From Amoebophrya sp. A120 (lineage: Eukaryota; Protista; Dinoflagellata), in NCBI GenBank assembly GCA_905178155.1, contig CAJINV010000001.1, forward strand, positions 10,011,432-10,075,431: 64,000 nt of DNA, in the 5' to 3' direction. Made by a program: the position numbers and the translations under genes. Positions 1 to 64,000 of this stretch are shown here, one piece after another. The notes under the pieces are model-generated. The model did no database searches, had not been told where the DNA came from, and was given only the letters and a program-made list of their open reading frames with translations. Positions within the stretch are counted from its first letter, which is position 1; every line of letters starts with the position of its first letter.

Positions 1-97
1 GGCTCCGCTGCTTCGAGGCTCCGCTGCTTCGAGGCTCCGCTGCTTCGAGGCTTCCTTCGGCGTTTCGAGGCCTCATCGTTTCGAGGCTTCGCCGCTT
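1..97. repeat. 16-bp tandem repeat (GGCTCCGCTGCTTCGA x3 plus degenerate copies)
   Basis: Three exact copies at 1-48, then decayed copies; may continue upstream of the window. Confidence 0.9.
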
Positions 98-139
98 AGA
101 AGCTTGGGCACTTTGTCTGCATTTCGTTGTTGTTGTTTT

Positions 140-385
140 TCGTTTTTATTCTTTGTTTCCGTTTTTTGTTTTCATTCTTTGTTTTCATTCTTTGTTTTCA
201 TTCTTTGTTTTCGTTTTTCGTTTCTATTCTTTGTTTTCGTTTTTCGTTTCCATTCTTTGTTTTCGTTTTTCGTTTCCATTCTTTGTTTTCGTTTTTCGTT
301 TCCATTCTTTGTTTTCTTTTTTCGTTTCCATTCTTTGTTTTCGTTTTTCGTTTCCATTCTTTGTTTCCGTTTTTCGTTTCTATTG
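140..385. repeat. T-rich 26-bp minisatellite (CATTCTTTGTTTTCGTTTTTCGTTTC)n
   Basis: About 6-7 near-identical units at ~200-385, preceded by degenerate half units. The three + frame translations repeat every 26 aa (3 x 26 nt). Confidence 0.9.
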
Positions 386-1507
386 TTTATTTTTATTGCG
401 GGATACTATTAAATAATGGGTTTTCTGACTTATAACTAGTCATGGTAGAGATTGAGTTTCTTTTTTCAGTCTTACAGAAATATCTTTGTCGTTCACGAAT
501 GTATCTTCATTGTATCAGACTAGAAGTTTCGATTTCGTTCTCTACACTAGCTATCACGACGAATCTCTCAACTTTTCCTAGTATCAAACTGTATACATGG
601 TTGTTGCGTTCTGGTTCTCTCGTACAACGCAAGAAATCGACTTCAAAAAATAATCCAAAACTGTACATACTCGCTTTCGCGAAAATTCCAACTAGGTCTA
701 CCATGACACGGATTGATCATCATGATAAGTAGGTCTATGATTACACTTTCAGATGTCCGCTATGAGGAAGATAAGGAGATACAACGTGATATTGCTCGGA
801 TTGCAAGCTGTGTTTGCAACTGACATCGGTTCTATTTCATTTCACTGGCAAAAAACATCGGTTTTCGTGCAAACCACGCCAGCTTACGACTAAAGAGACT
901 GAAAAAAGAGTCGGTCCCCGTGCAACATTTTGATCGTCAGGAATTCGGTGCGTGCAAAAGCAAACGAGTACTAACAGGATTATTTTTTCGTCGTCGTCCG
1001 TTTTCGTTCGTCTTGTTTGTTTTGAAAAATCGTAATGAATCATAGTCAAAGTCAAACCATGAATTCTGGAAACAATCCTCCAGGTCTTCATCGAATCCTG
1101 ATTATTTTTCCAATTTTGTTAGCACAACCCCTTGCCCGAAATTGTGTGTAGTGTAGATAGTGTAGTTATAACACCGTTGATATGTTCGCTACGCCATGCT
1201 GTAGTGCATCAGCGGCCTGATATGCTCCCAGTTCTGCGTACATTATGAGAAGCAAAGGCAGGCGCTGATCCGAGTTTATCAATCGTTATTTTTACCACGC
1301 ACGAGAATTACTCACGCACCTGAGAAAAACAAAATTTAAAGTATCTACTCGATGAACATCATTTTTTCACATCTTTCAACATCTGCATCCATGATTTTAC
1401 TTCCCCCACCATACTATTCAAACCAAAACCTGTTCACATGATGCGCGACCATGGCGGGCGCTCCTTTTGCGACTTGCTTCACTGAAGGACGCTAGCAGAT
1501 CGGCAAA

Positions 1508-4500
1508 ATGATTGCCAGTATTGTGAGTAACACCAGCACCACCAAGGTGATGGCCGAGGAGGGCGAGGACGGGAAAATGCGGAAGCCGCACTTTATGCTG
1601 TCCGCCCTCGCGGGACGGAAAAGGCGAAAAGGGAACGGCAGGACGAGCATGGTGGAGTACACCCCGTACCTCCGACAACTGCCGCCTGCGGACTACTCCC
1701 GCTTCGACTTTTTGCACCCGGGCAAGAAGGAGCTCGGCCAGATGTTCCCGAGCCGCGAACGGGAGCTCTCGTTAGCCTTCTTCCGGAACATGTTCGGCAC
1801 GTTAGTCCAGCGGTTCGGAGACTCGCACGGCGAGATCCCGAGTAGCCACTTCGAACGAGCCATGACACGAGTGTGTCGATTAATAGGTGATAAGGACCGA
1901 AAAATCGAGGCTGCGCGCTACGACGTCGACGGCAGCGGTATCATTCTAGTTGATGCAGCTTTTTCTGACTACAGCGAGACTCAGTCCGTCGCGAATTTGC
2001 ATTTGAATTTCGGTTCATCTGATCGCGCCTGAAGAATTTTCTGTACGTGTAATTCTAGTTTGAGTTACCAGCGTGATCTTCATCTCTCAATTTTTTTACC
2101 AAATACAGGCTCCGTCGGTTGGTGGGAATTCGTCGCTTGCTGGAAGGACAACCGGTTTTTCTACGAATACTCCACGTGGGAGCGAATTTCAATCCTTTTC
2201 GAGGATCCGGGCAGCTCCCGGCTCGCGCGGCAAATCCAGATGCTGCTGATGTGCACAATTCTGCTCTCCACCGTGCTTTTCATCATCGGAACGCTTCCGA
2301 GCATGAAAATTTGGCCCAGCGACAACTGCCAGTCGCTGTGCGACAAGGACAAGAGGGTGACCCCGTTTACGCCCGAGGCCGTGGGGTGGTGCGAGAAGGA
2401 GTGCGAGCCCGTGGCGACCCCGGAGTTCGAGTTGCTCGAGGTGGTCTGCGTGATGGTCTTCACATTCGAGTATGTCACCAGGATTGTGTCCTGCCACGCC
2501 TGCCGACCGGAGCTGATCCACACCAATGGATTACTGGAGCTGGTCTTGAACGAGAACTGCAAGCGGAAATCCTCCGCGGTCCAGCGCGTCTGGCAGTTCT
2601 TCATCAACCCCCTGAACTTAGTCGATTTAATGGCGGTCGCTCCCTTTTACATCGAGCTGGGACTGGCCTCGCACCTCGAGGGTGGCAGTGGGGTGGACGG
2701 GAGCACCGTGCTTCGTGTCATCCGTCTTACGAGGTTATTTCGGTTACTGAAGGTCGCGAGGTATTTTCACACTTTGAACGTCATCGTCCGGGTGGTGCAG
2801 AGGGCGGCGGCCGGACTCGCAGTGTTGCTCTTCGTGTTGATGCTCTGCGTCATCTTCTCAGCCTCGGTGCTTTACTTCGCGGAACAAGGTATTTTTTCTG
2901 AAATTTGGGTTTGTTCATGTCCTAGTGATGTCGATATAGTAGTCATCTACTTGTTCGTGTTGATGAGTTTTTTTTCAGCATGATGTCGCATTAGGAATTT
3001 GAGCTAACGTGCGCTGCTAATCAAATTTCGACGTGGCATGATCAAATCTTTACCCCACAGGTGACTGGGACGTCGAGCAGAATGCTTACACGCGTTACAA
3101 CTGGGTCCAGAACACAGAAGAACAGACGCCATTCAAATCTATCCCTCATTCGATGTGGTGGTCATTTGTGACCTACACAACAGTGGGGTACGGTGACATG
3201 ATGCCCTACAGCGTTGTTGGTACTGAGTTTTTTTGTGAACAATTTCGTCCTTTTTAAGTGCTTCTAGTTGAAATTCTATGACAGGTACATAGCGCGATCG
3301 TTATCCGACTCCGAGCACGAGAAAAAAAATCTCATTAAAAAACCCTTTTTCCAGGTCAAACATTGGCCATCATCTCTATGTTGTGCTCCATGCTGAGTGT
3401 GGGTATGCCGACTTCCGTCCTTTTGCGCTCCTTCAATGACGTCTGGGACGAAGCCATACAGGAGCAGGTAATGATTTAAAACATAACTTTTTTCATTCTA
3501 CGACAAATTTCATTTGGAATGCTTTATGTTTTTGCTTTGGGTTTCGCCAGATGCAACTCTCTTGTTCCTTCCCCGCGATTTTTATACTAAAAGCCAAAAT
3601 CACTTTTCGCCACACCTTCGAAACTGACAGGTCGAGCAACGAACGCAAACGGAAGTGGAACGTGAGGCCGTCGAGAATGTGTTTCTGTACTCGGAACCGT
3701 TTATGCAGATGAGGAGGGTGCTTATCGAGGTCTACGACGACACGTTGTCCAGTCAGCAGCACGATTTCCTGGGGCAGTGCATGCTGGAGTTCGACACGAT
3801 CGGCGTGCCGCAACTGAAGAGCAAGGGTTTGGTGCAGCAGTTTGTCCGCAACTCCAGCGCCGTGCTGGAGGCGTCCGTCCGGTCCGAGTCCGCGAAGAAC
3901 AAAAACGCGTCAAAATCGGCGATAAGCTCGCGCACGGCAACCAAGGAATCCAGTAACCCCTCGGATTCCAACGCGGCGAGTGCTGAACAACAACCGCAGG
4001 TGGACTACGACCCGTGGACCGCAACTGTGGAGCTCTCATTAGACGACAACCCGCTGAAGCCCAGGATAAACACGCTTCCGATAACGGGCAACATCACCAT
4101 CGAATTGACCTGGACCCCCGACCCTGACGCCGACATGGTGGAAGTCGCGGTGTTGAACATGCAGGGCGACCCCACCAGCCCGGGCGGCAGCGATTCTTTG
4201 ACGCACCCGCCGAAAGCGGCGACGTCCTTTGCGGAAAAGGAGCAGGAGGACCAGGCGCAGTTTTTCGAGGAGTTGGTTTTACCCAACAAAGCTTCCTCAG
4301 CAGGCGCGGAGAACAAGGAAGGCGACCACGAAGTGGAAGTGCCTTCGCTTCCGTCCATGTCTTCTGCCAGCTCCGTGGAAGTTTTGCCAGTAGTTGTAGC
4401 GAGGAGAGATGATCATGACGGTCGTGCAGCAACTTACCATTCCAGACGCGACGCCGAAGAGGAACTGTCCAGAACGCTGCACGCGCACTTGCCCGCCCGA

Positions 4501-5334
4501 CCGTATGAAGGGCGGCACATGGCGGTTACGGGCGGCGGCGGGAAGAAACCCGAACCAGTCTCGTCGCCCACGGGCCGAAACCCCAGCAGTTTGGTCACCC
4601 CCAGCAACGCAGGCAGCAAGAAGTACGAAGACCAAATGTTGGCATTATCCCCCGGAACGTTGTCTGTCCGGGTGCTCGGCGTCACCGGAATTTCCGCCGT
4701 GCGCGAAGCAACCGGAGAGCCTCCGGGCACGCTCACGCTGGACCCCTACGTTACAGTCACCGTCTGGAATCGACCGCCGAAAAACGTATGATTTTTTTCT
4801 ATGATTCTTAGCTTTGGTAGTTGTTGTTTCGAGCCATTTACTTTGTTGCGAAAACTTTTCGGAATTTCTTCGTGTCATTTTTTGTCAACATTGTGGTCCA
4901 TGGGTGTGTTACTGCCTCGCCGGCCATTTGGCACAACCACAATATTGAAGAGCGATTTCTATTGCTCTTTTGATTCACCACAGGACGACGACGACGAGTC
5001 GGAGGATGAAGACCCGAACGCGAGGCTCGTGAGCGCCGAGGACGCCTTTTTGTCGGTGCGCACAAAGCTCGGCGAGGTAGTTACCAGGAAACGCACGCAA
5101 ACCGCGCCGGATTCCATCGTGCCGGAGTTCGACGAGATCCTCGACTTCAAGTACAGTTGGCTGAGTCAGAAGGAGGAGCGGGAGCAGCGGCGCGAAAGGT
5201 CACCGAAAGGAGCAAAGGAATCTCAGTTGTCACTCATGCAAGATTTGACGAGAAAGATCACCCGAATGGAGCAACGCCTCGCCGCCAACGACGAGCATGC
5301 GGCGCGTCAGCGACAAGTCTCCAATGACCACTAA
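1508..5334 (+). CDS. Voltage-gated (6TM, Kv-like) potassium channel with N-terminal EF-hand and C-terminal C2-like segments; 6 exons
   Basis: GT-AG introns 1938-2108, 2889-3060, 3220-3354, 3468-3630 and 4786-4983 all keep frame. S4 [19 protein letters not shown]; pore [20 protein letters not shown] in exon 3061-3219; EF loop DVDGSGSVGWWE formed across intron 1. Start could be ATG 1508 or 1550. Confidence 0.92.
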
Positions 5335-6614
5335 AGTGAGTCAGCCTTGTTGTTTTCCCCAACACACCTTATATATTTAGTATTTTTTAGAAATTAGTCA
5401 CCATTTTACCTTTACAACCATAGTTTTTTTGTATATCGAATCAGACATTGTATTGCAAAAGTAAACTGCTTATAAAAAATCACACAGTTCCATTTTTCTT
5501 ATCTTACTTACGCATAAAATAATCATCACAAACTACGTTTTTCTTATCTTACTCACATCCTTTTAATCTTGTATTTTTAGTTTGAAATAGCAACATATCA
5601 GTCGCAACCGGTACCGATTGCGATGGCACAGCCACATCATTTTTCCTCGAGGAAAAAACTCATAATTAGCAGTACACAAAATTAACACTTAACGAAGATT
5701 TTTTTTCTTTTTCAGCCCCGGCACTGCCCCTTTACACGTAATCGTGCTTACACAGAGGGATTCGTCGTGGACTAAAACTTTTTAGCCTATAGATGTCCGC
5801 TCCGTGTAGGTGCCCCCGAAAGATGTCCCCCCAAAAAAAATAGCACTTCGGAAGGATATATAACATTCATCAGGAGCTCGCACGCCGCGAAGAGAGGCGA
5901 AAGGTAGTTAGGCGCGCCTTTCTTCATGCATTTCTGCAATGCGTTGAATTTGAATTGCGCGTGACACAAAGAAGGCGGAAGCACAAAAAATGCATACGAA
6001 TGTCATGAAGGAAGGGCGCAAACAAAAAGAGGATGAAGAAATCAGTGGCATTTTTCCAAAAGAAGTGAGGAGCTGTTACTGTTAGTGCCAGTTTTTCACT
6101 TTGAAGCGTGGTAACAAGTAGTACGAAACCATTTTTCGTAACGAATAGCGAGTACAAGGAAGTACGAACACGACACGCTAGTGTAGGATTTTTCACATGG
6201 AAAAACGCAGCCATATCTTCCTAATCTTTTCTTTCTGGAACGAACGGCGCACAGGTAAAATAAATTTAGTATTTATGGTACAACGATTCCGCGCGACGCT
6301 AAAATTAGTCCGACACTGCTACCGCCTGCACTATTCTTTGAATGGATCGCATCTCCCTTCTTTTTTTCTTTTATCACGACGACCACCTCGGCAGCATTCC
6401 AGAAGCTGTCTTCTGGAACAGAACAGGCTTCTCCGTAAAGCTGTGTTTCATGTCAAAATGTACTTAATCGAGGAGCAGTGAGAATCGTGGTACTAGAGAA
6501 GCAAGGGCTTTCGAAAGACAGAGAGACGAGAGATCAACACGAGCGATACCAACAGCTTGAAATATGAGCTGCCTCAATTTCCGAGAGAGTGGTCGCTAGA
6601 GGAGCGAGAAGAAA

Positions 6615-9600
6615 ATGAGTGTGAGATTGTTTGTGACCACGAGTGTGCTTATCGCGTGGTCTCAAGTTTGTCACTCGGAATGCCCACACGTGGCGATTTC
6701 GTTTGCGTCGTTTTTCCTCGTTTTGAGCAGTGAGACAAGAAGCTTGCGGTCATTATCAATCTTCCAAGAATGCCACCAGGACTCGCGAACCCCTGTCGCT
6801 GAGAAATTTGAATTCGTCGAATGCATGGCCACCTAAACTTCTTTCTTGAATTCGCATTTTTAAAAAGAAAAGCAAGAGCCTTGTAGTCAGTCGAACTTTC
6901 CTACATTATCCATTGAGTTTGAGGCCGAGCCATTTACTCAAATACTTTTTCATGACTGAAAAACAACCACACCGTACGCGCCGCACACCCTGGCCTTTCA
7001 GGCACGATAGCAACTCGGCAGTTGAAGATGTTTCGTAATAGTCACACCGACGCGTTGATTCTGCTACCGTGCTGGACGACGGTAGTCACCTTCCCTGAAC
7101 TGTTTTTTTTGGAGAACTGAAGAGCTGCTGAGCGCAAATCGCCACGGTCATGGGTGATCCTGTCTACCAGGGGGCGGTATTCCGCGTTGTGGTCAATAAA
7201 AAGACGCCGGAGGGCTGGCGCCTTGACGGCGCACGATGGTAAGCCAGGGGCTAGTACCTGATTTTTTCATCACTGCATGATTCTTGTACTTCATAGGGCG
7301 TTGTTTTCGTGGGTTGTTTTGTTGCATGGTTCTGCCCACGGAGTAACTGCTGTCAACACAGTTGATTGAATCCGTACAGGTTCACGGACTCCGCTTGTCA
7401 GGAGGAGGTTCTTCCGACCATGGAGTACATGGTAAATACGGACCGGACTGCTGCTTATGGAAGAAGACAGGTACTGCTACGTTGTCCTAATTCTAGTTTC
7501 GAAATGCTATGTCAATGCATTCCCTAGCTGTGTCGTCGAGAGAGTGCCTGCGGATGTCGTCTTTTCGGAGCGAGATCATGCGAAATCAAAATTGCTTTTG
7601 CTCGTACGATAATCTTTCCAAATTCCACAGTCTGTCTCAACGCTTCCGTATCGAGCACCATGCGACGATGATACTGCTTTCGACGCATGCGGGTGTCGAC
7701 AACCATACGCCGGATTCAACTCAACAACAGACAAGTGCCAGCTGGGCAGCGAAACGGATTGTACTACTTTCTATTTTGGTTGGACTTGGAGTTGTCGTAC
7801 TGCCGCACCATTGCGTTATTGATGTGTTATGCAGAATCAGCAACAAAAAATCCGAATCTTCAGTCAAAAATCAAAATCAGCTCGCGACGAATATTATTGC
7901 GCCGAAAAGAAGATCTTTGCTGCGGACCAAAGGGATTATGGCTGTCCGGCTGGAAAAACAAGTTACGAGGCCTGGTTTGAGACCTGGAACACGAATGTGA
8001 AGTGCGTCAAGCTGCGACAGTACTTTTGTTTGAAATTGGTATGATTTTTTGTTTCCATGACACAGACACTGTCTGTTCTGCTTCCTTTACCCACAACCAC
8101 GACGCTCGGAGCGAACCGCAAAATATCTTCACACCAACGTACTATTCAGGTCGGTATCACCGGCATACCGAGCAACCGAGCTTGCGATACAGCAGTACAA
8201 TATGACCGTTGAGCGTTTTCAGTCTGCGTTACCGCACAGCTCCGGCATACTAGCCATGGCGCCGAATGGCAGGGAAAGAGCGATCCCTTTCCACGCGGGG
8301 TGTGGAGATACGTATCACCTGCCGAACACAACGCAACCAGACGTGCAGCTGGTGTTAAGCAGCGAAAAAGTATCGGCAAATCTCGGGATGGACGCGGTGG
8401 GACGAAGAGCGGTCCTTTTCGCGGCACCAGTAGCTGACGGCATAAATCTACAGCTCTACTGCACCGGAAATGAAGACAGTACTCTGTTTTTTTTGATTTG
8501 GATCTCGTAGTAGGGCAGTGCACTTACAAAAATACAACTTTTGCTTTTCTTTGAGTATGATGAAGTCGCTTTATTCACCCCCTCACCAGCCCTTTACTCA
8601 CGTCACAAACAGGCACAGTGCTTTCAGTTACGTGCAAAGATGGTCATTGGTCGGAGATGCAGTCGTCGTCACGCGGATGCGCTACCCCGCACTTTATTCC
8701 GGCCGGCTTCAACGGCGAGCAGATAAAACACGCTTACACCCCAGCAAACGACACCAGCGGCGCGGATTTACTGGGGATACTTGGAGCCATTTTCGGCATC
8801 GTCGGCAGTTTGATTCTCGGCACCTTCATATGGCGCGTGTTCTTCCGAAGCGGTGCGGCGCAGCTAGACGGGGAACTGCGAGCGGCCTCACCAGGGAGCG
8901 AGGACGGGCTCACCTACAACATGGCTTATGATAACATGATGTCCGCCGAAAGAAGCAACGCGCCTGCGCTTGCGGGACCGAAGAGTATGCTTTTTGACTT
9001 GATCGATCCTGTAGTTGTAAATGTAATCACAGCGGGAAAAAACATGATAAAACCTGAAATGGTTGTTCTCCAAGCTGCAACTTAGTGTAGAGTTTTGATA
9101 TTCCCGAACACATTTGTTTACTTCAGAAGCGCAAGCCGAACCGCAGGGTAGATACGGCAGCTGGGACGATTTTAACACGGTTCCGCCACGCAAAATGAAG
9201 TCGCGGGACGGGGCGCGAAGCACAAAGATAAACGTGACCAACACGCTGAATAGGGTCGAGGAAGAGATGTCAAGAAGCATGATCGGCAGGCGGTCCGACA
9301 GCGGCGGTTCCCGGTCTCAGTCGCCCGCGAAGCGCACGGCAAGATCGGATCGAACGAGGAGTGTCGACGCTGACGTGGACGAGAGTGTAAGGTCCTCGGT
9401 TTCGCCGCCCAGAAAACTGAGGCAGAGGCTCAATACCGCGGGGGAGGACAAGCGGGGTGTGGATTTTGAGATGGACAACACCTCCGAATTCAGCGCAACC
9501 CAGCAGTCCGCACCGAGACAGCGCGGTGGCTACAGCTACCGAACGGGGAGCGCAACGAGGGACACGGCGCGGATGGTGCAGCCGCCAACGAGTAGCAAAA

Positions 9601-10394
9601 CAACGAATTCCGCAGAGAGAAGAGGCGGCGGCGGCGACGAACAGAAGTCGAAGACGCAGCAGCTACTGGAGAGCTGGGACGGCGGGAATGCGGACCGACC
9701 GAGCTCTGCGGCGCTGAAAGCGCTGCGGGCGAAGACGGACCGAATTTTGAACAGCGCAAACCGGCCGGCCGGGGCGTCTTTTATGGAAAAGTCCGCGGAA
9801 ACGCTGATGCGAAAATCGCCGGAAAGAGAACGGGCAGGCGGCCACTCCCGGTCGGCCGCGAGCACCCGGCCGCAGCAGCGGCCCGTCGCGGGCAGTGGCA
9901 GTTATCGCGCAGCCTCCGCATCGGCGACGACCTACAGTAGCGGTACGGCGCCGACGAGGGGAGAGCATGTGAGCATACCACTAGCGCCGAGGACCTTGTC
10001 CGGGTCTGGAGCGGGACCGGTGTCAAGCGGTTTGAACCAGCCGGGGGCCACGTTTCAGCACCCTCGGAGCGGCAGCATTCCTAGAAGCAGTGCGTCCTCC
10101 TCAGCGGGTGCGTCAGCGAGCAGCAGCATGGTGCGCCCACCCGGCGGCTTCACGCAACCCCACGAGCAACAGGAACCAGGATACCACTCGTCGCGAGCGC
10201 GGTCTGGAAGCGGGCAACGGGCAGCAGAACCTGTGAACGACTACTACCGCATGAAGAGTGCTGGTCGTGGCGGGCCAACAGGACCGCCGCGGCCAGGAAG
10301 CCAGTCGCCCGCCGGTCAAGGTTCACTGGACAGATTTGGTCACGCAGCACCCGGGCACGGGAGGATACCGAATCGGGACCGGTTCAACCGCTAG
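6615..10394 (+). CDS. Multi-exon type I membrane protein: putative signal peptide, Cys-containing ectodomain (sushi/CCP-like motif), one TM, long disordered Ser/Gly/Arg-rich tail
   Basis: Hydrophobic start MSVRLFVTTSVLIAW; candidate exons 7171-7238, 7380-7470, ~7835-8038, ~8150-8480, ~8613-8984 and 9127-10394; VTCKDGHWS; TM ILGAIFGIVGSLILGTFIW. The 5' exon structure is uncertain. Confidence 0.6.
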
Positions 10395-11277
10395 GAGGTG
10401 CACCGAAGCAGGTGTCATTTTGTGTACGGTGAACACCTCCAACTGCAGAACTCTATCGCATTTGTTTCCCCGAACAAAACTTATGTAGTATAAACACGAC
10501 CCCTTTACTGCGTCTGTACTCAAATTCAGATCCTGATACAGTTTTCAAACAGGAACAATCAAACGTTTTCAATGATGGATACTATCGCAGAGTCCGATGA
10601 CTTTCGCTTTCTATTAACTTTCGCTGAAAAATCTCGTTTTCACTGCTTTCTATTCCATTCAGACAAAAATCACAATTAGAGATCAGACCCGCGAGGCGGT
10701 CCGAGACACGAAGAGGAAAAGTTTACGAATTCAATTTGCACGGACGCCAAAGAAACCATTTTTAGGATTTCCGTAGTTTCAGACCAAGGAACACAATCTA
10801 GCACTTTTTCGTGCTAGATAATGAGCTAGCTCTTTTTCGCGAACTTAGACGAACTTGTTGCGCAGCATTTTTGAATTTAGACTAGACCCGTTCAACGAAC
10901 TTCAGGCTGCAACGCAAGAGGGATGGGAATCGAACAGGGAACTTTTCAACTTTTTCGCCATTCGCCTGTTACGGTGATGTAAACGCAATCAGCCAGTTCT
11001 TGAAAAATTGAGCGCACGCGGAGGGTACGCGACGTTCCTCCCTATGCCTGCACGATAGTCTCTTCAGCAAGCTGTTCGTAACATGCTTCCGTGGCTTTTT
11101 CCTTGCTCGGTACGGGAACTCAACTTCGGAGGTCTTTTTTTGTGTTTTGTTCCCGTTGATGCTCCTTGTGTTTCGGTTTCGGAATGACTTTCTTGCACGA
11201 CAGGGGTCGATGCGTTGATTTGAAATTTCAGAGAAATTCCATGAAGATCCACCAGGTCGACGCTCAACATTCCTACG

Positions 11278-12909
11278 ATGGCCCCTTCAGCTGTCCTGCT
11301 GAATCCACGTGAACGTCAGTCGCTGGCGCAGTGCTTGCTGGTTCTCGTTTGCAGCGTTGTGATCCCGTATTGCATTTTTGTCGCTTGCATCGACGTTTTG
11401 ATCGCAGAAGAAGATTTGCTTCTGGCTCTGGGCGTCATTTCCCCCGCAGTCTCGATGGTATCCGTCACAGCGCCGTCCTTCGCGGTGTTGCGAAAATTAC
11501 GTGCGTTTGTAAACCCGTACAGGCTCTTACTGCAGCACGACGATGGGGGTTCTTCCGCTTCGGTCGTCGAGCAGGATGCGGAGCTAAGTTCGCAGTCAGG
11601 GATAGACACAACAGCAGGCTCGTACGGCGGGACTACGACCGTTGGTAGAGGAGGAATAAAAAATTCAACTGCCACCTCGTCCTCTGTAGTTCTTCAGATA
11701 CGGGGTCCAACGGAAGAAGAAGTTTCAGCTTCCGACGAGTTGATATCGGCACAAAGAGGGACCACAACAACATCAGCTGCGTCAACGCCAACGGCTGCAA
11801 AACTGGGGCCAGATAATAGCGATGCAAGTGTAGAACCTGCCACAATTCTCCCAACCGCGGTGTTCAAAGCGCAAGGCGTCTGCAACGTACTAGGTGTGTG
11901 CTACGGGATCCAGGTGCGGTCGGAGGCGGTGCTGGCCAGCAACCTTGTCGGGTTGCTGTTCCAACTGTTCTTCCTTGCAGTGGCCGAGCACATGAGCAGC
12001 GTCACGCGCGCGAAGTCTGCTGACAACAATAGCATTTCCAGCGCCGCCTCAGAAGACGAGCGCGAAGATGAAGACGTGGATGACATGAACGACGACGGGG
12101 AACTGGACCCAGGCTTAGAGACTGACACTATGCAAAGAGACACCTTTCCACAAGACGGCATCGAAATGGTGCCAATCGGGAAGCAGCGACTACCGCTAAA
12201 AGGCCGTGGAGATTCATACAGTAGTACGTCTGATAAAGTAGGGACGACAAGCACGAGACAAAAACCTCCTTTTAGCACTGAAGACCAAGTAGATTTCGAC
12301 CCTCACCAACCTGCAACGTCGCGGCAATCTTGGATGGGGAGCTTCGTCTTTTCCTTCGGTTTCCGGCTTGGTCTGGTCATTTTTTGCGGCGTACAAGTCC
12401 TCAATCTGTTACTGCTCGGGCTACTCATTATCGGAGCGACCGTAGTGCTAGCGATGGCACCGTTGTTCCAGCTTCCGACGGTGGTTCGCACGAGAAGAAC
12501 CGACATGCTGGACCCGTGGATGTGCGGCATTTACCTCACCGTGAACGGGGTTTGGTCGCTCTACGGCGTGATTCTTCAAGACGTCGTGATTATTGTGCCC
12601 TCCGTCTTGAGTTACGCACTTTGTGTCTTCCAGCTCGTCGTCATCCTCTGGACGCACCGGTTTTCGCTTCTGGGCATCGCACAGTGGGACTTGAAATTCG
12701 TCTTGAAAATTGCGAACTCCTTCTCCGGGGACGGGAACAGCCGAAGAGGGAGCGGCTTGCTCCCTTCGCATTTCGAAATGCCGGCGCCGAGCGCCATCAG
12801 GCAGTCCGTGTTGATGCGGAAACGGACGAACAGGCACGCGTATCGGCCTTCGCGGAGTACCAGCCGGACGCCAGTGAGGAATTACAGCGGTGCAAATACG
12901 CCGTTTTGA
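11278..12909 (+). CDS. SWEET: SWEET (MtN3/saliva) family sugar transporter with low-complexity insertions
   Basis: Two MtN3-like halves: VTAPSFAVLRK...CYGIQVRSEAVLASNLVG and AMAPLFQLPTVVRTRRTDML...VWSLYGVILQDVVIIVPS. Confidence 0.85.
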   Translation: MAPSAVLLNPRERQSLAQCLLVLVCSVVIPYCIFVACIDVLIAEEDLLLALGVISPAVSMVSVTAPSFAVLRKLRAFVNPYRLLLQHDDGGSSASVVEQDAELSSQSGIDTTAGSYGGTTTVGRGGIKNSTATSSSVVLQIRGPTEEEVSASDELISAQRGTTTTSAASTPTAAKLGPDNSDASVEPATILPTAVFKAQGVCNVLGVCYGIQVRSEAVLASNLVGLLFQLFFLAVAEHMSSVTRAKSADNNSISSAASEDEREDEDVDDMNDDGELDPGLETDTMQRDTFPQDGIEMVPIGKQRLPLKGRGDSYSSTSDKVGTTSTRQKPPFSTEDQVDFDPHQPATSRQSWMGSFVFSFGFRLGLVIFCGVQVLNLLLLGLLIIGATVVLAMAPLFQLPTVVRTRRTDMLDPWMCGIYLTVNGVWSLYGVILQDVVIIVPSVLSYALCVFQLVVILWTHRFSLLGIAQWDLKFVLKIANSFSGDGNSRRGSGLLPSHFEMPAPSAIRQSVLMRKRTNRHAYRPSRSTSRTPVRNYSGANTPF

Positions 12910-13309
12910 GGATAATCCTTTGATGAAGAACATTATTGCGGTTTTCATTGTCTTGATGCGATGACACATGGAGTTTTTTGCCCTTCACATCCAATGAACA
13001 CACACCATTGTGCTGCTTGATGACGCTTGCAGCAAAGCATAAGTAACGTCATAGATTTAAGCTGGAACTATGCGAATAAGTACAGTTGCAATAGACAACT
13101 CCTACGCTTGCTGGTCTTCGTTCGTCTTTTGCGTCGTCCTTGCGTCCGCGTTAGAAGTAGAACGGTGAATCGATCCCAATCTGAAACTTGAACTTCTGCT
13201 GCGACACCTACAAGTCTATAAAACTTTCCGCAAGAACTACAAGTCGCTATCCGCGTTTTTTTTTTCCAAGAGGTTCGCGTTCGGGTTCGGGTTCGCACCA
13301 CCAGTCAAG

Positions 13310-15106
13310 ATGCCAGGAAAGAAACCGAAGCCCTTGACTGCGACGGCGAAAGCCAAGCTGAACACTGATATGTCGCGTGCTTTGGCGCAAGCGAAGCAGC
13401 TCATCGAAGAATCGGGGACACTCTCCGAGAAGCTGGTGCTCAACCACGACAAATGGGGGGGACAAGGCGTGTTCGTGGTGAAGAAAGTCAAGGCTGGGGA
13501 AGTTCTCGCGTCTATCCCCCATGCGTTGACCATCGAGCTCTCGTACGACCCGATGAGCAACTTCGTGTGGATCCGGAACCGCGAACAAGATGACGAAATT
13601 CTAAAGAGCAACACAGATCATGAGGATCACCAGAACCCGACCTCCGCTAATGCCTTTCCTGGTTGGACGAAGGTCGAAATTTCCCCGTTCAGAAAACGCA
13701 CGGAAGTCCCCGTTTTCCGCAACACAACCGAGGCTACGATGCAAATGTGGTACCTGAACGCTTTGGTTCGAGGCCGACACGGCAATGCCCAGGAGCTCCA
13801 GATGCAACTCGACCAGTGTCCGCAAGCTGCGAGCTCCGCGCAGCTTGCGAAAACGGTCCTTCCGGACGGGGACCCCGCCGCGGAGAGGCGGTGGGTGCTG
13901 GGCACGCGCGGGCTGCGGGTTGAAGAGATGTTGAAGGACGTGGGCATTTTGCAGCGGCTTTCCAACTTGGCGCAGCTCAAGCCCGACGACTGGGAAAACG
14001 AGTTAGTACCCGGCAACACAGACCCCAGGCGGGAGTGGCGGACGATCTACCCGTTGCTGGACTTCGTGAACCACGCCATGGTGCCGAACTTGGTCGCGAT
14101 CCGGAATGAGGAAAGTACGAAGTTTGTCGCTTTGACGAACATCAAAAAACATGAAGAACTGACGATGCACTACGTCCCGCAGGGCGGGATCGAGGAGATG
14201 CTGCGGTATGGGTTCTTTCCGGACAGCAGTGAGCTCAGATTTTTAATTGAATACCACAATTTCGGGTATAAAACCGCGACGCAGAAGCAACTCGTGCGCG
14301 GAGCGGCGATGTTCGTCTGTCCCCCCGGGAGCGACTTCTGCCCGGTCGTGCTCCAGGGCCCGACGCGCACCCCGACGCTCGCTGCGGCGCGGATGGCGGA
14401 ACAGAATCCCAGCATCTTTCAGAACAATGAAACGTCGACGGTGATCGCCCACGCCCTACGGTGCCCGGTGCCGGACACGATGTCTTTGCGGCACCTGTTT
14501 GGTTTCGCGAAGGCCGTCGGCGAAGAGACGAGAAACAGTATCTCCGACATCTTGCGGCCCTCCATCAAGGCGTTTTTGGCGGAGCGCGGCTTGATCAAGC
14601 AGGTAATTAACAAACAGAAAACGGACCCCTTTCCATCTCTCCAGTGCTTTGCGTTAGCCACTTACGAAGCGGCCCCGGTTCTGGCGCTGGCACGGTACTT
14701 GAACGTGAGTATCAAACTGCAGGAGGGGTACGTTGCGGCGACCCCAGAATTGAACAGCACGAAACGGAATTTTGCCCTCACAAGGTTCATGGTGGACGAT
14801 TGCGCTGGGAACATTGCGCGCGTCGTCGAGGACATGGATTTCACGCCCGAAACGGTACCCTCGCTGAAGCGCATGCAGCAGGCCCGAGAGCGCTGGGCGA
14901 AGGCGCAGAGTTTGACCAGCAGTGGGTCTCCGCTGCTGTTGGTACTGTTTGGCTACGGTGGGACGATGGTTCTTTTGTTCCTGTTTTTCTGCTACAGAAA
15001 ATGCTGCCGAAAGAAGAAGACGGCGGTGACCGCGGAATCGAGTGAAGAGGAAAACCCACCTGGATGGAACAAGCTCGAGAAGGAAGAACTCGAAAAGCAA
15101 GACTGA
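13310..15106 (+). CDS. SET-domain methyltransferase (LSMT/SETD3-like class) with a C-terminal transmembrane helix
   Basis: GQGVFVVKKVKAGEVLASIP, YPLLDFVNH, EELTMHY, MLRYGF; C-terminal LLLVLFGYGGTMVLLFLFFCY followed by RKCCRKKK. Confidence 0.85.
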   Translation: MPGKKPKPLTATAKAKLNTDMSRALAQAKQLIEESGTLSEKLVLNHDKWGGQGVFVVKKVKAGEVLASIPHALTIELSYDPMSNFVWIRNREQDDEILKSNTDHEDHQNPTSANAFPGWTKVEISPFRKRTEVPVFRNTTEATMQMWYLNALVRGRHGNAQELQMQLDQCPQAASSAQLAKTVLPDGDPAAERRWVLGTRGLRVEEMLKDVGILQRLSNLAQLKPDDWENELVPGNTDPRREWRTIYPLLDFVNHAMVPNLVAIRNEESTKFVALTNIKKHEELTMHYVPQGGIEEMLRYGFFPDSSELRFLIEYHNFGYKTATQKQLVRGAAMFVCPPGSDFCPVVLQGPTRTPTLAAARMAEQNPSIFQNNETSTVIAHALRCPVPDTMSLRHLFGFAKAVGEETRNSISDILRPSIKAFLAERGLIKQVINKQKTDPFPSLQCFALATYEAAPVLALARYLNVSIKLQEGYVAATPELNSTKRNFALTRFMVDDCAGNIARVVEDMDFTPETVPSLKRMQQARERWAKAQSLTSSGSPLLLVLFGYGGTMVLLFLFFCYRKCCRKKKTAVTAESSEEENPPGWNKLEKEELEKQD

Positions 15107-15573
15107 AATCGGACGATTTCAGTTTCGAAATCATTCAAAAAGACCAGAAACTACCCAGTAGAGATCGAAAAACCGTCTTGATATCACATACCGAAAGTGT
15201 TGCATTGTCGATCAGTTTTTCCCTTTCTGGTGCTGACTGCTGCATGAAGAAATTCATTGATTCACTTGATATTTGTGTTTGACTTCGTTAACGTTCGGGC
15301 CGTGGTCGTTTCTTGGGACAAGCACTCGCGAGAGAAAGTGGAGGGCAGACACCAGCTGGTCGTGCTAGATTCGACAAGAGAAGCGGTGGAGTGACATCTG
15401 TAATCATACATAATCCACCTTTTGGATCGTTGACGCAGCTTCCAAGCTACTTCGCAATCGTAATCGTAATGCCAACCTTTTACATCAGTGTGGCCGTGTC
15501 GCTCGCACAGCTTTGATGTAGATTAAGTTGGAAGGTTGAAGCTGATTGAAGTTATTCGCGAAAGAGAAACACG

Positions 15574-16303
15574 ATGTCTTCCGCAAATGCAGACGGAGAG
15601 AAAATTCGGGGTATACGCACCCAGCAGCCCTACACCGGAATCTGGGAAGGCCGGGCGGGAAAAGAGACCAGCGCGAAAAGCCCAGCAGAGACAACAGATC
15701 AGCCGAAGGGGTAATTTTTACTTTGTGGGTCAAGCAAAGCGTGCTCGTTTGCGATTTTGTTCTCGAGGCATTTTATTTTCGCTCTTTCGGTCCCGATGCT
15801 TTGGCTAGCGTTCGCTCCGTGAGTCGCCCACAACGCAAACAGGTTTCGCTCTGCTACGCTTGGCGCAGTGGAATATGGGTCCAGAATAGGCAAGGCGTCA
15901 GGCTGCCGGTATGTGGGTTTGTTTTCTCGACTCCAATAATTTTCCTTGAATGTGCATGTACCGCTTCGCATGTACCGCTTTGGCCACACAAAGCGCTGCA
16001 ACCATAACATCGTCCAATCGCAATGAAAACAGGTACGAGACCGTTCCCACTGGGTATTCGACGCCGTATCTGCATGCCGCTCCGTACCCGACCGACAACC
16101 AACTTTTTAAAGTTGCAACCGAGCATTTGGAATACGGGAAGGCCACCCGGCACTTTCAGCAGAACAAGCCAAAAAATGAACTGTTGACGAAAAAACCATT
16201 TGCAGACGAACTTTTCGAGAAGTCTATTCATCCCATGTTTCGCCAGGATGTGGCAATTGTGAACGGAAATGAACAACACGACAGCAAACCACCTGCAACA
16301 TGA
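15574..16303 (+). CDS. Small hypothetical protein (~157 aa), 3 exons
   Basis: Exons 15574-15710, 15843-15908 and 16033-16303 join in frame through GT-AG introns (MSSANADGEK...KGFRSATLG...GCRYETVPTGYSTPY). Confidence 0.65.
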
Positions 16304-16797
16304 AAGCAAACTTTCAATCCAACTTGACGCGATCTCGAGGCAGGACGTACAGGCTTCGCATCAAAGACTCTCCGGCGTCGTTTCTGTATCTATCTGTTGC
16401 ACCGCGTTCGTGATAGATTAGGCTCTCGTGATCCGACTGTCGCAGGGAAGCAATGGATATCACTTTCTCGTCATTGTAATTTCGCGAAGGAATATCAATA
16501 TGTCGTGGCCAGAAATTTAATTTTTTTGCTCGGGTGTCGTTGTCGTTTCTTGGGGTCGTACCGATGGTTTAAGTCAGTTCCTTCGCAGTAGAAATGTCGT
16601 TTCTAGGACCAGGAGGTCGTATTGTAGGTGCTTTTGGTCGTGTTGTATCAGAAGTGAAGTGGTGGAGGTTTTTTTGAAGGCGAGTAACAAGTTAACACCG
16701 ACCATCATTTTTCTTGGACCAAGCAACTGGAACAGACGCGATCTGTATTTACAAGAAGTAGTATCCTCGTCGGCTGTCAAACTAAATTTTGATCAAG

Positions 16798-18306
16798 ATG
16801 CAGAAATCGCTCCGGACGCCCGGGTCTATGAAGAAGAAGTACCTGACCAGTTTCCTTGATACAGCCCAAAAATCCCACCAGAACAGCGTCGTGCGGAGTA
16901 TTGCCTTCGAAATCACGCAGCTGCAAAAAGAAAATGAAGATGTTAATCCGCTGGACATCTCTCTTTCCGTCTCAGAAGAGAGTCGCGACGCCGATTTTCG
17001 CTGGAGCAAGAAGCGGTTGCATTTTCACGGCAAACGAAGGCTGACGAAAGACACTATTTCCAGTTGCAGTGACTACGAGGTTGAACCCCTGGAGGAAGTA
17101 GTGGCCCCGCAGCAGCATGCGGCAAAAAAGAGGAAGGAGGACCAATATCTTCCCCAGCAAGTGCAACAGACTCAAAAACCATCGTGGACTGCGAAACCTG
17201 TAGAAAAACAAGCTGAAAAAGAAGACAACTGCGACTCCGCCGCCGGCGGGAGCGGCTCCAGCGGTTGGAACGAAAAGCAGGAATCAGCCGCGAGTCGGCG
17301 CAGCCCCAAGAAAGAGATTTCCTCGTCCGGTGCTGGCGGTGAGTCCTCTTCGACCGAGAATGAAAACGAGCAGCGGACCCTCCGTCGACGCAGCCGCGCA
17401 AGCGGAAGCGGTGCTCCGAGCTCACCATTGAGACCCCGGTCTACTTTGCCGTTGCTGGAAGCTCTGAAGAAGGAACCGGAGGTGGAGACTGCCGAAATAT
17501 TAAAACCTGCCAAAACAGTCTGGGATCTTAGGACGACTAGTGGTGTAGCTGGCTTTCTGAAGCTCCTCAAAGAACAAAAAGGACAGCTCGTAAATAGGGC
17601 TGTTGAAGAAGAACCGTGTTCATCCGAACAACCCGTCCCGCCGCAAGCACCCGAGTCGGTTTCCTGCGTGGATGACTTCTACATGGAGGTAGACGACGAT
17701 GATGCTGACGACGACGATATGAGCGATATGGTGGAGAATATGAACATTCACAAGTTCCTGAACTTCCTCAAACTCGACGAGCGGGTCAATCTGGACAACG
17801 AGCTGATTTTGAAAACCTTCGACCGCTATGACGCGAAGAGGAAGAAAAACGACAAAACGCAGCACGCAGAGTCGTCGAGCGAGGGACCGCCGGCCGGGCG
17901 GGACCAGGAGGTTTTCCTCCGGGGAGGCTCGTTCTCCTTCGGAGCGGCTTTGGGGTCGTCCATGCGGAAACAAGTCAAACAAGCGGATGTTAACGGGGAT
18001 GACAGTATCATCCCAAGCGAGCAGTACGCAAAGCCGGAGACACAAATCACACCAGAAAGCTGCGCGGAAAGTTGCAAATTGCAACCGTTGCGACGATGCA
18101 AAACAGTCACCTGGGACGGCGCTGACGAGGGTGCGGACGCGGGAACGGGCGGGTTTGCAGCTGCCGGAACTAATGTCTGGTGCGACGAAGACATGGAGAG
18201 GCTCGGAGAAAAGCGTTCGTCGAGTAAGTCCCCGGGGCCCGCGGAATTCTTGGAACAAATTCGGCTGATGCGAGAGCAGCATCGGACAAGAAGCAGGGAA
18301 AACTGA
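16798..18306 (+). CDS. Hypothetical low-complexity protein (~502 aa)
   Basis: Long single-exon ORF with coding-like composition; Ser/Glu-rich and acidic stretches; no recognised domain. Confidence 0.7.
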   Translation: MQKSLRTPGSMKKKYLTSFLDTAQKSHQNSVVRSIAFEITQLQKENEDVNPLDISLSVSEESRDADFRWSKKRLHFHGKRRLTKDTISSCSDYEVEPLEEVVAPQQHAAKKRKEDQYLPQQVQQTQKPSWTAKPVEKQAEKEDNCDSAAGGSGSSGWNEKQESAASRRSPKKEISSSGAGGESSSTENENEQRTLRRRSRASGSGAPSSPLRPRSTLPLLEALKKEPEVETAEILKPAKTVWDLRTTSGVAGFLKLLKEQKGQLVNRAVEEEPCSSEQPVPPQAPESVSCVDDFYMEVDDDDADDDDMSDMVENMNIHKFLNFLKLDERVNLDNELILKTFDRYDAKRKKNDKTQHAESSSEGPPAGRDQEVFLRGGSFSFGAALGSSMRKQVKQADVNGDDSIIPSEQYAKPETQITPESCAESCKLQPLRRCKTVTWDGADEGADAGTGGFAAAGTNVWCDEDMERLGEKRSSSKSPGPAEFLEQIRLMREQHRTRSREN

Positions 18307-19143
18307 AGCATTACCGACACTGATGGAACACAATAAAAGTATCGTAAGTATTGCAGTAGTGCAAGAAGGAAAATATTTTTTAATGCGGATTTTTTACACA
18401 ACGACATCAAATTAGAATTAAAAAGCTACTGACTGCCTGAATCAAATCTCATGCGTCACACACCCTAGTAAGTATGATTCAATAAAAAGAAGTACCATTC
18501 CAATTCATTGTTTCGAAGTTAGCACACATGCCAGTTTAGTTCTATCGTGCTTGTTGCAATTTATTAGCTGTAGCACGTCATGATCGTTATCTTTGGTTGT
18601 CTCACTGTATTTTAGAGTTGCGTTGTTTTGCTGTCATGTGTACATAGCAGCACTAGTGGCATCTTTCAGCTTAGTACAATGTTGTACCGATGCTATTCCC
18701 AGACCATGTCGCGCGTAGATTTTCAAAAGTTTGACTTTTCTACGGGAGCGGGTGTGGACCATTGCAGCAACTTTTACTTGTTTCCACGTCGGAATGGTGA
18801 CAATGACGGTGTCTAGTTCGTTGGGATACAACTTGTTCCATTCTCCACATAATAGCCTCTGGAAATTGTTATTGGTCAGAGCGGGCGCTAGCTGAGAGAG
18901 GGAGAGGACAACGAGGCAGTTATCTCAGTAGAAACCTTCGAAGACTTTTTGTGCCTTCCTAGATTTTAACTGCTGTTTTTCTTGAATCCACCGACGAAGC
19001 CAGGATGTAGGACGCTCGCTCGTTTTTGTTGTTTGATTTTGCTCTTGTCGCCGCTGTTGCCTTTCATCGTGCGGAATCGCGGCCCCGCCAATGAGAGGGC
19101 TGCCTTCGTAATTTCATCACTCTGGCAGCAAGAACTGCCCAGG

Positions 19144-21411
19144 ATGCGGCGGCCGACGGAATATCTTGGTGTCATTTTGGGGTTCCAACTTGGGCTTACC
19201 ACCGTTTCTGCCCTGGGCCCGGTCATTCAAGTTCTGGAAAAGCTGCAGACCGACCTGGCAGAAGAGCACAAAGAAAAGACGTCATACTTCGAGGAGCTCT
19301 TGCAGAACTGCAAAGCTGACGTCGATTCAGAAACGGCTGTGGTTGAGTCCTCCAAAAACCAGGTCGACACCTTGAAGAGCAGCCTGGCCACTTTCCAAGG
19401 TCGCATCGGCACCGAACAGGACGCCCTCTCGAGCCTGGGAGAGGACGTCACGAGTCAGGAGGCCGAGATCGGCAAATTGAAAAAGCAGAAGCAAACGAGG
19501 AAGACCGAGTTTATCGCCGCCCGGGAGTCTCTGACCAAGACTTTGCTTGCGTTGGAGCGCGCTGCTCGGGAGTTCAATGACGGAAAGAAAGCCGAAGCAG
19601 AGAAGGATGCGGGCGTCCTCGACGGAGCCGCGCAAAAGTCCGCCGCTAATGCACCCCTAGGCACTATGATCGAACAGATGTCGCAGAGCACGCGGGAAAA
19701 GTTGCAGAAGCTGATCCAAAGTCACAAGCAGGAATCGGAAAAAGTGCAAGACTTGGAGCGGAGTGTGGAGCAAGCGTTGCTGCAAACGCAGGACGACATG
19801 ACGGAAAAAAAGGAGACGGTGGAGACACTGCAGGTCGACGCCGGGCGGGCCACGCGGGAGCTCGCGAAGAGCAAGGAGGCTCTGAAAGCCGCGACCGCAT
19901 CGTTGAAGGATGAGCACGTGGCCTGCGCAGACCACGCAAAGGAGAAGGAATTCGTGCTGAACGCTCTGGCGGCGCAGTTGGAGAACGTGAAAGTGGCACT
20001 AGACAGCTTGCAGAAAGGGAAGGCAGAGGTTGAGGAAATCAAAAAGAATAAACCAGTTGAGGGGGAGAAGGAAGCGAAAGGAGAACAAACTAAGGCAAAA
20101 CCTGCAGTCGAAAAAGAGCAAAAGGAGGACGCTGCAGAGGCAGAAGCCGCGGATGAGGCGGAAGAGACCTCCGAGAAAGTGGATAGTGGTGCGGCACAAG
20201 AACAAGCGGAGAAAGAGAAATCTCCTACAGCAGGAGAGCAGAAAAGCGCACAGGACGACAAGACCGAGGCTGACGCTGCGGCGCAGGAAGATGAAGATGC
20301 GGACCAAGAGTCCGATCCGGATGATGCGTCGATAGTGGAAGAACCGGCGAAAAGACAAACCTCTTTCCTGCAGCAGCGCAGCCAGTCCTCGACTTTGGCA
20401 GCAACCTCGAACAATAGAAAGCTCGTTCTTTCCTCGCGCCAGCTCCGCTTGCAGCAGGCGTCTTTGTACCTGAAAAAAGTGTCCCCGCAGCTTGCTTCGC
20501 TTGTGCAAGCGAACGTCAATTTTGCGAGCAAAGACAGTCCCTTCGATAAAGTTACCGCCATGATCAAACAGATGATCACGAAATTGGAGCAGCAGCAGGC
20601 CGAGGACCAAAGCCAGGACGACTACTGCAAGCAAAGCTTCGCCAAAGCCGAAGCGAAGAAGAAGAAGCTGGAAAAGGAGGTAGCGAAATTCAAGGAACGC
20701 ATGGAAACCACAGAAAGCTTAGTAGAGCAGCAGAATGTTTCTGCGAAGAAAACCGCGAAGGACTTGCTATTGGTACAAGAAGAGCAGAAAAAAGACGCTG
20801 CGCTACGAACTTCCGGAAAAGCGGAAAATGAAAAGATCTTGGCGGAAACAACCGCCCACGAGAAAGCACTGGCCGGTGCCGTCGCTGCTATGGAAGGTCA
20901 ATCCGGCAGTAGTGGAGCAGCTCCTGCGCCGTCTTTCTTGCAAATTGGGACGATGATGAAGACTGTTGTAACAAGAAAATTGTCCTCTGCGGCGACCACA
21001 CAGACCGGCACGACCAATAAAGGCAACACGGCCAATGGCTCTGTCCTGGAACTTCTGCGCCACCTGCACGCGGAAGCAGAGGATTTGCTGCGGAGCACGG
21101 CGAAAGAGGAAAAAATTGCGGCCGCACAATTTACGGAGCTGACGAACAAGCGAAAGGTGGAAACTGCGGTGCTGCAGAAAAAGGAGGAGATGACGGAGTT
21201 GGAAAAGCAGCGACTGAAAACGCAGCTGTTGCAGCAGAAGGAAGACGTACGGTTGACGGAGGACGAACTCAGCGCGGTTGTCGAAGGAATTGCAAACTTG
21301 AAAGACCAGTGCACGCCCAAGACGCTGACGCCGGAGGAGAAGCAGGCGCGCCGTCAGGAAACATTGGATTCGTTGAAGGAGGCACTAGAGATTTTAGAAG
21401 GGGAGGAATAA
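19144..21411 (+). CDS. Secreted coiled-coil protein with SFLQ motifs, dinoflagellate-type
   Basis: Signal-like MRRPTEYLGVILGFQLGLTTVSA; two helical modules each with spaced Cys; SPFDKVTAMIKQMITKL...DDYCK; TSFLQ and PSFLQ in the linkers. Confidence 0.8.
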   Translation: MRRPTEYLGVILGFQLGLTTVSALGPVIQVLEKLQTDLAEEHKEKTSYFEELLQNCKADVDSETAVVESSKNQVDTLKSSLATFQGRIGTEQDALSSLGEDVTSQEAEIGKLKKQKQTRKTEFIAARESLTKTLLALERAAREFNDGKKAEAEKDAGVLDGAAQKSAANAPLGTMIEQMSQSTREKLQKLIQSHKQESEKVQDLERSVEQALLQTQDDMTEKKETVETLQVDAGRATRELAKSKEALKAATASLKDEHVACADHAKEKEFVLNALAAQLENVKVALDSLQKGKAEVEEIKKNKPVEGEKEAKGEQTKAKPAVEKEQKEDAAEAEAADEAEETSEKVDSGAAQEQAEKEKSPTAGEQKSAQDDKTEADAAAQEDEDADQESDPDDASIVEEPAKRQTSFLQQRSQSSTLAATSNNRKLVLSSRQLRLQQASLYLKKVSPQLASLVQANVNFASKDSPFDKVTAMIKQMITKLEQQQAEDQSQDDYCKQSFAKAEAKKKKLEKEVAKFKERMETTESLVEQQNVSAKKTAKDLLLVQEEQKKDAALRTSGKAENEKILAETTAHEKALAGAVAAMEGQSGSSGAAPAPSFLQIGTMMKTVVTRKLSSAATTQTGTTNKGNTANGSVLELLRHLHAEAEDLLRSTAKEEKIAAAQFTELTNKRKVETAVLQKKEEMTELEKQRLKTQLLQQKEDVRLTEDELSAVVEGIANLKDQCTPKTLTPEEKQARRQETLDSLKEALEILEGEE

Positions 21412-21684
21412 CTTTTTTCCAAATTGCTTTGCTAGTTGATTCCAAAGCCGGACAATAGATACACGTGTTTTCCTAGTGTCACCGATGCTTTAGACCTTAC
21501 CAGATGAAGCTGAAAGTCGCTGCAGCTGTCGGTTGCAACATGTACCGACGCACTTTACGTCTGCCTGTTCATCCTCTACTGTGGACTAATGGACACGGTA
21601 CCTAATGTCGCAAGCCATCATTTTTTCGCAAACCTTGATCTCTCCACTAGAGCCGCTGTTTCGAAGCTTTTCTGCCCCACAAAA

Positions 21685-24655
21685 ATGGGGCGCATCTGCG
21701 GCCTGGCCCTCGTGTGGGTGCCTCTGGCCGCGGAACCGTCAGCCAGTCTGCAGATCAAAGATGCTCGTCGTTCTAACAGCGCGCAGAGTCCACCGCCCAC
21801 AGTGGATAAGATTGCAACCCCGGTCGGAAAGGCTGCAGCGGTGGCAGGTGCAGGCAAAATCGCAGACCCGACCATTGCTGAACAACAAGCAGCTACGGCA
21901 ACAACCACGGTGGCAGACATAGCAGCTACCCCCGTTGCTGCTTACGAGATTCCGCAGCAGTTACAAATCGTCCATGGACAGCAGAAATTCGAATTGCAGC
22001 ACATTTTGAATTGGTGCTCCCTGCACGGGTCTTTCAAAGTACCCCAGGGTCAGTTCCAAGTCGAGGACAAAGAGCTGGCGTACTACCCAAACCGAACTCC
22101 CGGGAAGCGCATAGTGGTTGTCGCAGACGTGACTGCAACTGCGGAGGGCAAGGAGGATGACGAAGCCGTCGGGAGCGAGCTTGGTAGCAAAACTGCAACA
22201 GGTTACGTCGGTGCGGTCCAGCCTGCAGTGGCGGACGGCAGTAGTGTTTCAGGAAGTGTTGATGATACCGGAGCCTCAAGCAGCGGATCCTTTTCCGCGT
22301 CGGGCAGCAGGGGTTCTTTCAGCGGGTCGTTTTCAGGATCGGGTAGTGGCAGCGTACTCGAGCGCATTCCGCTGTCGATGTCGGAGCCGAGCTTCTATCG
22401 GCCGACGAGCTTTCCGAAGTTGCCGCCCGGATGCGGCGAAGATCTACCGGACGAGATGGGAAAGCGGACCGTGTCACGGATCATGCAGCCGCTCCTGGAT
22501 ATGAAGCGCAGGACGTTGTACTGCTTTTTTTTTTCATAAGTTGCGATTGCCGCGTGCGCTGTGAGTAAATACTTTTTGTTGAGTCGTTGTATCACTGATG
22601 ACATGCAGATGAGTCAGAAGGAATCAACTTGATGTGCTGCCTGACCATTTCAAAAATGCACCTGAAAGGCAGGACGCGGCGGCGCTGGCACAGACGAGCA
22701 GCGATAACGCAACCGCGCTGCTAGTGAACACGGCGTCCAATTTGGCGAACAAGGCTATCTACCCACAATTGGTCCGCTCGCTGTGCGAAAAGGGCGTACG
22801 CCAGCGCATGCAGGAGTCCGGGCACCCGGTTTCCACTGCACTGGTCGAAACGACGATTGAAAAGTGCGTCTCGGACACGACGCAGAAGTTGGATTCCGGC
22901 AAGGCCACCGCCACCACAACGCTTCTGAACCAAATGAACGCCACGGCGACCGGGATCCAAGCAGAGTCTCACGAGTTGGCGCACACCACCGGGAGCAGCG
23001 CCGTCCTAGAGGCGTACGCTACTGCGGTAGAGGCGGCCGACGCGCAGCAGGAGATCAAAACCGCCGCAACGAAAGCGTACAACTTCGCGTCGCACTGGGT
23101 GCGGTACGGCCACAAGCAGGTGAAACAGGAAATCGCCAAGGCGACGGAGCGAACCGCGCACGCGGAGAGCAAGAGCATTGCCGAGCGGATTGGCGGCTTG
23201 TGGGTTTTGGACCAGGTCAAGGAAAAAGCGAAGAAAGCCGTGGATTCCGACTTGCAGGCTGACGTCAACCGCATTGCCGAGCAGATCGGCCAGCACGCGG
23301 TGGAGGAACTCTGGAGTTTGGACGGATTGCACGGGAAAATCCCTGTGCCGGTCATACACTTTCCGCCGTTGCCCGAGGGCAGCGGGTCTGGGTCTTTCAG
23401 TGGGTCACCCAGCGGTTCTGCTGGCAGCGTAGGCAGTTTTGGAGGATTTTCGGCAAGCGGCGCAGGCAGCGGTCCGGCGGAAAGTGGTAGCAGTAGCGCG
23501 ACAGCGTTGCAGAGTGAAGCGGAAGATTCCGAACCAAAAAAACAAGCAGCCGTGCCGACTTTCCTACAAGAACGCAGCAGCCGTCGCAAGAAGCTATTCC
23601 CGTTCAGGCAAATGCATGCCGCAAATATCCAGCCAGAAGAAGAGCGAGAAGAAGTTCGTCCTCAAGCGAATGAAGTGCTGACATCTGCGGGCGCGCTTGC
23701 GCATATGGGCCACCTGCTGCTGCATGAAGCCGGCCGCTTCATTTCCAGTGATTCTGTCGGCCCTGGGGGTGTCGGACCGGCCTCGTTTTCGTCTCCGTCT
23801 GAATCTTCAAGCGAGAACGAAAAATCCGGGTCCAGCGGCCCGTCAGTCGGAAAACTGGCTCGCAGTAGCGGATCATCAGAACAGCAACCTTCTGGCAGTG
23901 GATCCTTTTCCGCGTCGGTCCCCCCAACCAAGACCGAGCATCTCGCCCCGTGCCCGGCCTTCGAGTTGCCGTCCTTCGAGGACGGCCGGTGGCTGCCCGC
24001 CGCCGACGGGGGCTTGCCGACCGTAGCTGACAATACCGAACCGCCCGGTGCCATCGGGCAACCGGTTCCGGTCGCGCAGGGCGTCCGCGCCTGGCGGCTT
24101 TTGCACGGGGGCTACGCGTTTCGGTACAAACAAGTACCCTCCTTGTTGGTCCGGTTCTTCAACGGCAAGGCGGAGTATCTCTGGTCGGACATGTACGTGC
24201 GGCATACGCCCTTGCAAAGAGACTTCTGGACGACGGACGGGACGAAACACGTCACTGAGTACCTCGACGGGAAACGAGTTTACCAAACGAAGGACGTCGT
24301 TACCGTGGAAGAGGTGCCGAACGTTTCTGTCAAACTGCACTACTGCAACCCCAATCGGGAGGTTTCGAAAACTGTCGCCGGGGTCTCGTACATCGACGGC
24401 GCCAGCGGGAGAAACGTGTTCCGCACAGACGATTTAGATCTGACGTCCGTGGAGACGCCGGTACAAGTGGGGGGAAAGGCGGAAAAGGAGCTGACGGTAA
24501 AAGCCCGACCCCTGAACGCGGAACAGGAGGGCGCCCTGGTCCGCGACGCGCCTGACAGCGTGCAGTACTACTTTCCGGACGAGATCGTGGAAGTGAAGAA
24601 AGCGGATAACTCGGTCACGCGAACGGACCGAGCGGCCGTCGGAAGCAGTCCGTGA
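21685..24655 (+). CDS. Putative secreted protein with Gly/Ser-rich spacers, a PTFLQ motif and a beta-rich C-terminal region; 2 exons
   Basis: Signal-like MGRICGLALVWVPLAA; intron 22515-22668 (GT-AG) joins ORF 21589 to ORF 22634 in frame. Confidence 0.7.
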
Positions 24656-25169
24656 GCAGGAAGGCTTGCAGGTTGCATCTTTAGCAAGCAAACAAAATGG
24701 GATGAAGTTTCAGTTTTCTTTTCCAAAAATATGTGCCCCTCCGTAAGCACACAATGTGCACTGCCCATGATGTAAGTACCTAAGTAGAAAGATATGAACT
24801 GGCAAGTCTATCATGAAGTAAAGCGGAGCGTCTGCATCTCCACCGCGATTGCTAAGTCCGGTGCTTCTACTCATGAAAGCCACACGTGTTCCGTATTTAC
24901 GTTGGAAACGATGCGTTTTTTCACGAAGAAGATTTTTCTGTTGTCAAAATCATTCCAAACTCAACTTCGCGTGACACCGCAATTCACACGACCAGGTCCA
25001 TTTCTTCTCAAATTTTCACATTTGCCTCGGAATTAGCTAAGTACCCATTGCATTTAGATTCAAGAGAGTAGAGACTAAAGTCAAGAAAAAATGCATAGTG
25101 CTGCAGACTGCTAGGTCTATATTGTAAACTTACTTGTTAGTTTCTGGACGACAACAATGAATCAGCAGC

Positions 25170-26663
25170 ATGGACGAGACGCTTTACAGCTACAAGCAGC
25201 GGCTCGACAGCATGAGCAACTTCATGTTGCGGGCCCTGCTGGAGGGGTTGAGTATGCAGCCGGGCCGCACGCGCCGCGCCATGATCCAGCAACTGATCCA
25301 GGTGAAGCGGCAGAGTGCCAAGCAAGAAAACCAAAACCAGGAAGAGGAAGGCAAAACATTATCACACGAAGTAAAGAATGGGGCTACAACCAGTTCCGGT
25401 GCCGCCGCTTCCTCAAGCACTAGAAAAAATGCATCAACCGGGAATGGGACCGCCGCGTCTTCGTCAAGCACCACGAGGAAACCAGGGAAAGCAGCAGGAA
25501 TTCAGCACAAGAGCACTGCCGTAGGGAACACGAGGAGCAAAACGAAAGACGATGATCCAGCAGCGGCGGCCCGTTTTTTTCTCGAGTATTGCGACCCGTT
25601 TTGTCCCGTAGAGGAAGTGGTACAATTCCAAGAGTTGCGGTTCCACAGACAGGCCGAGACGACGACACCCCGAGCTTGCCGGATTTCGTTCTTCTCCACC
25701 GAGACGGAGTTTGTGCACATACGATGTTGCCGCGTAGAGGGTGGAGCTGGTACTGACGTGATCAAAAATCGACCGCGTTTTGCGTGGCCGGCGAATGACG
25801 TGGAGATCGAGGTGGTGTCGCACAACAAAATGAGGAATCCTCGGCATTTCAAGAACGGACTTGCCAGTTCGAGTGGAAGCAACAGCGAGCCCGAAATAGA
25901 TGACGAAAATGACAGACAAGAAGAGCTCGTGATCGACGCGAGCGCGACTGCGAATCCACTTGAAGTCGCAGTTGTCGTGCCAGAGCAAAATGGTGTCGCG
26001 CCAGAAGCGGGAGATGACCACTACGCCGTCGCAGATGCCGTTCTGAGCACAGACCGCCTCTCTGTACGTGCTGCGGGTCGACCGAAGGCAACAAGCTTTT
26101 CTCTCGCTTTGAACGTGCGGGAACCATTCTTCGACGACCAGGCCAGCTACTTCGTGATGGTCTGTCGCGGTTCGCGAGACAACAACGTCGACGCTATTGT
26201 GAATTCGATGCTGTCTGCGAGGCGGCTCTGTGTGGTCTCCGAAGAACATGTGCCAGGTACTAGTGGGAATAAACGAGTTCATCCTGAAAGTGGTAAAAGC
26301 TACACCCCGCGGAATGGTAACAAAAAAGTAAAGTCTGGGGCAGCATCGTCGCTGGCTTCATCAGGCGGGCCCTCGTCGCGACGCAAAAAGCGCGAGAGCA
26401 CGGATAGCGTGATTCTGATCCAGGATGAGGATGCAGATGTGTGCCCCTTATCGTTGAGCGAAATCCAAGTCGCCGCCGTCGGGTCCAGGTGTCAGCACCG
26501 GTTTGACCTGAAATCGTTCCTGCAATATTCCCAAGCAAAGACTATTTTGCGTCGATTCTGCTGTCCCGTCTGTGACGACTTCCTTTTCTGCCCACGCTCG
26601 CAAGCGTATTGGGACGGAAATACGACTTTGAGTACAGCTTGGAGTCATGTCAAAGTTCTTTAA
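25170..26663 (+). CDS. Siz/PIAS-like SUMO E3 ligase (SAP-like N-terminus, SP-RING/zf-MIZ C-terminus)
   Basis: CPLSLSEIQVAAVGSRCQHRFDLKSFL...CCPVCD matches the SP-RING pattern; N-terminal LDSMSNFMLRALLEGLSMQPGRTRRAMIQQL is SAP-like. Confidence 0.8.
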   Translation: MDETLYSYKQRLDSMSNFMLRALLEGLSMQPGRTRRAMIQQLIQVKRQSAKQENQNQEEEGKTLSHEVKNGATTSSGAAASSSTRKNASTGNGTAASSSSTTRKPGKAAGIQHKSTAVGNTRSKTKDDDPAAAARFFLEYCDPFCPVEEVVQFQELRFHRQAETTTPRACRISFFSTETEFVHIRCCRVEGGAGTDVIKNRPRFAWPANDVEIEVVSHNKMRNPRHFKNGLASSSGSNSEPEIDDENDRQEELVIDASATANPLEVAVVVPEQNGVAPEAGDDHYAVADAVLSTDRLSVRAAGRPKATSFSLALNVREPFFDDQASYFVMVCRGSRDNNVDAIVNSMLSARRLCVVSEEHVPGTSGNKRVHPESGKSYTPRNGNKKVKSGAASSLASSGGPSSRRKKRESTDSVILIQDEDADVCPLSLSEIQVAAVGSRCQHRFDLKSFLQYSQAKTILRRFCCPVCDDFLFCPRSQAYWDGNTTLSTAWSHVKVL

Positions 26664-27242
26664 ATGCGCAGTCGCAGGAGTCCTCAAAATTAATGATTTG
26701 CAACAAGCAAGAAGCATCGCATTCCTTTTCGTGGGAAACCGGATGGATTCCCTGTATCATGTGCACGTGCATCGGGTGTTCATCGTTATGCCAGTCAAGA
26801 GGAAATCGAAATACGGTTGCAGTTGTGTCTACATCGTACGTCGTCTGTGGCTGAAAAGCCCAATCATGAATCTCGTAGAACGATCTCGTAGAGATCGTGC
26901 GACATGAAATTCAGAGGTTAACAAGGATGACACAGATCACGGCGCTATGATCCTGATCCTGATCTTAGAGGATTGGTTCGAGGCAAAGGCTTTCTGTGTG
27001 TGTTGATTCTGTTTTTTTGCTACAGTGATCACGAAAGCACCACCAACAATACGTTCACCCACGAGAGATCAGGTCTCTTGACGACGCTGGAGAGAGATTG
27101 CTTGCCCAGGGCGCAGCTCCATGGAAGCACGTTTTTACGAAGAGAGAGCCTTGTTGTTTGTCGCTTTTTCTATGACACCATCGAACGACTAGATCCAAAG
27201 TTCCTGCGCTCGCTCCAAGCTCGACGCAAGGGCTACAACAGA

Positions 27243-29873
27243 ATGAAGCTTTTGGTCGTCTTTCATGTGCTACTCTCCTGGATCTCCTTCGTCTGTGTTG
27301 CGCAGGTGCACGGACAGGAGCATCTGTCGTTCGAGAGTGGCGCCTCAGTACGACCAGTTGCTGACGATGAGAACCCACGTGCGTACCTGATACCGGATAA
27401 GGTGGCAAAAAACAACGATGGAACGGCTCCTTTGCCGCCTCCAAAGCCGAAGTATGATTTTGCGCACCGGACCTTTGTGCGGATGCGCACGAAACCGCGG
27501 CTGATAGCGGATCAGATACCGCCGGTGGACATGACCTTTTTCGTCGACTACCGATCTGAGGACCTCTGGCGCATTGACTACTTCAACTTTTTGCAGGTGG
27601 ACTACCACTTGGGAGGAGGGAGCAGCGCTACGACAAACGCGACATCGGAAAGCCCGCAGAGTGGCCCTAGACAAGGGAATGGTGGGTTTTTTGCTACGTC
27701 CACCGCCTCGTCATCAGCAGTTCGAGAAGAGAGTCAGGGGAATGCCTATGCTAGAAACGGAGAGCTGCTGCTTGACGGTGCTGCCAAGGACAGCAGCGAG
27801 GTAGGAGCGGCCGGTTCTAGGAGGCAAAAAACCGATGGCCGACAAGGGATTGTTCAGACTGTTTTTGGTGCTGGCACTACAACTGCAGACAAGAGCACAC
27901 ATAAAGAAAAAGAAACTAAAACCGCCTCTGACAAAAGTACGTCTGAAAAGACGAAATCCAAAAAGCGAAAAAACTACAAGTACTTATACAAGAACGGGGC
28001 CCGGGCGTGCATTACCGAGGACGAGAGTGCGGAGACCCATGCGGGCGGCGGCAGTTCCTGGTACAAGTTGGAACTGTTTCCGGATCTCACGAACTACACC
28101 TTCACGGGCACGCTCGTTGTGAACGATATCCTCTGCCATGAGTGGACTTCCGGTGTGCCCCGGGACGAAGTTTCGGTCGACAAGGGCGGGTATTTGAAGT
28201 TCTACACAGATGCGACTAGCACGGTGTCGTCGACGACCCGTGCGAGAGATGGTGCGGCAGCAAAGAATGGAACTACAAGTACACCAGAGATGACCTCCAC
28301 ATCAGTACCAGTCGGCGCGCCGGTGAAGTGGCTGGCGTTTCGTGCACGAAATCCAGCGTTTGATGCGCATACCGACGTGTGGGAGATGGACTACTTGCTC
28401 TTCGAGCCGTCCTACGATCCTGAAAACATGTTCGACATCCAATCGCAACTTCGAGTTTTCGACCTGCCGAAGGAGTGCGCGGAGAACCCCATCGTGTTTC
28501 CGTCCATGTCGCTCAAGTTTGGAATCGGGAAGAGGCAGGAACCGATCGAAATACGAGGAAGCAAAGTACATGCGGAAGAAGAGGCACGAGTAGAGGCAGC
28601 AACCCCAACTACATCATTTTCCGAATTGTACGACCGAACTAGTGCGCACGGTCATAGGCTTGACCCTGTGGTGCGACTCGGGCAAATGCTGGCGGAAAAA
28701 ACAGTTGCCGAGGAGCAAATGACATTGTGGCTTGCTCCTCGAGAAGAAGAAGAGCTAAGGTTTTTGCTACAGCATCCGGATGTCCACGACCACTTGTTTC
28801 GTCACAGAGGAAACCTGCCTGTCGAAACGGAGGAAACACTGCGAACTTGGCACCGGCAGGTCTTTGGTAAAATTGAATCTGAACTACTGCCACATGAGAG
28901 AGGCGCTGTCTCTGGTAATGCGCACATTAGTACTTCTTTGGTCGTCCCTCCACTGCCTCTACACGAAGAAGCTACAACGACGCTGGAGCAGCAAAAGAGA
29001 GAAGATGAAAAACAGAGCCAAAACCAGCAGAAAGAACAATCCGAAGATGATTCACCTTCATCCCTGGACGCTGACGAGCAGCCGCTGTTGGGCCGTATCG
29101 GGGTGTTCACGCCCGGGTTAGGACTAAAGCGGGAGAAGAACGGGGTTCAAGTCGTGTTTGTGAAAAACGGCACGGTTTTTCCCGTGCTCCCCAGCTTCTA
29201 CGATTTGCGGTTTCTCCTCGGGCCCGTGAAGGACCAGGGCATTTGCGGGAGCTGCTGGAGCTTCGCGTTTATGGCGCCGGTCGAGGCGCAGCTGGCCAGC
29301 CGCGGGCAGCAGGTGGACAGCCCGGGGGGTCTCAGCGAGCAGTTCATTCTGGACTGCGCGTGGGGCCCGGGCTCGCACGCCTGCGACGGCGGAAACGCGG
29401 GCGCGTCGGCGCTGATCGACATCCCGATTCCCGACGCCACCGCCTACGGGGGCTACCTGTCCGTCGCCGGCCGCTGTCACACGCCCCTGCGCAGTCGGGC
29501 CGTGGCCACCTACTGGATCCTGGTGCCGGCGTTTCAGAATCTCGCCACCCGCGTCCGGACGGTTAAAGAGGCTTTGTTTCGCAAAGGGGTGCTGAGTGTC
29601 GTGCTCCAGGCCGTGCCCGAGGTGCTGTACTACGCCGGCGGGGTCATCGACGCGGAATCTTGCGAGAGCGTAAAACTAGAAGACACGGACCACGCCGTCG
29701 CACTTACCGGCTTCGAGGACGGCAGCGCGAAGCCCAGCTGGTCGCTGCGCAACTCCTGGTCCACGGCCTGGGGGGAGCTGGGCTACTTCCGCATGTCCCA
29801 ACAGCGGGATTGTGGCGTCACTTTGGGCGCTGCCTACCCTAAAGTGAAGGAGGATAGTACTACACAAGGGTGA
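27243..29873 (+). CDS. Papain-family (C1A) cysteine protease with a long N-terminal extension
   Basis: Signal MKLLVVFHVLLSWISFVCVA; VKDQGICGSCWSF, LSEQFILDC, TDHAV and LRNSWSTAWGELGYF give intact catalytic Q/C/H/N. Confidence 0.93.
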   Translation: MKLLVVFHVLLSWISFVCVAQVHGQEHLSFESGASVRPVADDENPRAYLIPDKVAKNNDGTAPLPPPKPKYDFAHRTFVRMRTKPRLIADQIPPVDMTFFVDYRSEDLWRIDYFNFLQVDYHLGGGSSATTNATSESPQSGPRQGNGGFFATSTASSSAVREESQGNAYARNGELLLDGAAKDSSEVGAAGSRRQKTDGRQGIVQTVFGAGTTTADKSTHKEKETKTASDKSTSEKTKSKKRKNYKYLYKNGARACITEDESAETHAGGGSSWYKLELFPDLTNYTFTGTLVVNDILCHEWTSGVPRDEVSVDKGGYLKFYTDATSTVSSTTRARDGAAAKNGTTSTPEMTSTSVPVGAPVKWLAFRARNPAFDAHTDVWEMDYLLFEPSYDPENMFDIQSQLRVFDLPKECAENPIVFPSMSLKFGIGKRQEPIEIRGSKVHAEEEARVEAATPTTSFSELYDRTSAHGHRLDPVVRLGQMLAEKTVAEEQMTLWLAPREEEELRFLLQHPDVHDHLFRHRGNLPVETEETLRTWHRQVFGKIESELLPHERGAVSGNAHISTSLVVPPLPLHEEATTTLEQQKREDEKQSQNQQKEQSEDDSPSSLDADEQPLLGRIGVFTPGLGLKREKNGVQVVFVKNGTVFPVLPSFYDLRFLLGPVKDQGICGSCWSFAFMAPVEAQLASRGQQVDSPGGLSEQFILDCAWGPGSHACDGGNAGASALIDIPIPDATAYGGYLSVAGRCHTPLRSRAVATYWILVPAFQNLATRVRTVKEALFRKGVLSVVLQAVPEVLYYAGGVIDAESCESVKLEDTDHAVALTGFEDGSAKPSWSLRNSWSTAWGELGYFRMSQQRDCGVTLGAAYPKVKEDSTTQG

Positions 29874-30446
29874 CTCGACATGGGCAAAGTTACCTTTTGC
29901 ATCTGTAGCCTGCATCACGTGGCAGCAAATGAAATTTGCGTAACGCTAAACAAAAAATCAACGCGGGCAGGCATCGATAATGCCGGCGGACTTGTTGTGT
30001 TTTGAGTTCGGGCATCATCTTCAAGCATTTCCGCGGTCCAAGACTGGTTTCTTTTCTTTTCTGTCGAGGGTTGCGTCGGCAGGCACGCAGTCGAGAGCGA
30101 GAGTGAGCTGCAAAGTGGCGCAAAAGCAAAAGGTGAATATGAATATCTTTGATCAAGGACATGGCGATTCTACACGCTTTTTTTTGCGATCTCTAATGGA
30201 GCGATGGAGCGATTGTCCTGTAGGGTGGAGTTTCTCTGGAACTTGGCTGATGCCTTAGTATTTTCCGACACCCGGAGCTCTTTCCAGCACAAATTTTGCA
30301 AAAGCATCAGCAGGAGCTGTGGACGAGGCCCTGCGGCCCTCACAAAAACATTAGTTTTCTGACAGCATCGTCCTCGTTCTTCATTTTTCGCACCGGGTTG
30401 GATAACGCTTAAATCGTAGGAAGAACGCCCACATAACGAACACAAA

Positions 30447-32698
30447 ATGGACTCTGCGATTTCGCAGTTGTTCCACGAGTGGGCGGATCCCACGTCTACG
30501 CCGGTCGCGGTCACCTTTCCCGACTTGTGTTGCTTACTTCGGTGGTACGCGGTGTTCGACCCGCGCAACCTGACGCACCTGGACCTGCTCGCGCTGTGGG
30601 ACCTGCTGGCCGACGACCTGGGTCTCGGCGACGATGAACAGGTGATGTTCGAGGAGGAGCTGTTTCCGTTTCTGCTGAAAAAGGTCGCCGCCATTTTGTA
30701 CGACCACGAACCTGTGGAAGAAGGGACCAACGAAGATTGGCTCTGCGAACAGCTGCTGAACGACTTGGCGCTCGCCGCACCGCAGTTTCGGAATCCCGAG
30801 CATGAGCGACGCGCCAGGGACCAGATGCGAAGGTATGAAGAATGATAGAGAAACCGAAACGAAAACGAAATCGAAATAGACAAGCCTACTAGAAGGCCCC
30901 CTCTTGTTCCCTTTGTAAAGACACATACGAAATATGAAAAAAGAAACCTTACAGGTTTTTCGGTCCAGTGTTCGAGAGTGAGAACCTGGAGGCTGCGTAC
31001 GACCACGGCGGCGCTCTGGCGGCGATTTTTACGCACTACGTAGAAACCACGACCGAAAATGAAGACGAAGACGAATTTCTTTCCACGCAGCGCCTAGAGC
31101 GCATGTGTCTGGATTTGGCGGTCCTGCCGACGTTGGTGACGCACGACACCTTTCTGCAGGTGGTGCACCAGTACGGGGAAGAAAGCTACGACTTCGGACA
31201 GTTTGTGGAGGTTTTCCTGGCGCTGTTGCTCTCCTGTGAGGATGAGGTGGAAATGCCGATCGTTTTCCCTGGCACGACGACGACCGGTGTTGAGCAAACA
31301 GGAGAAGCTGGCTCGAAGAAAGCAGGTCCGACGGTGTTGAGTGGCGCCATGAGTGTACCGGAGTTGCTGGAATCGCTGAAAATTCCAGTCAACGCCGAGT
31401 ACGAGAAGCAGCAGCACCGGCTGCCGTTTTTGAAGAAGCTGCAGGAAACCGAGGCGGCGGATGATGAGGTCGCCGCGCTAGCGGCACTCGCTGAGGCGGA
31501 CAAGCTGTTCGAGCCGCTCCCGCCCGCGTGCGACGCGGTGCGGCTGGGGAAGGACGACTTCACGGAGCAAGAGCTGGCCGGGATGCCGATGCAGCCGCCG
31601 CCCATCGAGGAGGTGATCGCGAAAGCGCACGCACCGAAGGCGAAAGGGAAGAAGGGCAAAAAGAAAAAGAAGAAGGGCGACACACCGGCGTTCCCCCGTC
31701 CGGAGGCTGGTACGTGCGTCTGGATGACCAAGCGACCGCTGAAGGAACCGGTCACGAAGCCTCCGCAGTGGGACCTGTTCCAAACCGGGGTGAGCGAATC
31801 GCTGGCGTCCCGCCAGAAGCTGCGGAGCAACTACGTCGCGAATTGGCTCTTGCGCCCGTCGCTCATCGACGAGCCGCTCGACCGGCCGGACGAAGCGATT
31901 TTCCATCCCTCAGCGCTGGCGCTCGTGGAGACGGGGTCCCAGCACCGCAACCGCGGGAATCTGCATGCCGCGTTTTTTTCGTTTTGGAAAGCGCTGGAGA
32001 TCGAGCGTGGAAAATTGCGTGCCGGCGACGACAAAAGCAAACCCTTTTGGGAGCCGACGTACACGGAGCAGGTGGACGTGATTGCGATCCTGCGCGAGCT
32101 GATTCACTTCGTCGAGCAGCCCTTCTCTGCCGCCAGTGCGGGCGGGGGAGGCGCGAGTACTGCGCTAAAAGAAGTTGAAACTTTTCTGCTCCTGTCCCTC
32201 GCAACGATCGCCACGGGCTTGTACCTGGACGCGCTGGCGGTCACGCTGGCGTTTGCGGTTTGGAAGAAATTAAGAAACGCGAGTCGCGAACTGGATGTGC
32301 TCGCCCGGAAACAGCTCGGAACGGTTCTGTTCCGCCAGGGCGCGTACAAACTTGCAGCCCGGAACTTTCTGACCGTCGTGAAAATGCAGGAGGCCATGCT
32401 GGGCGACTGCGATGTGGCTCTCGCGGCCTCTTACAACAACCTTGCTACCGCATACATGCACCTGACGCCCTTTCCGCGGAACCGCGAGGCCGTCGCCTAT
32501 TTCACGCTGGGCGCAAAACTGATGAAGCTCTTCGCGGAACCCACGCACCCTGGGCAGCCGGTGTTCGTACGAAATTTGGAACGCGCACAAGAAGCGTCTC
32601 GGGGCACACGATTCGCAGTGAAGCCGCACTTGTGGTACATCAGTTTGCCGGGAAAGCCAGCGAAAGGGAAAAAGAAAGGCAAGAAAAAGAAAAAGTAA
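30447..32698 (+). CDS. TPR-containing protein with degenerate EF-hand-like region and Lys-rich tracts; 2 exons
   Basis: Intron 30833-30954 keeps frame; LGTVLFRQGAYKLA and LAASYNNLATAY are TPR-like; KGKKGKKKKK-type tracts internally and at the C-terminus. Confidence 0.75.
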
Positions 32699-33632
32699 AC
32701 AGTGAGTAAGTGGGGCGCGCTTTTGAATAGATTTGCAGATGCGAAACGCGGCGCTTTGTATCGTCTTCGTTTTTGTGCTGAAATTGAGTGAGAAGCAAAA
32801 CAAGCAGATAGCGCCTCTTAAGGTAAGTGCGGTAGCCGACTTGACGTTGTCTTGTTCTCGTGGTTCTTGTTTCTTAGTATGGAGGTGAAGCTTTCAAAAC
32901 TTTTTTTTTGGTTTCTGTTTGTTCTGTTTACTCTACCCTCGCATGCGCTGCCTGGTTGATCATGTTTTTCAGATCGTGTCTTTTTTGGTTTCATGCCTTG
33001 AGATTCGAGCAAAGGGTTGGTTTTATGCCTTGATCACGCAGTCGTTCGTGCATTTGGTTCCATTCGCAGGACGATCTGTGACTTGCACTTACTCTCTGCA
33101 GTTGATCTCAAATTTTGGAAATATGCGGTGTCCTTTTTTGAAGCACATTCAGAATGATCACGATCAAGTCTGAGGTCTGCATTACGTAACCCTCCTCCAT
33201 TCGGGATTTGATATCGCTAGAAAAAACTGGAACTGCAAGGAGGTATTTCTTTGGCTTCTTACGATACAGGAGCTTTTACACCACCAGTGCAGCCGACGGG
33301 AAAACAAAGAGCGCGGCAAAAGAAGAATGGAACTGGTACAATGCTCTGAACGAACGAGCGGTCGGAACAAATGTGGGCAAGCCGTGGCCGACGACGGTGG
33401 TGCAAATTTTGACGCAACAGGCTTTTGCAAAAAGAGCCACGTGGCGTCGACATTAGACCTTCGAGCACCCCGAGGTCCGCGACCATGTCTTCGCATTGTT
33501 CAGCAACGAAAAATTGTGGTGAAGAGCAGAGGGCTTCTACGCTCCCGGAGGAAATTATGGCCTCTCGCGCGAAGTCTACTTCTTTGTACGCAAGAGGGCC
33601 CCGGACGAGCCACGGCATCGCGAAGCAAGTTC

Positions 33633-36600
33633 ATGTTGGTCGCAGCGGCTCTGGTTTCGATCTTCACTGCGCTGAGCGTTCTGCTCGCGCTTCTGACAAC
33701 CGTTGCCGACGCGATTTTTATCGACTACGACTGCGCTTTCGGGTCCTACACCTACGACTGGACCGCAATTTACGACATGATCATGAAAGACTTTCTCGGC
33801 TCCGGTCGCCAGTCCATGGAGATTCCCGCGTTTGTCAGCCAAAATGTGGTCCAACTGTTGGACAAGGGCAAGCGCGAGTGCCCCCTGGGCGCCATGCAGA
33901 TCGCGCTCATGTTTTACTACTACACGCTGAGGGACTACGAAAATTCCATACTGAAACTCGTTGTCGGGGTGAGACGCGAAATCCTGAAGTTTAGCAGCGG
34001 CACACTGGATTTGAACCTTGCAATATCCGAGATTCGCGAAGAACTGCGCTCGCTGCAACAAAGCGAAGCAGCAAAACTGTCGTCCGACGCAGCAAGCACT
34101 GCTGCAATACCGGATGATGCAACGAGTCTTGCGAACACAACGTTTTTGGCCCCGCAACTGAACCTTCCAACAGAAGAGGAGCTCGACAGAATTCTCAAGC
34201 CGGAGTTCCACCCGAAGATAAAAATCAGCAAAACGGTGATGGCCGAATCGGTCGAACTCGTGAAGGAGACAACCGTGAAGTTCAAATTGCCCAACGCGAC
34301 GACTATATCGGTCGTCGCGCCGCATGTCTGGCGAGAGGCGCTGCTGAACGAGCTGGGTAGAGAACCGAAAGAGAAGGAGCTTTACCTAGACGCACTTGCG
34401 TTCATGCTGCAGTACTTTCAGTCCCGCAACGGGCTGAAGTGGGAAGATTTTGCCGCCGACGTGCTGAATTTTGTCGACGCAACTCCCAAAAGAAGTGCAG
34501 CTGCGACAAAAAGTACCTCTGAATCTTCAGATGCCGCCAAATCGCTTGCGGGCGGCGAGCACGGCGACGTCGTGTTGAAGCTTTTCTACTACCTGGCGAT
34601 GACTCTAGATCGTTTTTTCGACGTTGTCAACGCCGCTGACTCGCAGCTGCGGCCCGGGAGTCTGAAGGACAAGCTGAAGATTCTGATGCTGGTTCTGCAG
34701 GAGCTGGGAAATGTTGACGAGCTGAGTACGCTGGATTTCGCGCGCCGCGAAAGGCTCTTGTCCGACGTGTTTGTGTACTCCCGTGCGGATCACAAGGACC
34801 TCGCCAAGACCGACACCGGCATTCCGCTGAAGCACGAGATGCGGGGGAACACCACGCGCCCCCAGCGGGGGAGCAACTACCACGTTCGGACGCAGCTGCA
34901 GGACCCGCAACTGGGGTTTATCGACAGCGAATACGAGTGGCTGGTGAACGAGGAGATCTTGGCAAACCAGGGGAGTTTGGACCCGCAGGAAATGGAGTGG
35001 GTGGAGGTGGACACGTCCAGCCACATCAAAGCGCCGCCTCTGGTCTTCCGACGGTTGTACCCAAACGTCGACCCCAATTTTGACCACGAAGCCGGGCTGG
35101 CGAACGAAGCAAAAAAAGCGGAGAAGCTTCCGGACTTGAGCTACACGCACTTGAGTTCCGCCCTTCGCTGGTTCTCGAACGACTTCTTGAAGCAGATGAG
35201 CGTCGCGCACCCACTGATCCAACAGTGCATCACCGAGATTTCCTACTATTCGGACCTGATCCAGGTCATGCTGCAGCAATATTCGGTCACGATTCTAGCC
35301 GAATCCCGGTGGCCCATTTTCGAGGGCTTGACACTGCACCAATGGAACCACGGAGTATCAAAAGAGTACTTGTGTACGGAGATGGGCGACAAAAAAGGGT
35401 TGTTGCCCTGGAACGAGGTGCGCGTTCGGCTCGGGGAGTGGTCGCAGGTGAAAAGTTTGAAGATCCAGTATCCGGGGAATGAAGAAATTGACGAAATCAA
35501 CCTGGAGCTGGAGCGGTACACGGCGGAAGTCGTGCAGGCGACCTTGGGAAGTAAAGCCATGCACGCCCAGTCCGAGGTGGAATGTCCCTTGGCGTTGATG
35601 CTGGTAGCCTGTATCGAAATCTCCAGCGCGGCCAATCGCTACAGCGAGTACGTGCCGAATTTCGAAGCCCCGGTGAATATGATGTTCGAGACATTGAACT
35701 GGCAGCGGATCAGCGCTGCGGGGTGGCCGATATGGCAGACGCTGGTGTACTATTCGGACATCAACAAGGGAGAATTTCTCTTCTCGCCCGACAAGAAGTA
35801 CAGCCGCAAGTTCTTGGACCTCGATTTGCGCGACAACGAACTGAATTTGTACGACTACGAAAATCACCAGTTTGGGGATCTGCAGGCCCTCCGAACGGCG
35901 CCGAGCCTGGGCGCCTGGGGTGGGCACGTGCGCAGCATTTTACTGCGCAAGCTCGCGGAGCCCGAGTTCCAGCTGCGGCCGATCTTTGTCAAGGTGCTCA
36001 ACGCGATCGCGGTGGCGCTCGGGTTCGAACGGCTGCTGGAAACCGACAGCGACACCGCGGACGCGGGGGAGGTGTACTGCGGAAATTTTTTCGAGGAGCA
36101 CTATTTGAAGGCGCTGGAGGCGCGGGACCGCATGCGCGCCGCGGGGCCGAACGGGGCCCACGTCGCCTCCTCGCTCGACGCGAAGATCGCCGGGTATGAT
36201 AAGCTGATCACGGAAAACATTCTCGCACGGGACCACATCAAGCTGCCCGGCGTGAAGAAAGTCGACGGTAGCGTGGCCGTGACCGATGACCGCAGTCTCG
36301 AGCAGCTGGTGGAACCGGAAGTGAAAAACCACCCGCTGCCGGTGATTTTCCGCGAAGAGGCCATTCTGGTCGACAAGGGGCCATTATTGAATTACCTGTT
36401 CCAGCAGGAGTTCGGCTTGGAGTGCGGGGGGTCCGGCGTCTCCATGAGCGACTGCGTCCAGGAACGCGGCTGCTGTATCGCGCGCGCCGATCCTCGTGCC
36501 GCTGCCGCGAAATCCCGGAGCGCCGAGGAAGCGGCGCAAAGCGGCGACGAGCTGTCGGACCGGCAGAAAAAGCTGAAAGAGTTCCAGCCGAACCAGAGCA

Positions 36601-38228
36601 AGAAAAACTGGAGCCAGGAGGAGGCGCGGTTCATCGAGCAGAACCGAGAAGGCGATTTCAGCGGAACAACCTTGTCGAAGCAGCATTTGCCACAACCAGT
36701 TTGTCTGCATCACCCGCAGACTCGACTGGTGTTTCCGATGAGCCAGGGACGACCGCAGTACTCGCCGTTGGGGGCGGTGTACGAGAAAGAGGTACTAAAT
36801 TGATGCGTGGTGATTTGTTTTGTTTTGAATACCAGGATCGATCAGCGAATAAAACCTGCGACTCGTGTCAATGCTCTTCATTGCTCTTAGTTTCATCTTC
36901 AGCGAATTCCAGCAGGCGTATTCCATTCATATCGAACAGCTTTCGGACGGGCGTGCGGGCGTCGACAGCGAGAACAATCGCGCGGTGACACGCAGCGCCC
37001 GGCGACTGGTTCTCGTAACTCTGCTGTACGGCAAGAACTGGTCTGAGGTACTGCCAATCATGCTCGGACGGCTCTACGGGCAGCTGCAGATCACGTATCC
37101 GATGGTTGTTGTGAGTGTGGGCGAAACCGCCTACACCACATGTTTGAAATACCAGACCTACGGCCGCGTGGGGTGCTGGCAACCGAAAACAGAGTCACAG
37201 GTATTTTTGGGGTTTTGCAACGACGGTTTCTTTCGGTTTCGTCCTGTTTTTCCTTTTCGTTCGGGATGAAAACCTTGCCTGTTCCGTTTCTCTACTAGAA
37301 AATGTTTTTCCACACTACAAAAAATACCAGGTGCACCGCTTCACGATTATCTTCTTTCTGATGCAGCTCGGTTTGGAAATTCTGTATTTCGACATGGACA
37401 CGTACGCGGTCCAGGATTTTATCACGCCAATAGTCGAGTACGCTGACCGGGGAAACCACGACATCCTGTTCCCACAGCATCCCGACGGGCCCTGCATCAA
37501 CATTGGATTGTATTCGGTTTTTTCATCTACCTCGCGTGTTCCATGCAGTGTCAAACTGATTTCGTTTATAACCAAAGAGCCAGCTGCAGCTCCCATGAAG
37601 ACGTTGTTCATTTCTACAAAAGGTTCTATTTCCGTCCCACGATTCTGACGCTGCAATGGTTCCACGACTTTTTGGAGTGGTATCACTCGTACCCGTACGA
37701 AGTAGACCAGAGAGGCTTGGACGCACTTACCTACGCAAACTCGACGTTGAAGGTCTCGCACCAGCCAAGGAGGGTAGACATGTCGGTGGCCAGCCCATAC
37801 TGGGTAGAAATGAAAGCTTTTTTTGATGTTGGTTGTGACAAGCAGTGTGTGTATGTGTGATGGAATAAAATCCCAAAAAGCAGAAGCGACGAGAAACGTC
37901 ACTAAAACACGCAAAACAGGTCGACAGCCTGCGCACATACGTGATGATGGCCCCGCGGGGACCGTGGATGGGGGACCACTACAACGTGAAGTTCATTCAC
38001 TGGTTTTCCCGCACGTTTGACGACAAGTGGCCGGAAATCCAGATTGCCTACAACGCCGGCGACCGTGCGGCCAACGAGGGCATGTCGTTGTCGCAGGCGA
38101 TGCGCTTGCTGAAGAACCACCCGGAACTCGCCGAGAAAAACGAGAACTTCCGGGACATCAAAATGCTCATGGATGTCATGGACATCTACAAGGTGGACAA
38201 AGTACCCGAGAAACCCAAATGCTGGTAA
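33633..38228 (+). CDS. Large secreted or lumenal protein with C-terminal nucleotide-diphospho-sugar transferase (GT77-like) domain; 5 exons
   Basis: Signal MLVAAALVSIFTALSVLLALL; introns ~36792-36915, 37201-37330, 37510-37622 and 37804-37919; GLEILYFDMDT (DxD), CINIGLFYFRPT, VDQRGLDAL, FIHWF. Confidence 0.8.
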
Positions 38229-38747
38229 AAAATTACTGGCGAGACAAGTAGTTGGTGAAGACACCCGCATCGAGGGAGTGACGATTGAATATGTTTGTGA
38301 GCATCGAGTGCGTTTTCTAAAGTGAGCAAATTTGTCATCGAATAGAGGTAAGTACTACGCAACGAACAAAACAGACTAGTTTGAACAGTTACTCGGAATG
38401 GAAGAAGAAAGATTGTCATTACTTTTTTTCAAACAGGGCCGCGTAATTGCAATTTTAAAAAAATGGTCACGCTTTCGGTGTTTTTTCGAATGATTCGGAA
38501 GGAGTCATGCAAATGAAGTACCTCAGGAAATAATCGTCGTCCGATATGTCGAAAACAGGAGGGATCATCGTTTCGCTTTCGTCTGGAAAAAGTTTTAGCC
38601 CTTTCGAATTCCCAAAAACTCGTGCAGTACCCAAATTACGAAGAAAGAATCAGAATCTTGTCACAAAAAAATAGTTGCAGTTTTCGTTTTTTTTGGAAGC
38701 GCTTGATAAACAACTAGGGGGTAGAGGGGTGCTTTAAGAAAAGAAAA

Positions 38748-39295
38748 ATGCCTCCGCCAGGCAAATCGCCGATGGCGCGCACGGGAGAGCCGATGATGAC
38801 GCGTTGCGCATCGGAGCCGCTCGAGCGCTTTGGCAGCTACCAAAGGATGTGGGAGTTGAGGCTTCAGCCCCAGACACTCAACGTCTACCCGAGTCAATTT
38901 GCGGTGACTGACATCAAGATGCAAGACAAGCACCAGACGCAATACCAAAGCTACGAGACGCTCAAGTATTGTTTGTTTTAGTTTTCGTTGTCCCTTCACC
39001 ATCTTGTGACTTAGACTTCTATCGAGGTGATCTTGATTGCAGAAGATAAAGATGTACATCGGAAATCATCACAAAATCAATTTGTCTGAGGCAACACCGA
39101 GTAAAGCACACACGGTGTCTGCATCACGCCAGTGACACTTTCGGGAAGGCCTACACCACTTCGCACGAGTACGGCTGGCACTACAATAAGACGCAGCCTA
39201 AGCGCGAAGAGCTGTGGTACCCAATCAGTTCCAGTCCCATGACCAAGTTTTACGACAACCTGACCCAGATCGGGATCAAGCTCGGCAAAAAGTAA
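38748..39295 (+). CDS. Small ciliary microtubule-inner-protein-like gene (TEX49/SPMIP11-like motifs); 2 exons
   Basis: Intron 38966-39132; exon 2 reads DTFGKAYTTSHEYGWHY...LWYPISSSPMTKFYDNL...KK*. The TxxxYGW and PxxxSxMTxFxD motifs are typical of axonemal inner proteins. Confidence 0.65.
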
Positions 39296-40051
39296 GGCGC
39301 CACCCATTAATTTTACCCCTCCCCGTTTCTTGCAATGCGGCTCCTCTTACCGCGATATTTTTTGTTGTATCATTCAATGTTTCTGCTGTACTTTTCTCCT
39401 CTGATCTTTATCCTACTCATTCTGATGAAACTCTACTTCTGCGGAACGAACACCTCATCAAAGATTCTTATGATTACAATCAACGCACGTTTCTACTTCT
39501 AGTTGGATCGTGAGAGAACTTTCAGTTGGCAAGAGCTACTGAGACCGGTAAATGAACGACGAAAACGCACACAAAAGTTTATTCTAGACTAAAACTTTCA
39601 TCGAGCTTCTTCTCGCTTCTAAGTTTTTGCTACCTGTATTACGTGTGGAATTTTGCCACACCAAAGGAGTTGTTTTGGAAATCCGGAACTTACGATTGGC
39701 GACACTATGTTCGGCCAATCAGACGCCAGGCGTGTCCGTGCGGCAGAGAGAAGAGCGACAGACCCCGAGTGAATAAAGTATGTGTCAAGTAATATTCGTG
39801 CCGATTGAGCGACAAAATCCGAAGTCATGCCTTCATCGCTTCGTCCGTGTACCGAAATGCCATGTCGTACTTGCGAAGCGACATGGCTTCTCGAGAGGAC
39901 ATACAAGCTCAATCTCGCGTTTGCCTTTTGTTCGCGTTAGGGTTCGACACAGTCTTTCGATCACCAGACGGGAATGTTTGTCGATGCAACAGCATTAGAG
40001 GAATAAGTATCGAAGGACTACTACTCTCTACTGGCCATAAAAATTCCAACC

Positions 40052-41496
40052 ATGAGCTCGTCCGACAGCAGTTTCTCACCTCCGCGCGACAAAAGCGCGC
40101 AGAAGAAGAAGAAGGCCGCTGCCAGCTCGTCTTCGGACTCCTCCTCGGGGTCCTCTGGGTCTGATACCGGCTCCCCGTCGACCCGAAATAAAAACTCTCC
40201 AGCACCAAAAAGTGCAGCCAAGCTGACCGCACTTCCACTGGGGAAGATAAGTCGGCGCGGGTCCACGTCGCCCTCTAGTCGGAAGACCACGGAAAGGAAA
40301 GTATCCATTAGCGAGCGGACGCAGGAGCTGAATTACAGTCGCAGAACCCCGATAGAGACAGCGGCGCAGCAAGGCAGCACGGGAATAAACAAGAAGGTTG
40401 CGTCGAGCGCGCGAAGCAGTGTAGCAAAGAAATCGGGCGTCACTTCTTCTTCGAGCGACGATGATAGCGCTTCCAAAAGTCGCCCGACCACGGTTCGGCG
40501 GTCGAGTCCCGGGGGGAAATCTAGTGCGAGAAAAAGTGAGGGTGCAGCCGGGCAGAAGTCACAGAAGTCGTCCTATCGCAGCGGCAAAACGGTGCTGGAC
40601 AACTGGGATAGTAAAAACAAAGAAAGTTACAGCAGGCCAAGTTCCCGAGGAGCGAAGGCTGCATCACCGCCGAAACTGACGACAAGTGCGCGCAAATCTT
40701 CCGGTGGTGGTGGGAAAAGCACGAATAATTATAACCTCGCGGATAAAGAGAGTCCGAAGCGCGAGGCGGCACAGCTTTCGCCCAAGATGAGTCGGCGGAC
40801 AAGGCCAGCGACGCATCGCTCGTCGCCTCCGGGAACGCCGCCACCGCAGGGCGATAGCACGGACAACACGGATTTGGTGCAGGTTGTGGAAAAAACGAGC
40901 TCTGCAGGGACAAGAATCCGTGCAAGCGGAGGCGCGAGTGTAGCTCTGGCGGTGCCAGACGTGGACGAGAATGTGCTAGAGTTGCCGGCTGTGAACCTTG
41001 ACACCAAAGCTGCTGCATTGCGCGCTAAACTGGAGGATTCGGAGTTTGTGGAAAAATTTCGGGGCGCAATAGGAAAGTGCGCGAAAGAACGAATCGTGCC
41101 TGCTGGTAAGAGTGCTTTAGGTTACCCGAGCCTTTGGCTTTGCGATGCCTTTTGTTATCTCAATCTTTTCTAAATTTACCTTGTGATTACAAATTCTGTC
41201 CATTCCCAACAATATCAGGTCCAACGATCGCGGCCATCCTTCGGGGCAGAACCGCGTCCACCGCAGACGGCGAGAGCTCCCCCGCAGCGAAGTCTGGCCC
41301 AGTTCGTGACTACCTTGCACGACATGTGTTTCCATTCCTAGAGGACGCATTGGTCGAGGCACTGGTGCAGGAGGGGACTGGCGATTTCGGCGAAGCCCTC
41401 GCTGAAAAAGTCCTAGCGCACGGCGGCACGAACGTCGAACTCCTGTCACAGCGCCATTCGACAAGCAGCCCAGGGGGTGAAGTGAGTAGCACGTGA
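40052..41496 (+). CDS. Ser/Lys-rich disordered protein with C-terminal Dpy-30/RIIa-like dimerisation motif; 2 exons
   Basis: Intron 41106-41218 keeps frame; PVRDYLARHVFPFLEDALVEAL...LAEKVL. Confidence 0.7.
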
Positions 41497-42255
41497 GCAG
41501 GTGGGTGTTCGTATCACTAAAAACAGTTTCAGAATGATTAGTTTGCAACACCTCGACATCGCGTATCAAGGATCAGGTTGCTTTGAATGCTCGCGGAATG
41601 AACGCAAACGCAATTTTCCGATTTCAAGAATGCCCCAGAGTTCGTAAATTAATAGAAAAAAGGACGGGGCATGTTGCCGCGAGAAAACATGTTTTCAAGA
41701 AGTACGATGTGTCTTGAACAAATTTTATCGGTTCAAGTCTGTCAGTGAAGCAAGTCAGATGAGCCAGGCTGCGTGCTTGACGACGGTGAGCGGAAGAGCG
41801 GGAAAAAGTTGCACCACTGCATGAAGAGCTAAAATACTTAGCTACAGTGTGGCTGAGAAACTAGAATTATCCTCTAATCCAAAATTCCAATTCACAATTG
41901 CAACGACGAGCCAAAAAACTATGTCCGCCAAAGCTTTGCACTCGCTGCAGGCGCCGATTGGCCGTGCGCCGTGGCGCTTAGAACGAATCAGCCAGCACGT
42001 GGCTTCTCGGAAGGTATTCCCTAGCTTTTGCCATTGTGGATTTCTCCGTATGGATTGATACAACGATGCTAATGTAGCAGTGTCCCTTACGAATACGAAT
42101 CAATCGGGATTCTTCTCTGGGGTCGCAGTTTTTGTACTGTTGGCCTTCGTTTATGAATCCAAGAATAAATTGAGACTCTCTGATCCATCGTGCGATCAAC
42201 CGACCGTACTTGTGGCTTGCTGCAAGGCGCTCAGTTCTCGTATTGATTCATGAGA

Positions 42256-43725
42256 ATGTCACCGTAGGCGTAGATCGCAGGTGTCGTTTTCTGGATAACA
42301 GACAGTCCTACATCCGAGATGAGTCTTCAACATCAAATTCACCCGGGCACTGCATAGTAAGTACTTCTCCCTCTCTCAAAAATCGAGGTCACTTCTGAAG
42401 CCGCTCCGCTTGCGCAGCGAGTCGCGGGTTCCGCTTCCAGAAAGCCAATCGTTGTGACTTTGATAGGGTCCGGCAACAGTGCGCATGTGTGCGCCAGTTT
42501 GTTCGAGAAGAATACGGCGGGAAATGTCGAGACGCAACTGTTGACCAGCGATCCAGCGGTTTGGGTGGAGAACCCGGAAGTAGTGTTTCCGAACGGCGCG
42601 AGGCAGTACGGGAAAATCAGCAAGAAGAGCGACAATCCCGCAGACGTCATCCCCAATGCGGATATTGTGCTCTGGACCGGCCCGGTGTTCTGCACGGTGT
42701 CCGTTTTCGAGAAGATCAAACCTTTTGTCGACGTGCAGCGCACGAAGATCGGCACGATTTTTGGGCAAGGCTTAGTCCACTTGTCCGCATCCCGCGTTTT
42801 CGGCCCCCACGTGAAGTTCTTCGCGCTGCGCAACATCCCCTGGCTCTGCAGACTGGTCGAGAAGGGGCGAAAGTGCGAGATTGTCGGTCCGAAAACAACC
42901 CTCGACGTCGCACTGCTCGGGTTCGAAGAATTTGAGAAGGAAAATTTCCTGCAGGAACAGCTGCATCCCTTGTTTCACTGTTTTCACGGCATCGGGAAAG
43001 CGGAGCCGGTGCTCCAACTTCTCCCAGATTTTACTCCGATCGTCTTCAACCCAGCGAACCAAATCATCCACCCGGCGGCCTACTGGGGTCACTTCCGCAG
43101 CTTCGACGGCGTGAACGGACTACCGCTGGGTCCGGTCGTCGGGGAGTATCTGTATCGCGGAATGACCGAAACGGCGGGGGAATTACTGCTAGAGCTGGAC
43201 AAGGAGTTGCAGGGCATCAAGAACGCGTATTCCACCGCGGTTGGACCTGAATTTTCCAGAGGCTGCGACCTTGTGTCTCCTCTCGAAACGCGGTTACTGA
43301 AGCAGTACGGGGACCAGATTGCGGATAAGAGTTCCATGGCGAAAATGGTGGGGACGAACCAAGCGTACAGCATGGCGAAGACGCCCCACGTGAAGGGAGC
43401 TGCGGGTCGTGAAGATGCTTCTTCTTCGTCCGGGGTTTTTCCGGCAAAGAATCATCGGGTGATGCAGGACGATATCGGGTGGGGGCTGTGCGTGTTACTG
43501 TCGGTTGCGGAAAAGTTGGAAATACAGTTGAAAAAACGTATTCCGACGACGATGATCCGGGCGATGATTGAGTGGCACCAGGTGATCATGGAGAAAGATT
43601 TTCTCCGCGATGGGAAATTGATCGGCGAAGATTGCGAGAGTGTGGTCCTGCTGCGACCGACGGATCCTTTAGAGGCTGTCTCCGGGGTCGGCGGGAAGTC
43701 CGGGGTATTGCACGCAGATCTCTAG
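42256..43725 (+). CDS. Opine (octopine/tauropine-type) dehydrogenase
   Basis: Rossmann start VTLIGSGNSAH; NADIVLWTGP; NPANQIIHP; LYRGM; HRVMQDDIGWGLCVL. The start is uncertain: proposed micro-exon 42256-42263 plus intron 42264-42440 gives MSPKPIVVTLIG. Confidence 0.85.
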
Positions 43726-44917
43726 TGCTCCTCGATCCAGTACGATGATCCAAATGTAGAACTACAATGGATGTAGATCCATACGAGAATACCATGCTAT
43801 GATGTGTATCATGCATGAGAGATGATGAAGAACACCATGTGAATGATACGAACGTGAATGATGTACAGGTGTAGCCAAAGTGGCTTTCCTATAGAAGAAT
43901 AAACCATAAGCATTCCATAGCCGCACGGCACGGCGATTAACTCTGTTCTACTCGGATCGTACTCGTTTGGGTCTTGGTTTCTAGTTCACACGGGGGGTCA
44001 AAAAGCCCGTCCGCGGGGAATAAGATGTCGAAGAAAGATTGGAGCGCGGTGGCGATTGCGGCGGTGTATAGTACTTAAGTAAATGGCTGGAAATGTATGG
44101 TTGAAGAAGAAAATTCCAGCGCACTTTCGGATAACAGGATCAACGGGAAACCGACGACGCAGTAGCAAGTTATTTTAGTCACAGGTATAATTTCGAAAGA
44201 GTGGTAATAGGCATGAGTAAGCGAATAAAAGTGAAAACGCATCAAGAAATTTTTGAAACGCTGTGTATCGTGTGTCTTTGTGAAAAACAGGGACACAGAG
44301 GAAGAAAACAAAACGCGAAGATCATGAAAAGAAATACATAGAAGCTGTAGAGAACATTAACGTAATATGTCAACGTGCAAGGCAAACCAAAGAGGTGTCG
44401 TCCTTTCAAGCGCATTCTCGTCCACAATCGTTCTCGCCAATACGGTGTACTCTTGATTGTTCTGCCTCACCATTTCGTCCATGAAAATCTCATTTGCAAT
44501 CGTGACATGGCACCAAAAGAGAAAAACATCGGTCCTCAAGGTCAACTTCGAATACAAGTTGCTAAAAGCACCTCGAAGCCCAAACGGTTTTTCGCATTGT
44601 GGTCGATGATCCCTTTATTTCAAACAGAAAGAGCAGGTCTTTTTCTCCCACACCACTTTCGTGCAAGAGGAAACCCAAATTCAAATTGCGCCCCCTTGAA
44701 ACTAAATTTGCTTCTTATCTTGATGTCGGCGTTCAAATGAGATGCTTCGCATCCATTTGCTTCGCCTTGACGTCGGTAAGGAAACGCGACGTGAAGATGA
44801 TACAAGTACAAGTAGACTCTAGATAGATCCTGCTGCAAGCTGCAGTGATTTTTTGTACCTTGTTTTTTCTTTTCGTAGTTGTTCTCGCCGAGCTCGCGGG
44901 TAATTTATTAGAGCAGG

Positions 44918-46736
44918 ATGTCGCGTCTCAGCCCGATCAACAAAATCGGGCTTACCGGGCGATGGGAGCGCATCCCGTATACCAGCGTGCCGAACAATGT
45001 CGATTTGAAGAAGCACCAGATGCACGGCGAGGGGACTGTTTGGCTTCCGAAGGAAGGCGTGTGGTACGACTTCAAGTCGCAGTTTTACTTCGACCCGAAG
45101 AGAGGCCTTTGGTACAACCCCCGGTCCGGTCTGTGGAACCAGCCGGGGGAGCCGGATTGGTTCGAGCTGAAACGGGACGGGTCCGTGCCCGGTTTCGACG
45201 AGCGCGACCCTGTGGAAGAAACGGTGTACGTGGATGAGGAGGGTAACTTTGAGAACGAGGAGGGAAGGCTGATCTACGTCAACCCCTACGGCTTTTACCA
45301 GCATTTCGAGGGCAACGCGCTGGAGAAGTACCGCTTCGAATTTCGCCACCACGCGGTTTCCCCGACAAACGACAAGCAGGAGGAGCACGACGTGGAGTAC
45401 ATCTACTGCTACAAGGAGGAGGGGACTGGCGAGGTCCAGTATTTTACGGCAACGGGATTGCTCGTCGAACCTTTGGGAAGTGGTAAGTACAAGTACGTTT
45501 TGCAGAACGAAGAGGTGCAGCGACCCGTGATCATCAGGAACGAAATCCCGGACATCATTCTGAATCCGCCCAAGGAAAAGGGCTTCTTCGACGTGACCGA
45601 CGACGAGGCAGAGGGGTCCCAGGCGGACTCGCAGGCAGAGAGGAGGAAAGAGGAAGCGGCGGAGAAGAAAAAAGCCGAAGCTGAGGCAGCGGCTGCCGCA
45701 GCGTCTGCCGCAGCGCCGTCGTCGCCGGAGGGAGCGACTTGTAGTGAGTTTGTTTTATTGATTTTAGTACATTTCTTGTCGATTTTTTCACCGAGTTTTG
45801 ATGAAATAAAAAGCAGAAAAATGTTCTATCTAGCGGCAGAATGTATGAATCTTCCTTCGATATGAAACAAACATTAAAACAGCTCCTGCGTCGTCCACCG
45901 CTAAACAGGAATTGAAGGAAAAGAAAGCCGCGGAAAAAGCTAAAAAGGCTGCAGCGGACCGGCGGAAGGCGCCCGATCGCTCGTACTCACCGGAGGCTTA
46001 CGCGGAGCAGGCTGCGCACAAAGAGAAACTACGCAAACAGCACCTGGACACGCTGAAGACGCCGAAGTTTGGCGGGAGCCGTCCGGTCGGGCGGCATTTG
46101 CCGGATACGCTCGAGGACATCATTGAGCACATGAAACGCGGCGATTTGATGAAGTTCGCAAACGACGACGAGGTGAGCGCGCTTCTGAGGAACGCAAACT
46201 TGCCCCCGACGCACTACCCGTTTAAGCGTCCTCCGGCACAGAAACCAATTCTCGTCTACGACCACAACCGGCCGCAGCAGGGCGACCCGCGGCAAAGTCG
46301 TCCACCGTGCATGAACTTCTACGCGGGGACCTGCAAGAGAGGCGATTTTTGCTACTGGCGCCACGACGAGGAGCCGAAGCGGAAGGGCAAGCCGGCGGCG
46401 GAAAATAAGGTGTTCTTCGACACCCTCGACTGTCCGAAAAGGCACGGGGTGACGCTGCTGAAGATGTTTCCAAGAAAGGGGTACGTGTGTGACGTCTGCG
46501 AGAAGGAAATCCCGATGTACAGCAACGTGTACCAGTGTCGGATGAATCGATGCAAGTTTGACTGCTGCCCGCGCTGCGCGAACGGTGCAAAGCAGATCAA
46601 CTGCATCGCCGTAAGGGACATGAGCGACGAGACCCCGGACAATCCGACGCCGGCACCCTCGGAGGTAATCTGCGAGGAGGTGTACGACGAGGACGAGTTT
46701 TCGTCTCGCCGGGGCCGCAGTCGCGGGAGCCAATAG
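44918..46736 (+). CDS. Protein with OCRE-like aromatic repeats, a CCCH zinc finger and a ZZ-like zinc finger; 2 exons
   Basis: GVWYDFKSQFYFDPKRGLWYNPRSGLW; CMNFYAGTCKRGDFCYWRH; CDVCEKEI...YQCRMNRCKFDCCPRC; intron ~45744-45882. Confidence 0.78.
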
Positions 46737-47243
46737 CATCGGATAGATTTTTTTTGGAAGACTGACACTGTAGGATTTTTGGATCAGTTTCCACCGTGTT
46801 TCCGGGAGAAGTACGGATGAAAAACTTGTACAATTACCTTTGGGCATTTTTTCGCTATAGATTGGGCGATTTTTCATCGAGCTTTGGCTTTGTTTTGTCA
46901 CAGGCTTGAGCAGTCGTGGCGACTCGTGTTTGCAGATTTTCGCTATATTACAGCTTTGCGTGTTCTTCAAAAGTACGAGTCTGTAGCACTTCGGCCAGTG
47001 TCGGGTAAAATGTCGAGAAAAAGTACCTTTGGTGTCGGATTCGCTTCTGTGCTCTACTAGAGGGAGAATACAGAGGGAACAGCATTGGGTAATTACCGTC
47101 GAGAGCTGGAATTGAAAACAAGAGCGTGTCTGCTTCTAGTGCCTTTCGGAGTGTTGACGCCATTTTCTCCAGCTCCTTCTCAGACCCCGTACGAGGAGGT
47201 GAAATTAAGAGGAGCCATTTCCAAACTTGCTGCCACAATTACT

Positions 47244-49893
47244 ATGTCCCCTATGTGTCGAAAGTTTAGAAAGGATTTTTGTCGTAAAAACGACCTCCCT
47301 ATCCTCGCTTTGGCGGTCGTAAGCGGTGTACTTCTTACACTAGCCGAGGTCAAAGTCTTTCAATGGATGGCGGAGTTGAGCTTGACAAGTAGCGGCACAC
47401 GTTCGCTCGAGGAAAACTTTTGGTATTCCGAAGACGACGACGCCCGTGCACGATGCGACCAGCACCGCACCACCCCCTTCGATATCGACTACACAGCGCC
47501 GCTAGCGAAGTTCTGCTACGTGATCGCGGTGCTGGTCTGCGTGGTGCTGGTAGGCACCGGGCGGAAAAAAGATGGGCGGGGAAAGAAGAAGGCGGAAGAT
47601 TCATATCAGCCTACCAATGGAACAAATGCATCCGTGCACGACGAAGAGAACAAAGGCAGTCGTCCGGGATCACCCGCCTCACGGGCTGCCACGTCACCAC
47701 GACAACGCGGTGCTGCGAGCAAGACCAACTCACCAGCAATAGCACCCGCTACGAGTCTCGTGATTATCGCGAACGACAGCACGGCAACTCAGGATAGCAC
47801 GCGCGCATCAAGTAGGGGCAGCGCAGTTGAAAGTGCGGCGACCTCTAGTTATACAGAAGGAGCACGACCATCGGAAAATGCAGGAATTAACCCGAAGTCG
47901 AAGAAGCCCCGATTGTACCACCTCGACTACGGACGGATTCTCGCCGTGGCGTGTGTCGTCACGGAGCACTGCGGGAGCAAGGAGTATTCGAGGAGGAACA
48001 CCGGGTTTGTTCTGCACTGGGTGCTCCCGTTCCTGTACGGTATCTCCGGCTACTGCTTCATGCTCTCGCGCGCCGGCCTGGTTGGCTATCTTGGGCGACT
48101 CAGTGTGTTGTTCTGTGCCGGTGTTGGGCTAAATTGGCTAGCGGACGTCTGGAACGGAAATTACAACGAAACGTGGAAGAACACCATCTTCCAAATGGCG
48201 TTTGTTCTGATGCTAATGGCCATGGCGGTGCTGCTGTATCCTTTGAAAAAGCAACTTACGTTTGCAACTACGGACGGTGAGAACGGTAATAGCGTAGATG
48301 ATCGTAAGAGAGAAAGTGGCGCCTTCGCAGACGGAGATCCGAGAACGCCGCCGCTAAAAGCTGCGGGGACACTAAGCAAAGCGAAAGTTGACATTGTGGC
48401 AGGTCGTGCAAAAGGGCCGAGCAACTGTGTCTACAACCCGCTTGACGGCATTGCAGCGATTCAAGTAAGTTGCGCGAGCCCTGGGTCTCCGCTTCCGCTT
48501 TTTCCGCTGTCTGCCACCAACAAGGCGAAGCCATTAGGCGCACGCTTCGCACTGACGCCGCCGGCGCTCGGGAGGAAGAGCGGAGCGCGCTTGCTTGCAG
48601 AGGAATCCTCGTCTTCCGAGCTTGCAGATGAAACCAAGGTCGTGGTGCAGCCAGCGAGTCCGGGTCCGCTGACGAAGCAAGAGAGCCTGCCAGCCAATTC
48701 CGCCTTTCTGTACCGGCCTCCACCTAGGAGGAAAGCCGCGAATACAGCCTACGCGCAGCTACACGATGAGAACGATGTTGACGACGCGACAGCCAGCACG
48801 TCTACCGTCACAACCACAACCAGCTCAACTGCAGCTGAGATACCAGCAGCAATCGAGCCGTCATCGTCCCAAAGTTCGTCATCCTCCTCGGTAACCAAGA
48901 GCACTAGTGCCTCGACGTCCTCTCCTATCAACCTTTTTCGAGAGCCGCCACCTGTTCCGAGAGACAAGGTTGCTGGGCATCGGCCTTCAGCTCCCAGCAA
49001 GCTATGGACCACATTCCAGGATGAATCTGCAATACAGAAAGCAGCTCTGCTGTTCTACTCCGCCTGTGCGTTTGCGTTCCTGCTTGCGTACCTCGCTGAT
49101 GACTCTGCCGACCCCAACACCACGCACTACCATTTGGTCGATGATATGGTATCTTCCTCGAAGTTCATGGGGACGGAATTCTTCCTGCTCTGCGCATTGT
49201 GTAGTTTCGCTTGCTACTGCGAGACAACGCACTACGCGGCAAGTGGAACGGCGATAATCGCGTATTTCTATTTGGTTGATTCAGTGTATCTCTAATCTTT
49301 TTTCTAGTTATAAGTGTCTGTACATATGAGTTCATTCATTGCTTCAGTTGTCGCTGCCACAGCAACGTTTTGTTTTCCTTTTACAAAGAAGAACTCCGTC
49401 ATCTCTGACTCTGTTCAGGTCGGTCTGGCTTCCCCGGGTCTTTCTCCCCTACACAAATGTCGGATTTGCGCACCTGCTGCAGATATTCGTGATCGGAATG
49501 TGGACGGCAAAAGTACCGCTGCCGAACCTGCAGTACTTGCGGGACACGGTTTTTCGAGCTTATTGGCCGCTGGTCCTCGTATTTCTGGTCTGGCTCGCGA
49601 TGCCTACTTCCTACGGCCGCTGCGACTTGTTTCCGAGGACATATCTACTCGATCGGGCCAGGTTCTACCTTTCCGAGCTGATCATTCTGCTTTGGTTCCT
49701 CAGTGGGGGCATGGTCTGCTCTGACCCATTGAATCTAGTCCCACTCCTCAATTATTGGTCGCTGATCGCGTACACAACCCATGAGGCACTGCAACGTGTC
49801 ACGGTCGCGCCGTTCGCCTCGCTGTTTCTGCACTTTCTGATGCCGGGGATGTTCCTGATGCGAAGACTCTTCCTGCTGTGGAGGACGAAATAG
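47244..49893 (+). CDS. Multi-pass membrane acyltransferase-3 (OafA-like) family protein with low-complexity insertions; 2 exons
   Basis: RLYHLDYGRILAVACVVTEH fits the RxxxLDxxRxxAxxxVVxxH signature; VLPFLYGISGY; many TM segments; intron 49262-49418 keeps frame. Confidence 0.75.
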
Positions 49894-50782
49894 TAGTTGT
49901 GCTTTATGAAAAGAATTTTTCGAAAATCAATGAAAATCTTAAAACAACGTTGGCTCGATTGCTTGCCAGCGTCGGGGGACGAGCGATTATCTTCTTTTCT
50001 ACGTAACGCAAAATTACGTAAATGAAAACGGCACTGATTTCCAACTTCTCTGCCCGCTCTGGACGCAAACAGAGCACAAATATGATGATAATCCTTCAAC
50101 AAGCTCAAGCAGTGTGATCGTGTCTTTGATCGCAACAACAAAGCAGCAGTGACTGTTGTTGGCGTGACAGAGGCCGCCTGTGTTACCTTTCGTTTCATTT
50201 TCGTTTTTTTCGTATAGCCAAAGCCTGCCGATACCTGACCAACCCCAAGCGATGAAGTCGTTCCGTGCAGTCCAAGATTAAGGACGCTTGTGTGGAAAGA
50301 GAGTTCTGAGTGCTTTCGTCCTGCAAAGTCTTCTTCGCAAAAACGAACATCGTGTTATATATCGTCAAGCCAGGAGAGTGAACAGGAGAGAGGAGGAGAA
50401 CCAAAGCTGCAAGCTTGCATTGGCATCACTTTTTTCTTCAGGGACTTTCTGGCTTTCGTCGTGTGAAACATGTTGATTTCGTCACCAAATGGACATCGAG
50501 ATCGACATTAGCTGCATGCATTTTCAAGAATCGTTGAAAAGTAAGCGAAGGACGCCGTGACCAGGAGAAGTTCAGCGATGCTTGCTAGGCCAGGCATTAT
50601 AGCGCCTTTTGCTTCGCAAGCGTTCCGCATTTCTTGTGCTGGCGTTGCACAGCCAGGATCCTGCTGTAGCACAATAGCTACCCGAACGGCAGGCGGCGAT
50701 GCGACCGCTCGGCCTGTCGTTTGTTCCGATGCCCGCGATGGGTGAACGAGGACGAGAAAGCTGAAGCAGAGCCTCGAAAATC

Positions 50783-53700
50783 ATGAGCACGACAAGGGGC
50801 AGGCCACCCGGAGCGGGGGCGTCTCAACGACTTCCGTACAAGCAACCACTGAATGCGAATGGGCTCATCTCCGCGTATCACGTGGAAGAAGACGATGAGC
50901 AGCCGACCATCGACGAAGCGGTTTCCGGCTTCGCAGGTCGGGCTTCCTTCGGTGCTGCCCTGATAAATCTAGAGGACAAGCAAGCTCCTGCTGCACCGAA
51001 AAAAAGGGCGACAAACGCGAAGCCGCGAAAGTCTTCGGCGGGTGGAGGTAGAAGGAAAAGCCGTGTTGATGTCGCAGAGTTGGAGGCAGCACCGGCGACG
51101 GAAGAGGAAGTTGTGGATGCCGCTGTGACTGTGGCGGAGAGGTTTAAACGGATTTCGCAGGAAAAAGCTATTCTCGATGACGAAATCGCACCAAGTGCGT
51201 CTCTGGGTCACTTCGATGCGAAGCTGTTCGGAAAGCTGGAAGATATCATGGCTGTTGGGACGCAGGGGAGCCGCGTTTCCGTGGCCGCGAAGAAAGCACG
51301 TCTGAGGGAGTCGTCGGAAAACAAATCAGTGGACGTCGCTCTGCCTGGAGCGGGCGGCTCGTCAGTGGAAGAGGAAAAACGGAAAAGTAGCAAGGCACAG
51401 CGCAACATCGTACCACGAAAGGAGGAAGAGCTCAAGAAAGACGTCGGGAACCTCTTGCGCAGGACCGCGCGGAAAAGCGCCGCCCAGGCTCAGACACGCA
51501 AAAGTGGGGCGAGTAGTTCCGGAAGCAGCCCAGAAAAGGTCCCGCGCGCATTAGACGAGCACCAGAAGCGGCCGACAGGGAATAAACAGGGAAGTGGTAC
51601 AGCTCCACGCTCTGCTCTTGCAGGGAAGAAAGACGTCGCCGGATCATCTACTAGTCCACCACCAATAAAGCCAGCGCGTAGCTCCGTGGGTGAGTCTTTG
51701 GACATGCGCGCGACTACGAAAATGGCCAGAAGAATCCGGGAAGTGGAAGAGCAGCTACCCCAGTTGCTGCTTGACTGGCGCGACACCTGGCGCGCGCGCG
51801 AGGCGGCGCAGGCTTCGGGCAGAGAGGCGACTGTGGAAGAGAAGACTTTCGAACTCAGTATTCTCCAACGCATGCTCTCCGACATACAACACACCCTTGC
51901 CGAGGCGAAGAACGCGACTGTGACGCTGTTTAACGCGGAACCTCTACTCCAGCGCATTCGGAAGCTGGACGGAAAGCTCGTGGAATATCGGAGGGATGAA
52001 CTCAGCTACCTGGCAGCGCGAGCCGCAGACGAGGAGGAAAAGGAAGAGATGGAGCGAAGAAAAAGCAACGAAGCTCAACAAGCTCCAGTTGATGAAGGGG
52101 TTGGTGCACAAGAGGAAGCAAAGCCACCGGAAACTACAGGCCCCAAAATCCCCCCTGAGAGTGAAACGGAGGCACGTCCGTCGCGCGTCAACCTCCGCAA
52201 TCTTATGGGCAGAACCAGCGGCAGAGGGCATCGGTTGAGCGGGAGACGGAAAAGCCGTTCCCCTACTGACGACACGAAAACTGGTGCACCAGCAGGGGGA
52301 CAAGAGGAGAATGCGAACCAGAAAGCCACGAGCAAGCGGGAATCGAGCCGAATTTCGGTGGAAATGCGGAAATTGCCGTCGAGCACCTACAGTACCAGAC
52401 TTCGTTCGACCTATGTGGGCAGTGACAGGAATAAAACGGCGGAGAATGCGCTCGGTTTGAGAGCTACAAAGCAAGCGGAAGCAGTAGCAGGACCACAGCC
52501 AGCCTCGGGGGAAGCCAGAAGTTCCTCGGTTATGAGCGTGCCGATGCGTCAAGCTTCAGTGTTGGAGCGCAATTTTCATTCAACTTATGCTACGTCGGCG
52601 TCTGTGCGTTTTCCGTCGAGTTACGAGCCCGGATTGCGTGAGACAGCAGCTTCCACCGCTGGAAGTACATCGATGTCGATCGAGCAGCGATATCCAAGCG
52701 ATTACACGGATCCAGGTTATCGCCCGACGTCCACCATGTCTTCGACGATGCCGAGCATGCGCGAAGTGCCAAAAAGTTCCGTTTCTGAATTCCGAGCCAT
52801 GCCGACAGTTCACGAGGAGGACGCCACGGTCTTTCTTCCACCCGATCTATCTCCCCGTGACGCCTTGGGGAATGCGCGAGAGGTGCTGACGCAACTGACG
52901 AACGAACAAAACATGGCGAACGTCTTGACGAGCAGAGGATCTTCTGCCACGACTGGAACGAGTGCGCCGCGGCCCTCGGAAGCGTCGCTCCAGGAGGCTT
53001 TCGTCGGTCTCTACAAAGAATTGCGGGATGACGAGACGCGGCGGATATTCCAGGAACTGAAGAAAGCGATGCAAGACCGCGAGGACACGCTGTTGCATAT
53101 GAGTTCCGCTGAGGAGGCGCGCTTTGCCAGTTTCGTCACCGCTTCACTGGATACGCTGTGGGAGTCTAGCTCCCAAGCGGTTACCGTGCGCTCGTCGCTA
53201 GAGGTGATTCGAACGTTTGCCCTGCGCCAGCCCCTCCCGGCGGTGCCACTGCGTACAGAAGCGGCGCCGCTGGGTTTCCGGGACGATTTTGATGCGAAGA
53301 ATCCTGACCCCGCGACGCAAGGCGCCCCTCCCTCCCTGCAAGTGCTACTCGATCGCTTTCATGCGGCCACGAGAAATCTGGGAAAGGTTGGATCAACCCG
53401 TGACGACGAGGACAAACGAGGATTCGCGCCATCAGCTCGTAACCGGCTCGGCGTCGTTGCCGCCACACGACAAAGCTTTTCGCGGCTGCACCGGATGTGG
53501 GCGTCCGCTGTGCAACGGAGCTTCGGGTTTTTCGTTCGAGCGTTTAATTGCCGTCTTGAGGGTGATGACGGCGGGTTCTTGATTTGCACTGTGCCACCAA
53601 GTACCAAGACCGCAGCGAGTGACGAGAAGCATCCACCCTCGTCCCAACTACTTGCCGACAAAAGAGACCGAGAGCAGCGCGTCGCGGAGATGCGGCTTCT

Positions 53701-56700
53701 CCGGGCCGTGAATGAGGTGAAGGGCACTTTGGTGCCCAATTTTCCGCTCACTGAAAATGTGCTGGATGCGCTCGGGAGTCCTCACGATCCTGCAGCCCAA
53801 GAAAGTCACTTGCCGTCTTTGCGCATACGAGCAGCTACAGCGAGCCTGAATCGAATGCTTTTGCTTGGACTTGATTCGGAAAAGCAGCTGAATGTCCTGG
53901 ATGCGATCCAGGCGATGCAGAAGGTCGCCGAGGACAGCCTGCCACTGTTAGAAAACAAAGCCGAAGCTGTCGACGCCGCACAACTCCTTCGCAACTACCT
54001 CGCATTCGCGGAAATGTGTCCTTTGGAAAATCCGTTATTGCAGTTGCAGTACTTAACCGAGACCCGCTTTCGGACGCTGCTAGAATCTCAATTGCTGCTC
54101 GGAACGACCGAGGTGGAAGCGTGTAAGAAGTTTACGAAGGTCCCGGTTTTTGAAAAAGGCGAGAACTTTCAGTTCGTCGTGGAAGTGCTGAAGCAAAACT
54201 CGACGGGCATACAGCCCACCGCCTTAGGGAAGCCACGGAAACGCGATACACGACGTGGGGGCGAAGACAGCAGTACCGGCATCGGGGTCTTTTCGATTTT
54301 GGAGCATGAGGACCAGGCAAGTGACAGCGGGGGTGCAAAGCGCTCAAGCTTGAGCAAATTCTTGCCCGATGACATGGACGACCTGAAAAAGCGGCGCTTA
54401 GAAGAGGACTCCGAGACCGAATCGGAGGCGGACGAGCTAAAAGCGGACCGGGACATTGATGGCCACGTTTTGGCCAAACGCATTGACGACGACTTTGCGG
54501 ATTTGTTGGATCTCAACGGTCAGCGATTGGAAGGCCAAAAGTTCGCGGCGCACATCATGGACCGCACCGGGCAGGCGCGCGCGGAGTTGCTACATCGTCT
54601 CAGTCCTCATCTTCACAAGAAGAGGGAAGGTTCATCTGGTCACCAAAATGTGGGACGCTCCTACGAGAACAACTCATCTAAGCCGGAGTTGCTCGCAACC
54701 TACGACGACGTCGACGACATTCTGGCCGTTCTTCTGCGCTGCAAGGAGGAGAGCCAGCTCTTTGTGCGGTTGAAGAAAATCGTGCATGCAAAGTTGGACA
54801 AGGTTGTGGAAGCCTTGGCAAAGAAGTCAAGTCAGGGGGTGAAGCTGGACCTACTATTGGTCGAGGTGATCCACGGCCTGAATTTTGCCGCGGAGTACTT
54901 GCACGCAGTCGGGTCGGCGCTGAGCGAGGACTTGGCGAAAGTGATTGCCGTTTTGCCACTGGATCTGCGCGAGTACGTCGAAGGTGCCCAGAGGTCCGCA
55001 GATCTGTTCTCTTTTCTCGACGAATACGAGCTGCAGGCCCCCGAAAACGCGAATTCCCTTTGCTTGGTTCTGACGAGAAAGCTTCGGGCCGAGAGCGGGC
55101 CACTTTCGCCAAGCGCGAGCGGGGGTGCTACTTCCAGCGTAACCGGTTCGAAGACGAGCTTTATCAAGGACTCTACAGACGGTAGTCCCGTGGATGAAGT
55201 CGCATCACGCGGAGGCGATGGACAAGTAGTAGGCCCGTCAGGAGCTCCTGCCCTCGCGACCGCGGCTGACAACCTCCTGTTCTACCCGGACCGAAGTCTG
55301 CTGTTTCGGGAGGACGAGCGGATCGAACGACAACTGGAGGAAATGGCAAAGAGGACGCTTCTGACTCATGCACAGGTGCAGGACCTGGCCCGGATTGCGC
55401 GGGAAACGAAACCCTTTCGCGCGTTTCCCGCGGGAAAATCCAGACCGTTGTGGGAAGACCCAGCAGTGCTGGCCACTGTGGCGGGGGAAAACTTGCAGAA
55501 GAAGATGCGCATGACGTTCAATTCCACCAATTTGTTCGACGTCGTCGACGCGGCCGACGAAGCGAGGTCGCTTTTACCCCTGAGCGGCGTGGAGCGAGAG
55601 AACCAGGAGCTGCAGGAAACGCAGGCCGCACTGGAAGCGGAGCTGGCGGACTTGGAAACGGAACACCAAGATTTCCTTTCCTCCGTGATGTCAACGCGAT
55701 CCAGGCGCTCGAGACGAGAGTTGAAAGCAATGTCACCGATGCTCAGCTCGCCTGGACAGGCCAGTGAACAACAAGCTGATGCAGACGGAACAACCCAACC
55801 AGCTTCCGACCAGAAGAAGCGCCGGCGCTCTTCCCTGATCGCGTACATCGACGGCGTCGGCCCAAAAATCAGCCGCGACGCAGACGCTGACCTCTTTTCC
55901 GACGAAGACACGACGCTGCGGGACCGGGTTGCCGCAAAATTGCGGAAACCCGGTAGGGAATCGTATTACGCGGCGCTGGTCCGCGAGGCGGACGAAGACG
56001 GCAAGCACCCGGCCAAGAGCGATAAGAAGTTCGTTGCGTTTCTGCAGCGTGCCAGGCCGTACTTGGAAGAGCGGCTAGAGGAACTAGCGGAAGAGGGAGC
56101 CGAAATTCAGGATGAGATGCAGGACCGAGCGGCAAGACTGCTGCGCGGGCTGGGCAAAGTGAAAGCGGAGCGCGGACGCAGGTCGCTCGAGGACGACAGC
56201 GAAGACGCGCAAGCGCAGCTGGATCTGGGTTTGCTTTTCCCGGACATGTACATCAACGAAGTGGACAAAAACGGCAGAATCTCTCCAAAACTCGTGCGAC
56301 CACCACGGACGCCGACCGAGAAGTTTCGGAGTCTGTACCAGCGTCTCGCGCTGGTGGAGAACGTTCGATCGGGACGTTACTACTACCGCGTCGCGCATCT
56401 AGGAGCGAAGCGCTCACTGAGTGATGATGCGCACTACACGCGGAAGAAACTCTTCTCGGAATTGTGGCAGGAGGCGGTGCAGCGAATGGGCAGGGTGCGC
56501 ATGAAACGCTTCATGACCGCGGGGGGAAGTGTGTACGGCCCGGATGCGCAGATGGAACACTTGTACCAGGATGCGGTCGCATGGGACGTATTGGGATCCC
56601 GAGAGGTTTTGTCGAAGATCAAACACGACTACGTTATTAAGGAGGACGCGAAGCTGTTGCGGCTGAGAAGTGGCAGATTCGGAAAAAATCAGCCCTTCTT

Positions 56701-59700
56701 GGTAAAGGATGTTGCGGAAAGTACTGCTACTTCGCCAGGCGAAGAAGGTGCTGAAATTTCGAATATGAGCGATGACATCGAGTTGGGCGGCATTTACCCC
56801 GATCCTTTCCTCGCGGGCGACATCGTGCTGCTGAAGCGCGATCTTTTGCACGAAACCGACTACGAGCGCTCTAGTGCGACGGAGTCAAAGCGTGACACGA
56901 GGACCACGACGTTGGCTGGCACGAGGTCCGGCGACCCCTACGAGCGGCTGATCGACCAGATTTTGTCCTCCTATCCGCGGCATCGCCCGCGCCTGCGCGT
57001 TCGAGACGGGATCGTTTCGAAAAGAAAACTGATTCGGGTGGATTGCGTGGATTCCATGACGGGCGGCGTTCTCGGAGAGTACCGCCTGGACGTCAGCAGC
57101 ATTGTGCACGCGCAGCCGGAGAAAGAGCTCGGAATGAAAGGGAGAATCGTGTATGATGTGAAAATGGAAAGTCCCTCTAGCGTGGCTGGACCCGATGTTG
57201 TCTCAGGCAGCAAGGTCGGTCGCGTAAGCGCAGCGGAGCGCAGGCAGTCCAAAGCCTCCGCTTCGTCTCCTAGCAGCGGCGGCGACATCCAGTATCTGGT
57301 TCCGGCAGAAGCAGAACGCGACATGGAGGAACTCACGACAGCTGGGTCGTCCAATCTAAAGTCCGTGGCGTCGTCAAGAAAGTCGGCAGTGGCGAAGCGA
57401 AAGAGTTTGAAGAGTACCGAAAGTCGTGCTACTACCACGAACATGAGAACAACGCGGAGGAGCAGGACGCAGACACAACAACTCGCTTTTGCGCCGCAGC
57501 AACGGGCATCTGCGACGTTACCTCCAGGAAGAGAGCGAGATGGTGCTCGGAGAGCCGCCTCCGCTGCAGACGCGGCTACTGATTCGCTGCAGGCACGGCG
57601 GCTGCGGAAAAGCAACAAGGCGAAAACAACGCCGCTGTTCTTCCCCGAGCCTGTGGACGACATGGATCTGCCTCTTCGAAAGTCCTCCATGGGGAGCACG
57701 TCGATCGACGACTCCGCGGAAGACTTTCTGCAGTACGACGTGAAGCCGCTGCCAGGTCGGGAAGTGCAAGTGCCCCGCGTTTTGCTGCGCGACGTGGTTG
57801 TCGACTCCCATGACCCGCGGTTCGACGACTTCCGGATGCTGCGGCAGTTGGTGCAGGCGGGCTACCAGCTCGGTGTGCGGGGAACTACTTCGCACACGAA
57901 ACGAATGAAAACGGGCGCGCTCGGGGAGGACGAGGCGGCGTTTGCGGAGGCGTTCGAGATGTTGAAGCGCGGATCGTCTGCGTGGGAGGACATGGACTAC
58001 CTCTTCACGGAGAACCTCGCCCGGCACTCGCTACCCGGCGAGCACGAGAAGGACCGGAAAAGTGACCACCTGCTCGGCGGAGGAGGAAATGGGGTGGACG
58101 AGGATTTGTTCGTGAGTGTGTGGCCGGTGAAGCGACTGCTCGGGAACGAAGGCACGTTCTTTTCCACGAGCGACTTTGTTGCAGCGAGCACGCAAGACGT
58201 TGCGCGCGTCTTAGGAAAGCCGGGGGTGCGGGACTTTGTTGTGCACCGCGACTTTGTGGTCCCGGAGGTCTACGGGCCCGCCTTCCACGCGACGGCGCAA
58301 CGCGACTTGCTGCGGGTCGTGCCACGAGATGTCGTCGTCGCCACCAGTTTTGACAAGAACATGCGAGTGTTACGCGATTTGCACAAACACCCGCGGAGTT
58401 GTATTCTACTGGTGCACGTGGCTGGGAAGGATGAAATGCTGGACCTGGAAGACGACCAGGCCGACGGTCTGCCGTCCAAGAGGAAAAAAACAGAGCAAAT
58501 CGACATGACGCGCCTTTCGGTGTCGCACTTCCAAGAGTACGAGAATCTCGGCCGGGCGATGGCCACGAAGGCACAGGAGAACGAGGTGATCGAGGCGGAA
58601 CGCAGCCAAAGCAGCAGCGGAAGCGAAGCGGAGATGAAAAGGGAAAGTGAAAGCTTGACTTACCGGTTGATTCCACAAGCGGTTGTTGCACTGTTTGCGG
58701 AAGACGAGGGGGGGAAAATGAGCATGCAGGGCAAACCTGTCATGGTGCCATGCAACTACCTGCAACCGCAGTCGAAGTACAACAGGTTCGATGAGCTGAG
58801 TCGGACGCGGGTGCTCGCGGAAGGTGCCGTGCAGGAGCGCTACGATGAGGAGCTGCACGAAGAGTACCTGCCAGACCTGGTTCTCCTCAAGGCAAGCGCG
58901 TTCATGGATAACGAGCAGCAGCTGATAGAGGCGCTGACGCCGCAACTGCAGACGCTGCTCGCCTTGGCGGCGGAGGGGTACGTGTTTCGCGTTTTGAGTT
59001 ACGATCCGCCTGCTGAAGCTGAGGCAGAGGACGCGGAGGATGAGACAGAAGACCTCGGGCTACTTGCCACTGTCGGGGTGTACACGGAGGACGTCCTTGG
59101 AAGCGCGGACGCTGCGGGATTGAGCTACGTGGTTCCACAAGAAGCGCTGGCGCACTTGAGTCCGGTTTTTGCGGTCGATCGTCCGTGTGTCGCTGGGGAT
59201 CGCGTGCAGCTACGGCAGTACGAGATTGGACAAAGTTTGGGAGCGGGCAGTGAAGCGGCTGCCAGTCGTGCGTCCAGCGAGCGCGCCACTTCGGAAACGA
59301 CCGTCTGGGACGATTTCGCAGCGGCGGAAATCGTGGAGACAAAAATGTACAGGGGCGAAATCTGCTACTGCAAAGATGTGTACAGCGCAGATTGGATCGG
59401 GGGCGGCACCCGAGCTGTCCTCTCGTTCTCCGGAGACGCTGGTGGCAGAACAAGTCGAAACAGCAGTAATGACGAGGTCGAGCTTCCGCGATCCTGGCTG
59501 GAGCCCCTTGAAAAAGTGGACGAGCGGCGTTTGTTGGACAAAAGTACCGCGGTCCAACTCCGCGACGTCCTGCACGGCAGGCGGTACCGGCACCGCATCA
59601 AGTATCTCAGGAAGCAACTCGAACTTGGTGCGGCGCTCTACGCTGTTCCCGTCGGCATCGACGCCGACGTCGATCTGGTCCCGACAGGGACCACGACAAA

Positions 59701-62700
59701 TCAAAGCGATCTACGAGGAGGCTCGACCAGAACAACAGTCGTGGAAGTATTAGGTGAAGATGCAGATGAAGTTTCAGAGGAAGAAACGGACCCGACTGTG
59801 GCAGCACTGGAGGGGAAAGTGGCGCGCGAGGAGGCAAAGGAGCGCGATCCGAGGCAAGATTTGATTCGCATTCCCAGTCCGCTTCTCCGCCTCCAGGTTT
59901 GGCGACGTGGGCTCTTTGTCCGGGAGTTGCGCATTCCGGCCGCGTATCTGTCACCTGTGTTGCTTGATTCGACCACAGATGACGCCGGTGCTGGGACAAC
60001 CGGGCACGAGCTTGAGGCCACCTCGCAGGCGGGCGCGCTCGCAGAGCAGGTACGTAGCTCCAGGGATTCCGCCGCAATTCACGCAGTGATCACGCATGCT
60101 GCAGAGGGAAGCATCCACCCAAGAAACGCACGTTCATCACTGCAGCCGGGCGAGATTGTGATGTTGCACAGCCATACGGGGCTGTGGCCTAATCAGGAAG
60201 CGCATCTGGCTGCTGCCGCAAAAGAGATAAAGTCGGGGATGTGCGATCTGCGATTTGTCGAGTCGGTGAGCAAGCACGCGGCCCTCGTTGCGCTTATCGG
60301 TGCACACAAAGAAAAAGACAAGTATTCGGTTGTCAAATGCGTTCCCGTTCCGAAGGACGCAATCGCCCCGGTGCTGGAGCAGTTTGATCTGTTCTACCAC
60401 AGCAACACCGTTCCCGCGATGCAAAACGAACTCGTGCACGTGGAGACCCTGGGGGCGCCGAGATTGGATTTTGCGGGCAAGGCAATTCTGGGTGGAGGCT
60501 TGGAGGACGTTGGTGAGCGGTCCCACCGGGTTTTGCTTCCGGGCGACGAGGTCCTCGTCCGGCCGGGCTTTGCGCTGGCAGATCGCCTGCAAGCGCGGAT
60601 CCAGGACGGCAGCAGCTGCGTTGTGGCCCACATTGCTTCCGGCGGTCACTGGTACCTTTTGAACACGACGCTCGCGCCAGTGTCTGTCGCGGTAGACCGA
60701 GGGTCGGCGTTGACCACTGGTTTCGAGCCAAAAGACGGAGAAGGAGAACTCAATAGCGCGAATGAAGAAGAGAAAAAGTCGAATGCTTCTAGCACATTGT
60801 TCCCGTCAACCGCGTCTGAGAGTGAACAGGAGACGACCGTGGACCGCGCGCTCGAGGAGCAGAGTTTTTTCTGGCTCCCCGCCCGCCACGTCGTCGTTCC
60901 CGCCACGCCGTTTCGTCTGGAGGGCGGCATTGGCAAGCGCGTTGGGGTGCACGACGTCTGTGTCCCGGATGCCTGGACGAGTGCGGTGCGGCGAGTGCAG
61001 ACCGCTTCGTCCGCAACGCTGCTTGAAGTCGGCCCGGCCTTGGCCCAAATCGGCGTTTTATCCAGAAGCAGTGTCTATGAGGTGGTCAGTTTACCTACAG
61101 TGTTCGTGGTTCTGGAGGAAGACCTAGTGATGCAAGTTGCCTTACCGGAGAGCGCGGAGGAAGAGTCGGAATTCGCTGCTCTGCAAAAACTGCTGGCGGC
61201 GTTCCCACACGGTCAGCGCGTTTACTTGAAGACTCCCTTGATCGGCCGGGGGTGCGCGTCTTACACCGCACTCATGGAGGCACTCGCTGCGAAGAACGAG
61301 AGCACCGCCAAGCACGAGTTGAAGATAGGAACCGTGTCTGACCATCGCGTCGGCGTCACGATTGCCGGACAACATCTTCACAACAAGAAGGAGTTTTTAC
61401 TCCCAGTATCCTGCCTGCACCTCCCACGCCCGTTGCACGCTCGACACGACGTGCAATTCGAGAAGAAGCAGCGTGTCAGCGTCAAAGATGTGGCTGGGCT
61501 GGAGGGTGACACAGAGTATGTGAAGGTGCGCGATTTCGTCAGAGAAGTTCCCCGGGCAAGAGTCGTTGTCCACAGCGAAGACACGCGTAAGGGACATGCA
61601 CAAGTGATGCTTCTTGACGTAGATGGGCTTCCCTTGGATCGGGCGACCATCCGGTCCGATCTGCTAGAGGATTTCCATAAGGGAATGAACGAGGGGACTC
61701 TGGCGTCGGCGCCAAACCTCAGAAAGATTGTAGGAGCTACGGGAACTGCGCCAGCAAGTGCTAGTCGGAAAAGCAAGAGAAAAACGAAAGCTGCAGACGA
61801 AAACCAAGATAGTGGCAAGAAGGTCCCGTGCTCGATCCGACCAATCGTTGTCTACGAAGGATACCGATCCGTGATTGATCGGCTGCGTGCGCTCGAAGCA
61901 AGGGGCGATGAGCTCCTCATGCCGGAGCGGGAAGTGAAAAAGAAGGCGGATCGTGTCATCGTTTTGGTGCATCGGGAAGCGCCGCCGGCGGATGAGAGCG
62001 ACACCAGCGCGTTGCTTGCAAATCCATTAGTGTGCACAGAAGTTGTCCCTCGTGACTGCCTGCTGCCGCATGTGGAGACTGCACTCGTAGAGGAACGAAA
62101 ACCGGCCGCGCACTCCTTTTTCCTACCTGACACCGAGGTGTTTCTTCTTGGGCGCGCGCCGGAACTCGATCCCGCGTGCCAGAAACTGTTTGACTTGTAC
62201 TATGCACCGGGGAGCGATCCGTCGACGAAGGTAAAGCTTCTCGTGCGAGCACAGCAGGGGGCGAGTGTTTGCGTAGAGCCGGTGCTTGCGCGGCTGACAA
62301 AAGGTGCGCTTTTCCAAGGAGAATCAGAACGCGAAAGACCGTTCGTGCTGCCGGCCGAGCTGTTGACCCAAGCGCAACCTATTTTTGACTCGGTGGCTGC
62401 AGTAGCTGGAGAAGACGACGAGCACGAGAGGTACTTTGCCCCACTGACGGAGGTGCTATTGCGAGACGTGCAAGTGAGTGCAAAGGAATACCCGAGCGTA
62501 CAGCTTATCAGGCAGCACGTGGAGGAGCGCGGTGCGATTTTGGTCATCGCACAGTACCTGCACAGGGACGACTTCGTTACTGATGAAATGATAGCACCCG
62601 ACTTCTCGGTTGCGGACGGTTGCGCTCGCATTGACGTTGCGGTGATGCTGCCCGAGGTCTGGGAAGGGGCGCAGCACGCGGCGAAGCAAGAGAATTTACA

Positions 62701-64000
62701 GGCTGCTGCTCTTGACGAGTACTACAGCCAGTTTTTCCAAAGCTCTTCCGAAGTCGCCATGATCTCTGCGCTACCTTCGGTGTTTCTTGTGCCCCGCCAG
62801 CACTTCCATTTCCACCCCGATGCGGCAGGCGCGAACTCGTTGCCTGTTGCTGGGGAAATAGTGCGGATCAGGTCCGTCGTGTTCCCCTGGGCCAGTATGA
62901 CGGAGGCTCACTACGAGCTGGTGTCGAGTCTTCGCGATTTCAGCACTGAGAAGCTGTTGCTCCACAGTGTGGACACGAAGCTGGAGGAGGCGACGGTCTG
63001 GGTGCTTGACGCACAGGTCCCCGACCAGCACCCGGTGACCACGGTGAATCTTCCATTGTCTGCGCTTGAACCTGTGATCACCGTGGAAAATGTTGCGGCC
63101 TATTCGTACCGGGAGAGCCAGTTGCAGCAGTGCCTGCAGTACCAGGCGTTCTTGGCCGAACGGGTAGATCAGACACAGGAATCACCAACGGTGATGCAAA
63201 GCACCGCTCCCGCTGCTGCTGCACCACCGCAGCCAGCTGGCCACTACAGCAGAAGGGTCACGCAAAACAGCGCGCGAAGCCGAAAGCGCAGCAGTGTTGC
63301 CCGAGGCAGCATTGTGAATGGAACGTTGAACTTAGATCCGAATCGCCTTTTGCCTGTGATCGAAGAGGAGCTTTCGGGCAGCATACTGCAGGCGATCGCA
63401 CCCGAGGACAAACGCTTGCGACCGCTGACTCTGGAACGAAAAACGTTTTCGCCGTTGTCTCGCTACTACGTTGCACCGGGGGATACTGTTCTGCTAACCA
63501 AGCAAGACACGAAAAACACGCAAGCGGAACCTTTGTTGCAGAAAGTGCGGCAAATGAGCGTGAACCCGAACAACCGAACGAGGGTCCTATCGTACAAGCC
63601 CGATTTGGCGGAAATTGCCGTCTCCCGCACGGGGATCAGGAGAGCGAGCGTTTTAGACCACCAACACGCTGGATTTCAGCAGCAAACCTTCCACGTGCCG
63701 GCGGTGGCCCTCGTTCCGCACATTGATCCGGATGTCAAGAAGTGCAGAATTGGTGACTACGTCCATCTTCGTGACGTCTTTCTCGGGGCAGACGAACATG
63801 TCACTGTTGCCGAACAATTTGTGCAAGATGAAGCGGCTGCGCAGAAAAATACAGAGACGCCACACCGCCACTTGATCCGCTTGTGCCAGGATGTAGAGGA
63901 GAAAGACCCCTTGGAGAAACCGACGCTTGCGTGTGAACTTGTCGTTGCAGGGATCCACGGCGGTGTTGAATACAAAACAGTCCAGACAACCGTCCATCTG
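50783..64000 (+). CDS. Giant intronless ORF (>4400 aa, 3' end beyond the window); disordered/helical N-terminal half, tandem SH3/KOW-like repeats in the C-terminal half
   Basis: Frame +2 has a stop at 50762-50764 and ATG at 50783 (MSTTRGRPPG...). It was open in every segment I translated, through ...GVEYKTVQTTVHL at 64000. The ORF track lists no terminated frame +2 ORF in this span, consistent with no internal stop. Confidence 0.88.
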   Translation, partial: MSTTRGRPPGAGASQRLPYKQPLNANGLISAYHVEEDDEQPTIDEAVSGFAGRASFGAALINLEDKQAPAAPKKRATNAKPRKSSAGGGRRKSRVDVAELEAAPATEEEVVDAAVTVAERFKRISQEKAILDDEIAPSASLGHFDAKLFGKLEDIMAVGTQGSRVSVAAKKARLRESSENKSVDVALPGAGGSSVEEEKRKSSKAQRNIVPRKEEELKKDVGNLLRRTARKSAAQAQTRKSGASSSGSSPEKVPRALDEHQKRPTGNKQGSGTAPRSALAGKKDVAGSSTSPPPIKPARSSVGESLDMRATTKMARRIREVEEQLPQLLLDWRDTWRAREAAQASGREATVEEKTFELSILQRMLSDIQHTLAEAKNATVTLFNAEPLLQRIRKLDGKLVEYRRDELSYLAARAADEEEKEEMERRKSNEAQQAPVDEGVGAQEEAKPPETTGPKIPPESETEARPSRVNLRNLMGRTSGRGHRLSGRRKSRSPTDDTKTGAPAGGQEENANQKATSKRESSRISVEMRKLPSSTYSTRLRSTYVGSDRNKTAENALGLRATKQAEAVAGPQPASGEARSSSVMSVPMRQASVLERNFHSTYATSASVRFPSSYEPGLRETAASTAGSTSMSIEQRYPSDYTDPGYRPTSTMSSTMPSMREVPKSSVSEFRAMPTVHEEDATVFLPPDLSPRDALGNAREVLTQLTNEQNMANVLTSRGSSATTGTSAPRPSEASLQEAFVGLYKELRDDETRRIFQELKKAMQDREDTLLHMSSAEEARFASFVTASLDTLWESSSQAVTVRSSLEVIRTFALRQPLPAVPLRTEAAPLGFRDDFDAKNPDPATQGAPPSLQVLLDRFHAATRNLGKVGSTRDDEDKRGFAPSARNRLGVVAATRQSFSRLHRMWASAVQRSFGFFVRAFNCRLEGDDGGFLICTVPPSTKTAASDEKHPPSSQLLADKRDREQRVAEMRLLRAVNEVKGTLVPNFPLTENVLDALGSPHDPAAQESHLPSLRIRAATASLNRMLLLGLDSEKQLNVLDAIQAMQKVAEDSLPLLENKAEAVDAAQLLRNYLAFAEMCPLENPLLQLQYLTETRFRTLLESQLLLGTTEVEACKKFTKVPVFEKGENFQFVVEVLKQNSTGIQPTALGKPRKRDTRRGGEDSSTGIGVFSILEHEDQASDSGGAKRSSLSKFLPDDMDDLKKRRLEEDSETESEADELKADRDIDGHVLAKRIDDDFADLLDLNGQRLEGQKFAAHIMDRTGQARAELLHRLSPHLHKKREGSSGHQNVGRSYENNSSKPELLATYDDVDDILAVLLRCKEESQLFVRLKKIVHAKLDKVVEALAKKSSQGVKLDLLLVEVIHGLNFAAEYLHAVGSALSEDLAKVIAVLPLDLREYVEGAQRSADLFSFLDEYELQAPENANSLCLVLTRKLRAESGPLSPSASGGATSSVTGSKTSFIKDSTDGSPVDEVASRGGDGQVVGPSGAPALATAADNLLFYPDRSLLFREDERIERQLEEMAKRTLLTHAQVQDLARIARETKPFRAFPAGKSRPLWEDPAVLATVAGENLQKKMRMTFNSTNLFDVVDAADEARSLLPLSGVERENQELQETQAALEAELADLETEHQDFLSSVMSTRSRRSRRELKAMSPMLSSPGQASEQQADADGTTQPASDQKKRRRSSLIAYIDGVGPKISRDADADLFSDEDTTLRDRVAAKLRKPGRESYYAALVREADEDGKHPAKSDKKFVAFLQRARPYLEERLEELAEEGAEIQDEMQDRAARLLRGLGKVKAERGRRSLEDDSEDAQAQLDLGLLFPDMYINEVDKNGRISPKLVRPPRTPTEKFRSLYQRLALVENVRSGRYYYRVAHLGAKRSLSDDAHYTRKKLFSELWQEAVQRMGRVRMKRFMTAGGSVYGPDAQMEHLYQDAVAWDVLGSREVLSKIKHDYVIKEDAKLLRLRSGRFGKNQPFLVKDVAESTATSPGEEGAEISNMSDDIELGGIYPDPFLAGDIVLLKRDLLHETDYERSSATESKRDTRTTTLAGTRSGDPYERLIDQILSSYPRHRPRLRVRDGIVSKRKLIRVDCVDSMTGGVLGEYRLDVSSIVHAQPEKELGMKGRIVYDVKMESPSSVAGPDVVSGSKVGRVSAAERRQSKASASSPSSGGDIQYLVPAEAERDMEELTTAGSSNLKSVASSRKSAVAKRKSLKSTESRATTTNMRTTRRSRTQTQQLAFAPQQRASATLPPGRERDGARRAASAADAATDSLQARRLRKSNKAKTTPLFFPEPVDDMDLPLRKSSMGSTSIDDSAEDFLQYDVKPLPGREVQVPRVLLRDVVVDSHDPRFDDFRMLRQLVQAGYQLGVRGTTSHTKRMKTGALGEDEAAFAEAFEMLKRGSSAWEDMDYLFTENLARHSLPGEHEKDRKSDHLLGGGGNGVDEDLFVSVWPVKRLLGNEGTFFSTSDFVAASTQDVARVLGKPGVRDFVVHRDFVVPEVYGPAFHATAQRDLLRVVPRDVVVATSFDKNMRVLRDLHKHPRSCILLVHVAGKDEMLDLEDDQADGLPSKRKKTEQIDMTRLSVSHFQEYENLGRAMATKAQENEVIEAERSQSSSGSEAEMKRESESLTYRLIPQAVVALFAEDEGGKMSMQGKPVMVPCNYLQPQSKYNRFDELSRTRVLAEGAVQERYDEELHEEYLPDLVLLKASAFMDNEQQLIEALTPQLQTLLALAAEGYVFRVLSYDPPAEAEAEDAEDETEDLGLLATVGVYTEDVLGSADAAGLSYVVPQEALAHLSPVFAVDRPCVAGDRVQLRQYEIGQSLGAGSEAAASRASSERATSETTVWDDFAAAEIVETKMYRGEICYCKDVYSADWIGGGTRAVLSFSGDAGGRTSRNSSNDEVELPRSWLEPLEKVDERRLLDKSTAVQLRDVLHGRRYRHRIKYLRKQLELGAALYAVPVGIDADVDLVPTGTTTNQSDLRGGSTRTTVVEVLGEDADEVSEEETDPTVAALEGKVAREEAKERDPRQDLIRIPSPLLRLQVWRRGLFVRELRIPAAYLSPVLLDSTTDDAGAGTTGHELEATSQAGALAEQVRSSRDSAAIHAVITHAAEGSIHPRNARSSLQPGEIVMLHSHTGLWPNQEAHLAAAAKEIKSGMCDLRFVESVSKHAALVALIGAHKEKDKYSVVKCVPVPKDAIAPVLEQFDLFYHSNTVPAMQNELVHVETLGAPRLDFAGKAILGGGLEDVGERSHRVLLPGDEVLVRPGFALADRLQARIQDGSSCVVAHIASGGHWYLLNTTLAPVSVAVDRGSALTTGFEPKDGEGELNSANEEEKKSNASSTLFPSTASESEQETTVDRALEEQSFFWLPARHVVVPATPFRLEGGIGKRVGVHDVCVPDAWTSAVRRVQTASSATLLEVGPALAQIGVLSRSSVYEVVSLPTVFVVLEEDLVMQVALPESAEEESEFAALQKLLAAFPHGQRVYLKTPLIGRGCASYTALMEALAAKNESTAKHELKIGTVSDHRVGVTIAGQHLHNKKEFLLPVSCLHLPRPLHARHDVQFEKKQRVSVKDVAGLEGDTEYVKVRDFVREVPRARVVVHSEDTRKGHAQVMLLDVDGLPLDRATIRSDLLEDFHKGMNEGTLASAPNLRKIVGATGTAPASASRKSKRKTKAADENQDSGKKVPCSIRPIVVYEGYRSVIDRLRALEARGDELLMPEREVKKKADRVIVLVHREAPPADESDTSALLANPLVCTEVVPRDCLLPHVETALVEERKPAAHSFFLPDTEVFLLGRAPELDPACQKLFDLYYAPGSDPSTKVKLLVRAQQGASVCVEPVLARLTKGALFQGESERERPFVLPAELLTQAQPIFDSVAAVAGEDDEHERYFAPLTEVLLRDVQVSAKEYPSVQLIRQHVEERGAILVIAQYLHRDDFVTDEMIAPDFSVADGCARIDVAVMLPEVWEGAQHAAKQENLQAAALDEYYSQFFQSSSEVAMISALPSVFLVPRQHFHFHPDAAGANSLPVAGEIVRIRSVVFPWASMTEAHYELVSSLRDFSTEKLLLHSVDTKLEEATVWVLDAQVPDQHPVTTVNLPLSALEPVITVENVAAYSYRESQLQQCLQYQAFLAERVDQTQESPTVMQSTAPAAAAPPQPAGHYSRRVTQNSARSRKRSSVARGSIVNGTLNLDPNRLLPVIEEELSGSILQAIAPEDKRLRPLTLERKTFSPLSRYYVAPGDTVLLTKQDTKNTQAEPLLQKVRQMSVNPNNRTRVLSYKPDLAEIAVSRTGIRRASVLDHQHAGFQQQTFHVPAVALVPHIDPDVKKCRIGDYVHLRDVFLGADEHVTVAEQFVQDEAAAQKNTETPHRHLIRLCQDVEEKDPLEKPTLACELVVAGIHGGVEYKTVQTTVHL

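What the first reader, a model, noticed from the sequence alone, without database searches (positions are those of the whole stretch)
50783..64000. Unlisted giant (>13.2 kb, >4400 aa) single-exon gene with no recognisable known giant-protein family
Seen: one uninterrupted frame from 50783 past the window end, apparently dropped by the ORF track because it has no stop. Layout is a disordered N-terminus (~50.8-52.8 kb), Leu-rich helical blocks (~52.9-55.1 kb), a coiled/charged region, then a repeat region. In the parts I translated I saw no dynein/midasin Walker motifs, PKS/NRPS, HECT or RT/integrase motifs. Inference: a lineage-specific scaffold or structural protein.
Basis: partly seen in the sequence, partly recalled or inferred. 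Interest (0 to 1): 0.75.

Follow-up and report, generated by a model that had tools for sequence, protein, structure and literature searches.

The report
Giant orphan SH3-like barrel array protein
A real, transcribed gene of the parasitic dinoflagellate Amoebophrya encodes a roughly 5,250-residue protein with no relatives found, whose back half is predicted to be a string of up to 20 small SH3-like barrels, likely making it a many-site docking scaffold inside the cell.

Summary
One open + frame runs from ATG 50783 past the window end (4,406 aa). The same gene is deposited as a 5,092-aa protein (P0001) with 848 aa more, about 5,254 aa in all. Contigs of spliced-RNA runs cover 90% of the in-window frame with no joint. 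A neighbouring gene is identical to a protein labelled Amoebophrya sp. A120. No homologue was found in the parts searched (1.84 billion representatives, word-indexed searches, metagenomes), and Pfam, NCBIfam and PDB sequence searches gave no significant match. New here: from residue ~2,008 to ~4,717 lie up to 20 very diverged units; a blind motif search recovered 11 of them above 42 of 42 shuffles. One unit, folded with 14 sister rows, gives a confident model (pLDDT 89): a five-stranded SH3-like barrel with a helix in its first loop. It is closest to HERC2, Mind bomb REP and PetP (Z 6.4-7.2, tied with Tudor/KOW). It fails the Pfam SH3_15 test and has no RING, membrane or Walker A motif. Best reading: a lineage-specific intracellular multivalent scaffold; function inferred. 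'Single exon' is not fully proven: a 12-nt GT-AG micro-intron is possible.

The parts
50783..64000 (+). Open reading frame of the giant protein (aa 1-4406; continues 848 aa past the window, about 5,254 aa in all)
   Evidence: RNA-run contigs
50783..52852 (+). Polar, low-hydrophobicity N-terminus (aa 1-690), likely disordered, enriched in [RK][RK]xS motifs
   Evidence: composition; 8 motifs against a shuffle mean of 2.0, reached by 1 of 1000 shuffles; disorder inferred
51248..51250 (+). Met156, start of the deposited model P0001; the upstream in-frame ATG at 50783 adds 155 aa
   Evidence: RNA cover of 50896-51169 was absent in all 4 runs laid, so the true start is unsettled
51833..51844 (+). 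12-nt GT..AG in-frame stretch omitted by the deposited model: possible micro-intron
   Evidence: no listed RNA contig bridges 51830-51844 and one begins exactly at 51845, but no joint was reported
55898..55906 (+). 9-nt in-frame stretch omitted by the deposited model, non-canonical ends; likely a gene-model artefact
   Evidence: two RNA contigs read through it without a gap, though with under 31 nt on the right side
52853..54982 (+). Leu-rich, probably helical region (aa 691-1400), not folded, no family match
   Evidence: helicity inferred from composition only
55550..56182 (+). Charged region with probable coiled-coil segments (about aa 1590-1650 and 1761-1795)
   Evidence: heptad score flagged aa 1761 only; sub-threshold Pfam hits to coiled-coil families at about aa 1590-1650
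56804..64000 (+). Array of SH3-like barrel units R1-R17 (R18-R20 lie past the window in P0001)
56804..57118 (+). Unit R1 (aa 2008-2112)
   Evidence: first-strand motif recovered blind
57755..59962 (+). Units R2-R6, several with long loop insertions
   Evidence: R3 and R5 recovered blind in register, R2 five residues off; R4 and R6 set by eye
60137..62074 (+). Units R7-R12
   Evidence: R7 and R8 recovered blind; R10-R11 single-sequence model, low confidence, shows helix plus three strands plus short helix for R10
62114..64000 (+). Units R13-R17
   Evidence: R13, R14, R15, R16 and R17 recovered blind in register

Best explanation
This is a real, transcribed, roughly 5,250-residue Amoebophrya protein whose C-terminal half is predicted to be an array of up to 20 diverged SH3-like beta-barrels, and it likely works as an intracellular multivalent scaffold that docks several partner proteins at once. 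Shown: the frame, its deposited continuation, RNA cover, no transmembrane segment or Walker A/RING motif, a repeated first-strand motif above shuffles, and no homologue in the parts searched. Predicted: the fold of one unit (R20): strand, loop with helix, three strands, short helical turn, strand. Inferred: that the other units share the fold; that they arose by old internal duplications (no DNA-level repeats remain); that each barrel or closely linked pair binds a short peptide or protein surface, as the SH3-like repeats of Mind bomb are reported to do; that the Leu-rich and coiled regions anchor or oligomerise the protein; and that the basic Ser-rich N-terminus is a phospho-regulated flexible arm.
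For: Fold: AlphaFold2 on alignment A5 (15 rows), pLDDT 89.2, pTM 0.75, five models 85-89. VIA-align against 48,161 chains: PetP Z 6.7 (rmsd 2.7, 63 aligned), Mind bomb 1 REP Z 6.7 (2.7, 63), HERC2 2638-2700 Z 6.5 (2.4, 61), nitrile hydratase beta Z 6.5 (2.5, 67); HERC2 in 9l93 Z 7.2 (2.4, 61). Judged by their titles (fold class recalled), the listed rows are SH3-like barrels. Repeat: a blind greedy motif search scored 14.83 bits at 10 sites against shuffle means of 12.4-12.5 and a maximum of 13.57; 0 of 42 shuffles reached the real score at 6, 10 or 14 sites; it recovered 11 of my 19 first-strand anchors in register. Location: no 19-residue window above hydropathy 1.49, no CaaX; the N-terminus has no hydrophobic leader (sequence). 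Charge: 13 of 20 units are net negative, the highest +5, which fits protein better than nucleic-acid partners. 7 of 19 linkers are 8 aa or shorter, suggesting packed pairs. Precedent: Mib1 SH3-like repeats are substrate-recognition domains, KEG has seven SH3_15 repeats and ftr97 six (PMC11701565, passages); tandem barrels are common in scaffolds (10.1101/140376, passages).
Against: No Z reached 8, and the tool warns that such scores may mean only a common arrangement; Tudor, KOW and R67 DHFR are tied within 1 Z. Foldseek gave no match at E <= 0.001. Only 1 of 20 units was modelled with confidence. A Gibbs sampler did not find the motif: 10.5 bits against 9.6-12.0 in 88 shuffles. That also shows my hand-picked leave-one-out test cannot stand alone. 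Whole-unit leave-one-out was clear for only 10 of 20 units. The first 2,000 aa were not folded and could hide an enzyme. There is no partner, localisation or stage data. The same review says tandem barrels are also common in RNA-binding proteins.
Confidence: 0.55

Rival explanations
1. The array binds RNA, DNA or chromatin, like tandem KOW or Tudor barrels (Spt5, 53BP1), serving the unusual dinoflagellate gene-expression machinery.
For: KOW and Tudor domains are tied with the top rows (Z 6.0-6.3). There are five basic clusters fitting a loose NLS pattern. Tandem barrels are common in RNA-binding proteins.
Against: The KOW Gly pattern (recalled) occurs 0 times and 13 of 20 units are net acidic. 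No conserved aromatic column appears in alignments A1-A5. No Pfam KOW or Tudor hit in 17 of 17 in-window units.
Confidence: 0.17
2. It is a structural beads-on-a-string filament (titin-like) of the parasite's cytoskeleton or cortex rather than a signalling scaffold.
For: Very large size, no catalytic motif, probable coiled-coil segment.
Against: Units vary from 68 to 157 aa and linkers from 2 to 212 aa; identity of the other rows to R20 is only 12-32%. A ruler-like filament would be expected to be regular (inference).
Confidence: 0.15
3. It is an extremely diverged KEG-, Mind bomb- or HERC2-type ubiquitin ligase whose catalytic module is unrecognisable or supplied in trans.
For: The best-scoring folds include repeats of two E3 ligases, HERC2 and Mib1. 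Known SH3_15 arrays sit in E3 ligases. Amoebophrya orthologues average only 48-51% identity (PMC7789003, passages).
Against: No RING pattern, 32 Cys and one CxxC in 5,254 aa. No HECT, RING, ankyrin or kinase Pfam hit in the window part, and no precomputed Pfam domain for P0001.
Confidence: 0.09
4. The repeat is over-called: only a few units are real domains and the rest is diverged low-complexity sequence.
For: Gibbs search failure; weak whole-unit scores for 10 of 20 units.
Against: The greedy blind search beat 42 of 42 shuffles and recovered 11 anchors; first-strand and P-site motifs alternate in order along 2,700 aa; the model is confident.
Confidence: 0.04

Closest known systems
SH3_15 (PF18346) repeat arrays: Mind bomb 1 REP, Arabidopsis KEG, zebrafish ftr97
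   Same: Tandem SH3-like barrels in a large eukaryotic protein. The modelled unit matches Mib1 REP at Z 6.3-6.7, rmsd 2.7-3.0 over 63-64 residues.
   Different: No Pfam SH3_15 match; 8-13% identity; up to 20 units against seven in KEG and six in ftr97; no RING, ankyrin or kinase module found.
HERC2 SH3-like domain (residues 2638-2700, PDB 9l93/9l8y)
   Same: Best Z (7.2 and 6.5, rmsd 2.4, 61 aligned); a giant multi-domain host protein.
   Different: 8% identity; no HECT or other HERC2 domain detected by Pfam; HERC2 is not a long barrel array (recalled).
Tandem KOW/Tudor proteins (Spt5, 53BP1)
   Same: Same small beta-barrel class, Z about 5.6-6.3; Spt5 has five tandem KOW-Tudor domains.
   Different: They align over only about 48-55 residues, against 61-67 for the best rows; no KOW Gly pattern or conserved aromatic column here.
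PetP and nitrile hydratase beta-subunit C-terminal barrel
   Same: Z 6.5-6.7 over 63-67 residues.
   Different: Single prokaryotic or plastid domains in unrelated complexes; shared fold only.

Membership tests
SH3_15 / Mind bomb-KEG repeat E3 ligases | SH3-like five-stranded barrel fold | tested here: met
   One unit (R20) modelled at pLDDT 89; Z 6.3-6.7 to Mib1 REP, tied with other barrels
SH3_15 / Mind bomb-KEG repeat E3 ligases | Match to Pfam PF18346 or PF06701 profile | tested here: not met
   0 of 17 in-window units and 0 of 15 alignment rows including R20 at E up to 10
SH3_15 / Mind bomb-KEG repeat E3 ligases | RING (or HECT) ligase module in the same chain | tested here: not met
   No RING pattern and one CxxC in 5,254 aa; no Pfam hit in the window part. 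The 848-aa tail was checked only by pattern and by the precomputed Pfam column
Canonical SH3 (PxxP-binding) | A[LIV][YF][DE][YF], WW and PxNYV signature (patterns recalled) | tested here: not met
   0 occurrences of each in the full protein; no Pfam SH3 hit
KOW / Spt5-type arrays | GDxVxVxxGxxxG motif (recalled) | tested here: not met
   0 matches; units keep only the leading G-D/E-x-V-x-L part
Tudor / Royal-family methyl readers | Conserved aromatic cage | tested here: inconclusive
   No conserved aromatic column, 2-12 aromatic residues per unit; cage geometry was not examined on the model
Known giant families (dynein, midasin, VPS13, HECT ligases, PKS/NRPS) | Family Pfam domains; Walker A for the AAA+ proteins | tested here: not met
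   No significant Pfam, NCBIfam or PDB-sequence hit over aa 1-4406; no Walker A pattern in the window part or the tail
Secreted or membrane effector | Signal peptide or transmembrane helix | tested here: not met
   Highest 19-residue hydropathy 1.49; polar N-terminus at both candidate starts. No dedicated predictor was available
Protein-binding scaffold (functional class) | Binds several partner proteins | not testable with these tools
   Needs pull-down or proximity labelling

The most novel reading that the evidence does not exclude
A new family of helix-inserted SH3-like repeats, invisible to Pfam, forming a 20-barrel array about three times longer than the SH3_15 arrays I saw described, without any ligase module. 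It would be a fast-evolving, parasite-specific hub that organises the Amoebophrya cell during intracellular growth and sporulation, and a first member of a hidden repeat class in the unannotated 60% of syndinian proteomes.
Probability: 0.35. Interest if true: 0.6.

Novelty: new variant of a known kind. Interest (0 to 1): 0.42.

Why it matters
About 59-64% of Amoebophrya proteins have no functional assignment (PMC7789003, abstract), and these parasites are held to help control dinoflagellate populations (PMC6176090, listing). This work gives a fold and a testable architecture to one of those orphans, about nine times the mean coding length for the lineage (1,773 bp). It also shows that internal-repeat alignments can rescue structure prediction where no homologue exists. 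If all 20 units hold, it extends SH3-like repeat arrays well beyond the E3-ligase examples. It does not yet tie to a phenotype, so the value is moderate.

Tried and rejected
No whole genome is held for the window, so paralogues elsewhere in the genome were not searched; none of the other frames in the window scored with the repeat profile (best 6.6 bits). Homologue searches: region 1850-4406 among proteins of 2,423-7,711 aa, only P0001 of 1,494 candidates; region 690-2120 among proteins under 2,423 aa, 0 of 7,991 candidates; aa 3115-4314 against 1.84 billion representatives, only P0001; metagenome contigs 0 of 153 and 0 of 192 pattern matches. Not searched: aa 1-1850 among long proteins, aa 1-690 among short ones, and the 848-aa tail at any length. 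The ESM Atlas gave no answer. Single-sequence fold of R10-R11: pLDDT 34.5, not used for fold search. Profile of A2 against PDB sequences: best E 0.55, unrelated. Gibbs motif search failed. Codon-bias test did not separate the coding frame from the +1 frame, so it is not used. Contig depth rises toward the 3' end, but the tool says contig depth cannot rank parts of a gene, so it is not used. DNA-level repeats: one 15-nt tandem of 2.1 copies and nine 20-28 nt two-copy families, chance-like. Mobile element or RT/integrase origin rejected: no Pfam match. Earlier findings: three look-ups returned nothing. Three papers on Mib1 and KEG were not held. Literature searches listed no paper describing this protein; I saw listings only for most, and did not open supplements, where annotation tables might mention it. 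No complex prediction was run, as no partner is proposed.

Full report
Observation. A single + frame is open from 50765 to the window end, 4,412 codons, with an ATG at 50783. The other five frames carry 81-154 stops over about 14 kb, and the chance of such a frame from base composition is about 1e-74. A DNA contig of run X1 matches 44100-64000 without a difference and continues about 25 kb; it may be the window's own source, so it is not independent.

Organism and setting. All 13 stop-to-stop frames of 400 aa or more in the window lie on the + strand. A neighbouring opine-dehydrogenase gene (42421-43722) is 100% identical to a protein that its source labels Amoebophrya sp. A120; the next hit is 61% and named dinoflagellate and Perkinsus hits are 52-55%. 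Amoebophrya genes lie in unidirectional clusters, orthologues between strains average 48-51% identity, 59-64% of proteins have no assignment, and 66.9% of A120 genes are spliced (PMC7789003, passages and part of Table 1). So an unspliced, unassigned gene is ordinary in this lineage; its size (about nine times the 1,773-bp mean coding length) and content are not.

Full length and exon structure. The gene is deposited as P0001, 5,092 aa, a single-member cluster with no precomputed Pfam domain. It starts at Met156, omits 4 aa (51833-51844, GT..AG) and 3 aa (55898-55906), and adds 848 aa past the window, giving about 5,254 aa from the first ATG. Run X3 is RNA in practice: its contigs skip GT..AG introns in two neighbouring genes (45740-45883, 49261-49419) that X1 retains. 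Listed contigs of X3-X6 (one study; X3-X5 one sample) cover 90% of 50783-64000 with no joint or gap (19 and 25 further pieces were not shown). One X3 contig runs 2,927 nt past the window, which fits 2,547 nt of remaining coding sequence plus about 380 nt of untranslated tail (inference). The 9-nt omission is read through by two contigs. The 12-nt one is not bridged by any listed contig, and one contig begins exactly after it, so a real micro-intron is possible. Cover of the first 490 nt is thin (X3 only, none at 50896-51169), so the start codon is unsettled.

Orphan status. Only P0001 was found with aa 3115-4314 against 1.84 billion representatives and with aa 1850-4406 among long proteins (1 of 1,494 candidates). 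Nothing was found with aa 690-2120 among shorter proteins (0 of 7,991) or in metagenome contigs. Pfam, NCBIfam and PDB sequence searches gave nothing significant. The N-terminal 1,850 aa among long proteins and the 848-aa tail were not searched for homologues.

The repeat. BLAST self-comparison shows almost nothing and there are no DNA-level repeats of note. By eye, a first-strand motif (small-x-G-D/E-x-V-x-L-R/K-D) alternates with an end motif (hydrophobic-P-x-x-x-hydrophobic-x-P) from aa 2008 to 4717, defining 20 units of 68-157 aa. The statistics are mixed. Whole-unit leave-one-out was clear for 10 of 20 units. Block tests on hand-picked sites looked strong (18 of 19 and 16 of 20 sites), but a Gibbs control showed that selection alone reaches similar scores, and it did not find the motif (10.5 bits against 9.6-12.0 in 88 shuffles). 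A greedy blind search then gave 15.84, 14.83 and 12.6 bits for 6, 10 and 14 sites. None of 21 global and 21 local shuffles reached these, and the search recovered 11 of my 19 first-strand anchors in exact register. I therefore take at least 11 units as supported blind and up to 20 as likely.

The fold. Two units folded from sequence alone gave pLDDT 34.5, with a helix followed by three strands and a short helix in R10. Unit R20 folded with 14 rows from 14 other units (whole or part; R1, R7, R8, R18 and R19 were not in the alignment) gave pLDDT 89.2 and pTM 0.75: E7-10, H21-31, E36-43, E51-57, E60-65, a three-residue helix, E69-71. The rows were picked by a search that favoured my hand-set register, which is a bias. 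Against 48,161 representative chains the best rows are PetP (Z 6.7), Mind bomb 1 REP (6.7, 6.3), HERC2 2638-2700 (6.5) and nitrile hydratase beta (6.5), then Tudor, R67 DHFR and KOW at 6.0-6.3; 68 chains reach Z 5 and none Z 8. The second look gave HERC2 Z 7.2. Foldseek had no match at E <= 0.001 in PDB or viral models. This places the unit in the SH3-like small beta-barrel class with a helix in the first (RT) loop, but does not pick a family.

How it likely works. There is no transmembrane segment, leader, CaaX, Walker A or RING pattern. Canonical SH3 and KOW signatures (recalled patterns) are absent and no aromatic column is conserved. Thirteen of 20 units are net acidic and 7 of 19 linkers are 8 aa or shorter. 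[RK][RK]xS motifs are enriched in the N-terminus (8 against 2.0; 1 of 1000 shuffles) and in the repeat region (8 against 2.5; 7 of 1000). The SH3-like repeats of Mib1 are substrate-recognition domains, and KEG and ftr97 carry seven and six (PMC11701565, passages). Tandem barrels are common in scaffolds and in RNA-binding proteins (10.1101/140376, passages). I infer an intracellular multivalent scaffold: diverged barrels, singly or in pairs, bind different partners; the Leu-rich and coiled regions anchor or oligomerise it; basic Ser-rich arms are phospho-regulated (0.55). Rivals are a nucleic-acid or chromatin binder (0.17), a structural filament (0.15), a hidden E3 ligase (0.09) and an over-called repeat (0.04).

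Membership and novelty. It works like an SH3_15-type repeat array but is not filed as a member: the Pfam profile and the ligase module were tested and not met. Seven literature searches (listings, with passages read for three papers, no supplements) showed no description of this protein, and three look-ups of earlier findings were empty. I rate it a new variant of a known kind. Interest is 0.42: a real and unusually long barrel array in an orphan giant protein, with the function untested and only one unit confidently modelled.

Noticed in passing
window 1-64000: All 13 stop-to-stop frames of 400 aa or more are on the + strand: a unidirectional gene cluster, as described for Amoebophrya.
   Followed up: yes
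window 51833-51844: 12-nt in-frame GT..AG stretch omitted by the deposited model. No listed RNA contig bridges it and one starts exactly at 51845. If spliced, it would be an unusually short intron.
   Followed up: partly
window 42361-43725: Opine/octopine dehydrogenase gene (PF02317) with 174 relatives, the named ones dinoflagellate or Perkinsus, at about 49-61% identity.
   Followed up: partly
window 44626-46877: Spliced gene (142-nt GT..AG intron, 45740-45883) joining an OCRE domain to CCCH and C1-like zinc-finger matches; probably an RNA-binding protein.
   Followed up: no
window 47061-50114: Upstream neighbour: 744-aa frame plus a second exon after a 157-nt GT..AG intron (49261-49419), with no significant Pfam match.
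   Followed up: no
window 33174-36800, 18970-21408, 22613-24652, 16786-18303: Four more long frames (1,209, 813, 680 and 506 aa) with no Pfam match at E <= 0.001; further orphan candidates.
   Followed up: no
window 26931-29870: 980-aa frame with a papain-family protease domain only at its C-terminus (aa 756-970), so a very long N-terminal extension.
   Followed up: no
window 2033-2980, 11245-12906, 13169-15103, 25161-26660: Ion-channel, SWEET/MtN3 sugar transporter, SET-domain and MIZ/SP-RING zinc-finger matches.
   Followed up: no
P0001 about aa 4660-4710 (past the window): A further first-strand motif and helix-like stretch followed closely by an end-like motif: possibly a 21st, truncated or permuted unit.
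   Followed up: no

What the first reader, a model, noticed from the sequence alone, without database searches (positions are those of the whole stretch)
56807..63790. Degenerate tandem SH3/KOW-like beta-barrel array inside the giant protein
Seen: a recurrent start motif hxxG(D/E)xVxL(R/K)(D)V at 56807 FLAGDIVLLK, 59186 CVAGDRVQLR, 59543 STAVQLRDV, 60140 LQPGEIVML, 60533 LLPGDEVLVR, 60926 GIGKRVGVHDV, 61202 FPHGQRVYLK, 61457 FEKKQRVSVKDV, 62435 FAPLTEVLLRDV, 62843 PVAGEIVRIR, 63470 VAPGDTVLL and 63743 CRIGDYVHLRDV. A recurrent end motif hx(V/L)PxxxL occurs at 58739 VMVPCNYLQP, 59126 YVVPQEAL, 59477 VELPRSWLEP, 60869 FWLPARHV, 61394 FLLPVSCL, 62342 FVLPAELL, 62783 FLVPRQHF, 63044 VNLPLSALEP and 63689 FHVPAVALVP. 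In six cases the end motif starts 54-66 nt before the next start motif, a fixed junction spacing. Established: these resemble the first and last strands of SH3-fold barrels (KOW, Tudor, Mib/HERC2-type). Inference: a chain of 12 or more barrels with variable insertions, possibly an undescribed repeat family.
Basis: partly seen in the sequence, partly recalled or inferred. Interest (0 to 1): 0.8.

Follow-up and report, generated by a model that had tools for sequence, protein, structure and literature searches.

The report
Giant chain of twenty SH3-like barrels
A 5,000-residue protein of the marine parasite Amoebophrya carries about twenty highly diverged copies of one small domain, predicted to fold as an SH3-like barrel and kept in the same order in a distant strain; it likely works as a many-handed scaffold that binds other proteins, and it matches no family in the databases searched.

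Summary
The repeat is real and larger than reported. All 21 motifs are at the stated coordinates. The full protein (P0002, 5,092 aa) and its only relative found (Amoebophrya AT5.2, 33% identity) show 21 colinear units: 17 in the window, 4 beyond it. Plain self-BLAST sees nothing. However, 35 of 42 held-out units beat at least 95 of 100 shuffles (selection alone gives 48 of 306), and a fully automatic motif search gives z 6.6. One unit, folded with five sister units as alignment, gave a five-stranded barrel with a helix in the first loop (pLDDT 71). Its matches are nearly all SH3-like barrels (PetP, Mind bomb REP, KOW, Tudor; Z 5-7). A five-unit fold failed, so other units rest on homology. KOW, Tudor-cage, classical SH3 and REP sequence signatures are absent. 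Junction spacing is not fixed: 8 of 20 are short in both strains. Function is untested; a protein-binding scaffold is most likely. The scan's notes showed no earlier report on other DNA.

The parts
50783..64000 (+). Giant ORF, 4,406 codons in the window and open at the 3' end. The database model P0002 (5,092 aa) starts at 51248 and continues 849 residues past the window (four more units and a conserved tail).
50783..54289 (+). N-terminal region, low complexity at first (Ser/Ala/Pro/Gly- and Lys/Arg-rich); absent from the AT5.2 model; no family match
54290..56640 (+). Conserved region of unknown family in front of the array (aligns with AT5.2 residues 1 to about 780), helical by eye; holds no barrel unit
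56807..57109 (+). Unit U1
   Evidence: 0 and 2 of 100 shuffles reach its score; the reversed A120 copy scored as high
57110..57760 (+). Long poorly conserved insert after U1; begins with a start-like motif that has no matching end (label U2, dropped before all counts)
57761..58264 (+).
   Evidence: (5 and 5 of 100; borderline)
58298..58768 (+). Unit U4 (start placement uncertain, long inserts)
   Evidence: (0 and 10 of 100)
58862..59155 (+). Unit U5
   Evidence: 1 and 0 of 100
59186..59506 (+). Unit U6 (start motif not conserved in AT5.2)
   Evidence: (0 and 0 of 100)
59534..59956 (+). Unit U7; closest paralogue U15
   Evidence: 0 and 0 of 100; z 6.5
60140..60370 (+). Unit U8, compact
   Evidence: (7 and 0 of 100)
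60533..60898 (+). Unit U9
   Evidence: 1 and 0 of 100
60923..61114 (+). Unit U10, shortest
   Evidence: 0 and 3 of 100
61202..61423 (+). Unit U11
   Evidence: 0 and 17 of 100
61457..61672 (+). Unit U12 (end motif lacks the proline)
   Evidence: (3 and 0 of 100)
61811..62068 (+).
   Evidence: 1 and 0 of 100
62120..62371 (+).
   Evidence: 0 and 0 of 100
62435..62812 (+). Unit U15
   Evidence: 0 and 0 of 100
62843..63073 (+). Unit U16, the unit that was modelled: strand, helix, three strands, 3-10 turn, strand
   Evidence: (0 and 0 of 100)
63074..63469 (+). Long linker U16-U17
63470..63718 (+). Unit U17
   Evidence: 0 and 1 of 100
63743..64000 (+). Unit U18, cut by the window end just before its end motif is complete; U19-U22 follow outside the window in P0002
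   Evidence: (0 and 1 of 100)

Best explanation
The giant protein holds a chain of 19-21 ancient, diverged copies of one domain, predicted to fold as an SH3-like five-stranded barrel with a helix in its first loop, and it likely acts inside the parasite cell as a many-handed scaffold on which each barrel, or each short run of barrels, binds its own protein partner. Shown: the repeat, its number and order in two strains, the selective conservation of the first and last strands, and the lack of family signatures. Predicted: the fold (modelled for one unit, carried to the others by homology). Inferred: each unit has kept its own identity rather than being homogenised, so the units are probably not interchangeable; junctions of conserved short length (U5-6-7, U9-10, U15-16, U17-18-19, U20-21-22) likely join barrels into small rigid groups between long variable linkers; binding would be to peptides or protein surfaces, as for Mind bomb REP, the UBE2O barrels and PetP/NdhS, and not through an aromatic cage. 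No partner is known.
For: Repeat. A profile built from window units alone picked out U21, which lies outside the window (11.4 bits). Fold: five models at pLDDT 66-71 with the element order strand 7-10, helix 22-32, strands 39-45, 50-55, 67-72, 3-10 turn, strand 76-78. By their titles nearly all of the 50 listed matches are SH3-fold barrels: PetP Z 7.2 (61 aligned, rmsd 2.1), Mind bomb REP Z 6.7 (63, 2.4) and 6.4 (64, 2.3), NusG KOW 6.6 (55, 2.7), UBE2O 5.8 (64, 2.8). Constraint: 57% identity in 483 motif columns against 34% elsewhere in the array; gap openings 0.9 per 100 residues in the last-strand block against 3.5-3.8 in loops and linkers, as the small-barrel survey describes for the short, invariant 3-10 turn (10.1101/140376, section 17). 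Non-redundancy: orthologous unit halves align at z 4-38 in 41 of 42 cases, while paralogous pairs average z 0.6-0.8. Intracellular, not basic: no hydrophobic N-terminus, highest 19-residue hydropathy 1.5-1.7, array pI 5.7-5.9. No catalytic family in the window protein or in full-length P0003.
Against: Only 1 of 21 units has a usable model; it came from a six-row alignment of sister units that I chose for looking clean, with no decoy fold as control. The five-unit fold with two sequences failed (pLDDT 31). The best Z of 7.2 lies in the range that the tool calls common, and Foldseek gave no match at E <= 0.001. U20 and U22 failed the held-out test in both strains, and the reversed A120 copies of U1 and U3 scored as high as the real ones. 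One of two automatic real runs passed only 7 of 18. No partner, localisation or stage of expression was found. A shared fold shows no function: the same fold binds RNA in KOW and eL21 proteins. The most conserved polar residue is an Arg/Lys at the end of strand 1 (32 of 42), which would also suit a nucleic-acid ligand.
Confidence: 0.5

Rival explanations
1. The barrels are mainly structural: a beads-on-a-string spacer or ruler in a parasite-specific cytoskeletal structure, anchored by the conserved regions at either end, in which number and order of units set a length (roughly 50-60 nm if extended; my estimate from about 2.5-3 nm a barrel, recalled).
For: Same number and order of units in two strains at 33% identity. 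What all units share is core and turn residues, not an obvious binding site. Eight junctions keep their length within 0-4 residues. There is a hint of a three-unit period among U11-U22 (p 0.013, 1 of 9 tests, noticed by eye first).
Against: Twelve of 20 linkers are long or differ in length between strains (some by 40-110 residues), and loops carry inserts of up to about 150 residues, which a ruler would tolerate poorly. My crude coiled-coil scan found no window. No localisation data.
Confidence: 0.2
2. A nucleic-acid-binding array of KOW-like barrels, in the manner of Spt5 or ribosomal eL21, acting in transcription or RNA processing of this unusual genome.
For: KOW domains of NusG/Spt5, KIN17 and eL21 are among the fold matches (Z 6.0-7.0). 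Conserved Arg/Lys at the end of strand 1 in 32 of 42 units. Basic patches in the N-terminal region and linkers (seen in the sequence).
Against: A glycine-rich KOW-type loop (pattern recalled) occurs in 1 of 42 units. KOW matches cover 51-58 residues, against 63-64 for REP. No NGN or KOW Pfam match. The array is acidic overall, and unit net charge runs from -19 to +10.
Confidence: 0.13
3. Only part of the array still folds as barrels; the rest are decayed copies, or the motifs belong to another repeated beta structure.
For: No signal in plain BLAST or phmmer self-comparison; 7 of 42 units fail the held-out test; failed multi-unit model; unguided learning of the inner elements did not converge (852 against 735-802 in shuffles).
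Against: All 17 window units pass the held-out test in at least one strain, and all 21 are conserved between strains with the motif columns best conserved.
Confidence: 0.12
4. A Tudor-type reader of methylated arginine or lysine that nucleates an RNA-protein granule, like Drosophila Tudor.
For: Tudor, PWWP and chromo domains are among the fold matches (Z 5.2-6.2); the overall design (many non-redundant barrels, long linkers) is alike (PMC11956945, abstract).
Against: The Tudor loop pattern (recalled) occurs in 0 of 42 units, the position after strand 1 carries no aromatic residue in any unit, and aromatic content is low.
Confidence: 0.05

Closest known systems
Mind bomb REP domain (Mib repeats; PDB 4XI6, 4TSE)
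   Same: SH3-like barrel in tandem; aligns over 63-64 of 80 model residues at rmsd 2.3-2.4, more than the KOW and Tudor matches, which suggests that the inserted helix is matched too. REP binds a peptide, the C-box of Notch ligands (PMC11887331, passages).
   Different: 11-13% identity; no Pfam match; no GGW-type loop (1 of 42, pattern recalled); two repeats against about 20; no zinc finger, ankyrin or RING found here. Z is tied with several unrelated barrels.
Drosophila Tudor and other multi-Tudor scaffolds
   Same: [quoted passage not shown]
   Different: 19-21 units here; helix in the first loop; no aromatic-cage pattern.
Spt5/NusG KOW array, KIN17
   Same: Same barrel and similar first-strand motif; tandem pairs that move as one body (10.1101/140376, passages).
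   Different: No glycine-rich KOW loop, no NGN domain, three to four times more units.
UBE2O N-terminal SH3-like domains
   Same: Several SH3-like barrels forming an acidic protein-binding platform (five domains; PMC12818219, passages); Z 5.5-5.8.
   Different: No UBC domain in full-length P0003 or in the window part.
PetP, NdhS, NdhO, PsaE (photosynthetic SH3-like subunits)
   Same: Best structural scores (Z 6.3-7.2).
   Different: Single small subunits; 13-18% identity (29% for Ssl0352); no sign of common descent beyond the fold.

Membership tests
SH3-like small beta-barrel fold | Five strands with a short 3-10 turn between strands 4 and 5 | tested here: met
   For U16 only: AlphaFold2 model, pLDDT 71, pTM 0.55; matches nearly all SH3-fold barrels
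SH3-like small beta-barrel fold | The same fold in the other 20 units | tested here: inconclusive
   Homology supports 19 of 21 units in at least one strain; the model of U10-U14 failed
SH3-like small beta-barrel fold | Length variation confined to the loops; strand 4-turn-strand 5 invariant | tested here: met
   2 gap openings in 231 residues of the end block against 58 in 1,667 inside units and 27 in 714 in linkers; the first-strand block is intermediate, 6 in 252
Mind bomb REP / Mib repeat (SH3_15) | Barrel with helical insert after strand 1 | tested here: inconclusive
   63-64 residues aligned, Z 6.4-6.7, tied with PetP, NdhO, eL21 and KOW; the defining paper was not held
Mind bomb REP / Mib repeat (SH3_15) | Sequence match to the Pfam family; GGW-type loop (recalled) | tested here: not met
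   No such family for 17 window units or P0003 at E <= 10 (HMMER filters drop most matches above about 0.1); loop pattern in 1 of 42 units
Mind bomb E3 ligases / UBE2O | RING, ZZ, ankyrin or UBC domain in the same chain | tested here: not met
   No such Pfam family in the window protein or full-length P0003; the last 849 residues of P0002 were not scanned directly, only their counterpart in P0003
KOW (NusG/Spt5) | Glycine-rich loop after strand 1 (recalled); NGN domain for Spt5 | tested here: not met
   1 of 42 units; no KOW or NGN family
Tudor | Aromatic cage (pattern recalled) | tested here: not met
   0 of 42 units
Classical SH3 (polyproline-binding) | Tryptophan pair and PxNY-type end (recalled) | tested here: not met
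   Tryptophan pair 0 of 42; PxNY 1 of 42; a looser proline-aromatic end in 9 of 42
Protein-binding scaffold (function) | Specific binding of partner proteins | not testable with these tools
   No partner known

The most novel reading that the evidence does not exclude
This is the longest chain of SH3-fold barrels in one protein, nearly twice the eleven of Drosophila Tudor, built from a barrel family of its own. It grew by duplication of a three-barrel module and forms a semi-rigid ruler or backbone of a structure peculiar to Amoebophrya, such as its infection apparatus or multinucleate sporont.
Probability: 0.15. Interest if true: 0.8.

Novelty: new variant of a known kind. Interest (0 to 1): 0.5.

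Why it matters
About 60% of Amoebophrya proteins have no functional assignment (PMC7789003, abstract passage). This case shows that one of the largest hides a regular domain array that BLAST, Pfam and ordinary AlphaFold miss, and that using sister repeats as the alignment can recover the fold. It adds an unclassified SH3-like repeat at a copy number above the stated Tudor record, and it gives a defined set of expressible domains with which to fish for partners in a parasite that controls dinoflagellate blooms. Its weight is limited by having two sequences, one modelled unit and no functional data.

Tried and rejected
Relatives: word-based searches found only P0002 and P0003 among proteins of 2,422-7,709 aa and none among shorter proteins for two regions; longer proteins were not searched. 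phmmer of U9-U18 against 1.84 billion representatives returned only the protein itself; P0003 did not appear either, so that library may under-represent these eukaryotes. Two metagenome scans and one viral scan found no relative. No whole genome is held, so paralogues elsewhere in the genome and the presence of a normal Spt5 are untested; within the window the unit profile found no second carrier (best other frame E 0.016). The ESM Atlas gave no result. PDB sequence searches gave only chance-level rows, and viral structures none at E <= 0.001. DNA-level repeats: only short chance-like pairs and one 32-base tandem, so no recent duplication. AlphaFold2 on U10-U14 with two sequences failed. Complex prediction of U15 with U16: no verdict. 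No hand-curated alignment of helix, strand 2 and strand 3 over all 42 units exists, so these inner elements are placed by eye, by automatic alignments that varied with the input, and by the one model. Three-unit period: p 0.013 for first halves and 0.027 for both halves, but 0.22 for second halves, where period 4 gave 0.045 (9 tests); kept as a hint only. Expression: no listed holder is on record as RNA; two raw RNA runs with the same species label laid 0 reads, which is no test. A secreted or membrane protein was rejected on hydropathy. Ten paper searches listed no description of this protein; none was built to find the longest known SH3-fold array, so no record is claimed. No supplements were read; the expression tables of PMC6176090 may hold this gene's stage profile.

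Full report
Setting. The finding lies in one open frame, 50783-64000 on the + strand, 4,406 codons and open at the window end. The full-length database model is P0002, 5,092 aa, identical over the part searched. The only relative found is P0003, 4,350 aa, labelled Amoebophrya sp. AT5.2 in EukProt, 33% identical over 2,732 aligned columns. Earlier notes of the scan name this genome as Amoebophrya A120; I did not test that beyond the AT5.2 orthologue. Orthologues among these strains average 48-51% identity (PMC7789003, passages), so this protein evolves faster than average.

Transcription. Contigs of runs guessed to be RNA cover 57934-64000 in two overlapping pieces without gaps or joints (run X3) and 61408-64000 in one (X6). 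Two runs of the same sample as X3 have no cover in the intergenic stretch 50234-51169, where run X1, possibly the window's source, goes on. This is a weak hint that the array is transcribed unspliced.

Observation. All 21 motifs are at the stated places. Aligning the two orthologues showed the same layout 21 times between P0002 residues 1847 and 4710: a first strand, a helix, two further strands by eye, and the end motif. Seventeen units lie in the window (U1, U3-U18) and four beyond it. A start-like motif after U1 without an end (U2) was dropped before any count. Over the 42 copies the start block has G in 21, V in 33, L/I/V in 38 and R/K in 32; the end block has P in 35, with hydrophobic residues at -3, -1 and +4 in 95-100%.

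More than chance. BLAST and phmmer self-comparisons gave nothing significant, and there are no DNA repeats beyond chance-like pairs. Unsupervised motif discovery recovered the two motifs above local shuffles for the whole region, but not for halves or for the N-terminal control. A two-block search on paired columns scored 254.8 against 193 +/- 9 in 45 shuffles. With each unit left out in both strains, a MAFFT/HMMER profile of the rest scored 35 of 42 held-out copies above at least 95 of 100 shuffles; U20 and U22 failed in both strains, and U4, U8 and U11 in one. Because I had picked the units, I ran a fully automatic pick-and-test pipeline. Real sequence gave first-motif scores of 300 and 325 against 185-234 in 19 shuffles, and 18 of 24 and 7 of 18 passes against 48 of 306. 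A profile from window units only also found U21, outside the window. Motif columns are 57% identical between strains against 34% elsewhere.

Junctions. The distance from the end-motif proline to the next start-motif valine is 17-25 residues in 10 of 20 junctions in this strain and 8 of 20 in AT5.2; those eight are short in both. The short distance is probably just the minimal link between two barrels (inference), but its conservation suggests small rigid groups. A three-unit period among U11-U22 is a hint only.

Fold. AlphaFold2 on U10-U14 with two sequences failed (pLDDT 31). U16 with five compact sister units as alignment (A8; chosen after local trials) gave pLDDT 71, pTM 0.55, and five models at 66-71: strand, helix, three strands, 3-10 turn, strand. 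Foldseek had no match at E <= 0.001, but its list is KOW, NdhO/NdhS/PsaE, Tudor, PWWP, Agenet, eL21 and the like. The wide VIA search over 48,161 chains gave 58 at Z >= 5 and none at Z >= 8, led by PetP, Mind bomb REP and NusG KOW; the second look agreed. The uniformity of the list, not any single Z, is the evidence. Indels between the strains avoid the last-strand block, as expected for this fold (10.1101/140376, section 17 and passages).

Family. No Pfam, NCBIfam or PDB-sequence match was found for the units or the proteins. Recalled signatures of KOW, Tudor, classical SH3 and REP are absent or nearly so. REP is the closest in layout, since it aligns over more residues than KOW or Tudor, but membership is not shown. 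No further relatives were found; with such fast evolution this does not prove restriction to Amoebophrya.

How it likely works. The protein has no signal peptide or clear membrane segment and no recognisable catalytic domain, and its array is mildly acidic. Each unit resembles its orthologue far more than its sister units, so the array is old and position-specific. The nearest structural relatives with known jobs in multi-barrel chains bind proteins: REP binds a Notch-ligand peptide (PMC11887331, passages), the five UBE2O barrels form an acidic client platform (PMC12818219, passages), and the eleven Tudor domains of Drosophila Tudor are non-redundant parts of a scaffold (PMC11956945, abstract). 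I therefore commit to an intracellular multivalent protein scaffold. I put about 0.85 on the array being SH3-like barrels, and 0.5 on the whole explanation including function. The rivals are a structural ruler (0.2), a nucleic-acid-binding array (0.13), a partly decayed array (0.12) and a methyl reader (0.05). Passages of the infection time-course paper (PMC6176090) gave nothing on this protein.

Verdict. It is a new variant of a known kind, tandem small beta-barrel arrays, with an unclassified unit and an unusually high copy number; function is untested. Interest 0.5.

Noticed in passing
window 51833-51844 and 55898-55906: The database model P0002 leaves out two in-frame pieces of 12 and 9 bases as if they were introns. 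The 12-base piece reads GT...AG, and one RNA-like contig starts at the base after it (51845). No contig shows a joint at either place, and two contigs run 16-22 bases past the 9-base piece without a gap, too little to count as bridging.
   Followed up: partly
window 50783-54289: The AT5.2 model begins only at the residue matching about 54290, so about 1,170 codons of the A120 frame have no counterpart in it; P0002 itself starts 155 codons after the first ATG. The true start is open.
   Followed up: partly
window 54290-56640: This region without family match is well conserved with AT5.2, with several long near-identical stretches. It may hold one or more undescribed domains and was not folded.
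   Followed up: partly
window 42454-43725 (+): Octopine/nopaline dehydrogenase helical domain (E 2e-21) in a parasitic protist.
   Followed up: no
window 2060-2983, 11278-12909, 13310-15106, 25170-26663, 26973-29873, 44918-45865, 45912-46736 (+): Neighbours with Pfam matches: ion channel, SWEET/MtN3 transporter, SET domain, MIZ/SP-RING finger, papain-family protease, OCRE, C1 plus CCCH finger. The longest ORFs all lie on the + strand, as described for Amoebophrya gene clusters (PMC7789003, abstract passage); only + strand ORFs were scanned. No functional link to the giant gene is apparent.
   Followed up: no
window 33327-36803, 18982-21411, 47085-49295, 22634-24655 (+): Further long ORFs (1,158, 809, 736 and 673 aa) without a Pfam match.
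   Followed up: no
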